Below are positions 1 through 31,126 of a stretch of 31,126 bases of DNA, piece after piece (the stretch's first letter is position 1; the number at the start of each line of letters is the position of its first letter). Where the stretch lies: assembly GCA_020632795.1 (NCBI GenBank), contig JACKEV010000010.1, positions 1-31,126 of the forward strand, in the 5' to 3' direction. The DNA is from Alphaproteobacteria bacterium. Lineage in GTDB: Bacteria; Myxococcota_A; UBA796; CAJQPC01. The position numbers were made by a program, and so were the translations under genes. The notes beneath the pieces are model-generated. The model was not told the origin of the DNA. It searched no databases and saw only the letters and a list, made by a program, of their open reading frames with translations.

Positions 1-78
1 GTTTCTTCGGTATACCTGTGCCGCGGCGGTCGCCCGCTCCGACGGGAGCGCGGTCCGTCCCCTCACCTCGGAGCCTGC

Positions 79-1836
79 ATGAGCGTCCCCCTGCTGCCCC
101 AGAACGATCCCGCCTCCGACCAGCGGATGATCACGCTTCAGAAGAAGCGCAAGGACTACGCGTGGACCTTCGACAAGTACCCCTACCTGCCCATGCTGGC
201 CAAGGTGCCGAAGTCCGAGGTCGCCCCCAAGGCGTGGTCGGACGTGGTCAACGGGGCCTTCAAGACCGCGCTGGCCAACAACATCCGCTCCAACAAGGAT
301 CTGGGCTCGCTGCGCGGGATCGCTGACCGGGTGGGTGAGCTGGCCGAGTCCCTGGGGGACCTGTTCGACGACCACTCCTTCCGCGAGCTGAGCAACGACC
401 TGCTGTCGCTGATCCTCGCCGGGAACGTCACGGGGCGGGCGTCCAGCATCGAGGACTTCTCCCAGTTCTTCCAGACCATCCCGCTGCCGGCGGTGGCCTC
501 GAAGTACGCCACTGACGCTTACTTCTCCCGCAAGGCCGTGTGCGGGGCCAACCCGGAGAGCCTGGCGCGGGTCAGCGCCCTCAGCGACCGGGTGCCGGTG
601 ACCGACGCGATGCTCCAGCAGGTGAGCCCTGGGGATCGGCTCGACGCCGCGCTGGCCGAGGGGCGGCTGTTCACCGCGGACTACGGCATGCTCCAGGGCC
701 TGGAGCCCAACGCCGTACACGGCCCCAAGCGCTACGTGTACGCGCCCACGGTGCTCTACGTGGTGCCGCCGGGTCAGGGCACCCCCGCCGCCTTCGCGAT
801 CCAGGTGGGGCGCACGCCGGGGGCGGACAACCCGGTGTTCACCCCCGCGGACGGCTGGGGCTGGACGCTGGCCAAGACCCACGCCTCGGTGGCCGACACC
901 ATCGCCGGGGCGCTGTGGTTCCACCACGCCCGCACCCACATCGTCGCCGAGCCCTTCGTGGTGTCCGCCCACCGCCAGCTCGCCCCCAACCACCCGCTGC
1001 TGCGGCTGTTGCTGCCCCACTTCGAGGGCACCCTCTACATCAACGAGCTGGGCTGGAAGACGGTCTTCGCCCCCGACGGCCTGCTGGACTGGTTCACCGG
1101 CGCCACCCGGCCCAGCCTGCGGGACATGGTGGTGCGCTCGGCCCAGGAGTTCCGCTTCGAGGACTCGATCCTGCCCAGGCGCTTCGCCGCCCGCGGGGTA
1201 GACGACGCCAGCGTGCTCTCCGACTTCCCCTACCGGGACGACGCCCTGCTGGTCTACGGCGCCATCCACGACTGGGTCGAGGCGTACATCGGCGTCTACT
1301 ATCCCGATGACGGCGCCATCCTTGCAGACCTTGAGCTGCAAGGTTGGCTGGCCGAGGTCACCGCCCCCGACGCGGGCGGCATCCAGGGCCTGGGCGAGCA
1401 GGGCCGCTTCCGCACCCGCGCCTATCTGGTGGACGTGCTCAGCCAGCTCCTCTACGCCGGCTCGGCGTTGCACGCGGCGATGAACTTCCCGGTCTCCTCG
1501 GAGATGGCCTTCGTGCCCAACAGCCCCTTCGGGGCCTACACCACCCGCCCCACCAGGAAGGACGGCTGGACCGAGGCCGACTTCCTGGCCCTGCTGCCCC
1601 CCCTGGACGCCGCCCAGCGCCAGTTCGACACCGCGTACCTGCTGGGCGAGTCCCGCTTCGGCAAGATCGGCGCCTACACCGAGGGCTGGTTCTCCGACCC
1701 CCGCGTCACCCCCCACGTCGACCGCTTCAAGGCCAACCTGGCCGACATCGAGCTGACCATCGACGAGCGCAACGCCCGCCGCCCGGCCTACATCCACCTC
1801 AAGCCGAGCCGGATCCCGCCGGGGATCAACATCTAG
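79..1836 (+). CDS. Lipoxygenase (iron-dependent fatty-acid dioxygenase)
   Basis: 585 aa. His-rich motifs WFHHARTH...H and ALHAAMNFPVSS resemble the catalytic iron-ligand helices of lipoxygenases. The C-terminus ends ...GINI; a terminal isoleucine is the iron ligand in lipoxygenases. GGAG sits 6 nt upstream of the ATG at 79. Confidence 0.75.
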   Translation: MSVPLLPQNDPASDQRMITLQKKRKDYAWTFDKYPYLPMLAKVPKSEVAPKAWSDVVNGAFKTALANNIRSNKDLGSLRGIADRVGELAESLGDLFDDHSFRELSNDLLSLILAGNVTGRASSIEDFSQFFQTIPLPAVASKYATDAYFSRKAVCGANPESLARVSALSDRVPVTDAMLQQVSPGDRLDAALAEGRLFTADYGMLQGLEPNAVHGPKRYVYAPTVLYVVPPGQGTPAAFAIQVGRTPGADNPVFTPADGWGWTLAKTHASVADTIAGALWFHHARTHIVAEPFVVSAHRQLAPNHPLLRLLLPHFEGTLYINELGWKTVFAPDGLLDWFTGATRPSLRDMVVRSAQEFRFEDSILPRRFAARGVDDASVLSDFPYRDDALLVYGAIHDWVEAYIGVYYPDDGAILADLELQGWLAEVTAPDAGGIQGLGEQGRFRTRAYLVDVLSQLLYAGSALHAAMNFPVSSEMAFVPNSPFGAYTTRPTRKDGWTEADFLALLPPLDAAQRQFDTAYLLGESRFGKIGAYTEGWFSDPRVTPHVDRFKANLADIELTIDERNARRPAYIHLKPSRIPPGINI

Positions 1837-2942
1837 AACGGATCGCTGAACGCCTCATCGGCGAGCATCGCCTCGTCGGTGAGGCTCTCCAAAAAGGCGA
1901 TCAGGTCCGCCCGCTCCTGCTCCGTCAGCTCAAACCCGCTGACGAACGCGCTCTTGTAGGGGCTGTCCGCGCCTACGCCCGCGTAGGGCCCCTCGGTGAG
2001 GGTGCGCCCACCCGCGGCGTAGTGGTCGAGCACGTCGTCGAGGGTCTCGACGCTGCCGTCGTGCATGTAGGGCGCGGTCAGGGCGATGTTCCGCAGGCTG
2101 GGCGCCCGGAAGCGCCCCATGTCCGTGTCCACGTTGGTGAACGCGTACAGGCCCGTGTTGTCCGGCGGGTAGGCCCCCGCGCCGTCGATGTTGTACAGGC
2201 CGTTGTTGTGGAACGGCTTCTCGTCGAAGACCGTGCCCTCGTGGAAGCTGGAGTCGCTCAGGTTGAAGCCCCCGTGGCAGTGGAAGCACTCCAGTCGCTC
2301 CCCGAAGAAGAGGTCCAGGCCCCGCAGCGCCGAGTCGCTGAGCGCATCCAAATCGCCCTCGTAGCGCAGCCGGTCGTAGGGGGAGCCCGCCGAGACCAGC
2401 GACCGCTCGAAGCTGGCGATGCCCTTGAGGGCGTTCTCCAGGGTGATCGGGTCGGCGGTGTCGGGGAACGCCTCGTCGAAGAGGTCGACGTAGAGCGGCT
2501 CAGCGGCCAGGCGCTCCAGCAGCAGCTCCTCCTGGCCGGCCATGCCCAGCTCCACGGGGTGCTCCCCGAACAGGGGCACCAGCGCCTGGTCCTCCAGCAC
2601 CCGCACGGTGGGGTTGGCCCAGGTGAGCGTCGCGTTGTAGGCCACGTTCACCAGGCTCATCGCACCCCGGGGGTGCAGCTCCCCGGTGGAGCCCTCGGCC
2701 TGCCCCAGCCCGTCGGTCCAGGCCAGCTCCTGGAGGTGGCAGCCCCCGCAGGACTGCGTCTCGTTCTCGGAGAGCCGGGGGTCGTAGAACAGGTGGCGGC
2801 CCAGCTCGACCTTGGCCCGGGTCATCGGGTTGTCCTCAGGCACGTCGGGCAGGGGGAAGTTCGGGGGCAGGTCCCAGTCCCAGGACTGGGGGTCCGCCCC
2901 GTCGTTGCAGCCGAGCAAGGCCAGCAGAGCGAGGAACCGCAT
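1833..2942 (-). CDS. Di-heme cytochrome c peroxidase family lipoprotein, MbnH-like (MauG/CCP fold)
   Basis: Internal ATG at 2942 gives MRFLALLALLGC, a lipobox signal, preceded by GGAGTGAGG. Two CxxCH heme motifs (CGGCH, CFHCH) are spaced as in bacterial di-heme peroxidases. It starts 5 nt after the stop of the upstream MbnP-like gene. The track ORF extends to 3182, but the extension has low-complexity Arg/Trp-rich composition. Confidence 0.75.
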   Translation of the reverse strand: MRFLALLALLGCNDGADPQSWDWDLPPNFPLPDVPEDNPMTRAKVELGRHLFYDPRLSENETQSCGGCHLQELAWTDGLGQAEGSTGELHPRGAMSLVNVAYNATLTWANPTVRVLEDQALVPLFGEHPVELGMAGQEELLLERLAAEPLYVDLFDEAFPDTADPITLENALKGIASFERSLVSAGSPYDRLRYEGDLDALSDSALRGLDLFFGERLECFHCHGGFNLSDSSFHEGTVFDEKPFHNNGLYNIDGAGAYPPDNTGLYAFTNVDTDMGRFRAPSLRNIALTAPYMHDGSVETLDDVLDHYAAGGRTLTEGPYAGVGADSPYKSAFVSGFELTEQERADLIAFLESLTDEAMLADEAFSDPF

Positions 2943-2946
2943 CGCC

Positions 2947-3789
2947 TCACTCCGCCGAGAAAAGCACCTGGGGACCCCCGGAGAGGCCGAACGCCCCCAG
3001 CACCGGGCCACACTCGGGATCGGAGAGCCCGGACATGCAGCCCTGGGCCCCGCCGCCGTCGGCGTCCACGTCCGAGCCGGCCAGCAGCGCGCCGAAGTCC
3101 GCGACGACGACCTGGGTGTCCACGTCCATGTCCAGCGCCACCTCGACCCGGTTGGGCTCGGTGCAGTCGGTGACCGTGCCATCGGGGTCCGCGGTGCAGC
3201 CGGTGCTGCCCAGGTGCACGAACCAGCCCTCCGGCAGGCCCGCCGTGGAGAGGTCCATCCGCAGGAACTTGTAGCCGGACTGCCAGCTCCAGAACATCGT
3301 GCTCAGGTTGAGGGGGGTGTCGGCGACGGCGGCGTCGGCGTGGTTCAGGCCGAAGGGCACGCCCAGGGTGAAGCGCAGGCCGGTGTAGTCCCCCGCCGGG
3401 GCCACGCCGGTCACCGTGTCGTTGGTCGGGCTGGTGCCGTTGCCGCACAGGCCGGTGGCATCCTCGAAGTCCAGCAGCGCGACCGTGCCGTTCTGCCAGA
3501 GATCGTCGTCGTCCAGCGTGACCGGCACCTCGGCCCCGGCGCTGTCCACCAGCCGCAGGTCGTGCACGTAGAAGCGCAGATCCTGGAGGCTGATGGTGCT
3601 GCCGGTGGTGCCCACGCCGGGGATCTCCTGGCCGCAGGCCGCCGGGGTGGCGCCGAAGCGCGCCGCGAAGGTGACCGCGACGTCCTGCTCGGTGGCGCCC
3701 GAGTCGTCAGAGTGGCTGGAGTCGTCGGTGGCGTCCTTGTCGGCGCAGGCGCCGAGGCCGATCAAGGCGATGAGGGTGAGGTTGCGCAT
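2947..3789 (-). CDS. MbnP-like periplasmic lipoprotein (partner of the di-heme enzyme; 'metallo-mystery pair')
   Basis: 280 aa with lipoprotein signal MRNLTLIALIGLGAC and strong RBS AAGGAGGAG. Several conserved Cys and a Trp-rich core (MFWSWQSGYKFLRMD). The position immediately upstream of, and coupled to, the di-heme peroxidase matches the MbnP-MbnH arrangement. Family assignment is from memory, not a search. Confidence 0.5.
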   Translation of the reverse strand: MRNLTLIALIGLGACADKDATDDSSHSDDSGATEQDVAVTFAARFGATPAACGQEIPGVGTTGSTISLQDLRFYVHDLRLVDSAGAEVPVTLDDDDLWQNGTVALLDFEDATGLCGNGTSPTNDTVTGVAPAGDYTGLRFTLGVPFGLNHADAAVADTPLNLSTMFWSWQSGYKFLRMDLSTAGLPEGWFVHLGSTGCTADPDGTVTDCTEPNRVEVALDMDVDTQVVVADFGALLAGSDVDADGGGAQGCMSGLSDPECGPVLGAFGLSGGPQVLFSAE

Positions 3790-3808
3790 GGTCTCCTCCT
3801 TCCTGGGG

Positions 3809-4609
3809 TCAAGCGGGCGCCCCCAGCCGCGCGGTGAGCCCCAGGCCCACCCGCCAGCCGACGCGGCGGTCGCGGGTCACCGGGAGCGCGCCCGCGGCGT
3901 TGAGCGCCCATCGTCCTCGCGTCAGCCCCACCACGGGGCCGACCGTGACGGGCAGTTGCCCGCCTTCATCGAAGCTCTTGATGAGGTCCACCCGCGCCCC
4001 CGGGCGCAGCGCCCCCCAGGCCGCGTCGCGGGTGACCCCCAGCTCGGCGCGGGCCAGCAGCTCCTGCGCGTCGTGGGGGTTGACCTCCACGCCGATACCG
4101 TGGCGGTGGGCCTCGGCGCCGACGGCCTGCCCCCAGGCCACCTGCACGGCGAGGTCCGCCGGGCCCAGCCAGCCCTGGGCGCGGGCGTAGGGCATCACGA
4201 CGAGGTGACGGTCGCCGAGCGCCTCGTCCGAGGCGGTGGGCAGCTCGGCCTGGAGCCCCGCGGCCACCACTGCGGCGCCCTCGCCCAGGGCCCGGCCCAG
4301 GTCCGCGTATAAAATGGTATTTCCGATGCCAATTTGGCGTTCCCCGAGGGAGGACCTTGCGATCAGCGGCGTCGCCCCACCCAGCTTGAGGTGCTTTCCC
4401 GGCGCGACATGGCCGCCCAGGAACAGCTCGCCGTAGCCCCCCGGCCACAGCGGCGCGTCGGTCAGCCGGCTGGTGAGCTTCAGCTCACCGCGCACCTTCG
4501 CCGCGCTGGGGGCGGCGTCCATCGGGCAGTGGTCCAGCCCGCAGCTCGCCCCGGCCACCGAGGGGATGCTCAGCGCGAGGCTCAGGGCGATGTTGCGCAG
4601 CGCGTTCAT
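3809..4609 (-). CDS. Secreted hypothetical protein (signal peptide, CGLDHC motif)
   Basis: Internal ATG at 4609 gives MNALRNIALSLALSIPSVAGA, a cleavable signal peptide. Codon usage is consistent and there is a 19-bp gap to the next gene downstream on the minus strand. Confidence 0.5.
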   Translation of the reverse strand: MNALRNIALSLALSIPSVAGASCGLDHCPMDAAPSAAKVRGELKLTSRLTDAPLWPGGYGELFLGGHVAPGKHLKLGGATPLIARSSLGERQIGIGNTILYADLGRALGEGAAVVAAGLQAELPTASDEALGDRHLVVMPYARAQGWLGPADLAVQVAWGQAVGAEAHRHGIGVEVNPHDAQELLARAELGVTRDAAWGALRPGARVDLIKSFDEGGQLPVTVGPVVGLTRGRWALNAAGALPVTRDRRVGWRVGLGLTARLGAPA

Positions 4610-4663
4610 CGCCCCGGAATCTACGCGCCCCCCCCAGCCCTGTCGCTGTGGCAAGTTGTCGCG

Positions 4664-5205
4664 CTACCAGGGCGCGACCAGATCCAGGCGCAGGCCCCCG
4701 CCCTCGAACGCCACCAACCCGACGTCCTTTCCGAAGGCGTAGGTCCCCGTCAGCGCCACGCCGGTGCACTCCGCGACCACGCCCTCCCGGAACACCCCGT
4801 AGAAGGTCTCGATCTCCTGGAGGGTCTCGATGCGGCAGGTCCAGCCGCCCTGGCCCACCTCGTCGCCGCCGCTGCTGTCCCGCTCCAGCACGGGGTAGTC
4901 GCCGCTGCCCGTCAGCGCCCCCAGCTCCCAGTCGACCAGCGCGAGGCCGTCGCTGTCGTCCCAGGTCAGCCGCCCCTCCACCTCGCCGTCGGTCCACCGG
5001 GCCCCGCGCCGCAGCTCCACCTCACCGTCGCCGACGTGCCGGGCGTGCAGCAGCTCGGCCTCGTCGGGGTCGGCGTCCTCGCCGTCGTCCCGGTAGGTCC
5101 AGGCCTGGCCCTCGGTGAGCGCGTACCAGGCCTCCAGATCGCGGGTGTTGTTGTTGCGCCCGCCCTCACCGACGCCGCAGCCCAGCACCAGCAGCCAGCC
5201 GATCA
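4664..5205 (-). CDS. Small hypothetical lipoprotein
   Basis: GTG start (VIGWLLVLGCG lipobox) overlaps the stop of the upstream propeller gene in a GTGA arrangement. About 180 aa, acidic, Trp-rich. Only the C-terminal part of track ORF 4664..5653 is plausible. Confidence 0.4.
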
Positions 5206-6873
5206 CAGCTTCCACCAGTACGGCAGGTGGTTGTCCGCGTCGGTGCGCTGGCCGGGCAGCCAGAACGGCGCGCTGGAGGGGTCCTGCCCCGCCGAGGCCG
5301 CCTCGGTGTCGATGGCGGTCACCCAGATCTGCGGCTCGTCGCGGTCGTCGATGGCGTAGTCCCGCAGCGAGCTGTAGGCCAGCCACAGCACGTCGTCGTC
5401 GGGCAGCGGGCCCCAGCGCGGGTAGCTGTTCTGGAGCCCCGTGCCCTCGCCGTTGGCGTTGCTCAGGCGGATGTTGAGGTCGCCCTCGGGGTTGACCAGG
5501 TACAGCTCGGCGTCCCGCGAGGCGTAGCCCCGCCCGATGGTGCGGTTGTAGGCGATCCACGCCCCATCCGGGGACCACGCCGGGTAGTAGTAGTTGTAGA
5601 CCGGGTCGCCGGGCACCACCACCTGGGGGTCGCCCAGGTCCCCGTCGTTCCACGGCAGGATGACGATCTCACCGCCCCGGAAGAAGAACTCGTTCTCCCA
5701 CTCCCGCACGATCCGCACCGCGACCACGGACTCACCGTCGGGAGAGAAGTCCGGCTGGCTGTAGGGATCCGGGAAGCTGTAGGTGCGCAGCCGCTCCCCG
5801 GTCTCCATCGAGTAGAGCGAGAAGACGCCCTCGTTGGTCGCCAGCAGGTACCGCCCGTCAGGGGAGACCGTCTTGAACGTGATGCGCCGGTCGTCGGAGT
5901 GGGCCACCCGCACGAAGGGGTTGTCGGGGTTGCCCACGTCCAGGATGGAGAACATGCCGCTGATGCCGTCGTGGCTGATCACCATCTCGTCGGTGATCTC
6001 GCTGACGACGTGGCAGCCGTAGCAGGAGTCGTCGGGGAAGTCGCCCCAGAACACCTCGGCCTGGTCCGAGCCGAACGGGATGCGCATGATGCCGCGCACG
6101 GCGGTGGACCAGTAGAGCACGCTGCCCCGGGCGTCCAGGCGGTTCACCGTCAGGGTGATGGGCGGGCCCTCGACCACGTCGGTGAGCGCGCTGCCGCTCC
6201 AGGTGCCCGAGGCGACCGTGACCTCGACCTCGCCGTTGCGGTTGGCCGCCGAGATCTGCTCCCACAGCGCGGCGGTGGCGAACCAGCTCGTGTCGGTCAG
6301 GGTGAACACCGAGATGTCGGTGATGTCCGAGCGCAGCCGCAGGCGGTGGGCGTTGGCGCCTGTGGGGGCGTCCCACAGGAACCCCAGGCCCTCGAGGTTG
6401 CGGGGCACCCGCACGCCGTCGCTGGGGTAGAGCAGCGCGGGGCTCGCACCGGTGGTGGGGCTGGCCGCGTCGAAGGCCGCGACGAGCCCCGCGTCGGCTC
6501 CGTCGGCGACCACGTCCTCGGTGTAGACCACCCGCACCTCGGCGGTGGCCTCGATGCCCAGGTGGGCGGCGGTGACCAGGGTGACCCCGCCGTTGGTGTC
6601 CACCGAGGTGAAGACGCCGTCGGCGTCGATCTCCCCGGCGGAGAGGTTGGAGCTGCTCCAGGCCACCAGATCGATCTCGGCCTCGACGCCGCTCTCGAAG
6701 GTCGCGATCGCCGCGAAGTCGACCTCCACGGGATCGCCGGTGGTCACCTCGGCTTCGACCGCGTCGGGCTCCAGCCGCAGGGCGACCACGTCACCGTCGA
6801 GGTTCTCGACCACGCCGTTGTCGGTGCCGCTGCCGGTGCAGGCCGCGCCCGCCAGGATCAGGAGGATGCTCAC
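5203..6873 (-). CDS. TolB-like beta-propeller lipoprotein with N-terminal Ig-like region and a single CxxCH motif
   Basis: GTG start at 6873 gives (M)SILLILAGAAC, a lipoprotein signal, and overlaps the vWA gene stop as GTGA. Repeated SPDG/PDG PD40-like blades (SPDGRYLL, FSPDGESV, WSPDGAWIAY) indicate a TolB-type propeller. CYGCH is present at about aa 300. Confidence 0.55.
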   Translation of the reverse strand: MSILLILAGAACTGSGTDNGVVENLDGDVVALRLEPDAVEAEVTTGDPVEVDFAAIATFESGVEAEIDLVAWSSSNLSAGEIDADGVFTSVDTNGGVTLVTAAHLGIEATAEVRVVYTEDVVADGADAGLVAAFDAASPTTGASPALLYPSDGVRVPRNLEGLGFLWDAPTGANAHRLRLRSDITDISVFTLTDTSWFATAALWEQISAANRNGEVEVTVASGTWSGSALTDVVEGPPITLTVNRLDARGSVLYWSTAVRGIMRIPFGSDQAEVFWGDFPDDSCYGCHVVSEITDEMVISHDGISGMFSILDVGNPDNPFVRVAHSDDRRITFKTVSPDGRYLLATNEGVFSLYSMETGERLRTYSFPDPYSQPDFSPDGESVVAVRIVREWENEFFFRGGEIVILPWNDGDLGDPQVVVPGDPVYNYYYPAWSPDGAWIAYNRTIGRGYASRDAELYLVNPEGDLNIRLSNANGEGTGLQNSYPRWGPLPDDDVLWLAYSSLRDYAIDDRDEPQIWVTAIDTEAASAGQDPSSAPFWLPGQRTDADNHLPYWWKL

Positions 6874-7802
6874 AGCCCGGTGTCCTCCAGCGAGCCCGTG
6901 CCCGCCCACTCGTAGTAGCGCGCGGTCAGCTCGCTGCCGGGCGGGGGCACCGCGTAGCCGTCCAGCACCAGCATGTTGTAGCCGGCGTCGTAGGTCCAGC
7001 CGTGGCGCTCGCGGGGATGGATGATGACGCCGTCGACCGCGACCTCCATCGAGGACAGCTCGGGCAGGGCCCGCAGCGCGAAGCGGTTCTCCATGCCCAG
7101 CACCTTGAGGGCCACCCGGCGCAGCATGCCGTCGTAGTCCGCCGCGCAGATCGACTCCCGCAGGCCGCCGGTGAGGGCCTGGGCCTCGACGTAGCGCGCG
7201 CCCGGGTCGGCGGCGGCCAGCAGCGACGCGCAGCCCTCGGGCAGGTCACCGACGATGGCGTTCACCCCCAGCGCGGCGTCCGGCCGCAGGGCCTGGAGCG
7301 CGTCGACGAACGCGGCGGCGTCCAGGTCGGAGTGGTCGTCCTCGTCGGTGAAGAAGACGACCTCCATGTCCGCCTCGGGCCGCCCGAAGCCGCCCTGGGC
7401 GGGGTCGAAGGCGGCCAGCGCGGCGTCGAAGCCCCGCTCGTCCCGGCTCCCCTCCCCGCCCAACACGGTCAGCTCGGCGAAGCGGTCGGACAACAGAGGG
7501 GTGTCCGGGTCCAGCTCCTGGCCCATGATCTGCCCGGCCGCCTCGCCGTCCATGTCGGTGGTGACGATGCCCAGGCGGAAGTCGACCGCGACGGTGGACA
7601 GGTAGCTGACGAAGCTGACCGCGTGGGCGGCGAGCTGGACCTGCTCCTCGTACATCGAGGCGGAGTCGTCGATGACCCAGAGCACATCCACGCCCTGCTC
7701 GCGGGAGGGCTGGACCCAGCTCTCCTGCTCGACGTGGCGGGTCACGCCGTAGTCGACGCAGCCCGTGAGGAGCAGCGCTGGAAGCAGTCCTGGCTTCGTC
7801 AT
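6870..7802 (-). CDS. von Willebrand factor A (vWA) domain lipoprotein
   Basis: MTKPGLLPALLLTGC lipobox. The start could be 7802 or 7808; 7802 has AGGATG 4 nt upstream. VLWVIDDSASM is a MIDAS-type DxSxS motif at the start of a vWA fold. Confidence 0.6.
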   Translation of the reverse strand: MTKPGLLPALLLTGCVDYGVTRHVEQESWVQPSREQGVDVLWVIDDSASMYEEQVQLAAHAVSFVSYLSTVAVDFRLGIVTTDMDGEAAGQIMGQELDPDTPLLSDRFAELTVLGGEGSRDERGFDAALAAFDPAQGGFGRPEADMEVVFFTDEDDHSDLDAAAFVDALQALRPDAALGVNAIVGDLPEGCASLLAAADPGARYVEAQALTGGLRESICAADYDGMLRRVALKVLGMENRFALRALPELSSMEVAVDGVIIHPRERHGWTYDAGYNMLVLDGYAVPPPGSELTARYYEWAGTGSLEDTGL

Positions 7803-7878
7803 CGACATCCTGCGCACGGCGGGAAATGTACCACGCCGCGCGCAGGCCCAGACCACCCGAAAGCGACCGCCAGCAGGC

Positions 7879-8688
7879 TCAGCCGGCGTCGGCCTTGTGG
7901 ATGACGATCTGGTCGAACGGGATCTCGATGCCGGCGGCGTCCAGCTCCTCGTAGATGGCCACCCGGCCGTTGTGGGTGGCGGCGAAGTAGTCCTCGGGCT
8001 TCATGTAGATGTGGAGGAGCAGGTCCAGGGAGCTGGCCCCGAAGTTCACGAAGGCCACCCCCGGGCCGGGCTCAGCCACCACCTTCTCGGCCCGGCGGCC
8101 GGCCTTGAGCAGGGCCTCGGTCGCCTTGCCCAGGTCGGTGCCGTAGGCCACGCCGATGGCCAGGGACTCACGCCGCACGCCCATCATGGAGTAGTTCTTG
8201 ATGTTCCCGCCCAGGACCGCGCTGTTGGGCACGATGATGGTGGTGTTGGCGGGGGTCTCCAGGGTCGTCACGAAGATGCCGATGTCCTTGACCTGGCCCT
8301 CCTCGCCCGCGATCTCGACGATGTCGTCCAGCCGGATCGGCTTGAAGAAGAGGATCAGCACGCCGCTGGCGAAGTTCGCCAGGCTGCCCTGCAGGGCCAG
8401 GCCCACCGCCAGGCCGGCCGAGCCCAGCACCACCGAGAGGCTGGTCGTCTCGATGCCCACGGTCTGGAGCGCCGCGATGACCGTCGCGATCAGCACCAGA
8501 TACCGCGCGATGGAGCCGAGGAAGCGGGCCAGGGCCTCCTCCACGTCGCCGCGCTTGAGGGAGCGGTAGAGCAGGCCTTCGGCCCACTTCGCGCCCATCC
8601 AGCCGATGAAGAAGATGGCGATGGCGCCCGCGATGCCCTGGATCATGGGCAGATAGGGCTGAAAGGTCTCCGGAATCTCAGGAGGCAT
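7879..8688 (-). CDS. mscS: Small-conductance mechanosensitive channel (MscS family)
   Basis: ATG at 8688 with GGAGAG RBS. Three TM helices are followed by the conserved MscS beta-domain (GLALQGSLANFASGVLILFFKPIRLDDIVEI...IIVPNS). Confidence 0.75.
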   Translation of the reverse strand: MPPEIPETFQPYLPMIQGIAGAIAIFFIGWMGAKWAEGLLYRSLKRGDVEEALARFLGSIARYLVLIATVIAALQTVGIETTSLSVVLGSAGLAVGLALQGSLANFASGVLILFFKPIRLDDIVEIAGEEGQVKDIGIFVTTLETPANTTIIVPNSAVLGGNIKNYSMMGVRRESLAIGVAYGTDLGKATEALLKAGRRAEKVVAEPGPGVAFVNFGASSLDLLLHIYMKPEDYFAATHNGRVAIYEELDAAGIEIPFDQIVIHKADAG

Positions 8689-8820
8689 TGAGGTCTCTCC
8701 AGTCAAGAAGTGAGCAGGTTCCCAGGTCTGGCCTGACTTTATCGGACACATCCCCTCGGACCATTGCGACCCTCTTACTGTAAGAGGTGGTGAAAGAGCC
8801 AACCCACCTCAAAAAGCGAC

Positions 8821-8849
8821 TTGCATAAAAATTCACTGCAAGGTATTTC
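8821..8849 (+). promoter_or_regulatory. Sigma70-like promoter (TTGCAT-17-TATTTC) overlapping an ARG-box-like ArgR operator (TGCATAAAAATTCA)
   Basis: Hexamers spaced 17 bp about 30 bp upstream of argC. The 14-mer 8822-8835 fits the TGAAT-wwww-ATTCA ARG box with one mismatch. An 8-bp-arm inverted repeat CCTCTTAC-T-GTAAGAGG lies at 8771-8788. Confidence 0.4.
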
Positions 8850-8876
8850 CATGCCTCTCTTTCGCGGGAACCCCTC

Positions 8877-9893
8877 TTGCAGACCCCCATCGGCATCGCT
8901 GGCGTCTCCGGATATACCGGCGTCGAGCTGCTGCGAATCCTGAGCGCGCACCCCCATGTGCGCGTCTCCGCGCTGTCCGCGGGCGCCTCGGCCGGCAAGC
9001 CCCTCGACGCGATCTGGCCGGGCTTCGCCGGCCTGGACGTCCCCGCGGTCGAGCCCCTCGACGCCGCCACCCTCGCCGCTCGCTGCGCGGTCGTCTTCCT
9101 CGCCCTGCCCCACAGCGCGGCCCCCACCCTCGTGCCCGAGCTGCTGGACGCGGGCGTGCGCGTGATCGATCTCGGCACGCGCTTCCGCCTGCGCGACCCC
9201 AGCGCCTACGCCCGCAGCTACGGGCACCCTCACCCCTGCCCCGAGCGCCTGCCCGAGGCGGTCTACGGCCTGCCCGAGGCGCACCGCGGCGCCCTGCGCG
9301 ACGCCCGTCTCGTGGCCAACCCCGGCTGCTACCCCACCGCCACCGCCATCGCGGCGATGCCCCTGGTCGAGTCCGGGGCGGTCGACTGGATCGTCGCCGA
9401 CTGCCTCTCCGGGGTCTCGGGCGCGGGCCGCTCCCCCGGCCCCCGCAACCTCTACTGCGAGGTCCAGGAGAGCGCCGTCGCCTACCACGCCGCCGGTCGC
9501 CACCGCCACGTCGCCGAGATGGAGCAGCTCCTGGGGGTCCCGGTCAGCTTCACCCCCCACCTGGTGCCCATGCGCCGGGGCATGCTGGCCACCGTCACCG
9601 CGCGCTTCAAGACCCCCACCACCCGGGAGGCCCTGCGGGAGCGCTTCGCCGCGCGCTACGCCGACCACCCGGCGGTCACCCTGCGGGACACGCCCCCGGC
9701 CACCGCCGACGTGCGGGGCACGGCCCGGGCCCACGTCTTCGTGGACTGGGACGACGAGCGGGGGGCCGCCGTGGCCATCTGCGCCATCGACAACATCGGC
9801 AAGGGCGCAGCCGGCCAGGCCGTCCACAACATGAACCTGATGCTGGGGCTCCCGGAGACGACCGGTCTGCCCTGGCTGCCTCTGCTGCCCTGA
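8877..9893 (+). CDS. argC: N-acetyl-gamma-glutamyl-phosphate reductase
   Basis: N-terminal GxSGYTG Rossmann motif (IGIAGVSGYTGVELLR) and the catalytic Cys region (ANPGCYPT). TTG start per the track. Confidence 0.85.
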   Translation: MQTPIGIAGVSGYTGVELLRILSAHPHVRVSALSAGASAGKPLDAIWPGFAGLDVPAVEPLDAATLAARCAVVFLALPHSAAPTLVPELLDAGVRVIDLGTRFRLRDPSAYARSYGHPHPCPERLPEAVYGLPEAHRGALRDARLVANPGCYPTATAIAAMPLVESGAVDWIVADCLSGVSGAGRSPGPRNLYCEVQESAVAYHAAGRHRHVAEMEQLLGVPVSFTPHLVPMRRGMLATVTARFKTPTTREALRERFAARYADHPAVTLRDTPPATADVRGTARAHVFVDWDDERGAAVAICAIDNIGKGAAGQAVHNMNLMLGLPETTGLPWLPLLP

Positions 9894-9909
9894 GCGCCCC
9901 GGAGCCCTC

Positions 9910-10425
9910 ATGCACGTCCGCCCGGCCGTTCGCCGTGATCGTCGTCGCATTGAAGCCCTGCTGGCCCCCCACGTCGAGGCCGGGGCGGTGCTGCCCCGCG
10001 CGGTGCGCGCCGCGGACTTCCTGGTCGCCGAGGAGGCCGGCGCCCTGCACGGGGCCGTCGCGCTGACCCCCTGGACCGCCGAGGTCGCCGAGCTGGGGTC
10101 CCTGGTCGCCGAGGCCCCCGGGCGCGGGGTCGGCCGCGCCCTGGTCGACGCCACCCTCGCGCTGGCCGGCCAGCGGGGCCACCGCGCCGTGGTCGCGCTC
10201 ACCGGGCTGCCCGGCTTCTTCGAGCGCCTCGGCTTCGCCGCCTCCCCGCAGGCGCCTTGGGGCATCGCCCGGGGCCTCGACCGGGTCCGGCTGCTGGACC
10301 AGGGGCTGGATCAGGCCCTCGACCACAAGGCCGAGCGCTGCGCGACCTGCCCCCGCCTGCCGGCCTGCGCCCAGACCCTGCTGGTCCGCGAGCTGGCGCA
10401 CAAGAAGCGGAGGGCCTGCGCGTGA
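9910..10425 (+). CDS. GNAT-family N-acetyltransferase (short ArgA-like N-acetylglutamate synthase candidate)
   Basis: 171 aa. Acetyl-CoA binding signature ([16 protein letters not shown]) and placement inside the arg operon, where short ArgA forms occur. Its stop overlaps the argJ GTG start (GTGA). Confidence 0.55.
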
Positions 10426-11627
10426 CCGCCCCCCTCGACCTGCCCCCCCGCCCCACGCTGCCCCTCTCCGAAGGCGGATGGGGAGACGTCCCCGGCGCCC
10501 GCTGCGGGGTCGCCGCCGGCCGCATCAAGGCCACCGCTGACCGGGACGACGTGGTCGTCCTGCACGCCCCGGGGGTGGCCGCCGCCGTCACCACCGCCAG
10601 CACCGCCGCCGCCGCGCCCTGCCTGTGGACCCGCGCGCGGGTGCCCGGCCCCGTCGAGGCCGTCGTCGTCAACGCCGGCAACGCCAACGCCGCCACCGGA
10701 GCCCGAGGCGAGGCCGACTGCGCCGACACCGCCGCCACCGTCGCCGCCGCCCTCTCCTGCGACCCCGACGCCGTGCTGGTCTGCTCCACCGGGGTCATCG
10801 GGGTGCCGCTGCCGATGGAGCGCCTGCTGCCCGCGGTCCGTCAGGCGGTGGACACCCTGGGCGAGCCCGGGGCCCGCGCCGCCCGCGCCATCCTCACCAC
10901 CGACCTCGTCCCCAAGGAGGTCCTGATCCGACACGAGGGGGTGACCGTCGGCGGCATGGCCAAGGGCTCCGGCATGATCCACCCGGGCATGGCCACGATG
11001 CTGGCCTTCCTGGTGACCGACGCGCAGGTGCCCCCTGGCCCCCTCCAGGATCTCCTGACGGCGGTCACCGCCCGGACCTTCAACGCGATCTCGGTGGACG
11101 GCTGCATGTCCACCAACGACACGCTGATCCTCCAGTCCACCGGGCTCGGCCCCGTGCGGGCGCCCGGCGCGCCGGGGTGGGCGGGCTTCGCGCGCGCCGT
11201 GGAGGTCGCCGCGGCCGAGCTGGCCCGCGCCATCGCCCGGGACGGAGAGGGCGCCACCACCCTCATCGAGGCCGTGGTCGCCGGCACCCCCAGCGACGCC
11301 GCCGCCCGCGAGGGCGCCCGCGCCGTGGTCTCCTCCCACCTGCTCAAGGCCGCCATCGCCGGGCGGGACCCCAACTGGGGGCGGGTCGTGGGGGCGCTCG
11401 GCGCGGCCGGGATCCCCGACCTGGAGCACCTCGACCTCGACTTCGCGGGCGTCCCGGCGCTGCGCGACGGGCAGCCGGTGGACTGGGACGAGGCCGCCGC
11501 CTCCGCCGCGCTGGACGCCCCCGAGATCCGGATCGCCTGCCGCTTGCCCGGCCCGGGGCTGGGGCGGGCGTGGGGCTGTGATTTGACCGAGCAGTACGTG
11601 AGGATCAATGCGGACTACCGAAGCTGA
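10422..11627 (+). CDS. argJ: Bifunctional ornithine acetyltransferase / N-acetylglutamate synthase
   Basis: GTG start at 10422. Conserved autoproteolytic ATML motif ([13 protein letters not shown]). The N-terminal part of track ORF 10257..11627 is a spurious extension. Confidence 0.85.
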
Positions 11628-12429
11628 CGCGGGAACCGTCGTCGTCAAGTACGGCGGCGCGGCGATGAAGGACGCGGGGCTCTCCGAGACCCTCATGCGG
11701 GATCTGGTGGCGCTCCAGGCCCGCGGCGCCCGGGTCGTGCTGGTGCACGGCGGGGGCGCCGCGGTGACGGAGATCGGGCGGCGCCTGGGCCTGGAGGCCC
11801 GCTTCGTGGACGGCCTGCGGGTCACCGACCCCGAGACGATGCGGGTCGCCCAGCGGGTGCAGGTCGGCGAGATCGGGCGCGGCATCGTGGCCGCCATCGG
11901 GCGGGCCGGCGGCCGGGCGCTGGGTCTCTCCGGCCACGACCTCGGGGGTTGGCTGCGCGGCGCGCGCCGGCAGCACATCCACCGGCAGACCGGCGAGCCC
12001 GTGGACCTGGGCCGGGTCGGGGACATCTGCGCGGTCGACGCCGCCGCCCTCAGCGCCGTGCTCGACCAGGGCTGGATCCCGGTGGTGGCGCCGGTCGCGG
12101 TCGACGCCGACTTCGAGGCCCTCAACGTGAACGCCGACAGCGTCGCCACCGCCGTGGCTGCCGCCCTCCAGGCCGACCGTCTCGTGCTGCTCACCGACGT
12201 CGACGGGGTGCGCGGCGCCGACGGCCAGCCGGCCCGCGCGGTCTCCGCGGACACCCTGCGGGCCTGGATCGCGTCCGGCGTGGTCTCCGGCGGCATGATC
12301 CCCAAGGCCGAGGGCTGCCTGGACGCCCTGGCCGGCGGGGTCGGCGCGGTCTCCATCGCCGACGGACGGGTCCCCCACGCCCTGCTGGGCGCCTTCTCGG
12401 CGAGCGGCGGCACGGAGGTCCACCCATGA
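11608..12429 (+). CDS. argB: Acetylglutamate kinase
   Basis: VVKYGG amino-acid kinase N-terminal motif and GGMIPK near the C-terminus. Overlaps the argJ end by 20 bp. Confidence 0.85.
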   Translation: MRTTEADAGTVVVKYGGAAMKDAGLSETLMRDLVALQARGARVVLVHGGGAAVTEIGRRLGLEARFVDGLRVTDPETMRVAQRVQVGEIGRGIVAAIGRAGGRALGLSGHDLGGWLRGARRQHIHRQTGEPVDLGRVGDICAVDAAALSAVLDQGWIPVVAPVAVDADFEALNVNADSVATAVAAALQADRLVLLTDVDGVRGADGQPARAVSADTLRAWIASGVVSGGMIPKAEGCLDALAGGVGAVSIADGRVPHALLGAFSASGGTEVHP

Positions 12430-13556
12430 CCGCCGAAGACGCACCCTTCCTGAACACCTACGCCCGCTTCCCGGTGGAGCTGGTCGCCGGCCAGGGCTGC
12501 CGGGTCCGCGACGCGCAGGGGCGCTGGTACCTGGACGCCTGCGCCGGCATCGCCGTGATGGCGCTGGGTCACCGCCACCCGACCGTGGCCGCGGCGGTGC
12601 AGCGCCAGCTCGACCAGCTCTGGCACACCTCCAACCTCTTCCACGTGCCCGTGCAGTCCGCCTTCGCCGAGCGCCTCGCCGGCAGCATGGGCGGCGGCGC
12701 GGTGTTCCTGTGCAACTCCGGCGCCGAGGCCAACGAGGCCGCCGTCAAGCTCGCCCGCAAGCACCACTGGCTGCGCGACGACCCCCGCGAGGAGGTCCTC
12801 GTCCTGGAGGGAGCCTTCCACGGCCGCACCCTCATGACCCTCGCGATGACCCCGCGCCCGGCGTACCAGGCGCCCTTCGGCCCGCTGCCCGGCGGGGTCC
12901 GGGTCGCCGCCCCCGAGGACGCCGCCACCGCGGTCAGCGCGCGCACCGCCGCGGTGTTCGTGGAGCCGGTCCAGGGGGAGGGCGGCTGCCGCTCCCTGCT
13001 GCACCTGCTGCCGGGCCTGCGGGAGGCCTGCGACGCCCACGGCGCCCTGCTCGTGTACGACGAGATCCAGTGCGGCCTGGGGCGCACCGGGCGGTGGTGC
13101 CACGCCCCCGCCCCCGACCTGACCACCTTCGCCAAGGCGCTGGGCGGCGGGCTCCCCCTGGGGGCGCTGCTCACCAACCCAGCGCTGTCCGGGACCTTCA
13201 CGCCCGGCGACCACGGCTCCACCTTCGGGGGCAACCCCCTGGCCTGCGCGGCGGGCCTGGCCACCCTCGACGTCATCCTGGCCGAGGACCTGCCGGCCCG
13301 CTGCGGGCGGCTGGGGGCGCGGCTGCGGGCGGGCCTGGAGGCCACCGGCGCGTCGGTCACCGGCGAGGGCCTGATGCTGGCGGCGCACCTGGGCCGCCCG
13401 GCCGGGCCGGTCCTGACGGCGATGCGGGAGCGCGGCGTGCTCACCTGCGGCGCCGGGCCTGAGTCGGTGCGCTTCCTGCCCCCCTTCGTCCTCTCGGAGG
13501 CCGAGGCGGACGAACTGCTGGCCGTGTTCGCCGAGGCGGTGTCGGTCACCGCGTAA
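12426..13556 (+). CDS. argD: Acetylornithine aminotransferase (class III PLP)
   Basis: ATG overlaps the argB stop (ATGA). The PLP-lysine region DEIQCGLGRTG...TFAKALGGGLP is typical of ArgD. Track ORF 11949..13556 carries a spurious N-terminal extension. Confidence 0.85.
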   Translation: MTAEDAPFLNTYARFPVELVAGQGCRVRDAQGRWYLDACAGIAVMALGHRHPTVAAAVQRQLDQLWHTSNLFHVPVQSAFAERLAGSMGGGAVFLCNSGAEANEAAVKLARKHHWLRDDPREEVLVLEGAFHGRTLMTLAMTPRPAYQAPFGPLPGGVRVAAPEDAATAVSARTAAVFVEPVQGEGGCRSLLHLLPGLREACDAHGALLVYDEIQCGLGRTGRWCHAPAPDLTTFAKALGGGLPLGALLTNPALSGTFTPGDHGSTFGGNPLACAAGLATLDVILAEDLPARCGRLGARLRAGLEATGASVTGEGLMLAAHLGRPAGPVLTAMRERGVLTCGAGPESVRFLPPFVLSEAEADELLAVFAEAVSVTA

Positions 13557-13601
13557 GGGGCGCCCCTCCGAGGCTCGGATAGGCTTCACGCAGGAGGTCC
13601 C

Positions 13602-13967
13602 ATGCGCGCGCTGCTCCCCCTGTTGCTGATCGCCTGCACCAAGGGCGACCTCGGCTACGAGACCTGCGAGGTCGCCGAGGACTGCGGCGAGGTCGTCCCC
13701 GAGGACGCCACCGCCGTCTGCATCGACAAGAGCGGCGAGGGCTTCTGCACCTGGACCTGCGAGGCGGACGCGGACTGCGAGAACCTCGACTACGACGAGG
13801 ACTTCGCCCGCGTCTGCGCCTCCTTCGAGAGCGAGGACGACACCTACTGCTTCCCCGCCTGCGACGAGGAGGCCGAGGACGAGGAAGACGTCTGTCCCCC
13901 CGACTTCAACTGCCGCAGCACCGGCGGCGGCAGCGAGAACCGCCGGGTCTGCTTCCCCAACGAGTAG
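13602..13967 (+). CDS. Small Cys-rich acidic lipoprotein (hypothetical)
   Basis: MRALLPLLLIAC lipobox, RBS AGGAGG, 12 Cys in 121 aa, very acidic (DEED runs). Confidence 0.55.
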   Translation: MRALLPLLLIACTKGDLGYETCEVAEDCGEVVPEDATAVCIDKSGEGFCTWTCEADADCENLDYDEDFARVCASFESEDDTYCFPACDEEAEDEEDVCPPDFNCRSTGGGSENRRVCFPNE

Positions 13968-14061
13968 GCTCCCTCATACGGACCCTCCATGAACAGTGGA
14001 CTGGTCGCCCGTCGCCCGTAGGGCGTGACCCCGGGGGATGGTCAGCGAGCCAAAGGCGAGC

Positions 14062-14107
14062 GAAGGAAGGGACCCGGTCGGGACGACTGGAGGGGTCCCT
14101 TCCTTCG
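14062..14107. terminator. Perfect 14-bp-stem hairpin (GAAGGAAGGGACCC...GGGTCCCTTCCTTC) between convergent genes; candidate bidirectional terminator
   Basis: The stem was read directly from the sequence and has an 18-nt loop. There is no T-run, which is common for high-GC terminators. It sits in a ~340-bp gap between the 13602 CDS (+) and the 14312 CDS (-). Confidence 0.4.
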
Positions 14108-14311
14108 AGGATGGGTGAGGCTTCGTTTACCATCCAAGGATTTCGTCGCGATAAGCGCCGCGCGCACCAGCAGCCGCCATGTTGGCGTCTTGGCGTCAAC
14201 TCCTGGCCGGGGGTGCGCGTCCGCAACCTCGGCGGCTTGGGGTGAATTGCCGTGAAGAGGGCCGCCCCCCCGCTATCAGTGTGACGATCCGGGCTTCAAC
14301 GCGGTTCGGTA

Positions 14312-15178
14312 TCAGAAGATCGACGCCACGAAGGTCAGCATGGTCGTCTGGTCCAGCTTGGCCGCCGCGATGTCGTTGGTGACGACCGGCACGTTGTCGA
14401 AGGCCAGGCGGTGGCTGAGCTTGAGGCTGAACATGTCGGTGAGCTTCACGCTGAGCGCGGCGGTGTTGTAGACGCGCAGGTCGTTCTCCGCGAACGGCCC
14501 CGCCACGGTGAGCAGGTTCTCGAACGCCTCGACCTTCTCGGTCAGCTTGACGTTCTCGTTCACCGTCCAGGCCGCCCCCAGCATCAGCCGCGCGGCGGGG
14601 AAGTGGTAGTCCACCGCGGCCCCCTCGGTCCACAGCTCAGAGCCCGCGACGTACTTCTCCTGGACATAGTTCAGGCCGATCTCGCCCTTCAGCTCGAAGG
14701 ACTCCGCGCTGACCAGCAGCCGGGAGTACCCGATCTGCTCCTGGGCGCGGTACTTGTAGTTGGCGAGGGTGTCGCTCTCGATGCCGGCCAGCACATACGC
14801 GCTGTTCTTCTCGCCGAAGAACCGATCGTAGCGGGCCTGGGCGAACGAGCGGCGAGAGGACCAGTCCCAGCTTCGGAACCCGGCGGTGCGCTCCGCCTCG
14901 TTCAGCACGCCGTCGCCGTCCCCGTCCCCGGCCGCGCGCGTGAACGCGGCGCCGGCGTCGACCGACACCTTGTTGCTCCCCCACTTTCGCCCCGCGTCGA
15001 TACCGCCGTTGGCGGAGGCCATCGGCGCGTTCCCCGTCGACCACGTGGCCCCCAGCTCAGCCGACAGAGTGTTGACCGGGGCGTCCAGCTCCTCGGCCTC
15101 GGCGAACTCCGCCTGGGCGAAGTCGGGGTCCTGGGCGAGGGCGGGCGCAGCGAGCAGGGTCGTGAGCAGCACGAGCAT
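14312..15178 (-). CDS. DUF481 / YdiY-like outer-membrane beta-barrel protein
   Basis: Signal peptide MLVLLTTLLAAPALAQD, alternating amphipathic beta-strands and a C-terminal aromatic residue (…SIF). RBS GGAGGA. Confidence 0.65.
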   Translation of the reverse strand: MLVLLTTLLAAPALAQDPDFAQAEFAEAEELDAPVNTLSAELGATWSTGNAPMASANGGIDAGRKWGSNKVSVDAGAAFTRAAGDGDGDGVLNEAERTAGFRSWDWSSRRSFAQARYDRFFGEKNSAYVLAGIESDTLANYKYRAQEQIGYSRLLVSAESFELKGEIGLNYVQEKYVAGSELWTEGAAVDYHFPAARLMLGAAWTVNENVKLTEKVEAFENLLTVAGPFAENDLRVYNTAALSVKLTDMFSLKLSHRLAFDNVPVVTNDIAAAKLDQTTMLTFVASIF

Positions 15179-15287
15179 GGGGTCCTCCGGTGCATCGTAG
15201 AGGGCGCCCGTATCCGAACACCCTCAAGCCATCCACTTCGGAGATATGCCGTCCGACCCCCGCTCTCTACTACAGGGCTCTGTCGGA

Positions 15288-15755
15288 TCAGCGCGAGCAG
15301 CGCTCCTCGCCCACCTTCTTGCACAGGGAGTCGAAGAACCGCGCGCTGTCGGCGGCCAGCCCGAAGGTCAGGGTGATGAACTCGCCGCTGCTCTTCTCCA
15401 CCCGGATCCGCTCGCTGGTGCCGCCCTTGTCCAGCTCGGCGCTCACCACGTCTTCGAAGCGGACTTCGTAGGTGTCCTGCTTGTCATAGGTGCCCACCCG
15501 CTCGGTGGTCAGCACGTTCGCCGAGTCCGCCCCGCCGGTCACCGAGGGGTCGTAGTACCAGATGATCCCTTCCCCTTCGTCCAGCAGGCCGTGCTCGCTC
15601 AGCCCGTTGCGCTGGTCCTCGTTCATCTCGTTGACCGCCATGACCTTGGGGGAGCGGGCCTTCTCCAGCACCTGCTCGGTCCCCAGGAACCCACAACCCA
15701 TCGAGAGGCCGCCGCAGAGCGCGAACGCGGCCAGGAGAAATCGAGGGAGCTTCAT
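15288..15755 (-). CDS. Hypothetical lipoprotein
   Basis: MKLPRFLLAAFALCGG lipobox, RBS GGAGGTG. It lies 20 bp downstream of the acs stop, so it is probably co-transcribed. Confidence 0.5.
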   Translation of the reverse strand: MKLPRFLLAAFALCGGLSMGCGFLGTEQVLEKARSPKVMAVNEMNEDQRNGLSEHGLLDEGEGIIWYYDPSVTGGADSANVLTTERVGTYDKQDTYEVRFEDVVSAELDKGGTSERIRVEKSSGEFITLTFGLAADSARFFDSLCKKVGEERCSR

Positions 15756-15775
15756 TCAGACACCTCCGGAACGTC

Positions 15776-17731
15776 CTACTCGCAGGAGTCCCCAGATATT
15801 GCAGAGAGGATGGCGCTGACCACCTCGGCGTCCGCCAGGGTCGACACGTCCCCCAGCTCGTCGCCGCGCCCCTCGGCCAGCTTGCGCAGGATGCGCCGCA
15901 TGACCTTGCCGGAGCGGGTCTTGGGCAGGCCCGGCACCACCTGGAACCGGTCCACCCGGGCGTGGGCGCCGATCCGGACGCGCAGGGTGGTCTGGCAGCG
16001 CTGCAGCAGCGCCTGGGAGCACTCCTCGCCCTCCTGGAGCACCAGCCAGGCGAACACCCCCTGCCCCTTCACCGGGTGGGGGTAGCCGACCACCGCCGCC
16101 TCGGCGATCTCCTCGATGCCGACCAGGGCGCTCTCGAACTCCGCGGTGCCCATCCGGTGGCCGGACACGTTGAGCACGTCGTCCACCCGCCCTGTGATCC
16201 AGTGGTAGCCGTCCGCGTCGCGCAGGCAGCCGTCGCCGGTGAAGTAGCGCCCCGGGAACATCGCGTAGTAGGTAGCCACGTAGCGCGCGTGGTCTCCCCA
16301 GACCGTGCGCGCCTGGCCCGGCCAGGGCTCCGCGATGCACAGCAGCCCCTGGCTCGGCCCCCGCAGCTCCCTGCCGTCGGGGTCCAGCAGCTGCGGGCGC
16401 ACCCCCGGCAGCGGCAGCGTCGCCGATCCCGGTCGGGTGGGCGTCGCGGGGGCGATGGGCGCGATGAGGATGCCCCCGGTCTCGGTCTGCCACCAGGTGT
16501 CCACGATGTTGCAGCGCCCCTCCCCCACGACGTCGAAGTACCAGCGCCAGGCGTCGGGGTTGATGGGCTCGCCCACCGTGCCCAGCACGCGCAGGCTGGA
16601 CCGGTCGTGCCGGGTGACGAAGTCGTCCCCCTGGGCCGCCAGCGCCCGGATGGCGGTGGGCGCCGTATAGAAGATCGTGACCTTGTGCCGCTCGACCACG
16701 TCCCAGTACCGCCCGGCGTCCGGGTAGAGCGGGGTGGACTCGAACATCAGCGTGGTCGCGCCGTTCGCCAGCGGCCCGTAGACGATGTAGCTGTGCCCCG
16801 TGATCCAGCCCACGTCCGCCAGGCAGGCGTAGACGTCGTCCGGGCGCAGGTCGAAGACCACCCGGTGGGTGTAGCTGGCGTAGGTCAGGTACCCGCCGCA
16901 GGTGTGCACCAGCCCCTTGGGCCGCCCGGTGCTGCCCGAGGTGTACAGGATGAACAGCGGATCCTCGGCGCCGCAGGCCACCGCCTCGTGCTCCGGCGAG
17001 GCCGCGTCCACGACCTCGTGCCACCACACGTCCCGGTGCGCGGTCCAGCCCACCTTGGCCCCGGTGCGCCGGAACACCAGCACCTTCTTCACCCCGTGCT
17101 CCCCCTCCAACGCCGCGTCGGTCACCGCCTTGAGCGGCACCGACCGCCCCCCGCGCCGCCCCTCGTCCTGGGTGATGACCAGCTCAGCCCCGCAGTCCCG
17201 GACGCGGTCCCGCAGCGCCTCGGCCGAGAAGCCCCCGAACACCACCGAGTGCACCGCCCCCAGCCGCGCGCAGGCCAGCATCGCGACCGCCGCCTCGGGG
17301 ACCATGCCCATGTAGAGGATCGCCCGCTCCCCCTTCTTGAGCCCCAGCCGGGCCAGGGCGTTGGCGCAGCGGTTCACCATCGCCGACAGCTCGGCGTAGG
17401 TGATGCGCCGGACCTCGCCGGGCGCGTCCCCCTCCCACAGGATCGCCACCTTGTCGGGGGTGGCCTCGGCGTGGCGGTCCACGCAGCTCTCGGTGACGTT
17501 GAGGATCCCGTCATGGAACCACGAGAAGGGCCCCTCCCGGACCGTGTCGTAGCCCCCCACCAGCCCCTCGCTGGGCAGCCGCCGCCACCGAAGGGCGCGC
17601 GCCTGCTCAAGCCAGAAGCCGTCCGGGTCGTTCCGGGCCTGCAACCAGGCCCGCCGCCAGTCGTTCAGGTCCTGGATCGGGCTGACGGAGCCCTCGCGGA
17701 CGCGGGCGGGGACAGGGACGGTGTCGGACAT
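15776..17731 (-). CDS. acs: Acetyl-coenzyme A synthetase (AMP-forming)
   Basis: 651 aa. AMP-binding signature YTSGSTGRPKG, the hinge/A8 motif and C-terminal catalytic Lys (SGKVMRR). RBS GGAGGA. Confidence 0.9.
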   Translation of the reverse strand: MSDTVPVPARVREGSVSPIQDLNDWRRAWLQARNDPDGFWLEQARALRWRRLPSEGLVGGYDTVREGPFSWFHDGILNVTESCVDRHAEATPDKVAILWEGDAPGEVRRITYAELSAMVNRCANALARLGLKKGERAILYMGMVPEAAVAMLACARLGAVHSVVFGGFSAEALRDRVRDCGAELVITQDEGRRGGRSVPLKAVTDAALEGEHGVKKVLVFRRTGAKVGWTAHRDVWWHEVVDAASPEHEAVACGAEDPLFILYTSGSTGRPKGLVHTCGGYLTYASYTHRVVFDLRPDDVYACLADVGWITGHSYIVYGPLANGATTLMFESTPLYPDAGRYWDVVERHKVTIFYTAPTAIRALAAQGDDFVTRHDRSSLRVLGTVGEPINPDAWRWYFDVVGEGRCNIVDTWWQTETGGILIAPIAPATPTRPGSATLPLPGVRPQLLDPDGRELRGPSQGLLCIAEPWPGQARTVWGDHARYVATYYAMFPGRYFTGDGCLRDADGYHWITGRVDDVLNVSGHRMGTAEFESALVGIEEIAEAAVVGYPHPVKGQGVFAWLVLQEGEECSQALLQRCQTTLRVRIGAHARVDRFQVVPGLPKTRSGKVMRRILRKLAEGRGDELGDVSTLADAEVVSAILSAISGDSCE

Positions 17732-17825
17732 GGCTTCCTCCGGGGAGCGCGCGGTCCTTGAATGATGCCACGGCGCTCGCCGTCCAGGTGGAAGCGCGGC
17801 CGGCAGCGGGGCATGATGGAGCCCG

Positions 17826-18428
17826 ATGAAGCTCCTCCGCTGCCAGCAGTGCGGCGCGCCGGCCCACCCCGAGGCCGACGTGGACCGCTACGAGTGCCCG
17901 TTCTGCCACAGCGTCTTCACCCTCAACCGCCCCAGGCCCGAGGACGACCTCGAGCTGATCGCCGAGACCCTCCGGCCGCCCCCGGCCCCCTCCCGCGCGG
18001 TCGGCGCGCTGATGTTGCTGCCGGTGATCCTGCCGATCTTCATCATCGGCCTCACCGCCTCCATCATCGGCGTCGTCTTCTACCAGGTCGGCCTCATCCA
18101 GCTCCCCTTCTCCACCTGGGACGGCGCCGAGCCCCTGGTCTGCGCCGGCAACGAGCGCATGGAGATCAAGGGCGTCACCGCCCGCCTCCCCTACGGGCCG
18201 GTCATCGAGGCCAACGGCAACTGCCAGCTCACCCTGGTCGAGTGCGTGATCGAGGGCCCCACCGCCATCTACGCTGCGGGCAACGCACGGGTCCGGCTGG
18301 AGCGGGGCTCGGTCACCGGCGCGGACTTCGCCTTCGACCTCGGCGGCAACGCCCAGGTCGAGGTCCGGGGCGCCGCCGTCTCCGGGCCCCGGCGCGCCGG
18401 AGGCAACGCCCGCGTCCACGGCGACTGA
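17826..18428 (+). CDS. Zinc-ribbon membrane protein (CxxC...CxxC N-terminus, one TM helix, C-terminal repeat domain)
   Basis: CQQCG...CPFCH zinc ribbon. TM segment LMLLPVILPIFIIGLTASIIGVVFY. The C-terminal ~110 aa is paralogous to the next gene. Confidence 0.5.
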   Translation: MKLLRCQQCGAPAHPEADVDRYECPFCHSVFTLNRPRPEDDLELIAETLRPPPAPSRAVGALMLLPVILPIFIIGLTASIIGVVFYQVGLIQLPFSTWDGAEPLVCAGNERMEIKGVTARLPYGPVIEANGNCQLTLVECVIEGPTAIYAAGNARVRLERGSVTGADFAFDLGGNAQVEVRGAAVSGPRRAGGNARVHGD

Positions 18429-18434
18429 CCCCCA

Positions 18435-19013
18435 ATGCCCGCGTCCCCCTCCACGACCGCAAACACACCGCCCTACCCCCTCAGGCTGCGGCTGCTGGCC
18501 GGCGCGCTGACCGTGGGTTGGGGCGCCCTGCTCCTCTGGTGGTTCGGAGCCCTCCACGCGCTGGGCTGGATCCCCTGGGACGGCGAGGCGCCGATCGTCT
18601 GCGACGGCCGCACCCACCTCAAGCTCAGCGACGTGCGCGCCGCGCTCCCCGCCGGGCCGGTCATCGAGGCCCGCGGGCACTGCAGGCTGACCCTGGAGGA
18701 CTGCGACATCCGGGGCCCCACCGCCGTCGCCCTCTCCGACAACGCCCACGTCGTGCTGCGGGGGTGCGAGGTCACGGGAGACACCGCGCTCACCCTCAGC
18801 GGAGACGCCGAGGTCACGCTGGAGGACGCCGAGGTCAGCGGTGCGGTCGCTGTCGTGGCCGCCGACCGCTCCGTCGTGCGGCTCCGGTCCGGGCGCATCT
18901 CCGGCGCCCGGATCTCCGTCGATCTGCTCGGAGACGCAATCCTCGTCCACCAGGGCGGCGACGTCCTGGGGCGCGTGCGCACCGCCGACAGCCCGCGGGC
19001 CTACCACGACTGA
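18435..19013 (+). CDS. Paralogous membrane protein (TM helix plus the same C-terminal repeat domain)
   Basis: Shares W-DG-EP-VC-G...LP-GPVIEA-G-C-LTL-C-I-GPTA with the upstream gene. There is a 6-bp gap after the upstream stop. Confidence 0.5.
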   Translation: MPASPSTTANTPPYPLRLRLLAGALTVGWGALLLWWFGALHALGWIPWDGEAPIVCDGRTHLKLSDVRAALPAGPVIEARGHCRLTLEDCDIRGPTAVALSDNAHVVLRGCEVTGDTALTLSGDAEVTLEDAEVSGAVAVVAADRSVVRLRSGRISGARISVDLLGDAILVHQGGDVLGRVRTADSPRAYHD

Positions 19014-19022
19014 CCCACCGGG

Positions 19023-20495
19023 TCAGCGCATCCCGAACCCCCGCAGCTTGCGCTTGAGGGTGTTCCGGTCGATGCCCAGCGCCCGCGCCGCCTGGGAGAG
19101 GTTCCCGTCGAGCTGCGCCAGGGCGTCCGCGATCGCGGCGCGCTCGACCTCAGCCACCCGCTCGACCAGCGGGCGCAGCGGTCCACCCAGGGGCGCCACC
19201 GCCACCCGCACCGGGGCCCCCCGGATCTCCGGGGAGAGGTCCTCCACCGCCACCACATCCTCGCAGAACACCCCCCAGCGGGTCACCTCGGCCCGCAGCT
19301 CCCGCACGTTGCCCGGCCACCGCCAGGACCGCAGCGCGTCCCAGGCCGCCCGCGTCAGCTTCAGGGGCCGCCCCAGCTCCTCCATGAAGTGGGCCACCAG
19401 CCGCTCCAGGTCGCCGCCCCGATCCCGCAGCGCCGGGACCTCGAGGGTCGCGCCCCGCAGCCGATAGTAGAGGTCCTCCCGAAACCGGCCGGCGCGCACC
19501 TCGGACGCCAGGTCCCGGTGGGTCGCCGCGACCACCCGCACGTCCACCCGCACCGGCCGCTCGCCGCCCACCCGACGCAGCTCGCCCTCCTGCAACACCC
19601 GCAGGAGCTGGACCTGCACCCGGGGCGGCATCTCGCCCACCTCATCCAGGAACAGCGTGCCGCCGTCCGCCACCTCGAACAGGCCCCGGCGCCGCCCGGA
19701 GGCCCCGGTGAAGGCCCCCTTCTCGTGCCCGAACAGCTCGCTGGAGAGCACGCCCTCGGCGAACGCCCCGCAGTTCTCGGCGATGAACGGCCCTTCAGCC
19801 CGCGCGCTGGCGGAGTGGATCGCGCGGGCGACCAGCTCCTTGCCCGTCCCGGTCTCCCCATACACCAGCACCGGCACCTCGCTGGGCGCCACCCGGGCCA
19901 GCCTGCGTCGAAGCGTCTGCATGGGCGCGCTCTCGCCGATCATGCGGTCGCTGTCGGCGCGGCGCTCGGCGCGCAGCCGGACCAGCTCCTCGCGCAGGGC
20001 GCGGATCTCCGGGAAGCCCTCGATCTCCAGCCGCACCTCCCGGATGGCCCGGGGGTGGGGGTCTGGTACGAAGGCCGGCGGGATGACCTGGAGCATGCGC
20101 GCCCGGAGCAGCCCCGCCTGCACCAGGATGACCCACAGGGTCTGGGACTGGGGCGTGCCTGCCGAGAGCACCACGTCCAGCTCGGGCGCGCCGCGCAGCT
20201 CCTCGACCAGGGGCGCCAGCCCGAAGAACAGCGCCTCGTGGTCGGTTGGATCCGCCAGATCGATGAGCCGCAGCTCCGCGCGCAGGCCACGCTCCCGCAT
20301 CCGCGCCACCAGGCCCCGAGCGCCCTCCAGCCCCGAGGGGATGCTCAGCACCAGGACCCGGTCGTAGCGCCCCTGGCTCTCCGGCTGGTCGAGGAGCCGC
20401 AGCACAGGCCCCTGATCCGCCGGGTTGTGCGGGAGGGGAGGGCCGGGGACCGGGCGAGGGGCGCCGCGGTCGGACCAGGTGAGCAGCGTGGCCAT
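19023..20495 (-). CDS. rtcR: Sigma54-dependent transcriptional regulator with non-receiver N-terminal domain, RtcR-like (CARF-AAA+-HTH)
   Basis: AAA+ sigma54-interaction domain (GETGTGKE, GAFTGA, ESELFGHEKGAFTGA) and C-terminal Fis-type HTH. The N-terminal ~190 aa lack the receiver D-D-K pattern; the segment DVVLSAGTPQSQTLWVILVQAGLLRARMLQVIPP resembles the CARF domain of RtcR as remembered. ATG at 20495; the track ORF extension to 20861 is not supported. Confidence 0.7.
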   Translation of the reverse strand: MATLLTWSDRGAPRPVPGPPLPHNPADQGPVLRLLDQPESQGRYDRVLVLSIPSGLEGARGLVARMRERGLRAELRLIDLADPTDHEALFFGLAPLVEELRGAPELDVVLSAGTPQSQTLWVILVQAGLLRARMLQVIPPAFVPDPHPRAIREVRLEIEGFPEIRALREELVRLRAERRADSDRMIGESAPMQTLRRRLARVAPSEVPVLVYGETGTGKELVARAIHSASARAEGPFIAENCGAFAEGVLSSELFGHEKGAFTGASGRRRGLFEVADGGTLFLDEVGEMPPRVQVQLLRVLQEGELRRVGGERPVRVDVRVVAATHRDLASEVRAGRFREDLYYRLRGATLEVPALRDRGGDLERLVAHFMEELGRPLKLTRAAWDALRSWRWPGNVRELRAEVTRWGVFCEDVVAVEDLSPEIRGAPVRVAVAPLGGPLRPLVERVAEVERAAIADALAQLDGNLSQAARALGIDRNTLKRKLRGFGMR

Positions 20496-20533
20496 GACCC
20501 CCGAGCCATAGCACAGCCGTTGTCCGCGAGCTT

Positions 20534-20573
20534 GGCCCCCGGGGCTCGGCCCCCGGGGCTCGGCCCCCGGGCC
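20534..20573. repeat. Tandem 14-bp repeat GGCCCCCGGGGCTC (about 2.8 copies) upstream of rtcR
   Basis: Read directly from the sequence; it lies in the rtcR 5' region. Confidence 0.6.
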
Positions 20574-20674
20574 ATCTTCTGTCCGCCATGCGCCCCAGCA
20601 CGACGCATACACGCAAGAGATCAAGCTGAAACCCACCGAATCGAGGTTCCAAAGAACACCACACAAAAAAGTGT

Positions 20675-20702
20675 TTGCACTCTGTCGGTAATGTGGTAAA
20701 AC
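20675..20702 (+). promoter_or_regulatory. Sigma70-like promoter TTGCAC-16-TGgTAAAAC (extended -10)
   Basis: It sits in an unusually AT-rich patch facing the tRNA array. Two GC hairpins follow at 20902-20929 and 20935-20968. Confidence 0.35.
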
Positions 20703-20934
20703 ATCATCGTGGGCCGGGCAGAGGTCCCCCCACACGTCAAAGGAACCTGGCATGTACCGCTTCTCCGCCAACACCCCCTGTATCGCCGAACCCTGGCAGA
20801 CCATTCTGTCCGGTGTGGTGGTGCTCCCTGCCGCCGCCGCAGGCAACATGCCTGCGAGCAAGCGCCCGGGACAGGGTACGGCGGATCAAGCCGAGGGCTC
20901 AGGAAAAACAGCGTAGCAGGCTGTTTTCCTCCAT

Positions 20935-20975
20935 GAAGCCCCCGGCCCCGCAAGGCGCCGGGGGCTTCTGGTTTC
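20935..20975 (+). terminator. 12-bp-stem hairpin GAAGCCCCCGGC/GCCGGGGGCTTC followed by TGGTTTC
   Basis: Perfect stem read from the sequence with a U-containing tail. It may terminate a ~260-nt transcript from the 20675 promoter. Confidence 0.35.
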
Positions 20976-21084
20976 AGGGCCCCGTCGCCAGCCGGACCAG
21001 CCGAACGGGCTGCTCGCTCCGACGCCGCTGAGCGTCCGAGCGCCTGTCGCCCCGACCTCGCACACCACTGCGAGGGATGGACGA

Positions 21085-21103
21085 GTCTGTATTGAATACA
21101 GAC
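21085..21103. promoter_or_regulatory. Perfect palindrome GTCTGTATT-G-AATACAGAC next to a consensus TTGACA (21123-21128) upstream of the tRNA array
   Basis: 9-bp arms with no mismatch, which is rare in a 70% GC genome. The -35 consensus hexamer is 20 bp downstream and about 100 bp upstream of the first tRNA. Confidence 0.4.
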
Positions 21104-21227
21104 CTCACACAGTTCCTCTTCTTTGACATCGCGAATACGCATGGAGTTTCACGGGTCCGCGTCGCGCCAATCACGGCGGTCGTCAGCGGCGCGGGCCCAC
21201 CCCCCTCTCACCCAGGAGAGGGGTTGT

Positions 21228-21303
21228 GCGCCCGTAGCCAAGCGGTCCATAAGGCACCGGACTCTTAATCCGGCGATCGTGGGTTCGAATCCCACCGGGT
21301 GTA
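21228..21303 (+). tRNA. tRNA-Lys(CTT)
   Basis: Cloverleaf: acceptor GCGCCCG/CGGGTGT (two G-U pairs), anticodon arm CCGGA-CTCTTAA-TCCGG, T-arm GTGGG-TTCGAAT-CCCAC. Confidence 0.75.
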
Positions 21304-21391
21304 CCTCGGTTCTCCACGGGAGATGCTCGCGCAGCGCTCCACGGGAGATGCCTGTCCTGAGCCTCTGCGACCCCGCGTCGCCGAGGCCTGT

Positions 21392-21468
21392 CGGGGTGTA
21401 GCTCAGCCTGGGAGAGCGGCTGGTTCGGATCCAGCAGGTCGTCGGTTCAAATCCGGCCACCCCGACCA
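21392..21468 (+). tRNA. tRNA-Pro(CGG)
   Basis: Acceptor CGGGGTG/CACCCCG, anticodon loop TTCGGAT, T-arm GTCGG-TTCAAAT-CCGGC, encoded CCA. Confidence 0.85.
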
Positions 21469-21520
21469 TCACACGCCTGGAGCGGCCGGTTCTGCACCGG
21501 TCGGTCGCTCCGGGCTCCCT

Positions 21521-21592
21521 GCGGCCGTAGCTCAAAGGTAGAGCACCGTCTTGCCATGGCGGAGGTTGCGCGTTCGAGTCGCGTCGGCCGCT
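21521..21592 (+). tRNA. tRNA-Gly(GCC)
   Basis: Acceptor GCGGCCG/CGGCCGC, anticodon loop TTGCCAT, T-arm GCGCG-TTCGAGT-CGCGT. Confidence 0.85.
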
Positions 21593-21616
21593 TTCGGATC
21601 CACGCAGGGTCCTCGT

Positions 21617-21693
21617 CCGGGTGTAGTTCAGATGCGGAGAACGCCGCGCTGGGAGCGCGGAGGTCGCTGGTTCAAGTCCAGCCACTCGGACCA
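21617..21693 (+). tRNA. tRNA-Pro(GGG)
   Basis: Acceptor CCGGGTG/CACTCGG (one G-U), anticodon loop CTGGGAG, T-arm GCTGG-TTCAAGT-CCAGC, CCA encoded. Confidence 0.8.
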
Positions 21694-21703
21694 TCCCCCT
21701 CAA

Positions 21704-21787
21704 GGCGACGTAGCCAAGCGGAAAGGCACTCGGCTGCAACCCGGGGAGCGCGGCTCCTCCGGAGCGGGTTCAATCCCGCCGTCGCCT
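21704..21787 (+). tRNA. tRNA-Cys(GCA)-like, 84 nt, with a 14-nt insertion before the T-arm and a 6-nt T-loop (variant or pseudogene)
   Basis: Identical to canonical copy 21946..22016 in acceptor (GGCGACG/CGTCGCC, U73), D-arm and anticodon arm (loop CTGCAAC). It carries CTCCTCCGGAGCGG inserted between the variable loop and T-stem, and TTCAAT where the canonical copy has TTCAAAT. Confidence 0.55.
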
Positions 21788-21824
21788 CTTGTTCATGTTC
21801 CAACTGACCCATCACACTTCTCAA

Positions 21825-21908
21825 GGCGACGTAGCCAAGCGGAAAGGCACTCGGCTGCAACCCGGGGAGCGCGGCTCCTCCGGAGCGGGTTCAATCCCGC
21901 CGTCGCCT
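21825..21908 (+). tRNA. tRNA-Cys(GCA)-like, second identical 84-nt copy with the 14-nt insertion
   Basis: Exact 121-bp tandem duplicate (gene plus spacer) of 21704..21824. Confidence 0.55.
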
Positions 21909-21945
21909 CTTGTTCATGTTCCAACTGACCCATCACACTTCTCAA

Positions 21946-22016
21946 GGCGACGTAGCCAAGCGGAAAGGCACTCGGCTGCAACCCGGGGAGCGCGGGTTCA
22001 AATCCCGCCGTCGCCT
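21946..22016 (+). tRNA. tRNA-Cys(GCA), canonical 71 nt
   Basis: Acceptor GGCGACG/CGTCGCC with U73 discriminator (the Cys identity element), anticodon loop CTGCAAC, 4-nt variable loop, T-arm GCGGG-TTCAAAT-CCCGC. Confidence 0.8.
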
Positions 22017-22023
22017 CTTGTCT

Positions 22024-22100
22024 CAAGGTGTAGCTCAGGCGAGGAGAGCGGCTGGTTTGGAACCAGCAGGCCGCCGGTTCGAGTCCGGCCACCTTGACCA
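22024..22100 (+). tRNA. tRNA-Pro(TGG)
   Basis: Acceptor CAAGGTG/CACCTTG, anticodon loop TTTGGAA, T-arm GCCGG-TTCGAGT-CCGGC, CCA encoded. Confidence 0.85.
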
Positions 22101-22116
22101 TCTCTGACGACCACAT

Positions 22117-22188
22117 GCGTCCGTAGCTCAATGGTAGAGCGCTGCCCTCCCAAGGCAGAGGTTGCGCGTTCGAGTCGCGTCGGTCGCT
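22117..22188 (+). tRNA. tRNA-Gly(CCC)
   Basis: Acceptor GCGTCCG/CGGTCGC (one T-T mismatch), anticodon loop CTCCCAA, T-arm GCGCG-TTCGAGT-CGCGT. Confidence 0.75.
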
Positions 22189-22195
22189 TCCCTAC

Positions 22196-22266
22196 AGGGT
22201 CGAGCGCTGGTTGTGTCAGGCGGCCTCCAAAGTCGCCCTGCGAGAGTTCGAATCTCTCCGGCCCTG
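22196..22266 (+). tRNA. tRNA-Trp(CCA) with irregular D-arm
   Basis: Anticodon loop CTCCAAA and T-arm/acceptor GAGAG-TTCGAAT-CTCTC-CGGCCCT-G closely resemble bacterial tRNA-Trp (A1-U72, G73). The D-arm does not fold cleanly by eye. Confidence 0.55.
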
Positions 22267-22285
22267 CTCCTTCATCCAGCACCAC

Positions 22286-22359
22286 AGGCGAGTGGCGCAA
22301 TCGCGGAGCGCACCGCTCTCACACAGCGGAGGTTGCGGGTTCGAGTCCCGCCTCGCCTA
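22286..22359 (+). tRNA. tRNA-Val(CAC)
   Basis: Acceptor AGGCGAG/CTCGCCT, D-stem GCGC/GCGC, anticodon loop CTCACAC, T-arm GCGGG-TTCGAGT-CCCGC. Confidence 0.8.
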
Positions 22360-22389
22360 TCATCCCCAACAAGCCCAGAGGAGGTCCCC

Positions 22390-23484
22390 ATGTCCTCTTT
22401 CGCCGTCAAGGTCGTGCGGCTCCGCGTCGAGCCACACCACAACGCAGATGCCCTCGAGCTGGCGCGCGTGGGCGACTACCTCTCCGTGGTCCGCAAGGGC
22501 CAGTTCAGGACCGGCGACCTCGCCGCCTACATCCCCGAGCAGGCCATCGTCCCCGACGAGCTGCTCGAGGAGATGGGGCTCACGGGGCGCCTGGCCGGCA
22601 AGTTCGCCAACCGCGTCAAGGCCATCCGGCTGCGGGGCGTGCTGTCCCAGGGCCTCTGCTACCCGGCGCGGCCGGAGTGGCCCGAGGGCCTCGACGTGAC
22701 CGAGACCCTGGGCATCGTCAAGCACGAGCCCCCGGTCCCCACGTCGATGGACGGCCAGGCCTGGGCGGCCGGGCTGGACCGCTGCCTGCGCTACGACATC
22801 GAGAACATCAAGCGTTTCCCCGATGTCCTGGCCGACGGCGAGCCGGTCGTCTTCACCGAGAAGATCCACGGCACCTGGACCCAGCTCGGCCTCGTGCCCG
22901 AGGCCTGGGCCCACGCCGAGCACGGTCGGCTGGTCGTCAGCTCGAAGGGGCTCGCCGCGCGCGGCCTGGCGTTCATGCCGAACGCCCAGGAGAACGAGCG
23001 AAACCTCTACCTCCGGGTCGCCCGCACCCTGGACATCGAGGCCCGCCTGGAGGCGGCCTTCAGCGGCACGCTGAGCGCCGACGCGCCGGTCTTCGTCCTC
23101 GGCGAGACCTTCGGCGCGGGCGTCCAGGACCTCGCCTACGGCGCGAACGTCGGCCACGACGCCAGCCTCGGCTTCCGGGTGTTCGACGTCTACGTCGGCG
23201 CGGTCGGCCAGGGGCACTTCCTGGACGACACCGAGCTGGAGGCCGCGTGCCGTGCGCTCAGCCTGGAGCGTGTCCCGGTGGTCTACCGGGGTCCGTTCAG
23301 CCGCGAGGCGCTCGCCGAGCACACCGACGGCCGCGAGCAGGTCAGCGGAGAGGGCAAGCACATCCGAGAGGGTGTGGTCGTCCGACCCGTCCACGAGCGG
23401 CGCCACGACGAGCTGGGCCGCGTCCAGCTCAAGTCGGTGTCCGAGCGCTACCTGCTCCGCAAGGGTGGGACCGAGTACAACTGA
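22390..23484 (+). CDS. ATP-dependent RNA ligase (Rnl2/Rnl5-like nucleotidyltransferase) with N-terminal tRNA-binding OB fold (Myf/Trbp111/CsaA-like)
   Basis: ATG at 22390 with RBS AGAGGAGG. N-terminal VKVVRLRVEPHHNADAL...RLRGVLSQGLC matches the HPNAD...KLRGV.S.GM.C pattern of the tRNA-binding OB domain. FTEKIHGTW is the KxHG lysine-adenylylation motif I of RNA ligases. A hairpin follows at ~23489-23525. The part of the track ORF 5' of 22390 reads through tRNA genes and is rejected. Confidence 0.7.
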   Translation: MSSFAVKVVRLRVEPHHNADALELARVGDYLSVVRKGQFRTGDLAAYIPEQAIVPDELLEEMGLTGRLAGKFANRVKAIRLRGVLSQGLCYPARPEWPEGLDVTETLGIVKHEPPVPTSMDGQAWAAGLDRCLRYDIENIKRFPDVLADGEPVVFTEKIHGTWTQLGLVPEAWAHAEHGRLVVSSKGLAARGLAFMPNAQENERNLYLRVARTLDIEARLEAAFSGTLSADAPVFVLGETFGAGVQDLAYGANVGHDASLGFRVFDVYVGAVGQGHFLDDTELEAACRALSLERVPVVYRGPFSREALAEHTDGREQVSGEGKHIREGVVVRPVHERRHDELGRVQLKSVSERYLLRKGGTEYN

Positions 23485-23561
23485 GACGGCAGCGCGCGGC
23501 GCGGAGACGGGGCCCCCTCGCCTCCGCGCCCCAACCCCGATAGGAGGGGCGGTGAGGATGA

Positions 23562-23634
23562 GGGTTCGTAGCTCAAGCGGTAGAGCAACGGCCTTTTAAG
23601 CCGGCGGTTCCGGGTTCGAGTCCCGGCGGACCCA
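23562..23634 (+). tRNA. tRNA-Lys(TTT)
   Basis: Acceptor GGGTTCG/CGGACCC (one G-U), anticodon loop CTTTTAA, T-arm CCGGG-TTCGAGT-CCCGG. Confidence 0.8.
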
Positions 23635-23662
23635 CCTCCCTCCTGCCCATCGGGGACCCTGT

Positions 23663-23736
23663 TCCCTGGTCGTTCAACGGCAGGACACCTGGCTCTGAAC
23701 CAGGAGATGGAGGTTCGAGTCCTCCCTGGGGGACCA
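23663..23736 (+). tRNA. tRNA-Gln(CTG)
   Basis: Anticodon arm CCTGG-CTCTGAA-CCAGG, T-arm GGAGG-TTCGAGT-CCTCC, CCA encoded. The acceptor TCCCTGG/CTGGGGG needs three G-U pairs. Confidence 0.6.
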
Positions 23737-23768
23737 TCCGCTCGCGTCGGGCGTCATCGACGCAACAT

Positions 23769-23845
23769 GGGGCAGTAGCTCAACTGGGAGAGCGTCGGGC
23801 TGGCAGTCCGAAGGTTGTGGGTTCAATCCCCATCTGTCTCCACCA
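23769..23845 (+). tRNA. tRNA-Ala(GGC)-like with non-canonical acceptor (extra nt in 3' strand)
   Basis: 5' GGGGCAG, D-arm TAGCTCAACTGGGAGAGC, anticodon loop CTGGCAG, T-arm GTGGG-TTCAATC-CCCAT. The 3' strand CTGTCTCC-A-CCA is one nt longer than the CTGCTCC needed to pair with G3-U70. Confidence 0.55.
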
Positions 23846-23877
23846 TCCGCTCGCGTCGGGCGTCATCGACGCAACAT

Positions 23878-23967
23878 GGGGCAGTAGCTCAACTGGGAGA
23901 GCGTCGGGCTGGCAGTCCGAAGGTTGTGGGTCCTCCAGACCGGGTTCACTCCCATCTGTCTCCACCA
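23878..23967 (+). tRNA. tRNA-Ala(GGC)-like, 90 nt, with a 14-nt insertion before the T-arm and a 6-nt T-loop (variant or pseudogene)
   Basis: Identical to 23769 copy through the anticodon arm. It carries TCCTCCAGACCGGG inserted and TTCACT in place of TTCAATC. This is the same pair of changes seen in the Cys-like copies. Confidence 0.5.
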
Positions 23968-23997
23968 TCCGCTCGCGTCGGGCGTCATCGACGCAAC

Positions 23998-24074
23998 ATG
24001 GGGCAGTAGCTCAACTCGGGAGAGCGCCCGGTTCGCATCCGGGAGGTTGTGGGTTCAAGTCCCATCTGTCTCCA
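23998..24074 (+). tRNA. tRNA-Ala(CGC)-like (same non-canonical acceptor)
   Basis: Anticodon arm CCCGG-TTCGCAT-CCGGG, T-arm GTGGG-TTCAAGT-CCCAT. It shares the 5' spacer and acceptor of the 23769 copy. Confidence 0.55.
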
Positions 24075-24107
24075 CCATCCGCTCGCGTCGGGCGTATACG
24101 GCGCAAC

Positions 24108-24180
24108 ATGGGACGGTAGCTCAATCGCGGAGAGCGTCCGGCTTGCACCCGGGAGGCTGCGGGTTCGAATCCCGCCCGCT
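24108..24180 (+). tRNA. tRNA-Ala(TGC)
   Basis: Acceptor GGGACGG/CCGCTCC with G3-U70 and one A-C mismatch, anticodon loop CTTGCAC, T-arm GCGGG-TTCGAAT-CCCGC. The end coordinate is approximate. Confidence 0.65.
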
Positions 24181-24195
24181 CCACTCGCGGCAGAA

Positions 24196-24228
24196 GGGGC
24201 GGCGGCGCATGGGGAGCGCCGCCGCCCC
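24196..24228 (+). terminator. Perfect 13-bp-stem hairpin GGGGCGGCGGCGC-ATGGGGA-GCGCCGCCGCCCC inside the tRNA array
   Basis: Read directly from the sequence. No T-run. It lies between tRNA-Ala(TGC) and tRNA-Gln(TTG). Confidence 0.35.
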
Positions 24229-24237
24229 ACGGGGTCT

Positions 24238-24309
24238 GCGGGGATGGCCAAGCGGCAAGGCGCCGGGCTTTGAACTCGGAGAGCGTGGGTTCGATCCCCA
24301 CTCCCCGTT
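24238..24309 (+). tRNA. tRNA-Gln(TTG)
   Basis: D-arm GCC-AAGCGGCAA-GGC, anticodon arm CCGGG-CTTTGAA-CTCGG, T-arm GTGGG-TTCGATC-CCCAC, acceptor GCGGGGA/TCCCCGT. Confidence 0.7.
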
Positions 24310-24329
24310 CCTCCCCTTCCCATCTCCCC

Positions 24330-24403
24330 GCCGGTGTAGCTCAGTCGGCCAGAGCGCCTGACTCGTAATCAGGAGGTCGCCGGTTCGACTCCGGCCACCG
24401 GCT
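24330..24403 (+). tRNA. tRNA-Thr(CGT)
   Basis: Acceptor GCCGGTG/CACCGGC, anticodon loop CTCGTAA, T-arm GCCGG-TTCGACT-CCGGC. Confidence 0.85.
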
Positions 24404-24411
24404 CTCCATGC

Positions 24412-24483
24412 GCCCGGGTAGCTCAGTGGAAGAGCACCGCACTGGTAACGCGGAGGTCGGGAGTTCGATTCTCCCCCCGGGCA
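24412..24483 (+). tRNA. tRNA-Thr(GGT)
   Basis: Acceptor GCCCGGG/CCCGGGC, anticodon loop CTGGTAA, T-arm GGGAG-TTCGATT-CTCCC. Confidence 0.8.
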
Positions 24484-24487
24484 TTGT

Positions 24488-24560
24488 GCCCGCTTGGCTC
24501 AACAGGCAGAGCATCCGTCTTGTAAGCGGGAGGTTGCGAGTTCGATTCTCGCGGCGGGCA
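24488..24560 (+). tRNA. tRNA-Thr(TGT)
   Basis: Acceptor GCCCGCT/GGCGGGC, anticodon loop CTTGTAA, T-arm GCGAG-TTCGATT-CTCGC. Confidence 0.8.
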
Positions 24561-24569
24561 CTACCTCAT

Positions 24570-24642
24570 GCAGGCGTAGCTCACTTGGAAGAGCGTCGGG
24601 TTTCCACCCCGAAGGTCGCCGGTTCGACCCCGGTCGCCTGCT
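24570..24642 (+). tRNA. tRNA-Gly(TCC)
   Basis: Acceptor GCAGGCG/CGCCTGC, anticodon loop TTTCCAC, T-arm GCCGG-TTCGACC-CCGGT. Confidence 0.8.
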
Positions 24643-24689
24643 CTCACGAGACCCCATGCGTGTTCGCGATGTCACCTCAGGAGGCGGTC

Positions 24690-25277
24690 ATGGACAGCGT
24701 ATTGTTGCTGAACGCAGACTACACCCCATTGAGCGTGCTCGGCTGGCAGCGGGCGGTGAACCTGCTGCTCGACGAGAAGGCCAACGTGGTCGTCGAGTAC
24801 GCCGGTCGCGTCATCCGCTCCCAGTCGTTCGACCTGCCCTGGCCGGCGGTCGTCGCGCTGCACCGGTACCGGAAGCACAGCGAGCGCGTCCGGTTCAACC
24901 GCATCAGCGTGATCGCCCGGGACAGCGCGTCCTGCCAGTACTGCGGGGTCACCCCGAGGGGCCGCAACGGCCGCCTGGCCATCGACGAGCTGACCCTCGA
25001 CCACGTCGTGCCCCGCGCGCGCGCGGTCGACGGCCGGGTCCGGCTGCCGTGGAGCGGCCGTCGGGTGCCGGTGACCTCCTGGGAGAACGTCGTCATCGCC
25101 TGCGAGCCCTGCAACCACCGCAAGGCCGACCGCCTGCCCGAGGAGGCCGGCATGACCCTCCGGCGGCCGCCACACCGCCCGTCGTCCAGGGAGATCCTGC
25201 ACGCGAACCTGCTCCGGGCGAGGATCCCGGAGGAGTGGCGGATGTTCCTGCCCGAGGCGACGCTCCCGCAGAGCTGA
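24690..25277 (+). CDS. HNH endonuclease
   Basis: ATG at 24690 with RBS CAGGAGG; an alternative ATG lies at 24669. HNH signature CQYCG...LDHVVPRAR...N...CEPCNHRKAD (Cys4 zinc plus H-N-H). An intrinsic terminator follows. Confidence 0.75.
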   Translation: MDSVLLLNADYTPLSVLGWQRAVNLLLDEKANVVVEYAGRVIRSQSFDLPWPAVVALHRYRKHSERVRFNRISVIARDSASCQYCGVTPRGRNGRLAIDELTLDHVVPRARAVDGRVRLPWSGRRVPVTSWENVVIACEPCNHRKADRLPEEAGMTLRRPPHRPSSREILHANLLRARIPEEWRMFLPEATLPQS

Positions 25278-25283
25278 GACCAC

Positions 25284-25320
25284 GCGCCCCCCTTGACGGG
25301 GGGCGCGCTTGGTTGTATTT
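25284..25320 (+). terminator. Intrinsic terminator: 9-bp stem GCGCCCCCC-TTGAC-GGGGGGCGC followed by GCTTGGTTGTATTTGTTG
   Basis: Perfect stem plus T-rich tail directly after the HNH stop. Confidence 0.6.
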
Positions 25321-25334
25321 GTTGCTCAGGCAAC
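25319..25334. promoter_or_regulatory. Palindromic operator TTGTTGC-TCAG-GCAACA (copy 1) immediately upstream of marR
   Basis: The inverted repeat GTTGC/GCAAC ends 4 nt before the marR ATG. The identical 16-mer recurs at 25806-25821. Confidence 0.5.
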
Positions 25335-25337
25335 ATC

Positions 25338-25787
25338 ATGAAAGACCGCTTCTCCGACACCTCCAGCATCGACAAGGCGACGGCCTACCGGCTGCTGCGG
25401 GTGGCCCGGCTGCTCCGCCACGACCTGGCGGGCGCGCTGGCCCGGTGGGACCCGGACCTCACGCCGGAGCAGTACTTCGTCCTCTTCCGGCTGCACGAGC
25501 GCGACGGGCGCGCCCAGCGCGAGCTGGTGGACCCGGTGCTGGACGACCGGGCCAACATCACCCGCCTGGTGGACAAGCTCCAGGCGCGGGGGCTGGTCGA
25601 GCGGCGCCCGGACCCGGACGACGGGCGGCGCAACCAGGTGTGGCTCACCGACGCCGGCCGCGCCCTCTTCGACACGCTGCTGCCCCGCATCCCCGCCGAG
25701 CGGCGCCGCCTGTTCGGCGACCTCGCCCCCGGCGAGCTGGACGCGCTGCACGACCTGCTGGACCGACTGGAGGATCGCCTGGGGTGA
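25338..25787 (+). CDS. MarR-family transcriptional regulator
   Basis: 150 aa with a winged-helix region (LTPEQYFVLFRLHERDGRAQRELVDPVLDDRANITRLVDKLQARGLVERRPDPDDGRRNQVWLT) typical of MarR. Confidence 0.75.
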   Translation: MKDRFSDTSSIDKATAYRLLRVARLLRHDLAGALARWDPDLTPEQYFVLFRLHERDGRAQRELVDPVLDDRANITRLVDKLQARGLVERRPDPDDGRRNQVWLTDAGRALFDTLLPRIPAERRRLFGDLAPGELDALHDLLDRLEDRLG

Positions 25788-25805
25788 TCCTCTTTTTTCC
25801 CATGA

Positions 25806-25821
25806 TTGTTGCTCAGGCAAC
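25806..25821. promoter_or_regulatory. Palindromic operator TTGTTGC-TCAG-GCAAC (copy 2) upstream of the NTF2-like gene
   Basis: Exact 16-mer repeat of 25319-25334, 14 bp upstream of the ATG at 25836. Confidence 0.5.
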
Positions 25822-25835
25822 TTTTTGGAGGACCC

Positions 25836-26195
25836 ATGCCGCACGACGACATCGCCCGCACCCTGCACCGCTGGACCGAGGCCACCGCCGCCCAGGACGC
25901 CGACGCCCTGGCGGAGGTCTTCCACCCCGCCGCCGTGCAGGTGGTGGTCACCCCCGAGCGCGAGCTGGTGCTGACGACGGCGGACTACCTGGACATGCTG
26001 CGGGCGAAGCGGATCGGCGGCCACGCGGCGCAGGTGGTCGTCCACAGCGTGGAGGCCGCGGGCGCGGTGGCCGCCGCGCGGGTGAGTCGGACCACCGCGA
26101 AGGTCCGCTTCGACGACGCCGTGTCCCTGCTCAAGGTGGACGGGCAGTGGCGGGTGACCGGGGCGGCCGTGACGGTGACGCCGCTCGAGGGCTGA
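25836..26195 (+). CDS. NTF2-like / SnoaL-like small protein (hypothetical)
   Basis: 119 aa, RBS GGAGGA. The length and an alpha+beta pattern ending ...DGQWRVTGAAVTV are typical of the NTF2-like superfamily. Confidence 0.45.
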   Translation: MPHDDIARTLHRWTEATAAQDADALAEVFHPAAVQVVVTPERELVLTTADYLDMLRAKRIGGHAAQVVVHSVEAAGAVAAARVSRTTAKVRFDDAVSLLKVDGQWRVTGAAVTVTPLEG

Positions 26196-26281
26196 TGCGT
26201 TTCACATCATCGGTGCTTCCTGAATCACTACGTGTGATGCATAGCGCATCATGACCGGCTGAAACAGCGCGCTGGAGCGGT

Positions 26282-26297
26282 TGGCACGGCGCGTGCT
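26282..26297 (+). promoter_or_regulatory. Sigma54 (-24/-12) promoter TGGCACG-GCGC-GTGCT upstream of rtcB
   Basis: TGGCACG-N4-TTGCW consensus matched except for one position. GG and GC are spaced correctly. It lies about 30 bp upstream of the rtcB ATG. Inverted repeats ATCAC-TACGT-GTGAT and TGATGC-ATAGC-GCATCA lie 30-70 bp further upstream. Confidence 0.55.
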
Positions 26298-26325
26298 TCA
26301 TGATGGGGCATCCACGGAGCCCCTC

Positions 26326-27540
26326 ATGTGCACCCTGCCTGTCCACGCCCGCATCCTCGCCCGCGACGACGTCCGCGTTGAAGGCGACGCCGTCGATCAG
26401 CTCGCCCGCGTGGCGGGCTTCCCCGGCTGCGTGCGGGCTGTCGGCCTGCCGGACCTGCACCCCGGGCCAGGCATCCCCATCGGCGCGGCCTTCGCGTTCC
26501 GCGACGCGGTGTGGCCCGGTCTGGTGGGCGGAGACGCCGGCTGCGGCGCGCGGCTGGTGGCCCTCTCCAAGACCCGGATGCGCGGGGACGCCCTGGAGCG
26601 CCGCGTGCGGGAGTGGACCGAGGGCCCGCCGCTGCCGGACGCCGACCCCGACGCGCTGCTGGCGGCGGTCTGGGCCCGGGGCCCGCGCGGCCTGGCGGAG
26701 GTCCCGGGCGTGCCCGCCTCCCTGGCGGCGCTCGCCGAGGTCGAGGCCCCCGAGCCGGATGGCCCGGTCGCTCCCCTGCCCTTCGAGGGTCGGTTCGGGG
26801 CGTCCCTGGGCACGGTGGGTGGGGGCAACCACTTCGCCGAGATCAGCGAGGTCACCGAGGTGGCCGACAAGCCGCGCGCGCGGGCCCTGGGCCTCCGGCA
26901 CGGCGGGACGGTGGTGCTGGTCCACTCCGGGTCCCGGGGTCTGGGCAAGGCCCTGGCCGATCGGTGGGGCCTGCGGGCGCTGACCGGCGCCGACCAGGCG
27001 CAGTACCTGGGCGAGCTGGCCGGCGCGCTGCGGTTCGCCCGCGCCAACCGGCTGGTCATCGCGTGGAGGCTGCTGGGCGCCCTGGGCTCCGCGCGCCCCT
27101 CCCGCGTCGCCCATCAGGTCGACCTCATCCACAACAGCGTGGTCCGGGGCACCCTGGGCGGGCAGGGGGTATGGGTCCACCGCAAGGGCAGCGCCCCGGC
27201 CGAGGCCGGCCAGCCCACCGTGGTGCTGGGCAGCCGGGGCACGCCGAGCTGGGTGATGGAGGGCACCGGCTCGGAGGACAGCCTGGCCTCGGTGGCCCAC
27301 GGCGCGGGCCGGGCGATGGGGCGCAGCGAGGCGGTGGCCAAGCTCAAGCCGGCCATGACCCGGAAGTCCCTGCTGCGGACCGCGTCAGGGGGGCGGGTCA
27401 TCTGCGACGACCCCGAGCTGCTCTACGCCGAGCACCCCAAGGCCTACAAGCCCATCGGGCCGGTGGTCGACAGCCTGGTGGAGGCCGGGCTGGCCCGGCC
27501 AGTGGCGGCGCTGCTGCCGCAGTTCACGGTGAAGCGATGA
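26326..27540 (+). CDS. rtcB: RtcB-family RNA 3'-phosphate/5'-OH ligase
   Basis: 404 aa. Conserved RtcB metal- and GTP-site motifs DAGCGAR (D-x-GCG), GGGNHFAE (GxGNHF) and HGAGR (HNHAGR-like). ATG at 26326 with GGAG 8 nt upstream. Confidence 0.8.
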   Translation: MCTLPVHARILARDDVRVEGDAVDQLARVAGFPGCVRAVGLPDLHPGPGIPIGAAFAFRDAVWPGLVGGDAGCGARLVALSKTRMRGDALERRVREWTEGPPLPDADPDALLAAVWARGPRGLAEVPGVPASLAALAEVEAPEPDGPVAPLPFEGRFGASLGTVGGGNHFAEISEVTEVADKPRARALGLRHGGTVVLVHSGSRGLGKALADRWGLRALTGADQAQYLGELAGALRFARANRLVIAWRLLGALGSARPSRVAHQVDLIHNSVVRGTLGGQGVWVHRKGSAPAEAGQPTVVLGSRGTPSWVMEGTGSEDSLASVAHGAGRAMGRSEAVAKLKPAMTRKSLLRTASGGRVICDDPELLYAEHPKAYKPIGPVVDSLVEAGLARPVAALLPQFTVKR

Positions 27541-28163
27541 GGCGGCTGTTGCTGGTGTCCGCCGGCACCGGGCCGGTGGAGGTGCGGCGCTTCGTGGCGC
27601 TGCTGGCGGCCTGGTTGGCCGAGGCCTGCGCGTCGCGGGGGCTCGCGGTGCGCTCGGTGACCGTGAGCGGTGAGGACGAGGCGCCGCGGTCGGTGACGCT
27701 GGAGGTCTCGGGCGGGGCGTCGCTGGAGGGCCTGCTGGGGACCCACGCGCTGGTGGCCCGCAGCGCGACCCGGGGCCGCCGCGCCCGCAAGCGCTGGTAC
27801 GCCGGAGTCAGCGCGCACGACGCGCCCGTCGGGGCTGCGGTGGAGGTCGACCCCTCGGAGGTGAGCTTCACCGCGTGCCGGGCGGGGGGCCCCGGCGGGC
27901 AGCACGTCAACACCACCGCCAGCGCGGTGTGGGCCACCCATGGGCCCACCGGGCTGCGGGTACGTGTCGCCAGCGAGCGCTCCCAGCACGCCAACCGGAG
28001 GATCGCCCTGGCGCGGCTGGCGGAGGTGCTCGCCTCGCGGGACGCTGAGAAGCGCGCGGTGGGCCGGGACCGGCGATGGCGCTCCCACCATCGCCTGGAA
28101 CGGGGGCGTCCGGTGCGGACCTGGGGGCTGGATCCCGGTGGGGCTGCGCTGGTGGAGCGCTGA
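27537..28163 (+). CDS. prfH: Peptide chain release factor homologue PrfH (RF-H)
   Basis: 208 aa. GGQ motif (GGPGGQHVNTTASAV) in a short class-I RF-like fold. The start overlaps the rtcB stop (ATGA), the canonical rtcB-prfH coupling. Confidence 0.75.
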   Translation: MRRLLLVSAGTGPVEVRRFVALLAAWLAEACASRGLAVRSVTVSGEDEAPRSVTLEVSGGASLEGLLGTHALVARSATRGRRARKRWYAGVSAHDAPVGAAVEVDPSEVSFTACRAGGPGGQHVNTTASAVWATHGPTGLRVRVASERSQHANRRIALARLAEVLASRDAEKRAVGRDRRWRSHHRLERGRPVRTWGLDPGGAALVER

Positions 28164-28183
28164 GCGGTGGGTTAGCCGGCGAC

Positions 28184-29116
28184 ATGCGCGCCCCCTCCAT
28201 CCGCGACAGCATGAGCGCCCTGCTCCAGCTCCCCCGGCCTGCGCAGGTCGCGGCGGCCGAGGCGCTGCGGCGCAGCCTGGCCGATCGCAGCCCGCCCGAG
28301 GAGTGGAACACCCGCTTCGGGCCGGGCTCGCTGTTCGAGGCCTGGACGTCCACCCGGCTCACGACCGGGCTCTACGCGGAGAACGCCCTGGCGCTGCGCC
28401 CGGTGGTGACCCGACCGGGCTGGCGGGTGGTGGAGATCGGCGGGGGCGATGGTCGGCTGTGGGCCGGGCTGGCCGAGGGCATGGCCCCCGGCGAGCTGGT
28501 GGTCATCGACCCGGCGGAGGAGGTGCGCGCGGCGGTGATGCGGCGGCTGCCGCCCCAGGTGCGGCTTCGATTCGTGGTCTCGCCGGTCGAGGCGGTGAGC
28601 CTGCCCCCGGCGGACGCGGTGGTCTGCTCGCTGACGCTGCACCACCTTGCCGGTCGGGATGCGGCGGAGCGGGCCCGCTACGGCTTGAGCGGGCCTGGCA
28701 AGCTGGAGGTGCTCCAGCGTATCCGAGGGTCCATCGCCGAGCGACGCGGCTTCCTGCTGCTCAACGAGGCCGACGTGTACTGCGACGTGCAGATCCCGCC
28801 CGGCGACCCGCTGCTGGCCGACCACCTCGCCGACAGCTACCTGCGGCGCTGCGGGCGGGCCTTGCTCGACGAGCTGCGGGACCGCGAGGCCATTGGCGAC
28901 CCCCACCACATGGTGCCCCGGCTGGAGGCGATCCTGCACCGGTGGTGCCTGGACCAGCTCCGCCTCGCCCTGGTGCCCCGCGCCGAGCGCGACGTCTACG
29001 AGCTGGACGTGTTCCGTTGGCTGGAGGTGCTCGACAGGGCGGGGCTCAAGGTGGTGGAGCGCGGGTTCACCGACCCCTACGGGCTGTTCCACCGGTATGT
29101 GTGCCGGGCTGAATAG
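28184..29116 (+). CDS. Class I SAM-dependent methyltransferase (unknown substrate), third gene of the rtcB-prfH operon
   Basis: Motif I VVEIGGGDGRLW, with an acidic residue at the end of beta2 (VVIDPAEE). There is a 20-bp gap after prfH. A small stem and T-run follow at 29117-29134. Confidence 0.6.
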   Translation: MRAPSIRDSMSALLQLPRPAQVAAAEALRRSLADRSPPEEWNTRFGPGSLFEAWTSTRLTTGLYAENALALRPVVTRPGWRVVEIGGGDGRLWAGLAEGMAPGELVVIDPAEEVRAAVMRRLPPQVRLRFVVSPVEAVSLPPADAVVCSLTLHHLAGRDAAERARYGLSGPGKLEVLQRIRGSIAERRGFLLLNEADVYCDVQIPPGDPLLADHLADSYLRRCGRALLDELRDREAIGDPHHMVPRLEAILHRWCLDQLRLALVPRAERDVYELDVFRWLEVLDRAGLKVVERGFTDPYGLFHRYVCRAE

Positions 29117-29133
29117 CGAACGGTGTTCGGTTT

Positions 29134-30726
29134 TCAGTCGAAGAGCACCGCCGTCCGCACCGGGCGCACCGGCGTCGGGCCGCCGCCGGACACGACCTCG
29201 GTGCTGGGCAGGTCCACGACCTCGCCCTGGACGACCATTCGCTTGGAGCTGCCGCCGTCGAGGTTCATGGCCCGCACGCAGCCCAGCGCGGCCATCAGGC
29301 GGGCGGTGGCGGCCAGGGTCAGGCCCGGGGCGCGCTCGAAGTTGCGGCCGTCGACCGCCGCGAAGACCAGCGCGCCGTCCGCGGTCAGGCCCGCGGCCAT
29401 GCGGGGCAGCAGGTTCTGGTCGTAGGTCTCGTCCGTGGAGAAGGTCACCGGCGGCGCGGTGCCGGAGAAGTCCTCGGCGGGCAGCTCGCGCTCGGGGCCG
29501 TCGGGGTCCAGCAGCATGGGGCCGCCCGCGATCGCGTCACGGACTGGAGCGTCACGGACTGGCGCAGACAACGAAAACGACACGCGCGCGCCGGGCTCGG
29601 CCCCCGTGAGCGGGACCCCCACGGGCGCGCGCAGCACGAAGCCGGAGAGCGGAATGGGCAGGCTCCCCTGCCCCGACGCGACGACCTGCCGCCCCACGAC
29701 CGCGACACCAGCGCGGCGCCCGCCGGGGCTCTCCAGCCCGAAGGCGCGGTTGAAGGCGGTCCAGCCCGAGGCCGCCGCGGTGTTCCGGGCGGTGACCCGG
29801 GCCTCGCCGCCGGGCCAGCGCACGACCAGCCCCTCCGGGCCGAGGGGCGCGATGGTCCGCTGGCCCCGGGCGTCCTCCACGAGGGCGGCGCGCCGGAAGG
29901 CCGGGGGCTGGACCACCTCGCCGTCGCTGACCAGCAGGCCCACCGGGTCCCCCTGCGCGGCCGGCGGCTGGATGTCGGACTCCGAGTACAGGAAGAAGCC
30001 CCCGCTGACGCCGGCGGTGGCCCCCCTGGACCGCATGACCTCCGCGAAGGACACCCCGGGGGCGGTGGCCTGGGTGTCGAGCACCCGGAGGCGACCGCCC
30101 CGGACGCGCAAGGCATTGACGTGCAGGGGCCCGAAGTCGCTCGGGCCGGTGATGCGGGCGTGGGCGACCCCGGGGCCGACCTCCCGCCAGCGGGCAGCGG
30201 CGACGGCCTCCTCCAGGGGCGGGCCTGCCCCGTGCTGGAGCAGGGCGGCGTGGCTGTAGTAGAAGTCCGCGAGCGCGCGGATGCGCAGGGCGCGGGGCTT
30301 CGGCGCGTCCAGGATCTCGGCGGCGCGCTGGAGCAGGCCCACGCGCAGGACCCGCGCCTCCGGGCGGGCGGCCGCGAGCACGCCCAGCCGCGCGTGCACT
30401 GCTCGGAGCCGCCGCGCGAACATCGCGGCCTGGGGGCCGTCGACCTCCTCGGTGAGGCGCCGCGCGATCCGCGCGTCGAGGTCCAACAGCGCCGCCGCGC
30501 CCGCCTCCAGCTCGGCGAAGGCGCGCGTCGGCTCGACCCGGGCGGGCCCCCCGAAGGCGTCGAGCAGGGGCAGGACGCCCGGGTCGAGGCCCTCCGCGTC
30601 CACGAAGCGGGCGCAGGCCCGCTGCCAGCCATCGGTGTGCATCAGGGTGAGCTTATCGGAATCCTGGATCACCCTTCGGTGTCCGTTCCCTTGACGGATC
30701 GGTGTCCGGTGCACTAGCAGAGGCAT
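29134..30726 (-). CDS. Phosphodiester glycosidase family protein (NAGPA-like)
   Basis: C-terminal MNLDGGSS motif is typical of the phosphodiester glycosidase domain. Start chosen at 30726, the ATG 6 nt after GGAGGTG. The track ORF extension to 31056 is low-complexity. Confidence 0.55.
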   Translation of the reverse strand: MPLLVHRTPIRQGNGHRRVIQDSDKLTLMHTDGWQRACARFVDAEGLDPGVLPLLDAFGGPARVEPTRAFAELEAGAAALLDLDARIARRLTEEVDGPQAAMFARRLRAVHARLGVLAAARPEARVLRVGLLQRAAEILDAPKPRALRIRALADFYYSHAALLQHGAGPPLEEAVAAARWREVGPGVAHARITGPSDFGPLHVNALRVRGGRLRVLDTQATAPGVSFAEVMRSRGATAGVSGGFFLYSESDIQPPAAQGDPVGLLVSDGEVVQPPAFRRAALVEDARGQRTIAPLGPEGLVVRWPGGEARVTARNTAAASGWTAFNRAFGLESPGGRRAGVAVVGRQVVASGQGSLPIPLSGFVLRAPVGVPLTGAEPGARVSFSLSAPVRDAPVRDAIAGGPMLLDPDGPERELPAEDFSGTAPPVTFSTDETYDQNLLPRMAAGLTADGALVFAAVDGRNFERAPGLTLAATARLMAALGCVRAMNLDGGSSKRMVVQGEVVDLPSTEVVSGGGPTPVRPVRTAVLFD

Positions 30727-31116
30727 ATGCATCACCTCCGCGCCCGCGCTGCTCGCCTCGCCCTGCTGTTGGGGGTGGCGCTGTGGGTGTTCGGGCTGAC
30801 CGCCCGGCACGTCCACCGGGTCCAGGTGATGCACGTCGTCTGCGCCGTGCACGGCGAGATCCTGGAGATGGACGCCCAGGCCAGCGCGGACGACGCCCAC
30901 ACCGGCACCGACGAGCTGCGCACCGCGCCTGACGACCCCCACGACCACGACTGCGCCCTCCAGGGCGTGAGCGCGGCGGGGCTCGCCCAGCTCACCCTCG
31001 CGCTGCCGGCCCCCACGAACCACCAGCGCGTCCCCCGGCTCGGCGCCCGCGCCCACGGCATCCGGGGCCCCCCGCTGGCCTACGCCCCCAAGACCTCTCC
31101 GCCCCTGTCCTGCTGA
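30727..31116 (+). CDS. Small His-rich membrane-anchored protein (hypothetical)
   Basis: 129 aa. N-terminal hydrophobic segment RLALLLGVALWVFGL, then a His/Asp-rich tract (HVHRVQVMHVVCAVHGE...DDPHDHDC). RBS-like AGAGG sits 3 nt upstream. It starts 1 nt from the divergent glycosidase start inside an ATGCATATGCAT palindrome, so one of the two starts may be wrong. Confidence 0.3.
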   Translation: MHHLRARAARLALLLGVALWVFGLTARHVHRVQVMHVVCAVHGEILEMDAQASADDAHTGTDELRTAPDDPHDHDCALQGVSAAGLAQLTLALPAPTNHQRVPRLGARAHGIRGPPLAYAPKTSPPLSC

Positions 31117-31126
31117 GCGCTCCCCC

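Follow-up and report, generated by a model that had tools for sequence, protein, structure and literature searches.

The window analysed here is a stretch of 31,126 nucleotides (GCA_020632795.1, contig JACKEV010000010.1) from a host that is probably a member of the Myxococcota despite its label 'Alphaproteobacteria'. A tRNA array that also carries genes for an RNA ligase and an HNH endonuclease lies between the gene of an RtcR-like regulator and an rtcB2-prfH operon. This observation of an earlier note was confirmed, and all the elements listed for the locus were found where they had been placed or close by (Table 1). All genes from ~20.7 to 29.1 kb lie on one strand. The promoter, operator and terminator assignments are consensus matches or reflect conservation with related loci, which are referred to here by their numbers (L001 and so on).

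Table 1. Features of the locus in window coordinates.
Feature	Position	Strand	Remarks
rtcR-like gene	19023..20495	-	490 aa; CARF - sigma-54 AAA+ (GAFTGA) - Fis-type HTH activator
Promoter-like box ACACAAAAAAGTGTTTGCAC	20661..20680	.	conserved; facing rtcR or small ORF
Small ORF	20752..20916	+	54 aa; hydrophobic N-terminal part; may be non-coding
Terminator-like hairpin	20936..20978	+	G+C-rich; conserved with L001
Candidate array control region	21087..21145	+	palindrome CTGTATTGAATACAG (21087-21101), then TTGACATCGCGAATACGCATGGA (21123-21145)
tRNA block 1, 11 genes	21228..22359	+	Lys-CTT, Pro-CGG, Gly-GCC, Pro-GGG, Cys-GCA x3, Pro-TGG, Gly-CCC, atypical Trp-CCA, Val-CAC; ARAGORN; Rfam 50-66 bits except Trp
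Rnl5-type (DraRnl/NgrRnl family) ATP-dependent RNA ligase	22387..23484	+	within array; GGAGG RBS; EKIHG lysine motif
tRNA block 2, 11 genes	23562..24643	+	Lys-TTT, Gln-CTG, Ala-GGC x2, Ala-CGC, Ala-TGC, Gln-TTG, Thr-CGT, Thr-GGT, Thr-TGT, Gly-TCC; ARAGORN, Rfam
HNH endonuclease	24690..25277	+	usual companion of long tRNA arrays; Pfam HNH
Terminator-like hairpin	25283..25307	+	10 G-C pairs; closes array/HNH unit
MarR-family regulator	25338..25787	+	Pfam
NTF2-like/Lumazine_bd_2 protein	25836..26195	+	Pfam
Putative UAS for RtcR-like activator	26193..26251	+	two inverted repeats, TGATGCGTTTCACATCA and TGATGCATAGCGCATCA
Sigma-54 promoter of rtcB-prfH	26282..26297	+	TGGCAC-N5-GTGCT; 11/12 to consensus
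rtcB	26326..27540	+	404 aa; PrfH-linked RtcB2-type 3'-P/5'-OH RNA ligase
prfH	27537..28163	+	release-factor homologue with GGQ; start overlaps rtcB stop (ATGA)
Class-I SAM methyltransferase	28184..29116	+	20 nt 3' of prfH; Pfam Methyltransf_25/11/12

The regulator and the rtcB-prfH operon

The minus-strand enhancer-binding protein matched Sigma54_activat (235 bits), AAA_lid_14 and HTH_8 in Pfam, and the GAFTGA motif can be read in its translation. It is 34% identical to the RtcR of the E. coli/Salmonella rtcR-rtcBA system and its N-terminal domain aligned with the CARF domain at an hhalign probability of 97.3%, which bears out its proposed identity as an RtcR homologue with a CARF N-terminal domain; its score of 314 lies below the NCBIfam RtcR equivalog cutoff of 650.

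The rtcB product matched Pfam RtcB with 242 bits, scored 268.7 against TIGR03073 (just below the cutoff of 271.8) and is 30% identical to E. coli RtcB1. PrfH, in which the GGQ is readable, scored 153.6 against TIGR03072, just below the equivalog cutoff of 166.65, and its best PDB matches are the PrfH entries 9mor and 7sa4, ahead of RF2. The predicted sigma-54 promoter just upstream of rtcB also held: TGGCACGGCGCGTGCT (26282-26297) is the sole site above 9/12 in the 31 kb, ends 28 nt ahead of the rtcB ATG and is conserved in L001, L002 and L005, while the motif was not found in L097. Sites of the form TGATG-N7-CATCA occur twice in the whole window (0.31 expected), both preceding the sigma-54 promoter; L002 has this motif, too, ahead of its promoter, and L001 has a related one.

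The methyltransferase gene, whose start is most likely 28184, had no NCBIfam match, only generic methyltransferases as PDB matches, and no tblastn match in L001, L002, L005 or L097. Since it is absent from all relatives examined, the proposed sigma-54 target rtcB-prfH-MTase is not a conserved operon; rtcB-prfH with its conserved promoter stands, but the membership of the methyltransferase in an RNA-repair system is doubtful.

The tRNA array and its associated genes

The array module extends from ~20.66 to 25.31 kb and comprises promoter/operator-like sequences, tRNA genes, the Rnl5-type ligase, the HNH gene and a terminator-like hairpin. ARAGORN and Rfam together gave 22 co-oriented tRNA genes rather than the 23 tRNA or tRNA-like genes counted previously; 21 reach the Rfam gathering score, 15 exceed 60 bits, and the odd 'Trp' tRNA (Rfam below 25 bits) was called by ARAGORN only. 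Nine amino-acid families are represented, with every isoacceptor for Pro, Gly, Ala and Thr. A 13-nt insert is carried by two of the three Cys-GCA copies and by the second Ala-GGC copy (23878-23963), and anticodon-shifted copies are also included; several array tRNAs look defective. The arrays of the window and L001 differ in anticodon content, and tRNAs with the same anticodon are only 64-89% identical between the two. A stand-alone Gly-GCC in a Myxococcales MAG locus (L008) shares 75% identity with its counterpart in the array of the window. Judged from their sequences, the array tRNAs behave like supernumerary copies.

The embedded ligase belongs to TIGR02306/DRB0094 (242 bits, cutoff 151), with additional matches to PF21189 and PF09414, and among PDB entries it matches NgrRnl, the RNA ligase of Naegleria, best. 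The tRNA_bind domain that had been expected did not materialise, as no tRNA_bind family matched and the N-terminus instead matches the PHA02142 OB domain; an N-terminal OB domain joined to a nucleotidyltransferase domain is the layout of the Rnl5 ligases DraRnl (Deinococcus) and NgrRnl (Naegleria), from which this ligase differs in sitting inside a tRNA array. It is 74% identical to the L001 copy in the same position. As the genes closest to it (~70% identity) stand alone in Myxococcota, with no tRNAs, the ligase may be a local recruit; in one relative, on a phage-like contig, the ligase is joined to an HNH domain. No end-healing partner for the ligase is present at the locus. Both end-joining chemistries are thus represented, by Rnl5-type and RtcB2-type ligases, as had been claimed, but they do not make up a complete second pathway.

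Relatives of the HNH protein adjoin arrays in L001, L016, five metagenome loci, four viral loci, Mycolicibacterium pCBMA213_1 (38% identical, within 29 tRNAs) and a Nostoc plasmid (35.5% identical, beside 21 tRNAs). Arrays of 21-42 tRNAs accompany them in a 9.4-Mb genome, on metagenome and viral contigs, on pCBMA213_1 and on Nostoc plasmids, and most relatives of the gene are without any array. These associations identify the block as a horizontally spread L-array, a long array of tRNA genes also called a tRNA array unit.

The spacer upstream of the array has diverged from that of L001 except for a few islands, among them the box at 20661-20680, and the candidate control region at 21087-21145 is a near base-for-base match. 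At the position of the small ORF, L001 has a 59-aa ORF with little sequence similarity, and its counterpart of the 20936-20978 hairpin has a clear T-tract. The conservation of these control boxes amid a diverged spacer indicates selection. A scan of the control region found no canonical -10 element, and a scan of the window found no sigma-54 site near the array. Because of the conserved promoter-like region, the hairpin after the HNH gene and the lack of such a sigma-54 site, the array seems to form a transcription unit of its own. The MarR and NTF2-like genes that follow it are each preceded by TTGTTGCTCAGGCAAC (repeat D10), and a terminator-like hairpin lies at the marR 3' end. Both genes, absent from L001, L002, L005 and L097, are lineage-specific cargo and not a conserved part of the locus.

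Comparison with related lineages

In L002-L004 (regulator 67%), L005 (66-67%) and L097/L098 (60%) the regulator gene and rtcB-prfH are divergent, with gaps of 141, 133 and 89 bp respectively and no tRNAs between them. The gap in E. coli is 188 bp (~200 bp had been given), and the divergent layout with a short gap is the ancestral one. L001 (regulator 71%) shows the order regulator, 12 tRNAs, ligase, 10 tRNAs, HNH, rtcB-prfH, with an opposite-strand gene between HNH and rtcB. Its array occupies the same chromosomal site as that of the window, with the same ACS and DUF481 genes beside the regulator, and protein identity is 67-80% throughout the locus. As three lineages are compact without tRNAs and L001 has the same array at the same site, the array appears to be a derived, inherited insertion, and the comparison supports the view that the 5.7 kb between regulator and operon were inserted relative to these three lineages. 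The earlier note would have counted it against its own reading if close relatives had the identical arrangement as ancestral core genome with no RtcR-dependent rtcB expression; this applies in part, as L001 does have that arrangement. The compact lineages lack it. No integrase or flanking direct repeats were found at the insertion.

The alternative that the contig is a chimeric assembly of unrelated pieces is extremely improbable. In its favour, the contig comes from a MAG, and assembly of repeated tRNA units is difficult; against it, a separate, independent assembly has the genes in the same order at the above identities, and the HNH protein is also recorded on a second contig from another source. 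It is also very unlikely that the array is an ancestral housekeeping operon, the main source of these tRNAs, which the compact relatives have lost. The complete isoacceptor sets and the syntenic chromosomal DNA would agree with this, but three separate lineages have no array, divergence among the array tRNAs is fast and some copies are defective, and the HNH gene ties the array to horizontally spread ones. Moreover, the L001 array is without Pro-TGG, Gly-GCC and Thr-TGT; as no genome can do without these tRNAs, their genes must be located elsewhere in that genome.

The insertion of tRNA, ligase and HNH genes thus stands, with its end at ~26192 and not at 26281, as 26193-26297 holds the putative regulator sites and the promoter. 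On comparison with the compact loci, the putative UAS and the sigma-54 promoter stayed attached to rtcB. Sigma-54 activators of the RtcR kind act in trans. Hence the 'separation' of regulator and target that had been emphasised has no regulatory meaning.

Relation to known systems and possible function

Cyanobacterial L-arrays with an HNH gene neighbour rtcB and are co-regulated with it (PMC8421152, PMC10272220). The present array resembles them in its co-oriented tRNAs (~20-40 there), patchy occurrence among relatives, some non-canonical members, the adjacent HNH gene of the same family and the neighbourhood or regulatory link with rtcB. It differs in its Myxococcota-like host, its chromosomal rather than plasmid location, the embedded Rnl5 ligase, the restriction to nine amino-acid families, and an rtcB2-prfH neighbour under an RtcR-like sigma-54 activator. 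Its control must also differ, because the repressor TrcR is restricted to cyanobacteria. Mycobacterial tRNA array units occur on plasmids, phages and chromosomes (PMC5966550, PMC12803027). HNH is their most widespread linked gene, some carry RF-1-domain or ribosome-rescue genes, and they grow by duplication. Here, in contrast, there is no plasmid or phage context, PrfH belongs to an older resident rtcB operon instead of being array cargo, and no HTH regulator lies beside the array, whereas most G2 arrays have an XRE regulator (PMC5966550).

The CARF-AAA+-HTH regulator, the sigma-54 promoter before rtcB and the ancestral divergent layout with a short gap recall rtcR-rtcBA of E. coli and Salmonella (PMC7790460, PMC9650030), but here the predicted target is rtcB2-prfH instead of rtcB1-rtcA, and an RtcA cyclase is absent. 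The overlapping two-gene operon, the GGQ-bearing PrfH and the distance of its RtcB from RtcB1 match the RtcB2-PrfH module (PMC9304027, PMC9223846, PMC1586002), from which the operon differs in its adjacent RtcR-like activator; RtcR is not mentioned in the two PrfH papers searched for it.

Functional coupling between the array and the rtc genes is plausible. We consider it rather probable that, in an ancestor shared with the relative GCA_020632815.1, an L-array entered the short divergent control region between the rtcR-like gene and rtcB2-prfH. Following the known functions of RtcR and RtcB2-PrfH (PMC7790460, PMC9304027, PMC9223846), the RtcR-like activator would still turn on rtcB2-prfH in trans once its CARF domain senses RNA damage; the ligand of the Salmonella RtcR CARF domain is tRNA halves with a 2',3'-cyclic phosphate end (PMC7790460). 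RtcB2-PrfH would then rescue ribosomes that have been cleaved in the decoding centre and re-ligate them. The array would normally be repressed via the palindrome upstream of its promoter-like box and, as in Anabaena, may provide additional tRNAs, some of them degenerate, during attacks on translation or on tRNAs, while the Rnl5 ligase would reseal 3'-OH/5'-P nicks and the HNH enzyme may drive rearrangement or spread of the array. The co-location probably reflects a recurrent affinity of L-arrays for RNA-repair and ribosome-rescue genes, and not shared sigma-54 control.

Since only two genomes have the arrangement and their shared ancestry makes it one event, the co-location could be chance, and a mobile array may have landed in a tolerant intergenic region with no functional relation to rtc. 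The degenerate members, the apparently independent regulation and the many HNH relatives in unrelated contexts would fit such a neutral or selfish insertion; the high Rfam scores of most tRNAs, the selection indicated by the control boxes and the recurrence, in two other phyla, of arrays beside rtcB or RF-1-type genes (PMC8421152, PMC5966550) make us doubt it. Slightly less credible still is one RtcR regulon uniting tRNAs, Rnl5, HNH, rtcB2, prfH and the methyltransferase against tRNA- or rRNA-cutting toxins. Two ligases together with a rescue factor and a CARF sensor make a coherent theme, the genes share a strand, the arrangement persisted across divergence to ~70% protein identity, and in Anabaena rtcB is co-regulated with the array and the HNH gene of the array (PMC8421152, PMC10272220), albeit through the cyanobacteria-restricted repressor and not RtcR. 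However, the only sigma-54 promoter and UAS sit after the array, directly before rtcB; terminator-like hairpins follow HNH and lie at the marR 3' end, an opposite-strand gene parts HNH from rtcB in L001, and the methyltransferase, MarR and NTF2 genes are not conserved.

Each part of the locus is of a known kind, and L-arrays with HNH genes have been published near rtcB in cyanobacteria and near RF-1-domain genes in mycobacteria (PMC8421152, PMC10272220, PMC5966550), which narrows the claim of an undescribed architecture to the combination, so far not described. What is new is the host group, the ligase inside the array, the exact insertion site and the predicted RtcR-type control of rtcB2-prfH.

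The regulator and the rtcB2-prfH operon

All genes listed in the earlier note were located where it had placed them and its coordinates were essentially correct; its count of 23 tRNA genes was revised to the 22 counted using ARAGORN and Rfam. The features are listed in the table, and the G+C content of the window is ~72%.

Features of the locus, with the insert-bearing tRNA copies of the window and of the relative L001
Feature	Position	Strand	Details
Sigma-54 activator gene	19023-20495	-	490 aa; Sigma54_activat, AAA_lid_14, HTH_8
Spacer between regulator gene and first tRNA			730 bp
tRNA block 1	21228-22359	+	11 genes
RNA ligase gene	22387-23484	+
tRNA block 2	23562-24643	+	11 genes
HNH endonuclease gene	24690-25277	+
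MarR gene and NTF2-like gene	25338-26195	+
rtcB	26326-27540	+
prfH	27537-28163	+
Methyltransferase gene	28184-29116	+
Insert-bearing tRNA copies, window	21704-21788, 21825-21909, 23878-23963
Insert-bearing tRNA copies, L001	8104-8190, 8447-8533, about 8690-8775

The regulator has the AAA+ sigma-54-interaction domain and C-terminal HTH of RtcR-family activators (Pfam PF00158 at 235 bits, PF25601 and PF02954), and the GAFTGA motif is visible in the translation. Its N-terminal 183 residues were not recognised by Pfam and NCBIfam at default thresholds, the Pfam RtcR model scoring 13.8 bits on this part against a cutoff of 23.1. The CARF-like N-terminal domain proposed in the earlier note was nevertheless confirmed as homologous to that of RtcR by three agreeing lines of evidence: an end-to-end match of the regulator to the PADLOC profile RtcR_PspF2--CARF_AAA_HTH (E 2.5e-143), alignment of the N-terminal domain profile to residues 1-190 of E. 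coli RtcR (probability 97.3%, E 2.6e-11) and 34% identity between E. coli RtcR and the whole regulator. A sequence search of the PDB with the CARF profile gave no match, and a fold search was used in its place. The NCBIfam RtcR equivalog NF038308 scored 314.6 bits against a cutoff of 650, and the protein is therefore called a divergent member of the RtcR family; judged by its profile matches, it is of an RtcR_PspF2-type subfamily rather than an equivalog of the enterobacterial protein. Myxococcota have many full-length homologues, 60-71% identical (Sorangium, Polyangium, Nannocystaceae, Haliangium and Labilithrix), some of them named 'RtcR family' by NCBI, and a literature search for 'RtcR_PspF' found nothing. 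In Salmonella, RtcR is activated by damaged RNA in the form of tRNA halves carrying a 2',3'-cyclic phosphate (PMC7790460).

The regulator gene is the divergent neighbour of the rtcB operon, which is preceded by a sigma-54 promoter with sites upstream of it. The promoter, TGGCACGGCGCGTGCT at 26282-26297, scores 11 of 12 against the sigma-54 consensus (the runner-up within the 31 kb reaches 9), and its pattern TGGCAC-N5-nTGCT is conserved in L001, L002 and L005, all contigs of relatives, so that the near-consensus promoter described earlier stands. Just upstream of it lie the only two TGATG-N7-CATCA inverted repeats in the window, at 26193 and 26235 (expected number 0.31); in L002 the sequence TGATGCGTTTCTCATCA is one position off the first of these.

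The rtcB product matches Pfam RtcB above the cutoff and falls slightly short of the more specific models (TIGR03073, 268.7 vs 271.8; PRK09588, 305 vs 407); it is 30% identical to E. coli RtcB1. Its sequence suggests the PrfH-linked subgroup and the gene context agrees, as a short release-factor homologue with a GGQ motif is encoded right after rtcB, the stop and start codons overlapping as ATGA (27537-27540). PDB structures of PrfH match this protein at E 1e-26 and 4e-24 and rank above RF2, while TIGR03072 scores 153.6, slightly under its cutoff of 166.65. The RtcB2-PrfH pair of E. coli acts on ribosomes that colicin E3 has cut, which it rescues and re-ligates (PMC9304027, PMC9223846); this rescue and re-ligation at the 16S decoding centre has been demonstrated for the E. 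coli proteins only (PMC9304027). As RtcR goes unmentioned in two papers on PrfH, the pairing of an RtcR-type CARF sensor with rtcB2-prfH appears to be new.

The sigma-54 target had been described as rtcB-prfH-MTase. The conserved promoter upholds the first two genes, and the membership of the methyltransferase is doubtful: none of the relatives examined has the MTase, MarR or NTF2 gene, and these are not conserved parts of the locus. Identification of the methyltransferase as Hen1- or PrmC-like was rejected, the PDB matches being to generic methyltransferases only and the NPPY motif being absent.

Comparison of the rtcR-rtcB interval in relatives

As the earlier note had suggested, the region between rtcR and rtcB was compared among relatives, using contigs that encode homologues of the regulator. 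In three lineages the regulator gene stands back to back with rtcB-prfH and no tRNA genes are present, the gap being 141 bp in L002-L004 (regulator 67% identical), 133 bp in L005 (66-67%) and 89 bp in L097/L098 (60%); the layout is compact and divergent in L002, L005 and L097, and regulator and operon are 5.7 kb apart in the window. L001 (GCA_020632815.1), with a regulator 71% identical, has the same order as the window, namely regulator, 12 tRNAs, ligase, 10 tRNAs, HNH and rtcB-prfH, and here too acetyl-CoA synthetase (80%) and DUF481 (61%) genes lie beside the regulator. The array thus shows the patchy presence of a long tRNA array, being found in L001 and not at the same locus in the three other lineages. 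The shared order and neighbours indicate one acquisition in a common ancestor and rule out an assembly artefact.

Because the promoter and its upstream sites are conserved beside rtcB, the ancestral control region is intact on the rtcB side, and the foreign DNA lies between the start of the regulator gene and ~26192. The parts of the locus are real, and an insertion into the rtcR-rtcB gap is well supported as a model. The 'separation' of the regulator from its target is cosmetic in regulatory terms, as the putative sites of the activator travelled with rtcB. The insertion bears no marks of an integrative mobile element: att-like direct repeats and an integrase were sought around it and none were found; no integrase or transposase domain was present in the proteins of the 19-29 kb region, nor were there flanking direct repeats.

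The inserted tRNA array and its companions

The inserted block corresponds to the 'L-array' or 'tRNA array unit' of cyanobacteria and mycobacteria (PMC8421152, PMC10272220, PMC5966550), in which an HNH gene is the most conserved companion (PMC8421152, PMC10272220, PMC5966550), rtcB often adjoins and is co-regulated in Anabaena (PMC8421152, PMC10272220), and some mycobacterial arrays carry RF-1-domain genes (PMC5966550). Silence under normal conditions and induction by translational stress have been shown for the Anabaena array only (PMC8421152). In the window, 22 closely spaced tRNA genes on the + strand form one long run within 21228-24643, with the ligase gene as the sole interruption.

The HNH protein is a member of a broad family, most relatives of which have no array nearby. 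Array-adjoining relatives were found repeatedly, in the loci L016, L019, L021, L023, L046, L071, L101, L118, L130 and L175, beside 29 tRNAs on the published Mycolicibacterium plasmid pCBMA213_1 and beside 21 tRNAs on a Nostoc plasmid; they occur in 5 of 80 metagenome loci and in 4 of 80 viral contigs, the latter with 8 to 42 tRNAs. In the 9.4-Mb genome of L016, 37 tRNAs with an embedded EF-Tu gene (2375-9255) are followed by an HNH relative (10001-10582, 55% identical), and a Ro60/TROVE gene lies 3 kb beyond it (13892-15511). Ro60 belongs to the RtcR regulon in Salmonella, which makes L016 another case of an array beside RNA quality-control genes. The 15-tRNA metagenomic array of L019, which also has an HNH relative and resembles mycobacteriophage-type arrays, contains a tmRNA gene and a stretch like the RF-1 domain (position listed, 6149-6488).

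The ligase is of the Rnl5 type (TIGR02306, 242 bits against a cutoff of 151), with OB and nucleotidyltransferase domains (PF21189 and PF09414), an EKIHG lysine motif and NgrRnl as its best PDB match. Its nearest relatives, at ~70% identity, are stand-alone Myxococcota genes without arrays, and the ligase therefore looks locally recruited; a phage origin was rejected because no phage relative exceeds 42% identity. On the phage-like contig L010, which carries PTH2, Cpn10 and tmRNA genes as well (a second position, 8010-8399, is listed), positions 4547-6097 encode an HNH-Rnl5 ligase fusion of 516 aa, 67% identical to the window ligase.

Of the 22 tRNAs, 21 pass the Rfam gathering score and 15 exceed 60 bits; one of the 21, at 23878-23963, was missed by ARAGORN. 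Only nine amino acids are covered (Lys, Pro, Gly, Cys, Trp, Val, Gln, Ala and Thr), and every isoacceptor of Pro, Gly, Ala and Thr is present. Window and L001 tRNAs that share an anticodon are only 64-89% identical, and the Gly-GCC of the array has 75% identity to one that stands alone in a Myxococcales MAG locus. Pro-TGG, Gly-GCC and Thr-TGT are lacking from the L001 array, in which the 'Thr-CGT' (8580-8653) is a near-identical copy of the neighbouring Lys-CTT (8290-8363) with a changed anticodon. The 'tRNA-Trp(CCA)' of the window (22196-22267) has an aberrant D-arm and was called by ARAGORN only, at less than 25 bits in Rfam; its L001 counterpart (7371-7442) scores 30.9 bits. Fast divergence, defective copies and the differing anticodon content of the sister array fit surplus copies that would be under relaxed constraint, as reported for L-arrays.

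The Trp-like gene occupies the same place before the ligase in both arrays, with Val-CAC in between in the window. L001 also has a 76-nt 'Ser(AGA)' without a long variable arm, and in Ala-GGC and Ala-CGC of the window the 3' acceptor strand seems to be one base longer, moving the G:U pair away from 3:70.

Insertions of 13 nt were found just 5' of the T-loop (GGTTCRA) in four tRNA species, i.e. Cys and Ala-GGC in the window and Pro-CGG and a Val-GAC-like copy in L001, the last being a reading from our alignment that was called neither by ARAGORN nor by Rfam at the gathering score. Each insert can pair as a mini-hairpin of 4-5 bp with a TCC loop, and the stems differ by case (GCTCC/GGAGC, GGTC/GACC, CCGC/GCGG). 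Their occurrence in four species at one position with differing stems indicates four independent events. The neighbouring T-loops are slightly degenerate and intact copies adjoin the insert-bearing ones; folding predicted an extra arm for the Cys and Ala copies and none for the Pro copy. In the other arrays no such inserts were found, save one possible case in L130. Excisable mini-introns fit poorly, as removal of the insert leaves a non-canonical T-loop. The inserts may be traces of HNH cutting, an extra arm or pseudogenes in decay. New biology is also conceivable: the HNH enzyme may leave its footprint by cutting tRNA genes within the T-loop, or the copies may form a novel class of modified tRNA-like RNAs.

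Control of the array and its place beside RNA repair

In the spacer before the first tRNA, the window and L001 have little in common beyond a few conserved islands: ACACAAAAAAGTsTTTGCAC, a terminator-like hairpin after a small ORF (window 20936-20978), and the palindrome TGTATTsAATACA followed by TTGACATCrCGwATACGCATGGA. Other terminator-like hairpins were found behind the HNH gene (25283-25307) and at the marR 3' end. A sigma-54 promoter and TGATG-N7-CATCA sites were sought upstream of the array and none were found, and a sigma-70 consensus scan of 20.4-26.4 kb gave no canonical promoter. From the conserved islands, the hairpins and the absence of sigma-54 and regulator motifs near the array, we infer that the array may form a separate transcription unit with its own operator. 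The single coherent, RtcR-driven countermeasure island of the earlier note therefore finds no support in the layout, in which the sigma-54 promoter and its upstream sites lie at rtcB and none lie near the array.

Between regulator and array lies a small unit of an A-rich/TTTGCAC box, an ORF (20752-20916) and a hairpin, with a counterpart at 9072-9251 in L001. The ORF encodes 54 aa in the window and 59 aa in L001; the N-terminal part is hydrophobic and the sequence is little conserved. The unit may represent a small protein, an sRNA or a leader. A peptide leader enriched in the amino acids of the array was rejected as not significant, by a rough hand estimate on the two peptides.

An array wired into RtcR signalling as a sacrificial sensor is improbable in our estimate. 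Under such a scheme, surplus tRNAs, including the odd hairpin-bearing copies, would be the preferred substrates or decoys of tRNA-cutting toxins; the resulting cyclic-phosphate halves would be the ligand of the CARF domain of the regulator and switch on rtcB2-prfH, and resealing of 3'-OH/5'-P nicks would fall to the Rnl5 ligase inside the array. A looser functional affinity, by which arrays settle beside RNA-repair genes, is plausible, with precedent in two other phyla. A literature search for tRNA gene arrays in Myxococcota found nothing; the host group, the embedded Rnl5 ligase and the exact position inside the rtcR/rtcB control region are new. With this locus, a third and distant bacterial group joins those in which tRNA arrays that spread horizontally lie beside RNA-repair or ribosome-rescue genes, which strengthens the view of such arrays as a translation-damage response and not junk. 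It also suggests that the colicin-E3-type repair module RtcB2-PrfH can fall under an RtcR-like CARF sensor, raising the question of which damaged RNA is sensed, and the loci paired with and without the array offer a clean natural comparative system. Current concepts are unchanged unless functional coupling is demonstrated.

The source record is labelled 'MAG: Alphaproteobacteria bacterium', and the regulator, the ligase and the HNH protein all have their closest homologues in Myxococcota, which points to a Myxococcota-like host; the label is probably wrong.

A 14-nt unit, GCTYGGCCCCCGGG, is present in three tandem copies at 20530-20571, immediately ahead of the regulator gene. Two adjacent paralogous ORFs (17826-18428 and 18435-19013; 200 and 192 aa), absent from L001, separate this gene from the ACS gene; they have a hydrophobic segment and repetitive G/A/V-rich C-terminal parts, and the first has a zinc-ribbon-like start. 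The palindromic box TTGTTGCTCAGGCAAC stands just upstream of both marR and the NTF2-like gene (25319-25334 and 25806-25821) and probably serves as the operator for MarR, the two genes forming a small regulatory pair of their own that relatives lack. An NAGPA (phosphodiester glycosidase) gene adjoins the locus on the rtcB side in the window (29134-30450, - strand) and on the regulator side in L097/L098 (9538-11067 in L097), the proteins being 33% identical.

Follow-up and report, generated by a model that had tools for sequence, protein, structure and literature searches.

The tRNA genes and the genes between them

The window, that is, the whole 31,126-nt stretch of DNA analysed here, carries 22 tRNA or tRNA-like genes at positions 21228-24643, all on the forward strand (union of ARAGORN and Rfam). 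Each method alone counts 21: ARAGORN places every one of its genes on the forward strand, and Rfam gains a second Ala-GGC gene (23878-23963, 42 bits), which carries an insertion, but loses a weak Trp gene (22196-22267). The count of 23 given by the first-pass annotation therefore falls to 22, which is also the sum of the anticodons that it listed. The ARAGORN run that it had proposed as a check confirms the array, and the anticodons were all read correctly: Pro CGG, GGG and TGG; Ala GGC (twice), CGC and TGC; Thr CGT, GGT and TGT; Gly GCC, CCC and TCC; Lys CTT and TTT; Gln CTG and TTG; Cys (three times); Trp; and Val-CAC. Nine amino acids are served (Lys, Pro, Gly, Cys, Trp, Val, Gln, Ala and Thr), and the Pro, Ala, Thr and Gly boxes each have a complete set of isoacceptors. 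The spacers between tRNA genes measure 4-88 nt, with the single exception of a 1202-nt gap, and this 1.2-kb gap holds an RNA ligase gene absent from the first-pass annotation. The whole forms a one-strand unit, in which the ligase starts 30 nt past Val-CAC, an HNH gene starts 46 nt past the final tRNA and a terminator-like hairpin follows the HNH gene:

21228-22359, forward strand: tRNA block 1, Lys-CTT, Pro-CGG, Gly-GCC, Pro-GGG, Cys-GCA (three), Pro-TGG, Gly-CCC, Trp-CCA, Val-CAC (ARAGORN, Rfam, cloverleaf parse)
22390-23484, forward strand: ATP-dependent RNA ligase of the DRB0094/Rnl5 (DraRnl-type) family, 364 aa (Pfam RNA_ligase and PHA02142 OB domain)
23562-24643, forward strand: tRNA block 2, Lys-TTT, Gln-CTG, Ala-GGC, Ala-GGC (long form), Ala-CGC, Ala-TGC, Gln-TTG, Thr-CGT, Thr-GGT, Thr-TGT, Gly-TCC (ARAGORN, Rfam, cloverleaf parse)
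24690-25277, forward strand: array-associated HNH endonuclease, 195 aa (Pfam HNH)
25283-25307, forward strand: intrinsic-terminator-like hairpin ending the tRNA-ligase-HNH unit (hairpin search)

The ligase matches TIGR02306 with 242 bits (cut-off 151) and keeps motif I (EKIHGT) and its catalytic residues invariant; its top PDB match is NgrRnl, an enzyme that seals 3'-OH/5'-PO4 nicks (PMC4408790). In 12 of 29 viral contigs that encode a ligase of this family, tRNA genes occur no more than 8 kb away, and in the viral contig L086 the ligase is followed by a Glu and three Pro tRNA genes. The closest viral ligase, encoded on a contig of 52% GC, shares 61% identity. A tRNA-Gln pair lies immediately 5' of the ligase in five further myxobacterial assemblies.

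The HNH gene had already been noticed on the 3' side of the array, and its Cys4 and D-H/N/N residues are invariant. Its family adjoins tRNA genes in 14 of 80 metagenome loci (6-23 tRNAs in six of these 14), on a plasmid of Tolypothrix PCC 7910 (16 tRNAs), in Myxococcus phage Mx1 and in the locus L117, and it also matches the mycobacterial plasmid pCBMA213 and M. avium plasmids. By homology, the protein is a member of the family known from published tRNA arrays of large phages and of cyanobacterial and mycobacterial plasmids (PMC8421152, PMC5966550).

The array is AT-richer than its surroundings, as first proposed, although less so than the suggested 60% GC: the tRNA blocks measure 65-66% against 72% for the window. 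Since the ligase and HNH genes of the same unit stand at 71%, the dip is confined to the tRNA blocks and reflects the character of tRNA genes; as a sign of foreign DNA it is weak. GC content and GC3 are near the host's values.

Genomic surroundings

The tRNA-ligase-HNH cassette is located between a gene for an RtcR-like sigma-54 activator and a sigma-54-driven rtcB-prfH operon; these genes, like the ligase and the inverted repeats described below, were missed by the first-pass annotation.

19023-20495, reverse strand: RtcR-like sigma-54 enhancer-binding protein, 490 aa (Pfam Sigma54_activat, AAA_lid_14 and HTH_8)
20675-20702, forward strand: sigma-70-like promoter candidate (A-tract, TTGCAC, 16-nt spacer with TGn, TAAAAC)
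20935-20968, forward strand: GC-rich hairpin with U-rich tail, terminator- or attenuator-like
21086-21102: perfect 17-nt palindrome TCTGTATTGAATACAGA, operator candidate
26282-26297, forward strand: predicted sigma-54 promoter TGGCACGGCGCGTGCT 5' of rtcB, one mismatch to the consensus
26326-27540, forward strand: RtcB RNA ligase of the "release factor-associated" type, 404 aa (Pfam RtcB)
27537-28163, forward strand: PrfH-like release-factor homologue

The start of the RtcR-like protein was set at M123 of a longer ORF by alignment to the orthologue in a second genome (L081). The NCBIfam RtcR profile gives a collinear match from profile position 71 that stays under the cut-off, and homologues of the N-terminal domain, which alone is weakly RtcR-like, carry PF06956 or are named as RtcR family. 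RtcB (start taken from the gene call in contig L115) and PrfH score just under their profiles, with 268 bits against a cut-off of 272 (TIGR03073) and 154 against 167 (TIGR03072), respectively. An RF-1 gene lies directly 3' of rtcB in L081, in the relative L201 and in the P0254 contig, and the predicted sigma-54 promoter is kept in L081 and L201. No rtcA is present at the locus.

On the 5' side of the array, the sigma-70-like promoter candidate is kept in the window, L081 and L117, and the hairpin between it and the array has counterparts in L081 (8266-8300) and L117. The palindrome reported earlier is indeed perfect, and its L081 counterpart, TTTGTATTCAATACAAA, has matched changes in both arms. 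A motif scan found no sigma-54 promoter 5' of the array, so any control of the array by RtcR is hypothetical.

Condition and turnover of the array tRNAs

The cloverleaf parse gives an intact fold with U33 and a purine at position 37 for most array tRNAs, and it revealed no anticodon-loop deviations in the array of the window. Judged by general tRNA identity rules, most members also keep the discriminator bases and anticodon-loop features for charging and decoding. Those that look impaired are three long forms, the Ala genes in which G3:U70 is bulged or shifted, and the Gln genes lacking U1-A72/G73. The array Trp is likewise aberrant (under the Rfam gathering score in the window, 30.9 bits in L081), and its acceptor and T stems are an example of a cloverleaf maintained through compensatory changes. 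The long forms are:

21704-21909, forward strand: two identical Cys genes of 85 nt, each carrying a 13-nt mini-hairpin (CTCC-TCC-GGAG) in its T stem
23878-23963, forward strand: 86-nt Ala-GGC with a mini-hairpin in the T stem (GGTC-CTCCA-GACC)

The 13-nt T-stem mini-hairpin recurs in seven array tRNAs spread over three genomes, and such long forms are unlikely to bind EF-Tu.

The internal tandem duplications claimed for the array are present, as a Cys repeat of 121 bp (2.5 copies, 100% identity) and an Ala repeat of 109 bp (3.9 copies). Isoacceptors are built on one shared body, which points to recent duplication followed by a change of anticodon. The array probably evolves through local duplication, anticodon change and decay with its isotype set kept.

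Occurrence in relatives

The entire locus is syntenic in L081, with 22 tRNAs of the same nine isotypes and a second block that spans Lys-TTT to Gly-TCC as in the window. The flanking proteins share 60-80% identity between the two genomes, and tRNAs of the same anticodon mostly 66-75%. The array Gly-GCC is 74-75% identical to the canonical Gly-GCC, a gene that is itself 96-100% conserved in three related genomes; judged from these alignments, the array tRNAs are diverging far faster than housekeeping tRNAs. The L081 array also contains a "Thr-CGT" gene that is 96% identical to the body of Lys-CTT and a 61-nt Gly fragment.

In two relatives the array is absent and rtcR lies directly divergent from rtcB-prfH, an adjacency that marks an empty site; in more than 10 Nannocystaceae genomes the ligase locus lacks the array as well. 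The resemblance to accessory arrays of phages and mobile elements, proposed from the first reading of the sequence, holds for the HNH family, the RNA-repair neighbours, the empty site and the fast tRNA divergence. It fails for the setting: the window has no transposase, integrase, plasmid or phage genes, and the locus looks chromosomal and vertically inherited in at least two genomes.

Interpretation

We read the locus, with a probability of about 0.6, as a chromosomal accessory tRNA operon of the L-array type (a tRNA array unit), in which supernumerary tRNAs are joined by an Rnl5-type ligase and an HNH endonuclease, probably as a spare-tRNA and repair module. The array tRNAs are presumably redundant with housekeeping genes. 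They would supply replacements for nine amino acids whenever housekeeping tRNAs are cleaved or translation is impaired, and the array may in this way compensate for tRNA cleavage. Rnl5 would reseal 3'-OH/5'-phosphate nicks in broken RNA and RtcB 3'-phosphate/5'-OH ends, PrfH would free damaged ribosomes, and the HNH protein probably behaves as a selfish or homing nuclease and also drives array turnover. L-arrays are supernumerary, horizontally spread, HNH-linked, near or co-regulated with rtcB and induced by translational stress (PMC8421152); mycobacterial array units include HNH and RF-1-domain genes (PMC5966550, PMC12803027); and RtcB2-PrfH repairs ribosomes cut by colicin E3 (PMC9304027, PMC9223846). 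Several observations weigh against this reading, namely the coverage of nine amino acids instead of the usual 19-20 in described array units, the setting free of plasmid, phage or integrase genes with apparent vertical inheritance, the negative scan for a sigma-54 promoter 5' of the array, the impaired look of several members, and the mainly stand-alone occurrence of the Rnl5-type ligase family elsewhere in bacteria. The locus binds long tRNA arrays more tightly to the repair of RNA damage.

L-arrays include the trn operon of Anabaena sp. PCC 7120 and similar arrays of cyanobacteria (Santamaria-Gomez et al., 2021, PMC8421152). The present array shares with them the long one-strand layout with short spacers, rtcB in the vicinity, a patchy distribution among relatives, the linked HNH family (compared via the Tolypothrix PCC 7910 plasmid) and the presence of duplications, insertions and a few pseudogenes. 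Differently from L-arrays, it serves only nine amino acids, is carried by a Myxococcota-like chromosome and not by a plasmid, embeds an Rnl5 ATP ligase and is bracketed by inverted repeats and by rtcR and rtcB-prfH. The HNH gene lies 3' of the array instead of 5', and the 9-nt direct repeats through which L-arrays are regulated were not seen in the window. The array units known from the genomes, plasmids and phages of Mycobacterium (Morgado and Vicente, 2018, PMC5966550; Yano et al., 2026, PMC12803027) have an HNH endonuclease as their most widespread embedded gene, release-factor-domain or ribosome-rescue genes in or near some arrays, and tRNA sequences that differ from the chromosomal ones. 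Unlike the present array, they comprise 26-40 tRNAs for 19-20 amino acids on plasmids or phages, with no reported RNA ligase or flanking inverted repeats.

The flanks recall the Rtc system and the RtcB2-PrfH module in having a divergent sigma-54 activator whose N-terminal domain is of the RtcR family, a sigma-54 promoter, and prfH after rtcB (PMC7790460, PMC9304027, PMC9223846). In contrast to the Rtc system (RtcR, sigma-54, rtcBA), however, regulator and promoter are 5.8 kb apart, with the tRNAs, the ligase, the HNH gene and two unrelated genes between them, rtcA is missing and the N-terminal domain is only weakly RtcR-like. Phage tRNA regions provide a further parallel: T4 encodes Pnkp and Rnl1 against PrrC, and T5 and cluster M phages have tRNA regions with HNH genes. 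The window likewise brings together spare tRNAs, an RNA ligase and an HNH gene, but it has no phage genes and shows no anticodon-loop deviations. Phage tRNAs are described as evading anticodon nucleases (PMC10264068, PMC11464382).

Could the array instead be a selfish, decaying remnant, an HNH-driven array of phage or mobile-element descent that was stranded in the rtc intergenic region and is kept by homing or duplication with no benefit to the host? The HNH family common to phage and plasmid arrays, the quick turnover of the tRNAs (tandem duplicates, anticodon-shifted copies and fragments such as those of L081), the damaged T arms of the long forms and the inverted repeats, which could be element ends, all speak for it. 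We nevertheless consider it unlikely, as the entire cassette has been kept while its flanking proteins diverged, with isotype set and block skeleton equal in both genomes, most cloverleaves maintained through compensatory changes, invariant catalytic residues in the ligase and HNH proteins, host-like GC and GC3 and no transposase or integrase gene.

The inverted repeats bracket the tRNA-ligase cassette exactly at its borders in the window and in L081 (24-27 nt):

21124-21150: left arm, 27 nt, 89% complementary to 24648-24674, includes TTGACA
24648-24674: right arm, 4 nt past the last tRNA and 16 nt ahead of the HNH start codon

The TTGACA (21123-21128) pointed out earlier is present, but a promoter role is not borne out: it is the outer end of the repeat, and no conserved -10 element follows it in the comparison of the window with L081. 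Between these genomes three positions are altered in both arms, and the arms are conserved far above the neighbouring spacer DNA; the motif does not occur again in 2.5 Mb of fetched loci. These properties would suit recombination sites that invert or excise the 3.5-kb segment and so switch it on or off with respect to the HNH gene and the promoter on its 5' side, and the invertible segments of Mu (G) and P1 (C) are of comparable size. Such a switch is nonetheless quite improbable, given that the window has no recombinase gene and that the orientation is identical in the window, in L081 and in L115, an independent read assembly. The repeats would fit an RNA processing stem (computed at -45 and -34 kcal/mol) or paired operator sites equally well. 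In rRNA operons, complementary flanking sequences form stems cleaved by RNase III; here, too, a long-range complementary pair encloses a multi-gene stable-RNA unit and its arms change in step between genomes. Such stems are not known for tRNA arrays, and the strong conservation would equally suit a protein-binding site.

It is very doubtful that the tRNAs act mainly outside translation, as toxin decoys, as a source of fragments signalling to the RtcR CARF domain or as donors in aminoacyl-tRNA-dependent chemistry. An RtcR-like regulator adjoins the array, and the RtcR of E. coli is activated by damaged tRNA (PMC7790460). However, 23 of the 26 array tRNAs of Anabaena are aminoacylated (PMC8421152). 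The restricted isotype set, some non-canonical identity elements and the probable failure of the long forms to bind EF-Tu would also fit such a role, but most members keep the expected discriminator bases and anticodon-loop features, and no aminoacyl-tRNA-using enzyme is encoded nearby.

Least probable of all is a housekeeping operon for the nine amino acids: despite the position kept in L081, the full isoacceptor sets and the mostly well-formed genes, the array is missing from the empty-site relatives and the Nannocystaceae ligase loci, its Trp is too aberrant for a sole copy, the usual home of Ala-TGC is in rRNA operons, each isoacceptor group shares one recently duplicated body, and the array tRNAs are 66-75% identical between genomes against 96-100% for the canonical Gly-GCC.

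A probable accessory tRNA array of a known kind

On sequence grounds, the tRNA array in the window is real and probably accessory, of the L-array or array-unit kind, and what appears new is its ligase, its rtc insertion site, its repertoire, its flanking repeats and its hairpins. ARAGORN predicts 21 tRNA genes between 21228 and 24643, all on the + strand. The Rfam tRNA model also returns 21, gaining an 86-nt Ala-GGC gene (23878-23963) and losing a weak Trp gene (22196-22267), and the union of the two is 22 genes in the same direction. The dense array described by the first-pass annotation is thus real, but its count of 23 becomes 22, which is also what its own list adds up to. The genes form two blocks:

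21228-22359, + strand: tRNA block 1 (ARAGORN/Rfam)
23562-24643, + strand: tRNA block 2 (ARAGORN/Rfam)

The spacers measure 4-88 nt, apart from a single gap of 1202 nt that holds the ligase gene. In tRNA gene number (about 20 or more), shared direction and operon-like spacing, the array therefore has the make-up of an L-array. Tandem Repeats Finder recovers the internal duplications noted earlier as two repeats: for Cys, a 121-bp unit in 2.5 copies with 100% identity, and for Ala, a 109-bp unit in 3.9 copies. The palindrome TCTGTATTGAATACAGA (21086-21102) and the HNH gene (24690-25277) are likewise present on the 5' and 3' sides. The claim that the array is AT-richer than its flanks was overstated: the tRNA blocks have 65-66% GC against 72% for the window and 71% for the two embedded protein genes, which is the normal look of tRNA genes in a high-GC genome. 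Measured in this way, per block and per gene, low GC was rejected as a sign of foreign origin. The 88-nt spacer between Lys-CTT and Pro-CGG contains a perfect 15-nt direct repeat, CTCCACGGGAGATGC, in two copies 25 nt apart from start to start (21312-21351). Over-long tRNAs called by ARAGORN in four other loci (L005, L013, L026 and L061) are false positives within coding DNA.

The HNH gene belongs to an array-associated family. Searches with tblastn place this family on plasmids of Nostoc, Tolypothrix and Acaryochloris, on plasmids of mycobacteria (pCBMA213 among them) and in large phages such as Myxococcus phage Mx1. On the plasmid of Tolypothrix PCC 7910 the HNH gene is followed by 16 tRNAs, and in Mx1 a tRNA-Leu gene lies on either side of it. 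When the closest HNH homologues were aligned and used to scan metagenome contigs, 80 loci were obtained, with tRNAs adjoining the HNH gene in 14, six of which hold 6-23 tRNAs. A third myxobacterial genome (L117) has a tandem array of three Asp-GTC/Phe-GAA units (9350-9837) directly 5' of a 60%-identical HNH gene; one of its Asp genes is a long form of 87 nt. The limited range of isotypes could thus be explained if this clade distributes its arrays among several loci, as may be the case.

Published L-arrays are supernumerary, horizontally spread and HNH-linked, have rtcB nearby or under shared regulation, and in Anabaena are induced by translational stress (Santamaria-Gomez et al., PMC8421152). 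tRNA array units contain HNH and RF-1-domain genes (Morgado and Vicente, PMC5966550; Yano et al., PMC12803027). Since the HNH family is common to these arrays and the window, the kind of array is already known. However, the published descriptions compared here include neither an embedded Rnl5 ligase nor insertion into an rtcR/rtcB-prfH locus, nor chromosomal, vertical inheritance, flanking inverted repeats or T-stem mini-hairpins, all of which the window array has. Its nine-isotype repertoire, shared with the syntenic array of a second genome (L081), also sets it apart from them. The same nine amino acids are served in both genomes, short of the near-complete coverage (19-20 amino acids) of the mycobacterial units. 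Carriage by a plasmid, phage or integrative element is not seen: the ORFs scanned contain no integrase or phage genes and no structural or transfer domains, and the cassette is bordered by inverted repeats, not by direct-repeat attachment sites. A search for close DNA relatives of the array in phage and plasmid collections gave generic tRNA-level matches only.

An Rnl5-type RNA ligase between the tRNA blocks

The 1.2-kb gap between the blocks codes for a 364-aa ATP-dependent RNA ligase of the Rnl5 (DraRnl/NgrRnl) family. It carries the Pfam domains PF09414 (RNA_ligase) and PF21189 (PHA02142 OB domain), scores 242 bits against the DRB0094-family model TIGR02306 (NCBIfam, cut-off 151), and has as its closest solved structure the Naegleria nick-sealing ligase NgrRnl (N-domain match, E = 4e-12). 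The family's N-terminal OB-like domain and its nucleotidyltransferase domain are in place, as is the motif I lysine, and EKIHGT (which contains this lysine), EG and LKS are invariant in 17 ligase sequences. NgrRnl and DraRnl seal 3'-OH/5'-PO4 nicks in duplex RNA (PMC4408790). The ligase is 100% identical to a protein of an NCBI metagenome-assembled genome that bears the label Alphaproteobacteria bacterium, yet its close homologues are all from Nannocystaceae/Myxococcota.

The ligase is a stand-alone gene in most bacteria, and it was rejected as a marker of arrays because tRNAs adjoin it in only 5 of 80 genome loci, the other 75 lacking them. The link between ligase and tRNA genes nevertheless recurs independently. 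Among viral contigs encoding the ligase family, 12 of 29 have tRNA genes within 8 kb, and a tRNA-Gln(CTG)/tRNA-Gln(TTG) pair lies directly 5' of the ligase in five further Nannocystaceae-like assemblies:

L001, 3142-3293: tRNA-Gln pair 5' of ligase
L002, 436-709: tRNA-Gln pair 5' of ligase
L003, 4317-4531: tRNA-Gln pair 5' of ligase
L082, 9713-9917: tRNA-Gln pair 5' of ligase
L084, 9634-9906: tRNA-Gln pair 5' of ligase

A promoter-like element is conserved across these loci, as is a hairpin in the leader, GCCGCCTGGGG...CCCCAGGCGGC, and their two Gln "bodies" exchange anticodons between genomes. Three of the viral contigs (L093, L095 and L097) are AT-rich large-phage sequences in which one or two amber-suppressor-type tRNAs (anticodon CTA) lie within a few kilobases of the ligase, which suggests phages with stop-codon reassignment.

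In one protein (P0038) a short HNH domain is naturally fused to the ligase N-terminus, and in two Myxococcota contigs (L006, 2000-3808; L008, 1070-2815) the ligase is directly followed by an array-type HNH gene, without tRNAs. Fusion and adjacency hint that the nuclease and the ligase are functionally paired. No ligase was found within 6 kb of the HNH gene in the metagenome HNH loci.

Insertion at an rtc locus

The array lies between a regulator and its target operon. On its 5' side, on the opposite strand, is a sigma-54 enhancer-binding protein whose start, 20495, was set by alignment with its orthologue. Its AAA+ and HTH domains are clear. Its own match to PF06956 (Pfam RtcR) is weak (E = 0.22) and its NCBIfam RtcR match is collinear and under the cut-off; among homologues of its N-domain, seven carry PF06956 and two are named as RtcR family. 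On the 3' side the HNH gene is followed by a hairpin, a MarR/SnoaL-like gene pair, a sigma-54 promoter, rtcB and a prfH-like gene, the last two overlapping at 27537-27540:

25283-25307: terminator-like hairpin 3' of the HNH gene
26282-26297: near-consensus sigma-54 promoter (GG-N10-GC), TGGCACGGCGCGTGCT, 5' of rtcB, kept in L081 and in the empty-site relative L201

The two proteins score slightly under the "release factor-associated" NCBIfam cut-offs (TIGR03073 for rtcB, 268 vs 272; TIGR03072 for prfH, 154 vs 167). The order rtcB then prfH is that of the RtcB2-PrfH module, and the pair is also present in three relatives. Upstream of the array, no sigma-54 promoter was found on the + strand within 3 mismatches of the consensus.

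Two relatives present the empty site, in which activator and rtcB-prfH are direct neighbours in divergent orientation; in L201 only 247 bp separate them, and the sigma-54 promoter lies within this interval. In the window and in L081 the tRNA-ligase-HNH cassette occupies this position. The order in L081 (assembly GCA_020632815.1) is arg genes, DUF481, Acs, activator, 12 tRNAs, ligase, 10 tRNAs, HNH, rtcB, prfH, methyltransferase and NAGPA. Protein identity between the two genomes is 60-80%, and the values for the ligase (74%) and HNH protein (69%) fall inside this range, indicating that the cassette was already in their common ancestor. Kept in L081 and missing from the same site in two relatives, the array has a patchy distribution. 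The ligase loci of other Nannocystaceae have no array.

The flanks are chromosomal (arg cluster, acetyl-CoA synthetase, MscS, lipoxygenase) and syntenic in L081. The remaining genes of the window code for lipoxygenase, MauG/MbnP, MscS, arginine biosynthesis and acetyl-CoA synthetase; at 79-3789 the lipoxygenase gene adjoins those for a MauG-like di-haem peroxidase and an MbnP-family protein. A 1092-aa ORF (10311-13589, - strand), without family match and antisense to arginine-biosynthesis genes (argB, 11608-12429), is almost certainly a high-GC artefact and no gene.

Several smaller elements were noted around the rtc genes. The palindrome GTTGCTCAGGCAAC occurs twice, at 25321-25334 ahead of the MarR gene (25338-25787) and at 25808-25821 ahead of the SnoaL-like gene (25836-26195), and is probably the MarR operator. 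The gene pair is missing from L081, which has a TSP3-repeat gene in its place. Inverted repeats of the CATCATGA type lie 5' of the rtcB sigma-54 promoter in the window (26195-26260), L201 (9840-9890) and L081 (13780-13900), and may be activator binding sites; at this position in L081, a genome of 72% GC, some 130 bp are unusually AT-rich. A 14-nt unit, GCTYGGCCCCCGGG, is repeated in three tandem copies (20530-20571) just 5' of the rtcR-like start codon. In the other empty-site contig (P0254), rtcR-rtcB-prfH adjoins a second Rtc system, which has a canonical rtcR and rtcB-rtcA, together with a HEPN-domain gene.

Turnover of the array tRNAs

The array tRNAs diverge rapidly. Between the window and L081, most same-anticodon genes share 66-75% identity (exceptions are Lys-TTT, 90%, and Thr-GGT, 81%). 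Canonical Gly-GCC is 96-100% identical across three related genomes, whereas array Gly-GCC is only 74-75% identical to the canonical gene. Within a genome, isoacceptors share bodies (Ala, 78-87%; Gly-GCC/CCC, 86%; Pro, 82%), and the complete isoacceptor sets remarked on earlier thus arose by local duplication followed by anticodon change. Anticodon shifts can be seen in L081 (8658-8730 and 11315-11789), where a "Thr-CGT" gene is 96% identical to the Lys-CTT genes, and where the Gln-TTG and Gln-CTG genes have Thr/Pro-like bodies. The Trp gene is aberrant in both genomes. In the L081 gene called Ser-AGA, position 33 is C and not U.

In most array genes the stems are intact, position 33 is U, position 37 is a purine and the discriminator base is the one expected from tRNA identity rules; compensatory changes preserve stems, for example the acceptor and T stems of Trp. 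In both genomes Cys and Trp come in this order at the end of block 1, where the window has a further Val gene, and block 2 begins with Lys-TTT and closes with Gly-TCC. The retention of stems, isotypes and block layout indicates that selection acts on structure and repertoire, with rapid turnover of individual genes. The indirect evidence, from fast divergence, the comparison with canonical Gly-GCC, shared bodies, anticodon shifts and the aberrant Trp, agrees in suggesting that the array tRNAs are supernumerary rather than housekeeping.

A possible reserve for RNA repair

Long tRNA arrays are known, and their role is debated between codon supply, anti-defence and stress reserve. Here an array is joined physically to three RNA-damage functions: an ATP-dependent nick-sealing ligase inside it, RtcB and PrfH beside it, and a putative damage-sensing, RtcR-like activator on the other side. 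The cassette would form a single transcription unit, since its genes lie on the same strand with short gaps and a terminator past the HNH gene, and this unit would supply replacement tRNAs. The ligases would meanwhile mend broken RNA, with RtcB, which joins 3'-phosphate/5'-OH ends, acting on such breaks, and Rnl5 acting on 3'-OH/5'-phosphate nicks. PrfH-RtcB2 is known to rescue and repair ribosomes cut by colicin E3 (PMC9304027).

The arrangement is kept in two diverged genomes despite the turnover of tRNA genes. Such natural linkage of an array to repair genes supports the idea that arrays provide spare components when ribotoxins attack the translation machinery, an idea plausible for predatory, toxin-exchanging myxobacteria and for which the locus offers a compact test system. 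The link between array and RNA repair is tighter than in published examples, and nothing in these is overturned. The locus also adds two reproducible and unexplained sequence features, flanking inverted repeats and T-stem mini-hairpins.

Flanking inverted repeats and upstream signals

The TTGACA that had been proposed as a consensus promoter element is present (21123-21128) but does not stand as a -35 box, as it has no conserved -10 at 16-18 nt and is the end of an inverted repeat. It opens a 27-nt sequence (21124-21150) whose reverse complement, 89% complementary, lies at 24648-24674, 4 nt past the last tRNA and 16 nt ahead of the HNH start. L081 has a matching pair (24 nt, 92%), and the three positions that differ between the genomes are each altered in both arms. 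As RNA, the arms have computed pairing energies of -45 and -34 kcal/mol. The repeats could be a processing stem, resembling those that flank rRNA, or recombination/inversion sites, element ends or paired operators.

The motif has no further copy in 2.5 Mb of fetched DNA, and flanking inverted repeats are lacking in the tRNA-Gln/ligase modules and the other HNH arrays. Its one match in viral contigs, within a coding region of a 52% GC contig, was dismissed, as a rough chance estimate for a collection taken as roughly 10^11 bases is about one. A conserved minus-strand small ORF across the palindrome ("MRIRDV...") is an artefact of the inverted repeat, because "ATG CGT NTT CGC GAT GTC" recurs at the right arm in another frame.

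A promoter candidate, and also a hairpin, are found 5' of the array in three genomes:

20675-20702: sigma-70-like promoter candidate, TTGCAC, 16-nt spacer including TGn, TAAAAC, conserved in three genomes
20935-20968: hairpin, a candidate attenuator

Leader-peptide attenuation was rejected, as the small ORFs past this promoter have no similarity between genomes.

T-stem mini-hairpins

Seven array tRNAs from three genomes carry a 13-nt insert at one position in the 5' strand of the T stem: two Cys and one Ala in the window, two Pro and one Val in L081, and one Asp in L117. The insert forms a mini-hairpin whose stem has 4 bp and whose loop is TCC or CTCCA, and the four different stems (CTCC/GGAG, GGTC/GACC, CCGC/GCGG and GCTG/CAGC) are all perfectly paired. 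It is possible that the mini-hairpins are scars protecting against the HNH nuclease, products of templated mutation, or a functional variant. It is quite unlikely that they signal a programmed class of array tRNA, in which the nuclease and Rnl5 ligase encoded alongside recognise the hairpin, or excise it and reseal the tRNA. If true, a programmed class would amount to bacterial protein-catalysed tRNA editing or splicing, or to a regulated on-switch, possibly coupled to the inverted-repeat-bracketed cassette. A protein-spliced intron of archaeal/eukaryal type was rejected: in all long forms removal of the insert leaves a T loop with G for U54, or one of 6 nt, and since a canonical T loop is not regained the long forms are not clean introns. 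A regular-expression search of 4.15 Mb for the mini-hairpin motif returned only seven other matches.

Follow-up and report, generated by a model that had tools for sequence, protein, structure and literature searches.

A Recurrent Hairpin Module in Class-I tRNA Genes of Bacterial tRNA Arrays Linked to an HNH Gene

Introduction

A bacterial tRNA array contains copies of tRNA-Cys and tRNA-Ala that are lengthened by a 14-nt insertion beside the T-arm, and the question raised by this locus is whether these copies are decayed genes or carriers of a feature maintained by selection. Long tRNA arrays that are linked to HNH endonuclease and RtcB genes and respond to translational stress by induction have been described, and a sponge role has been proposed for array tRNAs (PMC8421152). 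The prevailing view of arrays adjacent to RNA-repair genes is that they serve as a reserve for translation when toxins or antibiotics cause stress, and aberrant tRNAs within them tend to be set aside as pseudogenes; in the present case, one defined hairpin with a co-varying stem is found repeatedly, in five tRNA families. If functional, this module would represent a natural tagging or disabling of tRNA scaffolds and would provide a handle on the targets of array-linked HNH proteins and of orphan NgrRnl/DraRnl-type ligases. Should the copies instead prove to be pseudogenes, the module would be the record of a recombination process of unusual specificity at the T-arm. No description of the module was found in the literature.

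The tRNA Array and Its Genomic Context

The stretch of DNA analyzed here, referred to as the window, is 31,126 nt long and probably derives from an uncultured bacterium of the Myxococcota. Its features are listed in Table 1. The array holds 22 tRNA-type genes in 3.4 kb, or about 6 per kb including the ligase open reading frame, and thus falls within the definition of a tRNA array unit or L-array (at least 20 tRNA genes, at least 2 per kb). The embedded ligase belongs to TIGR02306 and is NgrRnl-related (NgrRnl/DraRnl-type). As judged from the predicted genes, the surroundings of the array are an RNA-repair island, with the ligase inside the array followed by the HNH, RtcB, and PrfH genes. The three long copies are real members of this chromosomal tRNA-array operon; a megablast check for a phage origin returned no match for the array, and a search for a sigma-54 promoter upstream of it returned nothing above chance. 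The Cys copies lie in a 121-nt tandem repeat (2.5 copies, 100% identical), and the Ala genes in a repeat of about 109 nt.

Table 1. Features of the tRNA array and neighboring genes in the window.
Feature	Position	Strand	Remarks
tRNA array	21228-24643	+	21 ARAGORN tRNAs and the Ala-like copy; split by the RNA ligase gene
tRNA-Cys(GCA) with hairpin module, copy 1	21704-21788	+	85 nt; called by ARAGORN; Rfam tRNA 50.0 bits
Module in Cys copy 1	21753-21766	+	G-CTC-CTCCG-GAG-CG
Segments 3' of the Cys copy 1 module	21767-68; 21769-74; 21775-79	+	G52 G53; 6-nt T-loop TTCAAT; CCCGC
tRNA-Cys(GCA) with hairpin module, copy 2	21825-21909	+	Called by ARAGORN; Rfam 50.0 bits; identical to copy 1
Module in Cys copy 2	21874-21887	+	Within the 121-nt tandem unit
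Canonical tRNA-Cys(GCA), uninserted paralogue	21946-22017	+	65.6 bits
ATP-dependent RNA ligase, DRB0094/NgrRnl (Rnl5-like) family	22390-23484	+	Embedded in the array
Canonical tRNA-Ala(GGC), uninserted paralogue	23769-23841	+	57.3 bits
tRNA-Ala(GGC)-like copy with hairpin module	23878-23963	+	Rfam tRNA 42.0 bits; missed by ARAGORN
Module in Ala copy	23929-23942	+	G-GTC-CTCCA-GAC-CG
Segments 3' of the Ala module	23943-44; 23945-50; 23951-55	+	GG; 6-nt T-loop TTCACT; CCCAT
HNH endonuclease-family protein	24690-25277	+	Directly after the array; homologues flank other module-bearing arrays
RtcB, release-factor-linked subtype	26281-27540	+	Paired with PrfH; pair spans 26281-28163
PrfH	27537-28163	+	Paired with RtcB

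An earlier note on this DNA had reported three inserted copies, and these are present in the sequence as two identical Cys copies and one Ala copy, all of them carrying a 14-nt insert together with a T-loop of 6 nt. The three match nearby canonical copies exactly everywhere except in the T-arm. The Cys copies, both called by ARAGORN as 85-nt tRNA-Cys(GCA), differ from their canonical neighbor solely by the 14-nt insertion and the loss of one A from TTCAAAT, and the Ala copy by the 14-nt insertion, the change of A58 to C, and the loss of one C. Exact matches to TCCTCCRGASCGGG occur in the window only at the three inserted-copy sites. Scoring of inserted against canonical copies with a covariance model, a check suggested in the same note, gave 50.0 versus 65.6 bits for Cys and 42.0 versus 57.3 bits for Ala with the Rfam tRNA model (RF00005); these copies and two tRNA-Pro copies from a related array (37.7 and 37.8 bits) all exceed the gathering score of 29 bits while lying 15–27 bits below their canonical neighbors. 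Module-bearing copies thus pass tRNA models at 38–50 bits, which calls for caution in annotation.

Distribution of the Module among Related Arrays

A search for the insert in other tRNAs of relatives, likewise proposed earlier, identified the module in tRNA-Pro (locus L001), tRNA-Asp (L098), and tRNA-Thr (L261), that is, in three further arrays beside a homologous HNH gene whose sources are uncultured bacteria, probably also Myxococcota. The module is therefore found in five tRNA families from four independent assemblies generated by different projects, and this recurrence bears out the suspicion that the change is patterned rather than random decay; on comparative sequence grounds, the module is a real feature. 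A module-bearing gene is present in 4 of 4 arrays beside HNH homologues of at least 59% identity and absent from 14 of 14 arrays beside more distant HNH homologues. The strict form of the motif (3 paired bases, a CTCCR loop, and a CGG tail) occurs 46 times on both strands of 2.05 Mb of fetched loci, mostly high-GC, or about 1e-5 per position, and all strict hits inside tRNAs lie at the variable-loop/T-stem junction of over-long class-I tRNAs, which is more than chance would give. The sample consists of five distinct modules, all from metagenome assemblies.

Three pattern scans of IMG/VR returned chance matches in coding sequence and no module, one narrow Cys/Ala-type pattern had 0 hits in JGI metagenomes, and a viral search for a 28-mer of the shared array tRNA-Lys also had 0 hits. 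Homologues of the RNA ligase in 80 species genomes and several Logan contigs adjoin only 0–2 tRNAs, so that the HNH gene, not the ligase, is the useful anchor for such arrays; the L098 and L261 arrays, which have the HNH gene, have no ligase nearby. No conserved partner gene was found downstream of HNH in L098, L261, and L100. No orthologous inserted gene is common to two genomes, and each inserted copy is closest to its own canonical neighbor, for which reason the insertion events look recent.

Anatomy and Covariation of the Module

The five modules share the consensus 5'-(G)NNN-YUCCR-N'N'N'-CG-3' and are 13–14 nt long. They are inserted in the 5' strand of the T-stem between nucleotides 51 and 52, at the variable-loop/T-stem junction, except in Thr, where the module lies within the variable loop. 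In context, they read GCG-G-CTC-CTCCG-GAG-CG-GG (Cys, window), GTG-G-GTC-CTCCA-GAC-CG-GG (Ala, window), GCA-CCG-CTCCG-CGG-CG-GG (Pro(CGG), two copies, L001), ACG-CTG-CTCCA-CAG-CG-GG (Asp(GTC), L098), and GTC-TTCCA-GAC-CG-GG (Thr(CGT), L261). Loop and tail are constant across the five, and the stem co-varies. This comparison supports the claim that the insert forms an extra hairpin at the junction, although not the pairing first drawn for Cys, in which GGAG/CTCC involved upstream sequence; the conserved pairing lies within the insert (CUC-CUCCG-GAG).

In four of the five families, pairing of the parental T-stem spans the insert. In a four-way alignment (A4) built on this pairing, 34 of 34 cells are standard pairs, and 6 of 9 pairs show two-sided changes, 3 in the insert hairpin and 3 in the parental T-stem, the latter being between-family tRNA differences that are expected anyway. 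None of 500 shuffles reached this pairing result, and slid controls were 37–56% paired. The Cys and Ala modules of the window differ by a compensated C-G to G-C flip, with both hosts 100% identical to their neighbors, and the T-stem of the Asp copy (ACG|GG/CCCGT) differs from that of its canonical neighbor (GCGAG/CTCGC) by two compensated pairs.

From these patterns, the module is predicted to fold as a 3–5-bp hairpin with a constant YUCCR loop. Either the parental T-stem would close around the hairpin to give a three-way junction, or the G-rich module tail would replace the 5' strand of the T-stem, making the hairpin a variable-arm-like fifth arm. Predicted minimum-energy folds of the inserted copies are not cloverleaves, and in that of Cys, the insert pairs strongly with the 3' strand of the anticodon stem (−48 versus about −30 kcal/mol).

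The tRNA bodies are intact and near-identical to functional-looking neighbors, and inserted copies are themselves duplicated. The two-part change described in the earlier note stands for both window families, in which a 14-nt insert accompanies a 6-nt T-loop (TTCAAT or TTCACT), but the T-loop loss is not general: Pro and Asp retain 7 nt with G54 (GTCGAGT/GTCGAAT), and Thr, alone among the five families, has a canonical loop (TTCGAGC). Acceptor-stem mismatches occur in three of the five families (Pro G3.A70, Asp U6.U67, and Thr U5.U68).

Several candidate origins and mimicries of the insert were rejected. A fold-back or P-nucleotide palindrome from the flank fits Thr and partly Ala but fails for Cys, Pro, and Asp. 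A target-site duplication (4-nt repeat plus 10-nt insert) fits only Cys, Ala, and Thr, its appearance being due to the G-rich tail, which mimics the T-stem, and a partial duplication of Cys nucleotides 39–60 is Cys-specific. As an anti-Shine-Dalgarno mimic, CCUCC is present in the window modules only, the others having GCUCC or CUUCC. In a mini anticodon loop of tRNA-Gly(UCC), U33 would be replaced by C in 4 of 5 modules; pairing of the loop with the D-loop of its own tRNA (8 nt) applies to Thr only, and a PyrR-type UCCAGAG loop only to Ala and Thr.

Tagged or Decoy tRNAs as the Preferred Reading

Our tentative preference is that the module is kept by selection and makes five-armed, poorly decoding tRNA-like RNAs, that is, tagged or decoy tRNAs. 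Selection on the module is what we infer from the constant loop and tail, the co-varying stem, and the presence of at least one copy, in differing isotypes, in every array of the HNH clade. A sequence-specific constraint acting on the RNA would maintain the module, which may move between array tRNA genes by recombination. The array and its inserted copies are most likely transcribed together, giving tRNA-like RNAs that, if folded in vivo as predicted, would be inefficient in decoding, because a 6-nt loop or G54 impairs the T-loop and elbow and because the surface of the T-stem that EF-Tu reads is interrupted. Such molecules could be accessory RNAs that serve as hairpin-tagged or decoy tRNAs for an RNA-damage-response protein or toxin encoded nearby. 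Engineered tRNAs tolerate a hairpin aptamer tag (PMC7590224).

Counted against this reading were the non-canonical T-loops and acceptor mismatches, as relaxed constraint would give, the recent-looking events with no orthologous inserted genes, and the non-cloverleaf minimum-energy folds. The same applies to the small number of modules (five, metagenome-derived), the L098 and L261 arrays with no ligase nearby, and the position of the Thr module in the variable loop.

Alternative Explanations

The main rival, which is a serious possibility, is that the copies are patterned pseudogenes. A hairpin with its T-arm segment would have been copied, by illegitimate recombination or gene conversion in a recombinationally hyperactive array, into redundant class-I tRNA genes, either from another inserted copy or from a donor maintained by selection in its own right (a Ser-type variable arm, for example), and the resulting chimeras would be functionless and neutral or mildly harmful. 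Pseudogenes are a known component of tRNA arrays, in which sequence is often inserted, duplicated, or deleted (PMC8421152), and other broken tRNA-like genes are present in the same arrays (L001, 4028-4115 and 6390-6481). The lowered model scores, the copy missed by ARAGORN, the non-canonical T-loops, and the acceptor mismatches in three families are all in keeping with decay, and the Asp copy departs from its canonical neighbor at 7 of about 35 nt on the 3' side of the insert, against 2 of about 45 nt on the 5' side, as would be seen had the 3' segment been imported. The related viral array L181 encodes a bona fide tRNA-Ser(CGA) whose variable arm, GCGC-TCC-GCGC, is identical to the Pro module at 10 of 13 positions. 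Neutrality alone, however, leaves unexplained why loop and tail stay constant in five modules whose stems co-vary perfectly and why every array of the clade has at least one copy, and it sits poorly with the compensated flip between window modules whose hosts are 100% identical to their neighbors. The hairpin also sits elsewhere than the arm of a true class II tRNA, working tRNA-Ser genes are not expected to include donors whose T-loops have 6 nt or G54, and no donor was found in any fetched locus. On the pseudogene question, the sequence points both ways: the tRNA bodies are intact and the module co-varies, but the T-loops are damaged and acceptor stems contain mismatches.

It is unlikely that the copies are working long-arm decoders, in which the hairpin would serve as a variable arm and the tRNAs would take part in translation after charging by the cognate synthetase or mischarging by SerRS. 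Four of the five are given a long variable arm in their ARAGORN folds, the variable region with the hairpin taken as V-arm is 18–19 nt in four of five (about 16 nt in Thr) versus 18 nt in the L181 tRNA-Ser, and neither the anticodon arms nor the Cys identity elements (U73, GCA) are disrupted. Arm-bearing tRNAs with class-I anticodons have precedent in allo-tRNAs and nematode nev-tRNAs (PMC5389517, PMC3333845). The class-II-like form proposed in the earlier note is nevertheless contradicted by the geometry. Instead of a helix starting 1–2 nt after the anticodon stem and separate from an intact 5-bp T-stem, 8–9 unpaired nucleotides precede the hairpin in four of five, no spacer follows it on the 3' side, and its 3' arm overlaps the sole possible proximal T-stem, which in the Ala copy fails with 2 of 5 pairs. 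The 7-nt T-loop T54-Psi55-C56-R57-A58 is found in Thr alone, the other four having 6 nt or G54. The anticodons (GCA, GGC, CGG, GTC, and CGT) are not those of Leu, Ser, Tyr, or Sec, the discriminator bases (U, C/A, A, G, U) do not add up to a consistent Ser identity, and acceptor mismatches weigh against decoding as well.

A protein-spliced mini-intron is quite unlikely. A nuclease, for which the adjacent HNH protein is a candidate, would excise the hairpin leaving 3'-OH and 5'-phosphate ends, and the array ligase would seal the T-stem nick. Because the parental T-stem spans the insert in four families, the product of excision would be a duplex with a nick; the ligase encoded within the array is of the DRB0094/NgrRnl type, and members of that family close 3'-OH/5'-PO4 nicks in duplex substrates; one protein (P0038) is a fusion of HNH with this ligase; and removal of 13–14 nt would return the tRNAs to normal length. 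Against this, no bulge-helix-bulge motif can be drawn by manual check, the T-loop would still have 6 nt or G54 after excision, the L098 and L261 arrays have no ligase nearby, the HNH family flanks many module-less arrays, HNH enzymes normally cut DNA, and the Thr module lies in the variable loop. The full scheme, in which the clade makes T-stem-interrupted tRNA precursors whose hairpin is removed by the array-linked HNH and whose nick is closed by the Rnl5-type ligase, is very improbable; if true, it would be the first protein-catalyzed bacterial tRNA splicing pathway and would give the DRB0094/NgrRnl ligase family a natural substrate.

An assembly or sequencing artefact in repeated DNA has a negligible chance, for although all sources are metagenome assemblies with the copies in tandem repeats, and a separate Logan assembly made from the window's own sample is interrupted within the Ala repeats and leaves the inserts uncovered, the same structured module is seen in four independent assemblies with different tRNAs and different stems, and artefacts do not yield co-varying hairpins.

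Comparison with Known Systems

Short archaeal tRNA introns at non-canonical positions, spread between tRNA genes, were reportedly described in the Thermoproteales by Fujishima et al. in 2010. Like the module, they are related inserts of about 12–20 nt that occur across tRNA families, including at T-arm positions, and RtcB is encoded near the module. Unlike these introns, the module has no bulge-helix-bulge motif (two 3-nt bulges on opposite strands with a 4-bp intron/3' exon helix between them), and its excision would leave a non-canonical T-loop; a manual check of every module showed that its initial 4 nt lack complementarity to the 3' exon sequence following the insert, and an archaeal-type intron was rejected. 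Bacteria are not known to have a splicing endonuclease. A bacterial group I tRNA intron, at least about 200 nt long and located in the anticodon loop, was also rejected: the insert is 13–14 nt at the T-stem and matches no Rfam intron family.

The window array resembles known tRNA arrays (PMC8421152; Tran et al. 2016, PMC4758250) in its dense polycistronic clustering, adjacent HNH and RtcB genes, tandem duplications, and some aberrant members. It differs in its Myxococcota-like genome, the Rnl5-type ligase inside the array, and the RtcB-PrfH pair, and no shared T-stem hairpin module is described in those two papers. Engineered aptamer-tagged tRNAs (Mukai 2020, PMC7590224) also carry a small protein-binding hairpin on an intact tRNA scaffold; they are synthetic, with the tag in the true variable arm of an allo-tRNA, whereas any binding partner of the module is putative.

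Class II tRNAs (Leu, Ser, and bacterial Tyr) and nematode nev-tRNAs (PMC3333845) share with the inserted copies an extra stem-loop between the anticodon arm and the T-arm and, in one reading, a total variable region of about 18 nt. In contrast to these, the module hairpin touches or interrupts the T-stem, follows a long unpaired 5' spacer, and accompanies a damaged T-loop, and the bodies are class-I genes identical to canonical neighbors rather than anticodon-changed class II tRNAs. Irregular tRNA polycistrons, "E-loop" tRNAs, and allo-tRNAs with possible five-stem junctions (Mukai et al. 2017, PMC5389517) are likewise clustered bacterial tRNA-like genes with an extra loop or arm; some of the RNAs are charged yet unused in translation, and others are probably non-translational. 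Allo-tRNAs derive from Sec/Ser-like class II tRNAs and have 8/4 or 9/3 acceptor/T-stems, hence a 12-bp acceptor branch. By manual pairing, the Cys and Ala copies have a 7-bp acceptor stem, with positions 8/9 unpaired with the 3' strand; compared with allo-tRNAs, the inserted copies are ordinary 7/5 class-I tRNAs to which a 13–14-nt module with a fixed YUCCR loop has been added.

Inserted tRNA genes in the window

The three inserted sequences that an earlier note had described from the window sequence, two in tRNA-Cys(GCA) copies and one in a tRNA-Ala(GGC)-like copy, are present as it described them. Under the Rfam tRNA covariance model, both inserted Cys copies score 50.0 bits versus 65.6 for their canonical neighbour, and the inserted Ala copy scores 42.0 bits versus 57.3. 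When aligned with their flanks, the Cys copies differ from the canonical copy solely by 14 inserted nucleotides and the loss of one T-loop A, and the Ala copy by 14 inserted nucleotides, an A58-to-C change, and the loss of one C. Infernal assigns the Cys insert to the variable loop; in the Ala copy it keeps the parental T-stem and takes 19 nt as the T-loop. The inserted Cys copies and their 36-nt spacers form a 121-nt tandem repeat with 100% identity, and a repeat of about 109 nt comprises the Ala genes. An independent Logan contig of the window region (L097) ends within the Ala repeats, with the inserts outside its coverage. Positions are collected in the table below.

Positions of the features discussed
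Feature	Locus	Position	Strand	Remark
Paralogous ORFs	window	17826-18428, 18435-19013		adjacent
Sigma-54 activator	window	19023-20861	(-)	divergent, upstream of array; weak RtcR similarity
Perfect 17-nt palindrome TCTGTATTGAATACAGA	window	21086-21102		~125 nt upstream of first array tRNA
tRNA array	window	21228-24643
tRNA-Cys with insert	window	21704-21788, 21825-21909
tRNA-Cys, canonical	window	21946-22017
tRNA-Trp(CCA), ARAGORN	window	22196-22267		unusual D-arm
ATP-dependent RNA ligase	window	22390-23484		splits array
Four tRNA-Ala-type genes	window	23769-24184
tRNA-Ala, canonical	window	23769-23841
tRNA-Ala-like with insert	window	23878-23963
Spacers before Ala-family genes	window	23741-23768, 23850-23877, 23972-23999, 24082-24109		same spacer each time
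HNH protein	window	24690-25277		downstream of array
Terminator-like hairpin, then MarR gene	window			downstream of array, after HNH
RtcB (release-factor-linked subtype) and PrfH	window	26281-28163		after HNH
tRNA-Gly(GCC)-like, aberrant	L001	4028-4115
tRNA-Gln-like, aberrant	L001	6390-6481
tRNA with GUA anticodon	L261	1133-1208
tRNA-Ser(CGA)	L181	2793-2881		viral array
Over-long class-I isotype	L258	683-863	(-)
Over-long class-I isotypes	L198	3370-3458, 4018-4107
Over-long class-I isotype	L166	273-364
Over-long class-I isotype	L245	1856-1951
HNH family beside arrays	L110, L123, L124, L163, L181, L193, L198, L235, L245, L258

The four Ala-type genes show G2.U71, G4.U69, and C73 in ARAGORN's register; G3.U70 together with A73 is seen only if the register is shifted, at the cost of two mismatches. 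It is therefore uncertain whether the window copies have alanine identity; the Ala genes of the related locus L001 have a normal G3.U70. The spacer that precedes each Ala-family gene contains the inverted repeat GCGTCG ... CGACGC, which may serve as a signal for processing or may merely belong to the duplication unit.

A hairpin module shared by related arrays

The ligase gene of the array is a poor anchor for finding relatives: 80 species genomes with homologues carry 0-2 tRNAs nearby, with the exception of one syntenic MAG (L001, GCA_020632815.1), whose ligase is 74% identical to that of the window. Its array of 22 genes includes two tRNA-Pro(CGG) copies of 87 nt, which score 37.7 and 37.8 bits, next to a canonical one of 74 nt that scores 64.5 bits. 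The HNH gene is a good anchor and led to two further loci. In L098 (GCA_020632765.1; HNH about 60% identical), the array reads Asp-Phe-Asp-Phe-Asp*-Phe, where Asp* is an 87-nt tRNA-Asp with an insert, and in L261 (a JGI contig; HNH 62%), a 10-gene array includes an 89-nt tRNA-Thr(CGT). Alignment of the five sequences on the insert defines the module as (G)NNN-YUCCR-N'N'N'-CG, followed by GG. Only five distinct modules make up this set, every one from metagenome assemblies.

Module and T-arm of each tRNA family
Family	Locus	Segments
Cys	window	GCG G CTC CTCCG GAG CG GG TTCAAT CCCGC
Ala	window	GTG G GTC CTCCA GAC CG GG TTCACT CCCAT
Pro	L001	GCA - CCG CTCCG CGG CG GG GTCGAGT CCTGC
Asp	L098	ACG - CTG CTCCA CAG CG GG GTCGAAT CCCGT
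Thr	L261	AG GTC TTCCA GAC CG GG TC GGGG TTCGAGC CCCAC

The insertion had been judged too patterned for chance, and this holds: the same module with co-varying stems recurs in four independent assemblies, which rules out both random decay and assembly error. The accompanying claim of a two-part change, insert plus shortened T-loop, stands for the window, where the T-loop has 6 nt; Pro and Asp have a 7-nt loop with G54, and that of Thr is canonical, so the two-part change is local and not general.

When both strands of the fetched loci (2.05 Mb) are scanned with a strict form of the motif, 46 matches result, or roughly 1e-5 per position. The Cys, Ala, Pro, and Asp copies account for six of them, and the remainder all lie in coding sequence. 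With the motif relaxed and a T-loop-like motif demanded downstream, the scan gains the Thr copy, one true tRNA-Ser variable arm, and nothing else. All four arrays whose neighbouring HNH homologue is at least 59% identical contain one or more module-bearing genes, whereas the 14 arrays with a more distant homologue, which come from metagenome or viral contigs and have 6-30 tRNAs each, contain none (Fisher's exact test on 4/4 versus 0/14, about 3e-4). One pattern scan of JGI metagenomes and three of IMG/VR, with patterns predating the final consensus, gave no further tRNA case.

On many contigs of metagenomic and viral origin, members of the HNH family (roughly 195 aa) adjoin arrays of 11-30 tRNA genes. 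In other HNH-linked arrays, most of them on viral contigs, there are genes of class-I isotypes (Thr, Asn, Ile-UAU, Pro) with lengths of 84-96 nt; the YUCCR module is in none of those of L258, L198, L166, and L245, and the one checked, the Thr gene of L258, has a true long variable arm and a canonical T-arm. These genes look like a separate phenomenon. L261 also holds a tRNA of class-I shape whose variable loop is short and whose anticodon is GUA (Tyr), to which ARAGORN gave no assignment; bacterial tRNA-Tyr is normally class II. In L001, an aberrant tRNA-Gly(GCC)-like gene has a 6-nt T-loop and 14 extra nucleotides that separate the T-arm from the acceptor 3' strand, and a tRNA-Gln-like gene has a broken 3' end.

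Fold of the module

Two fold readings were compared on a four-sequence alignment. In model A, the hairpin protrudes from a split in the 5' strand of the parental T-stem, between nucleotides 51 and 52; all 34 cells pair, both sides change in six of nine pairs, none of 500 shuffles reaches this, and slid controls are 37-56% paired. In model B, the hairpin is a variable arm and N+CGGG builds the T-stem; 92.9% of cells pair, and two pairs fail in Ala. By nearest-neighbour energies, model B is preferred for Pro and Asp and model A, slightly, for Ala, with little to choose between them for Cys; unconstrained minimum-energy folds are non-cloverleaf. The solid part is the covariation within the hairpin (CUC/GAG, GUC/GAC, CCG/CGG, CUG/CAG); either the parental or the N+CGGG T-stem may form. 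Between Asp* and its canonical neighbour, two compensated pairs distinguish the T-stems, and the 3' third of the gene is far more diverged than the 5' two-thirds, which suggests that the module travels together with its own T-arm.

Gene surroundings of the array

The window is chromosomal and GC-rich (65-78%). It carries housekeeping genes (ArgC, ArgB, MscS, acetyl-CoA synthetase, lipoxygenase, and a DUF481 outer-membrane protein), and the nearest relatives of its proteins are from Nannocystaceae and other Myxococcota. ARAGORN finds 21 tRNA genes in the array, and the Rfam tRNA model alone adds one more. The ligase belongs to the TIGR02306/DRB0094 family (242 bits) and is kin to the Naegleria NgrRnl structures. 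The array and the NgrRnl/DraRnl-type ligase, HNH, RtcB, and PrfH genes form an RNA-repair island, and L001 has the same layout. The Rfam tRNA model gives no match for the tRNA-Trp, which matches tRNA-Sec best, at 25 bits and below threshold; its L001 counterpart reaches only 30.9 bits. The palindrome ahead of the array may be an operator, and downstream of the array lies a MarR gene. The paralogous ORFs are ~41-44% identical locally and have no significant Pfam match, with a single sub-threshold hit only.

Possible role and origin of the inserted copies

With decay and assembly error removed, two close explanations remain. We tentatively favour, at somewhat short of an even chance, the reading in which selection keeps the module and the products would be five-armed tRNA-like RNAs. 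With a damaged elbow and an interrupted T-stem, such RNAs would be expected to decode poorly, and the most economical guess, drawn from the operon of RNA-repair genes, is that they might have a tagged or decoy role.

It is possible, though slightly less probable, that the copies are patterned pseudogenes, left behind as an extremely dynamic array recombines. Three points fit this origin: the Pro, Asp, and Thr copies have acceptor mismatches, L001 holds further broken genes, and each event looks recent. A donor arm of Ser type would fit as well: the variable arm of a viral tRNA-Ser(CGA) (L181; GCGC-UCC-GCGC) is identical to the Pro module at 10 of 13 positions, so that the hairpin could have evolved from such an arm, but its position relative to the T-stem is not the same, and 6-nt or G54 T-loops are unexpected in working donors.

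It is unlikely that the copies are working long-arm decoders. About as unlikely is a protein-spliced mini-intron, which is chemically coherent, as excision under model A leaves a nicked duplex, the family of the array ligase is nick-sealing, and one protein (P0038, 516 aa) fuses HNH and RNA ligase, but the BHB motif is absent, the T-loop is not restored, and L098 and L261, with no ligase nearby, are unsupportive.

Comparison with known systems

Full-text searches of the literature turned up no relevant account of tRNA arrays in Myxococcota or of hairpins inserted into the T-stem. Long tRNA arrays linked to HNH, RtcB, and stress or repair are already known (PMC8421152), and the window array is of this kind. 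Two further sources describe irregular tRNA polycistrons with extra loops, as well as allo-tRNAs (PMC5389517), and engineered hairpin-tagged tRNAs (PMC7590224), and nematodes have tRNAs that combine an extra arm with a class-I anticodon (PMC3333845). As far as the available text of these four sources extends, a YUCCR hairpin common to the T-stems of otherwise canonical class-I tRNA genes is not described in them. The module-bearing copies are non-canonical members of tRNA arrays, and such members are already known as a kind.

Follow-up and report, generated by a model that had tools for sequence, protein, structure and literature searches.

The window, by which the whole 31,126-nucleotide stretch of DNA analysed here is meant, contains an array of 21 called tRNA genes and one broken tRNA-Ala copy, all on the plus strand between positions 21228 and 24643 (ARAGORN and RF00005). 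An ATP-dependent RNA ligase gene divides the array, and an HNH endonuclease gene, an RtcB-family RNA ligase gene and a PrfH-like gene, whose start overlaps the RtcB stop codon, lie downstream (Table 1). No sigma-54 consensus (TGGC-N8-TGC) is present between the array and the sigma-54-dependent activator gene located upstream, and no sigma-70-like promoter was found.

Table 1 Features of the tRNA array, its tRNA-Ala units and the neighbouring genes, in window coordinates. R1 is the Ala-specific covariance model; the RF00005 gathering score is 29 bits.
Feature	Position	Strand	Remarks
Sigma-54-dependent activator	19023-20861	-	Divergent, upstream of array; below every equivalog cut-off (RtcR 313 against 650 bits)
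tRNA block 1	21228-22359	+	11 genes: Lys, Pro x3, Gly x2, Cys x3, Trp, Val (ARAGORN)
ATP-dependent RNA ligase (TIGR02306 / DRB0094 family)	22390-23484	+	Divides array in two; 100% identical to P0001
tRNA block 2	23562-24643	+	10 called genes and broken Ala copy
Spacer repeat, first instance	23737-23768	+	3' of tRNA-Gln(CUG); inverted repeat GCGTCG-N8-CGACGC
tRNA-Ala(GGC), copy 1	23769-23845	+	ARAGORN; RF00005 57.3 bits; R1 76.0 bits, one inserted u; encoded A73-CCA
3' acceptor strand CTGTCTCC, copy 1	23834-23841	+	Extra T 23837; A73 23842 in homology register
Spacer repeat, second instance	23846-23877	+	Identical to first
tRNA-Ala(GGC)-like copy 2, broken	23878-23967	+	No ARAGORN call; RF00005 42 bits; R1 61 bits; folding z-score 0.08
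Copy-2 insertion TCCTCCAGACCGGG	23931-23944	+	Motif TCCTCC-N-GA-N-CGGGTTCA common to two long tRNA-Cys copies
3' acceptor strand CTGTCTCC, copy 2	23956-23963		Extra T 23959
Spacer repeat, third instance	23968-23999	+	Identical to first
tRNA-Ala(CGC), copy 3	24000-24077	+	ARAGORN; RF00005 58.0 bits; R1 72.9 bits, one inserted u; encoded A73-CCA
3' acceptor strand CTGTCTCC, copy 3	24066-24073	+	Extra T 24069; A73 24074; confirmed by independent assembly L307
Diverged spacer TCCGCTCGCGTCGGGCGTATACGGCGCAACAT	24078-24109	+	Precedes fourth copy
tRNA-Ala(UGC), fourth copy	24110-24183	+	Regular 7+7 acceptor, G3:U70, A73; ARAGORN, RF00005, R1
HNH endonuclease	24690-25277	+	Directly after array
Terminator-like hairpin	25283-25307		3' of HNH gene
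RtcB-family RNA ligase, PrfH-linked type	26326-27540	+	TIGR03073 268.4 bits against cut-off 271.8
PrfH-like release-factor homologue, GGQ motif	27537-28163	+	TIGR03072 153.6 bits against cut-off 166.65

The cluster is of the L-array type and forms part of an RNA-repair island (RNA ligase, HNH, RtcB-PrfH) in a Nannocystaceae-like metagenome-assembled genome (MAG). The tRNA genes form a long, co-oriented and closely spaced run whose sole interruption is the RNA ligase gene, and the run is neighboured by a homing-type endonuclease and RNA-processing or repair genes (HNH, RNA ligase, RtcB and PrfH-like), as judged against the published description of such arrays (PMC8421152). Its presence is patchy, which points to a foreign origin: among ten loci whose ligases are 70–74% identical, a 22-tRNA array is present in one (L004), two tRNA-Gln genes in four (L135, L136, L139 and L140) and no tRNA gene in the remaining five, including L005 and L006, which come from Nannocystis isolates, as well as L137 and L138. 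The window array, whose approximately 21 tRNA genes are co-oriented and tightly spaced, is similar to the trn operon of Anabaena PCC 7120 (Santamaria-Gomez et al. 2021, PMC8421152) in this arrangement, in its patchy presence among relatives, the adjacent HNH gene, the nearby RtcB and the occurrence of some degenerate copies. In contrast, it is split by the RNA ligase gene, is partly periodic (three Cys and four Ala genes), adjoins an RtcB-PrfH pair and a sigma-54 activator, and belongs to the phylum Myxococcota. In Anabaena, 23 of the 26 array tRNAs are expressed and aminoacylated and 3/26 are pseudogenes; L-arrays add redundant tRNAs, and a sponge role has been proposed for array tRNAs (PMC8421152).

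Three tandem units in block 2 each consist of a 32-nt hairpin spacer, TCCGCTCGCGTCGGGCGTCATCGACGCAACAT, identical in every instance, followed by a tRNA-Ala gene (n=3). Direct reading of the sequence places the 5' acceptor strand GGGGCAG of all three copies opposite the 3' strand CTGTCTCC, followed by ACCA. Eight nucleotides therefore lie between the T stem and A73, so that the copies depart from the regular 7-bp acceptor helix with 7 nt per strand. The same 5' strand faces the canonical CTGCTCC-A in 26 related viral and metagenomic tRNA-Ala genes (24 genes from 22 IMG/VR loci and 2 from metagenome contigs), and the window copies are therefore read as carrying one additional T after G68. This agrees with the preliminary description, which had noticed an extra acceptor-strand nucleotide common to the three copies that share the spacer. 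Canonical bacterial and phage tRNA-Ala genes with the GGGGCAG/CUGCUCC-A helix (for example IMG/VR L012 and L267, metagenome L076) resemble the window copies in the 5' strand and D arm, and in L076 also in the T arm; they likewise have the anticodons GGC, CGC and UGC, the identity pairs, A73 and G20 (in the homology register), and CCA is often encoded. The difference is the U after G68, which gives a 7/8 helix with three near-isoenergetic registers. Two intact tRNA-Ala genes and one broken copy bear this extra acceptor-arm U. Copies 1–3 are tandem duplicates and do not count as three independent events.

The transcript end ...CUCC-A-CCA provides 8 nt of 3' strand for the 7 nt of the 5' strand. 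With GGGG opposite UCUCC the unpaired base has three possible sites of near-equal predicted energy; the three predicted registers of this G-run/pyrimidine-run helix all lie within 0.3 kcal/mol, and folding energy therefore cannot decide which forms. The bulge-free register (G1:C, G2:U, G3:C, G4:U, C5:G, A6:U, G7:C and C73) is selected by ARAGORN and Rfam RF00005. In the bulged register the extra U lies between 68 and 69, while G1:C72, G2:C71, G3:U70, G4:C69, A73 and G20 are all in place; in the third register the U is bulged between 2:71 and 3:70. The minimum-free-energy fold chooses a register other than that with G3:U70, whose predicted pair probability is ~0.23 (~23% of the ensemble). Homology and the Ala-specific covariance model R1 instead select the bulged register, R1 with the alignment CUGuCUCCA for copies 1 and 3, scoring copy 1 at 76.0 bits, copy 3 at 72.9 and the regular fourth copy at 72.2, although R1 is weakly discriminating, since a tRNA-Gly(UCC) scores 76.6 bits and positions 1–4 and 69–73 of its training set were preset by the search pattern. 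Thus, the two pairings proposed in the preliminary description, a bulged U or a G2-U71/G4-U69 helix with C73, are both valid, and the structural alignment suggested there as a check gives a divided answer: RF00005 returns the bulge-free helix with C73 and the Ala-specific model the bulged one with G3:U70 and A73.

The accompanying claim that either pairing disrupts the AlaRS identity element does not hold. The bacterial AlaRS identity set comprises A73, G2-C71, G3.U70, G4-C69 and G20 (PMC9976931, Table 1), and the bulged register retains it completely, with G20 located in the D loop AACUGGGA of the intact copies and with A73, G1:C72, G2:C71 and G4:C69 all present provided that the 3' end is set by the encoded CCA. 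In the window, three tRNA-Pro genes and tRNA-Gln(CUG) likewise terminate in ACCA, with TC following; the encoded ACCA is in step with these CCA-encoding neighbours, which supports A73 and hence the bulged register. The bulge-free register, in contrast, would end in CACCA, a 5-nt tail at odds with the N73-CCA of every neighbouring tRNA that encodes its CCA. We know of no bacterial AlaRS that uses G2:U71 or G4:U69. Two further architectures were weighed and discarded. An acceptor stem of 8 bp, or an 8/4 arrangement of the allo-tRNA or selC-like kind, would mismatch T8 with the next 3' base, and the T stem of the intact copies is a normal 5-bp GUGGG/CCCAU and not the shortened stem of 8/4 and 9/3 tRNAs; an extra base between the T stem and the acceptor stem would create C5.U and A6.G mismatches.

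Outside the acceptor arm copies 1 and 3 are regular. Both possess U8, A14, G18, G19, A21, T54-T55-C56, A58 and an NGC anticodon, and in copy 1 the A15:U48 pair, G20 and the T loop TTCAATC are also present. No stem is disrupted and no conserved position is lost, the extra U being the sole anomaly. Acceptor stem and flanks of copy 3 are identical to those of copy 1, whereas the differences lie mostly in the anticodon arm, with compensatory pair changes, 27:43 from U:A to C:G, 29:41 from G:C to C:G and 31:39 from G:U to G:C. This mosaic, in which acceptor and spacer are identical and the anticodon-arm changes preserve pairing, fits selection for two anticodons. Copies 1 and 3 are the sole GGC and CGC Ala isoacceptors of the array; Pro, Gly and Thr have full three-anticodon sets.

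Copy 2 shares the acceptor, D arm and anticodon arm of copy 1 but its T arm is broken by a 14-nt insertion, leaving a CGGG/CCCA T stem and a 6-nt T loop, and the cloverleaf is lost. The pseudogene status that the preliminary description had named as a possible refutation thus applies to copy 2 and not to the otherwise flawless copies 1 and 3. Copy 2 is dead, its T arm probably overwritten through ectopic conversion from a tRNA-Cys-like variant. Removal of the insertion as an intron with the help of RtcB was considered and rejected, as excision would not restore a canonical T loop. The fourth copy, with a TGC anticodon, retains G3-U70, as had been stated, and A73 as well; yet it has an A4.C69 mismatch, no encoded CCA and a D loop, AATCGCGGA, too short for G20.

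The 8-nt 3' strand recurs in two unrelated viral arrays. The tRNA-Ala of array L145 has it together with compensatory differences in the T stem (GAGAG/CTCTT) and the anticodon stem, while in array L243 the acceptor is GGGGGCG/CGTTCTCC-ACCA. All the other tRNAs of these arrays end in N73-CCA (9/9 in L145 and 4/4 in L243; 13/13 combined), which gives further support to A73. Bulged acceptor stems are rare: of the 123 viral tRNA-Ala genes sampled, 2 have one. No near-identical match to the array was found among phage and plasmid records, a genome-contig search seeded with the RNA ligase gave one weak irrelevant match, and no second array with the same tRNA-Ala family was found among the loci reached through ligase and HNH homologues. 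An IMG/VR search for CCCATCTGTCTCCACCA returned four chance matches, with no ARAGORN tRNA at those sites, and no relatives of the L145 tRNA-Ala T arm were found. A metagenome scan with an over-general T-arm pattern retrieved mainly low-GC tRNA or tRNA-like sequences unrelated to the array, together with two useful canonical tRNA-Ala genes.

The features of copies 1 and 3 are best explained if both are structurally sound backup tRNA-Ala genes, predicted from their sequence to be chargeable with alanine with the U flipped out, a reading to which we assign a probability of about one half. The variant probably still works because one pairing keeps every known AlaRS signal. A single U would have been inserted in the 3' acceptor strand, converting the canonical CUGCUCC to CUGUCUCC, and tandem duplication together with gene conversion within the array would have carried acceptor stem and spacer into three units, while the anticodon arms of the intact pair of genes apparently stayed distinct, with compensatory stem changes. 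AlaRS would then capture the homology register, with the bulge between 4:69 and 5:68, the U would flip out and alanine would be attached. We infer that copies 1 and 3 are expressed, charged with alanine and serve as backup, acting as spare decoders of GCC/GCU and GCG in an L-array-type cluster that, with its RNA ligase, HNH endonuclease and RtcB-PrfH, may constitute a translation-damage repair island. As a counterpoint to charging, a bulge beside pair 4:69 could distort the helix read by AlaRS.

Decay in a redundant array is a serious rival, less probable than the backup reading. The extra U would here be mildly or fully disabling, and copies 1–3 would be relics that hitch-hiked by duplication and gene conversion, housekeeping tRNA-Ala genes elsewhere making them dispensable. 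L-arrays are redundant and hold pseudogenes, as the Anabaena counts illustrate, copies 1–3 represent a single event that was multiplied, copy 2 is plainly broken, and the rarity of bulged stems among viral tRNA-Ala genes points in the same direction. In addition, other duplicated copies in this and related arrays bear insertions and extra mismatches; in an array that is redundant and contains damaged copies (the long Cys copies and copy 2), an impaired acceptor stem could persist under weak selection. However, beyond the U neither the stems nor the conserved positions of copies 1 and 3 show decay, the differences between their anticodon arms are compensatory, the two copies are the only GGC and CGC Ala isoacceptors of the array, and two viral arrays that are otherwise well formed have the same anomaly.

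That the bulge-free register (G2:U71 and G4:U69 with C73) or a shifted one (G3:C and G4:U with a U bulge) is the working one, making the tRNA a poor AlaRS substrate with some other purpose (for example a decoy or toxin-resistant variant in a stress or defence island, or altered charging), is improbable. The preference of ARAGORN, RF00005 and the minimum-free-energy fold for registers without G3:U70 is consistent with it, as are the RNA-repair and ribosome-rescue genes surrounding the array, the proposed sponge role and the translocated G.U determinants of mitochondrial tRNA-Ala, located at G2:U71 in Drosophila and at 5:68 in human (PMC9976931). The bulge-free register, with G2:U71 and G3:C70, indeed resembles the Drosophila mitochondrial tRNA-Ala; the mitochondrial tRNAs, however, have regular 7-bp helices and co-evolved synthetases, while the window copies also have the G3:U70 register available. 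The out-of-step CACCA tail and the lack of a bacterial AlaRS known to us that reads G2:U71 or G4:U69 argue against a shifted register, and the window yielded neither a toxin gene nor one for a specialised synthetase. Moreover, slippage follows automatically from a G run opposite a pyrimidine run, so selection is not needed.

More doubtful still is that the extra U was itself selected, creating a slippery helix in which the G.U pair moves between 3:70, 4:69 and 2:71 and which would be chargeable by AlaRS while acting as a poor substrate or decoy for a tRNA toxin or nuclease targeting the acceptor stem. If so, together with the variants of tRNA-Cys, -Ala, -Pro and -Asp in these same arrays that bear a hairpin with a CUCC loop, the island would encode structurally altered stand-in tRNAs, deployed once RNA damage activates the neighbouring ligase and RtcB-PrfH repair genes. 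Finally, a sequencing or assembly artefact of the tandem repeat in a metagenome-assembled genome is most improbable: although repeats of 109–122 nt are hard for short-read assembly and the Logan contig breaks exactly there, this uncertainty touches copy number alone and not the base, the extra T lies outside any homopolymer and occurs in all three MAG copies, the same strand is found in unrelated viral contigs, and the same 3' end appears in a Logan contig assembled independently from run SRR12358676 (L307; contig start CTGTCTCCACCATCC...), which makes a MAG assembly error unlikely.

The G3:U70 pair in a regular acceptor helix is the textbook case of a single base pair setting tRNA identity and, to our knowledge, the first three pairs and A73 have been described as conserved across all non-mitochondrial tRNA-Ala. 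A naturally occurring tRNA-Ala that is perfect except for an unpaired base one step beneath G3:U70, and whose helix can slip from one register to another, is a ready-made test of the helix geometry needed by AlaRS, RNase P, EF-Tu and the ribosome. If copies 1 and 3 are charged, elongator tRNAs vary more in structure than was known, and annotation tools would prove to choose the wrong register; if they are not, they exemplify the spread of defects through accessory tRNA arrays by gene conversion. The genomic context may outweigh the single base, as a myxobacterial L-array with recurrent hairpin-bearing tRNA variants is placed in an RNA-ligase/RtcB-PrfH island. Two IMG/VR motif scans for the extra-hairpin cassette gave chance matches alone, none in a cassette-bearing tRNA.

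Irregular acceptor helices are known from other tRNAs. Bacterial tRNA-Sec variants regarded as functional combine a 7-bp acceptor stem with a single bulge at position 3a, 4a or 5a (Santesmasses et al. 2017, PMC5330540) and offer a precedent for the window tRNAs, being similar to them in having one unpaired nucleotide inside the acceptor helix. The tRNA-Sec bulge, however, belongs to the 5' strand, and tRNA-Sec is a specialised tRNA independent of EF-Tu; in the window the 3' strand is affected, and the tRNA-Ala looks like an ordinary elongator. The tRNA-Ala(GGC) of Streptomyces BE-cluster phages (Daubenski, LukeCage) and similar IMG/VR genes, GGGGUUG/CUUCUCC-A and ~80% identical to copy 1, similarly keep the top four pairs and A73 above an irregular lower acceptor stem; there, the irregularity consists of pyrimidine-pyrimidine mismatches at 5:68 and 6:67 in a 7/7 helix, with no extra nucleotide.

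The window carries three tandem tRNA-Ala-like units (copies 1–3) and a fourth tRNA-Ala, and the extra nucleotide that the preliminary description placed in the 3′ acceptor strand of the first three is correctly located. Copies 1–3 all begin with GGGGCAG and end with CTGTCTCC-ACCA. An identical 32-nt spacer, TCCGCTCGCGTCGGGCGTCATCGACGCAACAT, lies upstream of each and is found also after tRNA-Gln(CUG); this repeat, which has a 6-bp inverted repeat (GCGTCG-N8-CGACGC) inside it, may signal processing or recombination. All 24 tRNA-Ala genes (22 IMG/VR loci) that share the 5′ 14 nt GGGGCAGTAGCTCA end in CTGCTCC-A, and two metagenome contigs, L076 and L077, share the T arm of the window copies and end in CTGCTCC-ACCA. 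Alignment with these canonical relatives places one inserted T after G68, at 23837, 23959 and 24069; a single event, copied by tandem duplication, accounts for all three, which are not independent observations. Literature searches turned up no elongator tRNA-Ala described with a 7/8 acceptor helix, and the finding is real, unusual and testable; the function of the copies, read from sequence, is putative.

Features of the tRNA array and its surroundings in gene order, followed by related features at other loci
Feature	Position	Strand	Remark
Sigma-54 activator		-	
First tRNA block	21228-22359	+	11 tRNA genes
Two long tRNA-Cys	21704-21788, 21825-21909		hairpin element
ATP-dependent RNA ligase	22390-23484		DRB0094 family (TIGR02306); splits array
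Second tRNA block	23562-24643	+	10 tRNA genes and the broken Ala copy
Repeated spacer	23737-23768, 23846-23877, 23968-23999		
tRNA-Ala copy 1	23769-23845	+	anticodon GGC
tRNA-Ala copy 2	23878-23967	+	anticodon GGC; hairpin element 23926-23955
tRNA-Ala copy 3	24000-24077	+	anticodon CGC
Diverged spacer	24078-24109		
Fourth tRNA-Ala	24110-24183	+	anticodon UGC
GC hairpin	24196-24230		
HNH endonuclease	24690-25277		followed by terminator-like hairpin
MarR-family regulator, then small protein			
RtcB, then PrfH-like GGQ protein	26326-28163		RtcB of PrfH-linked type; GGQ protein start overlaps RtcB stop
Methyltransferase			
Two long tRNA-Pro, L004	4778-4864, 5121-5207		hairpin element
Periodic tRNA array, L309	5350-5837		(tRNA-Asp, tRNA-Phe) x3
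Long tRNA-Asp, L309	5673-5759		hairpin element
GGGGU(U/C)G/CUUCUCC-A tRNA-Ala	L001 302-375, L002 303-376		also IMG/VR L168, L185, L197, L199, L219, L241, L262
GUC-anticodon tRNA	L081 1695-1768, L085 12957-13030		

Since GGGG lies opposite UCUCC, seven pairs can form in three ways. In register A the U bulges between pairs 4:69 and 5:68, leaving G3:U70, A73 and a CCA tail (predicted −21.8 kcal/mol for copy 1), in register B it bulges between 2:71 and 3:70, with G3:C and G4:U (predicted −22.1 kcal/mol), and register C is bulge-free, with G2:U71, G3:C70, G4:U69, C73 and a 5-nt CACCA tail (predicted −22.0 kcal/mol). The energies of copy 3 show the same spread, and the register-A U pairs with G3 in approximately 23% of the predicted ensemble; energy therefore cannot decide the register. 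Register C is the choice of both ARAGORN and RF00005, the general Rfam model for tRNA, whereas an Ala-specific covariance model, built from 53 canonical viral tRNA-Ala genes, fits copies 1 and 3 to register A by inserting one u (CUGuCUCCA). The Ala-specific model gives 76.0 bits to copy 1, 72.9 to copy 3, 72.2 to the regular fourth copy and 61.0 to copy 2, but is weakly specific, with tRNA-Gly(UCC) at 76.6 bits and its training genes constrained by the search pattern in the upper acceptor stem, and serves for alignment rather than as proof of identity.

The 3′ ends of three tRNA-Pro, tRNA-Gln(CUG) and the three Ala copies of the window all read ACCA followed by TC. The tRNA-Ala(UGC) of the viral array L145 has the identical acceptor stem GGGGCAG/CTGTCTCC-ACCA in a gene with 78% identity to the window copies; both the anticodon stem and the T stem (GAGAG/CTCTT) differ from theirs largely by compensatory pair changes, and N73-CCA ends each of the nine other tRNAs in the array. 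Similarly, the tRNA-Ala(UGC) of the viral array L243 displays GGGGGCG/CGTTCTCC-ACCA, the 3′ strand being CGTCTCC in its canonical relatives, and the other tRNAs of the array (4/4) end N73-CCA. Because the encoded CCA in these three arrays argues for A73, the mature RNA would most likely end in CUCC-A-CCA, with eight 3′ nucleotides facing seven. Register A holds every bacterial alanine determinant listed by Giege and Eriani in their Table 1 (A73, G2-C71, G3.U70, G4-C69 and G20; PMC9976931), with G20 lying in the D loop AACUGGGA. Thus, the earlier statement that either reading disrupts the AlaRS identity element was too strong: in register A the altered feature is the helix geometry just beneath the alanine determinants, probably without a loss of alanine identity. 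With a probability of about one half, the copies are chargeable accessory tRNA-Ala in which the extra U would flip out of the acceptor helix as a single-nucleotide bulge and AlaRS would select the register with G3:U70 and A73. Bacterial tRNA-Sec variants, taken to be working tRNAs with a bulged acceptor-stem nucleotide, provide a precedent (PMC5330540).

Copies 1 and 3 have no defect besides the extra U; all stems are paired and the Levitt pair A15:U48, G18, G19, T54-T55-C56 and A58 are present. Their anticodon arms differ at 9 of 17 positions with pairs preserved (27:43 U:A to C:G, 29:41 G:C to C:G and 31:39 G:U to G:C from copy 1 to copy 3), while the two copies do not differ in acceptor stem, D stem, T stem or 32-nt spacer. 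This mosaic suggests cassette-like exchange, or homogenisation of the flanks through gene conversion with selection maintaining two anticodons. Copies 1 and 3 are the sole GGC and CGC alanine genes of the array, and Pro, Gly and Thr have complete three-anticodon sets. The further disabling mutations envisaged earlier as a sign of pseudogenes are found in copy 2, where 14 nt are inserted (23931-23944), the T loop has 6 nt and only GGG/CCC is left of the T stem; this copy receives no ARAGORN call and 42 bits from RF00005, folds no better than shuffled sequence and is regarded as a dead copy. It is possible but less probable that the extra U disables the tRNA or is neutral, and that duplication and conversion have spread this lesion within a redundant array; broken copy 2, further damaged duplicates and the rarity of 7/8 helices (found in 2 of the 123 viral tRNA-Ala genes sampled) lend weight to this explanation. 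The fourth copy is no more canonical than copies 1–3: A4 and C69 are mismatched, the D loop AATCGCGGA cannot accommodate G20 and CCA is not encoded. This copy departs from two minor alanine determinants retained in copies 1 and 3.

It is unlikely that a shifted register is itself functional, in an RNA that would serve differently, for instance as decoy or toxin-resistant stand-in, as a G run opposite a pyrimidine run slips automatically, the 5-nt tail misfits the encoded CCA and no matching toxin or synthetase is indicated anywhere in the window. An artefact is highly improbable, and a MAG assembly slip is discounted because L307, a contig from an independent Logan assembly of SRR12358676 that breaks at the repeat, starts with CTGTCTCCACCATCC...; the exact number of repeat copies is less certain than the extra base.

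The insertion of copy 2 belongs to a recurring element, aligned without gaps around a conserved TCC, of approximately 13–14 nt, located immediately 5′ of the T stem in some duplicated tRNA copies. It comprises a covarying 3-bp stem (CUC/GAG, GUC/GAC, CCG/CGG, CUG/CAG) and a conserved C-UCC-R loop, followed by CGGG, which opens a short T stem. RF00005 models it as a 15-nt variable-region insertion. The copies that bear it have a 6-nt T loop in the window and G54 replacing T54 in L004 and L309, two loci of related MAGs, and an additional mismatch is present in the long copies of Pro (G3.A70), Asp (U6.U67) and Ala (C.A in the T stem). No tRNA carrying the element was found in IMG/VR. The hairpin may mark inactivated copies or else be a deliberate extra arm.

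ARAGORN identifies 21 tRNA genes in the window, all on the forward strand, in DNA of 65–78% GC that also encodes a lipoxygenase, a DUF481 protein, an acetyl-CoA synthetase and the sigma-54 activator. The array sits within an RNA-repair and ribosome-rescue island (ligase, HNH, RtcB/PrfH-like pair). Its RNA ligase matches a protein of an NCBI MAG at 100% identity and proteins from Nannocystis, Nannocystaceae and Myxococcales at 65–74%, so that the DNA probably comes from a Nannocystaceae-like myxobacterium. In four Nannocystaceae-like loci (L135, L136, L139 and L140) two tRNA-Gln genes (UUG, CUG) alone stand before the homologue, and apart from L004 the remaining homologue loci have zero tRNA genes. 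Locus L004 is syntenic, with 22 tRNA genes and regular Ala genes (GGGGUCA/UGAUUCC-A, with G3:U70 and G4:U69). In its length, patchiness, adjacent HNH and RNA-repair genes the window array matches the published L-arrays, a class of long, patchily distributed tRNA arrays with an adjoining HNH endonuclease and RNA-repair genes; of the 26 tRNAs in the Anabaena L-array, 23 become aminoacylated and three are pseudogenes (PMC8421152). The strictly periodic array of L309 (MAG GCA_020632765.1) lies directly upstream of a homologue of the window HNH, which supports an association of tRNA arrays with this HNH family. A very strong GC hairpin (GGGGCGGCGGCGC-ATGGGGA-GCGCCGCCGCCCC) is located within the window array between tRNA-Ala(UGC) and tRNA-Gln(UUG); it has no T tract downstream and overlaps a weak Rfam match to CcsR1, far under the family threshold.

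Irregular lower acceptor stems recur in phage tRNA-Ala, for example as U5.U68 with either U6.U67 or C6.U67 in several IMG/VR contigs and in BE-cluster phages of Streptomyces. In this recurrent class GGGGU(U/C)G faces CUUCUCC-A with pyrimidine-pyrimidine mismatches at 5:68 and 6:67, and pairs 1–4 (G1-G4/C69-C72) and A73 stay intact. The class spans the BE-cluster phages and several unrelated viral contigs, one of 402 kb. A GUC-anticodon tRNA of two low-GC metagenome contigs (L081 and L085) resembles the window tRNA-Ala in its 5′ half and T arm, and its 7-nt 3′ strand CTGTCTC-A gives G2:U71 and G4:U69, or a one-base-shifted register preferred by ARAGORN.
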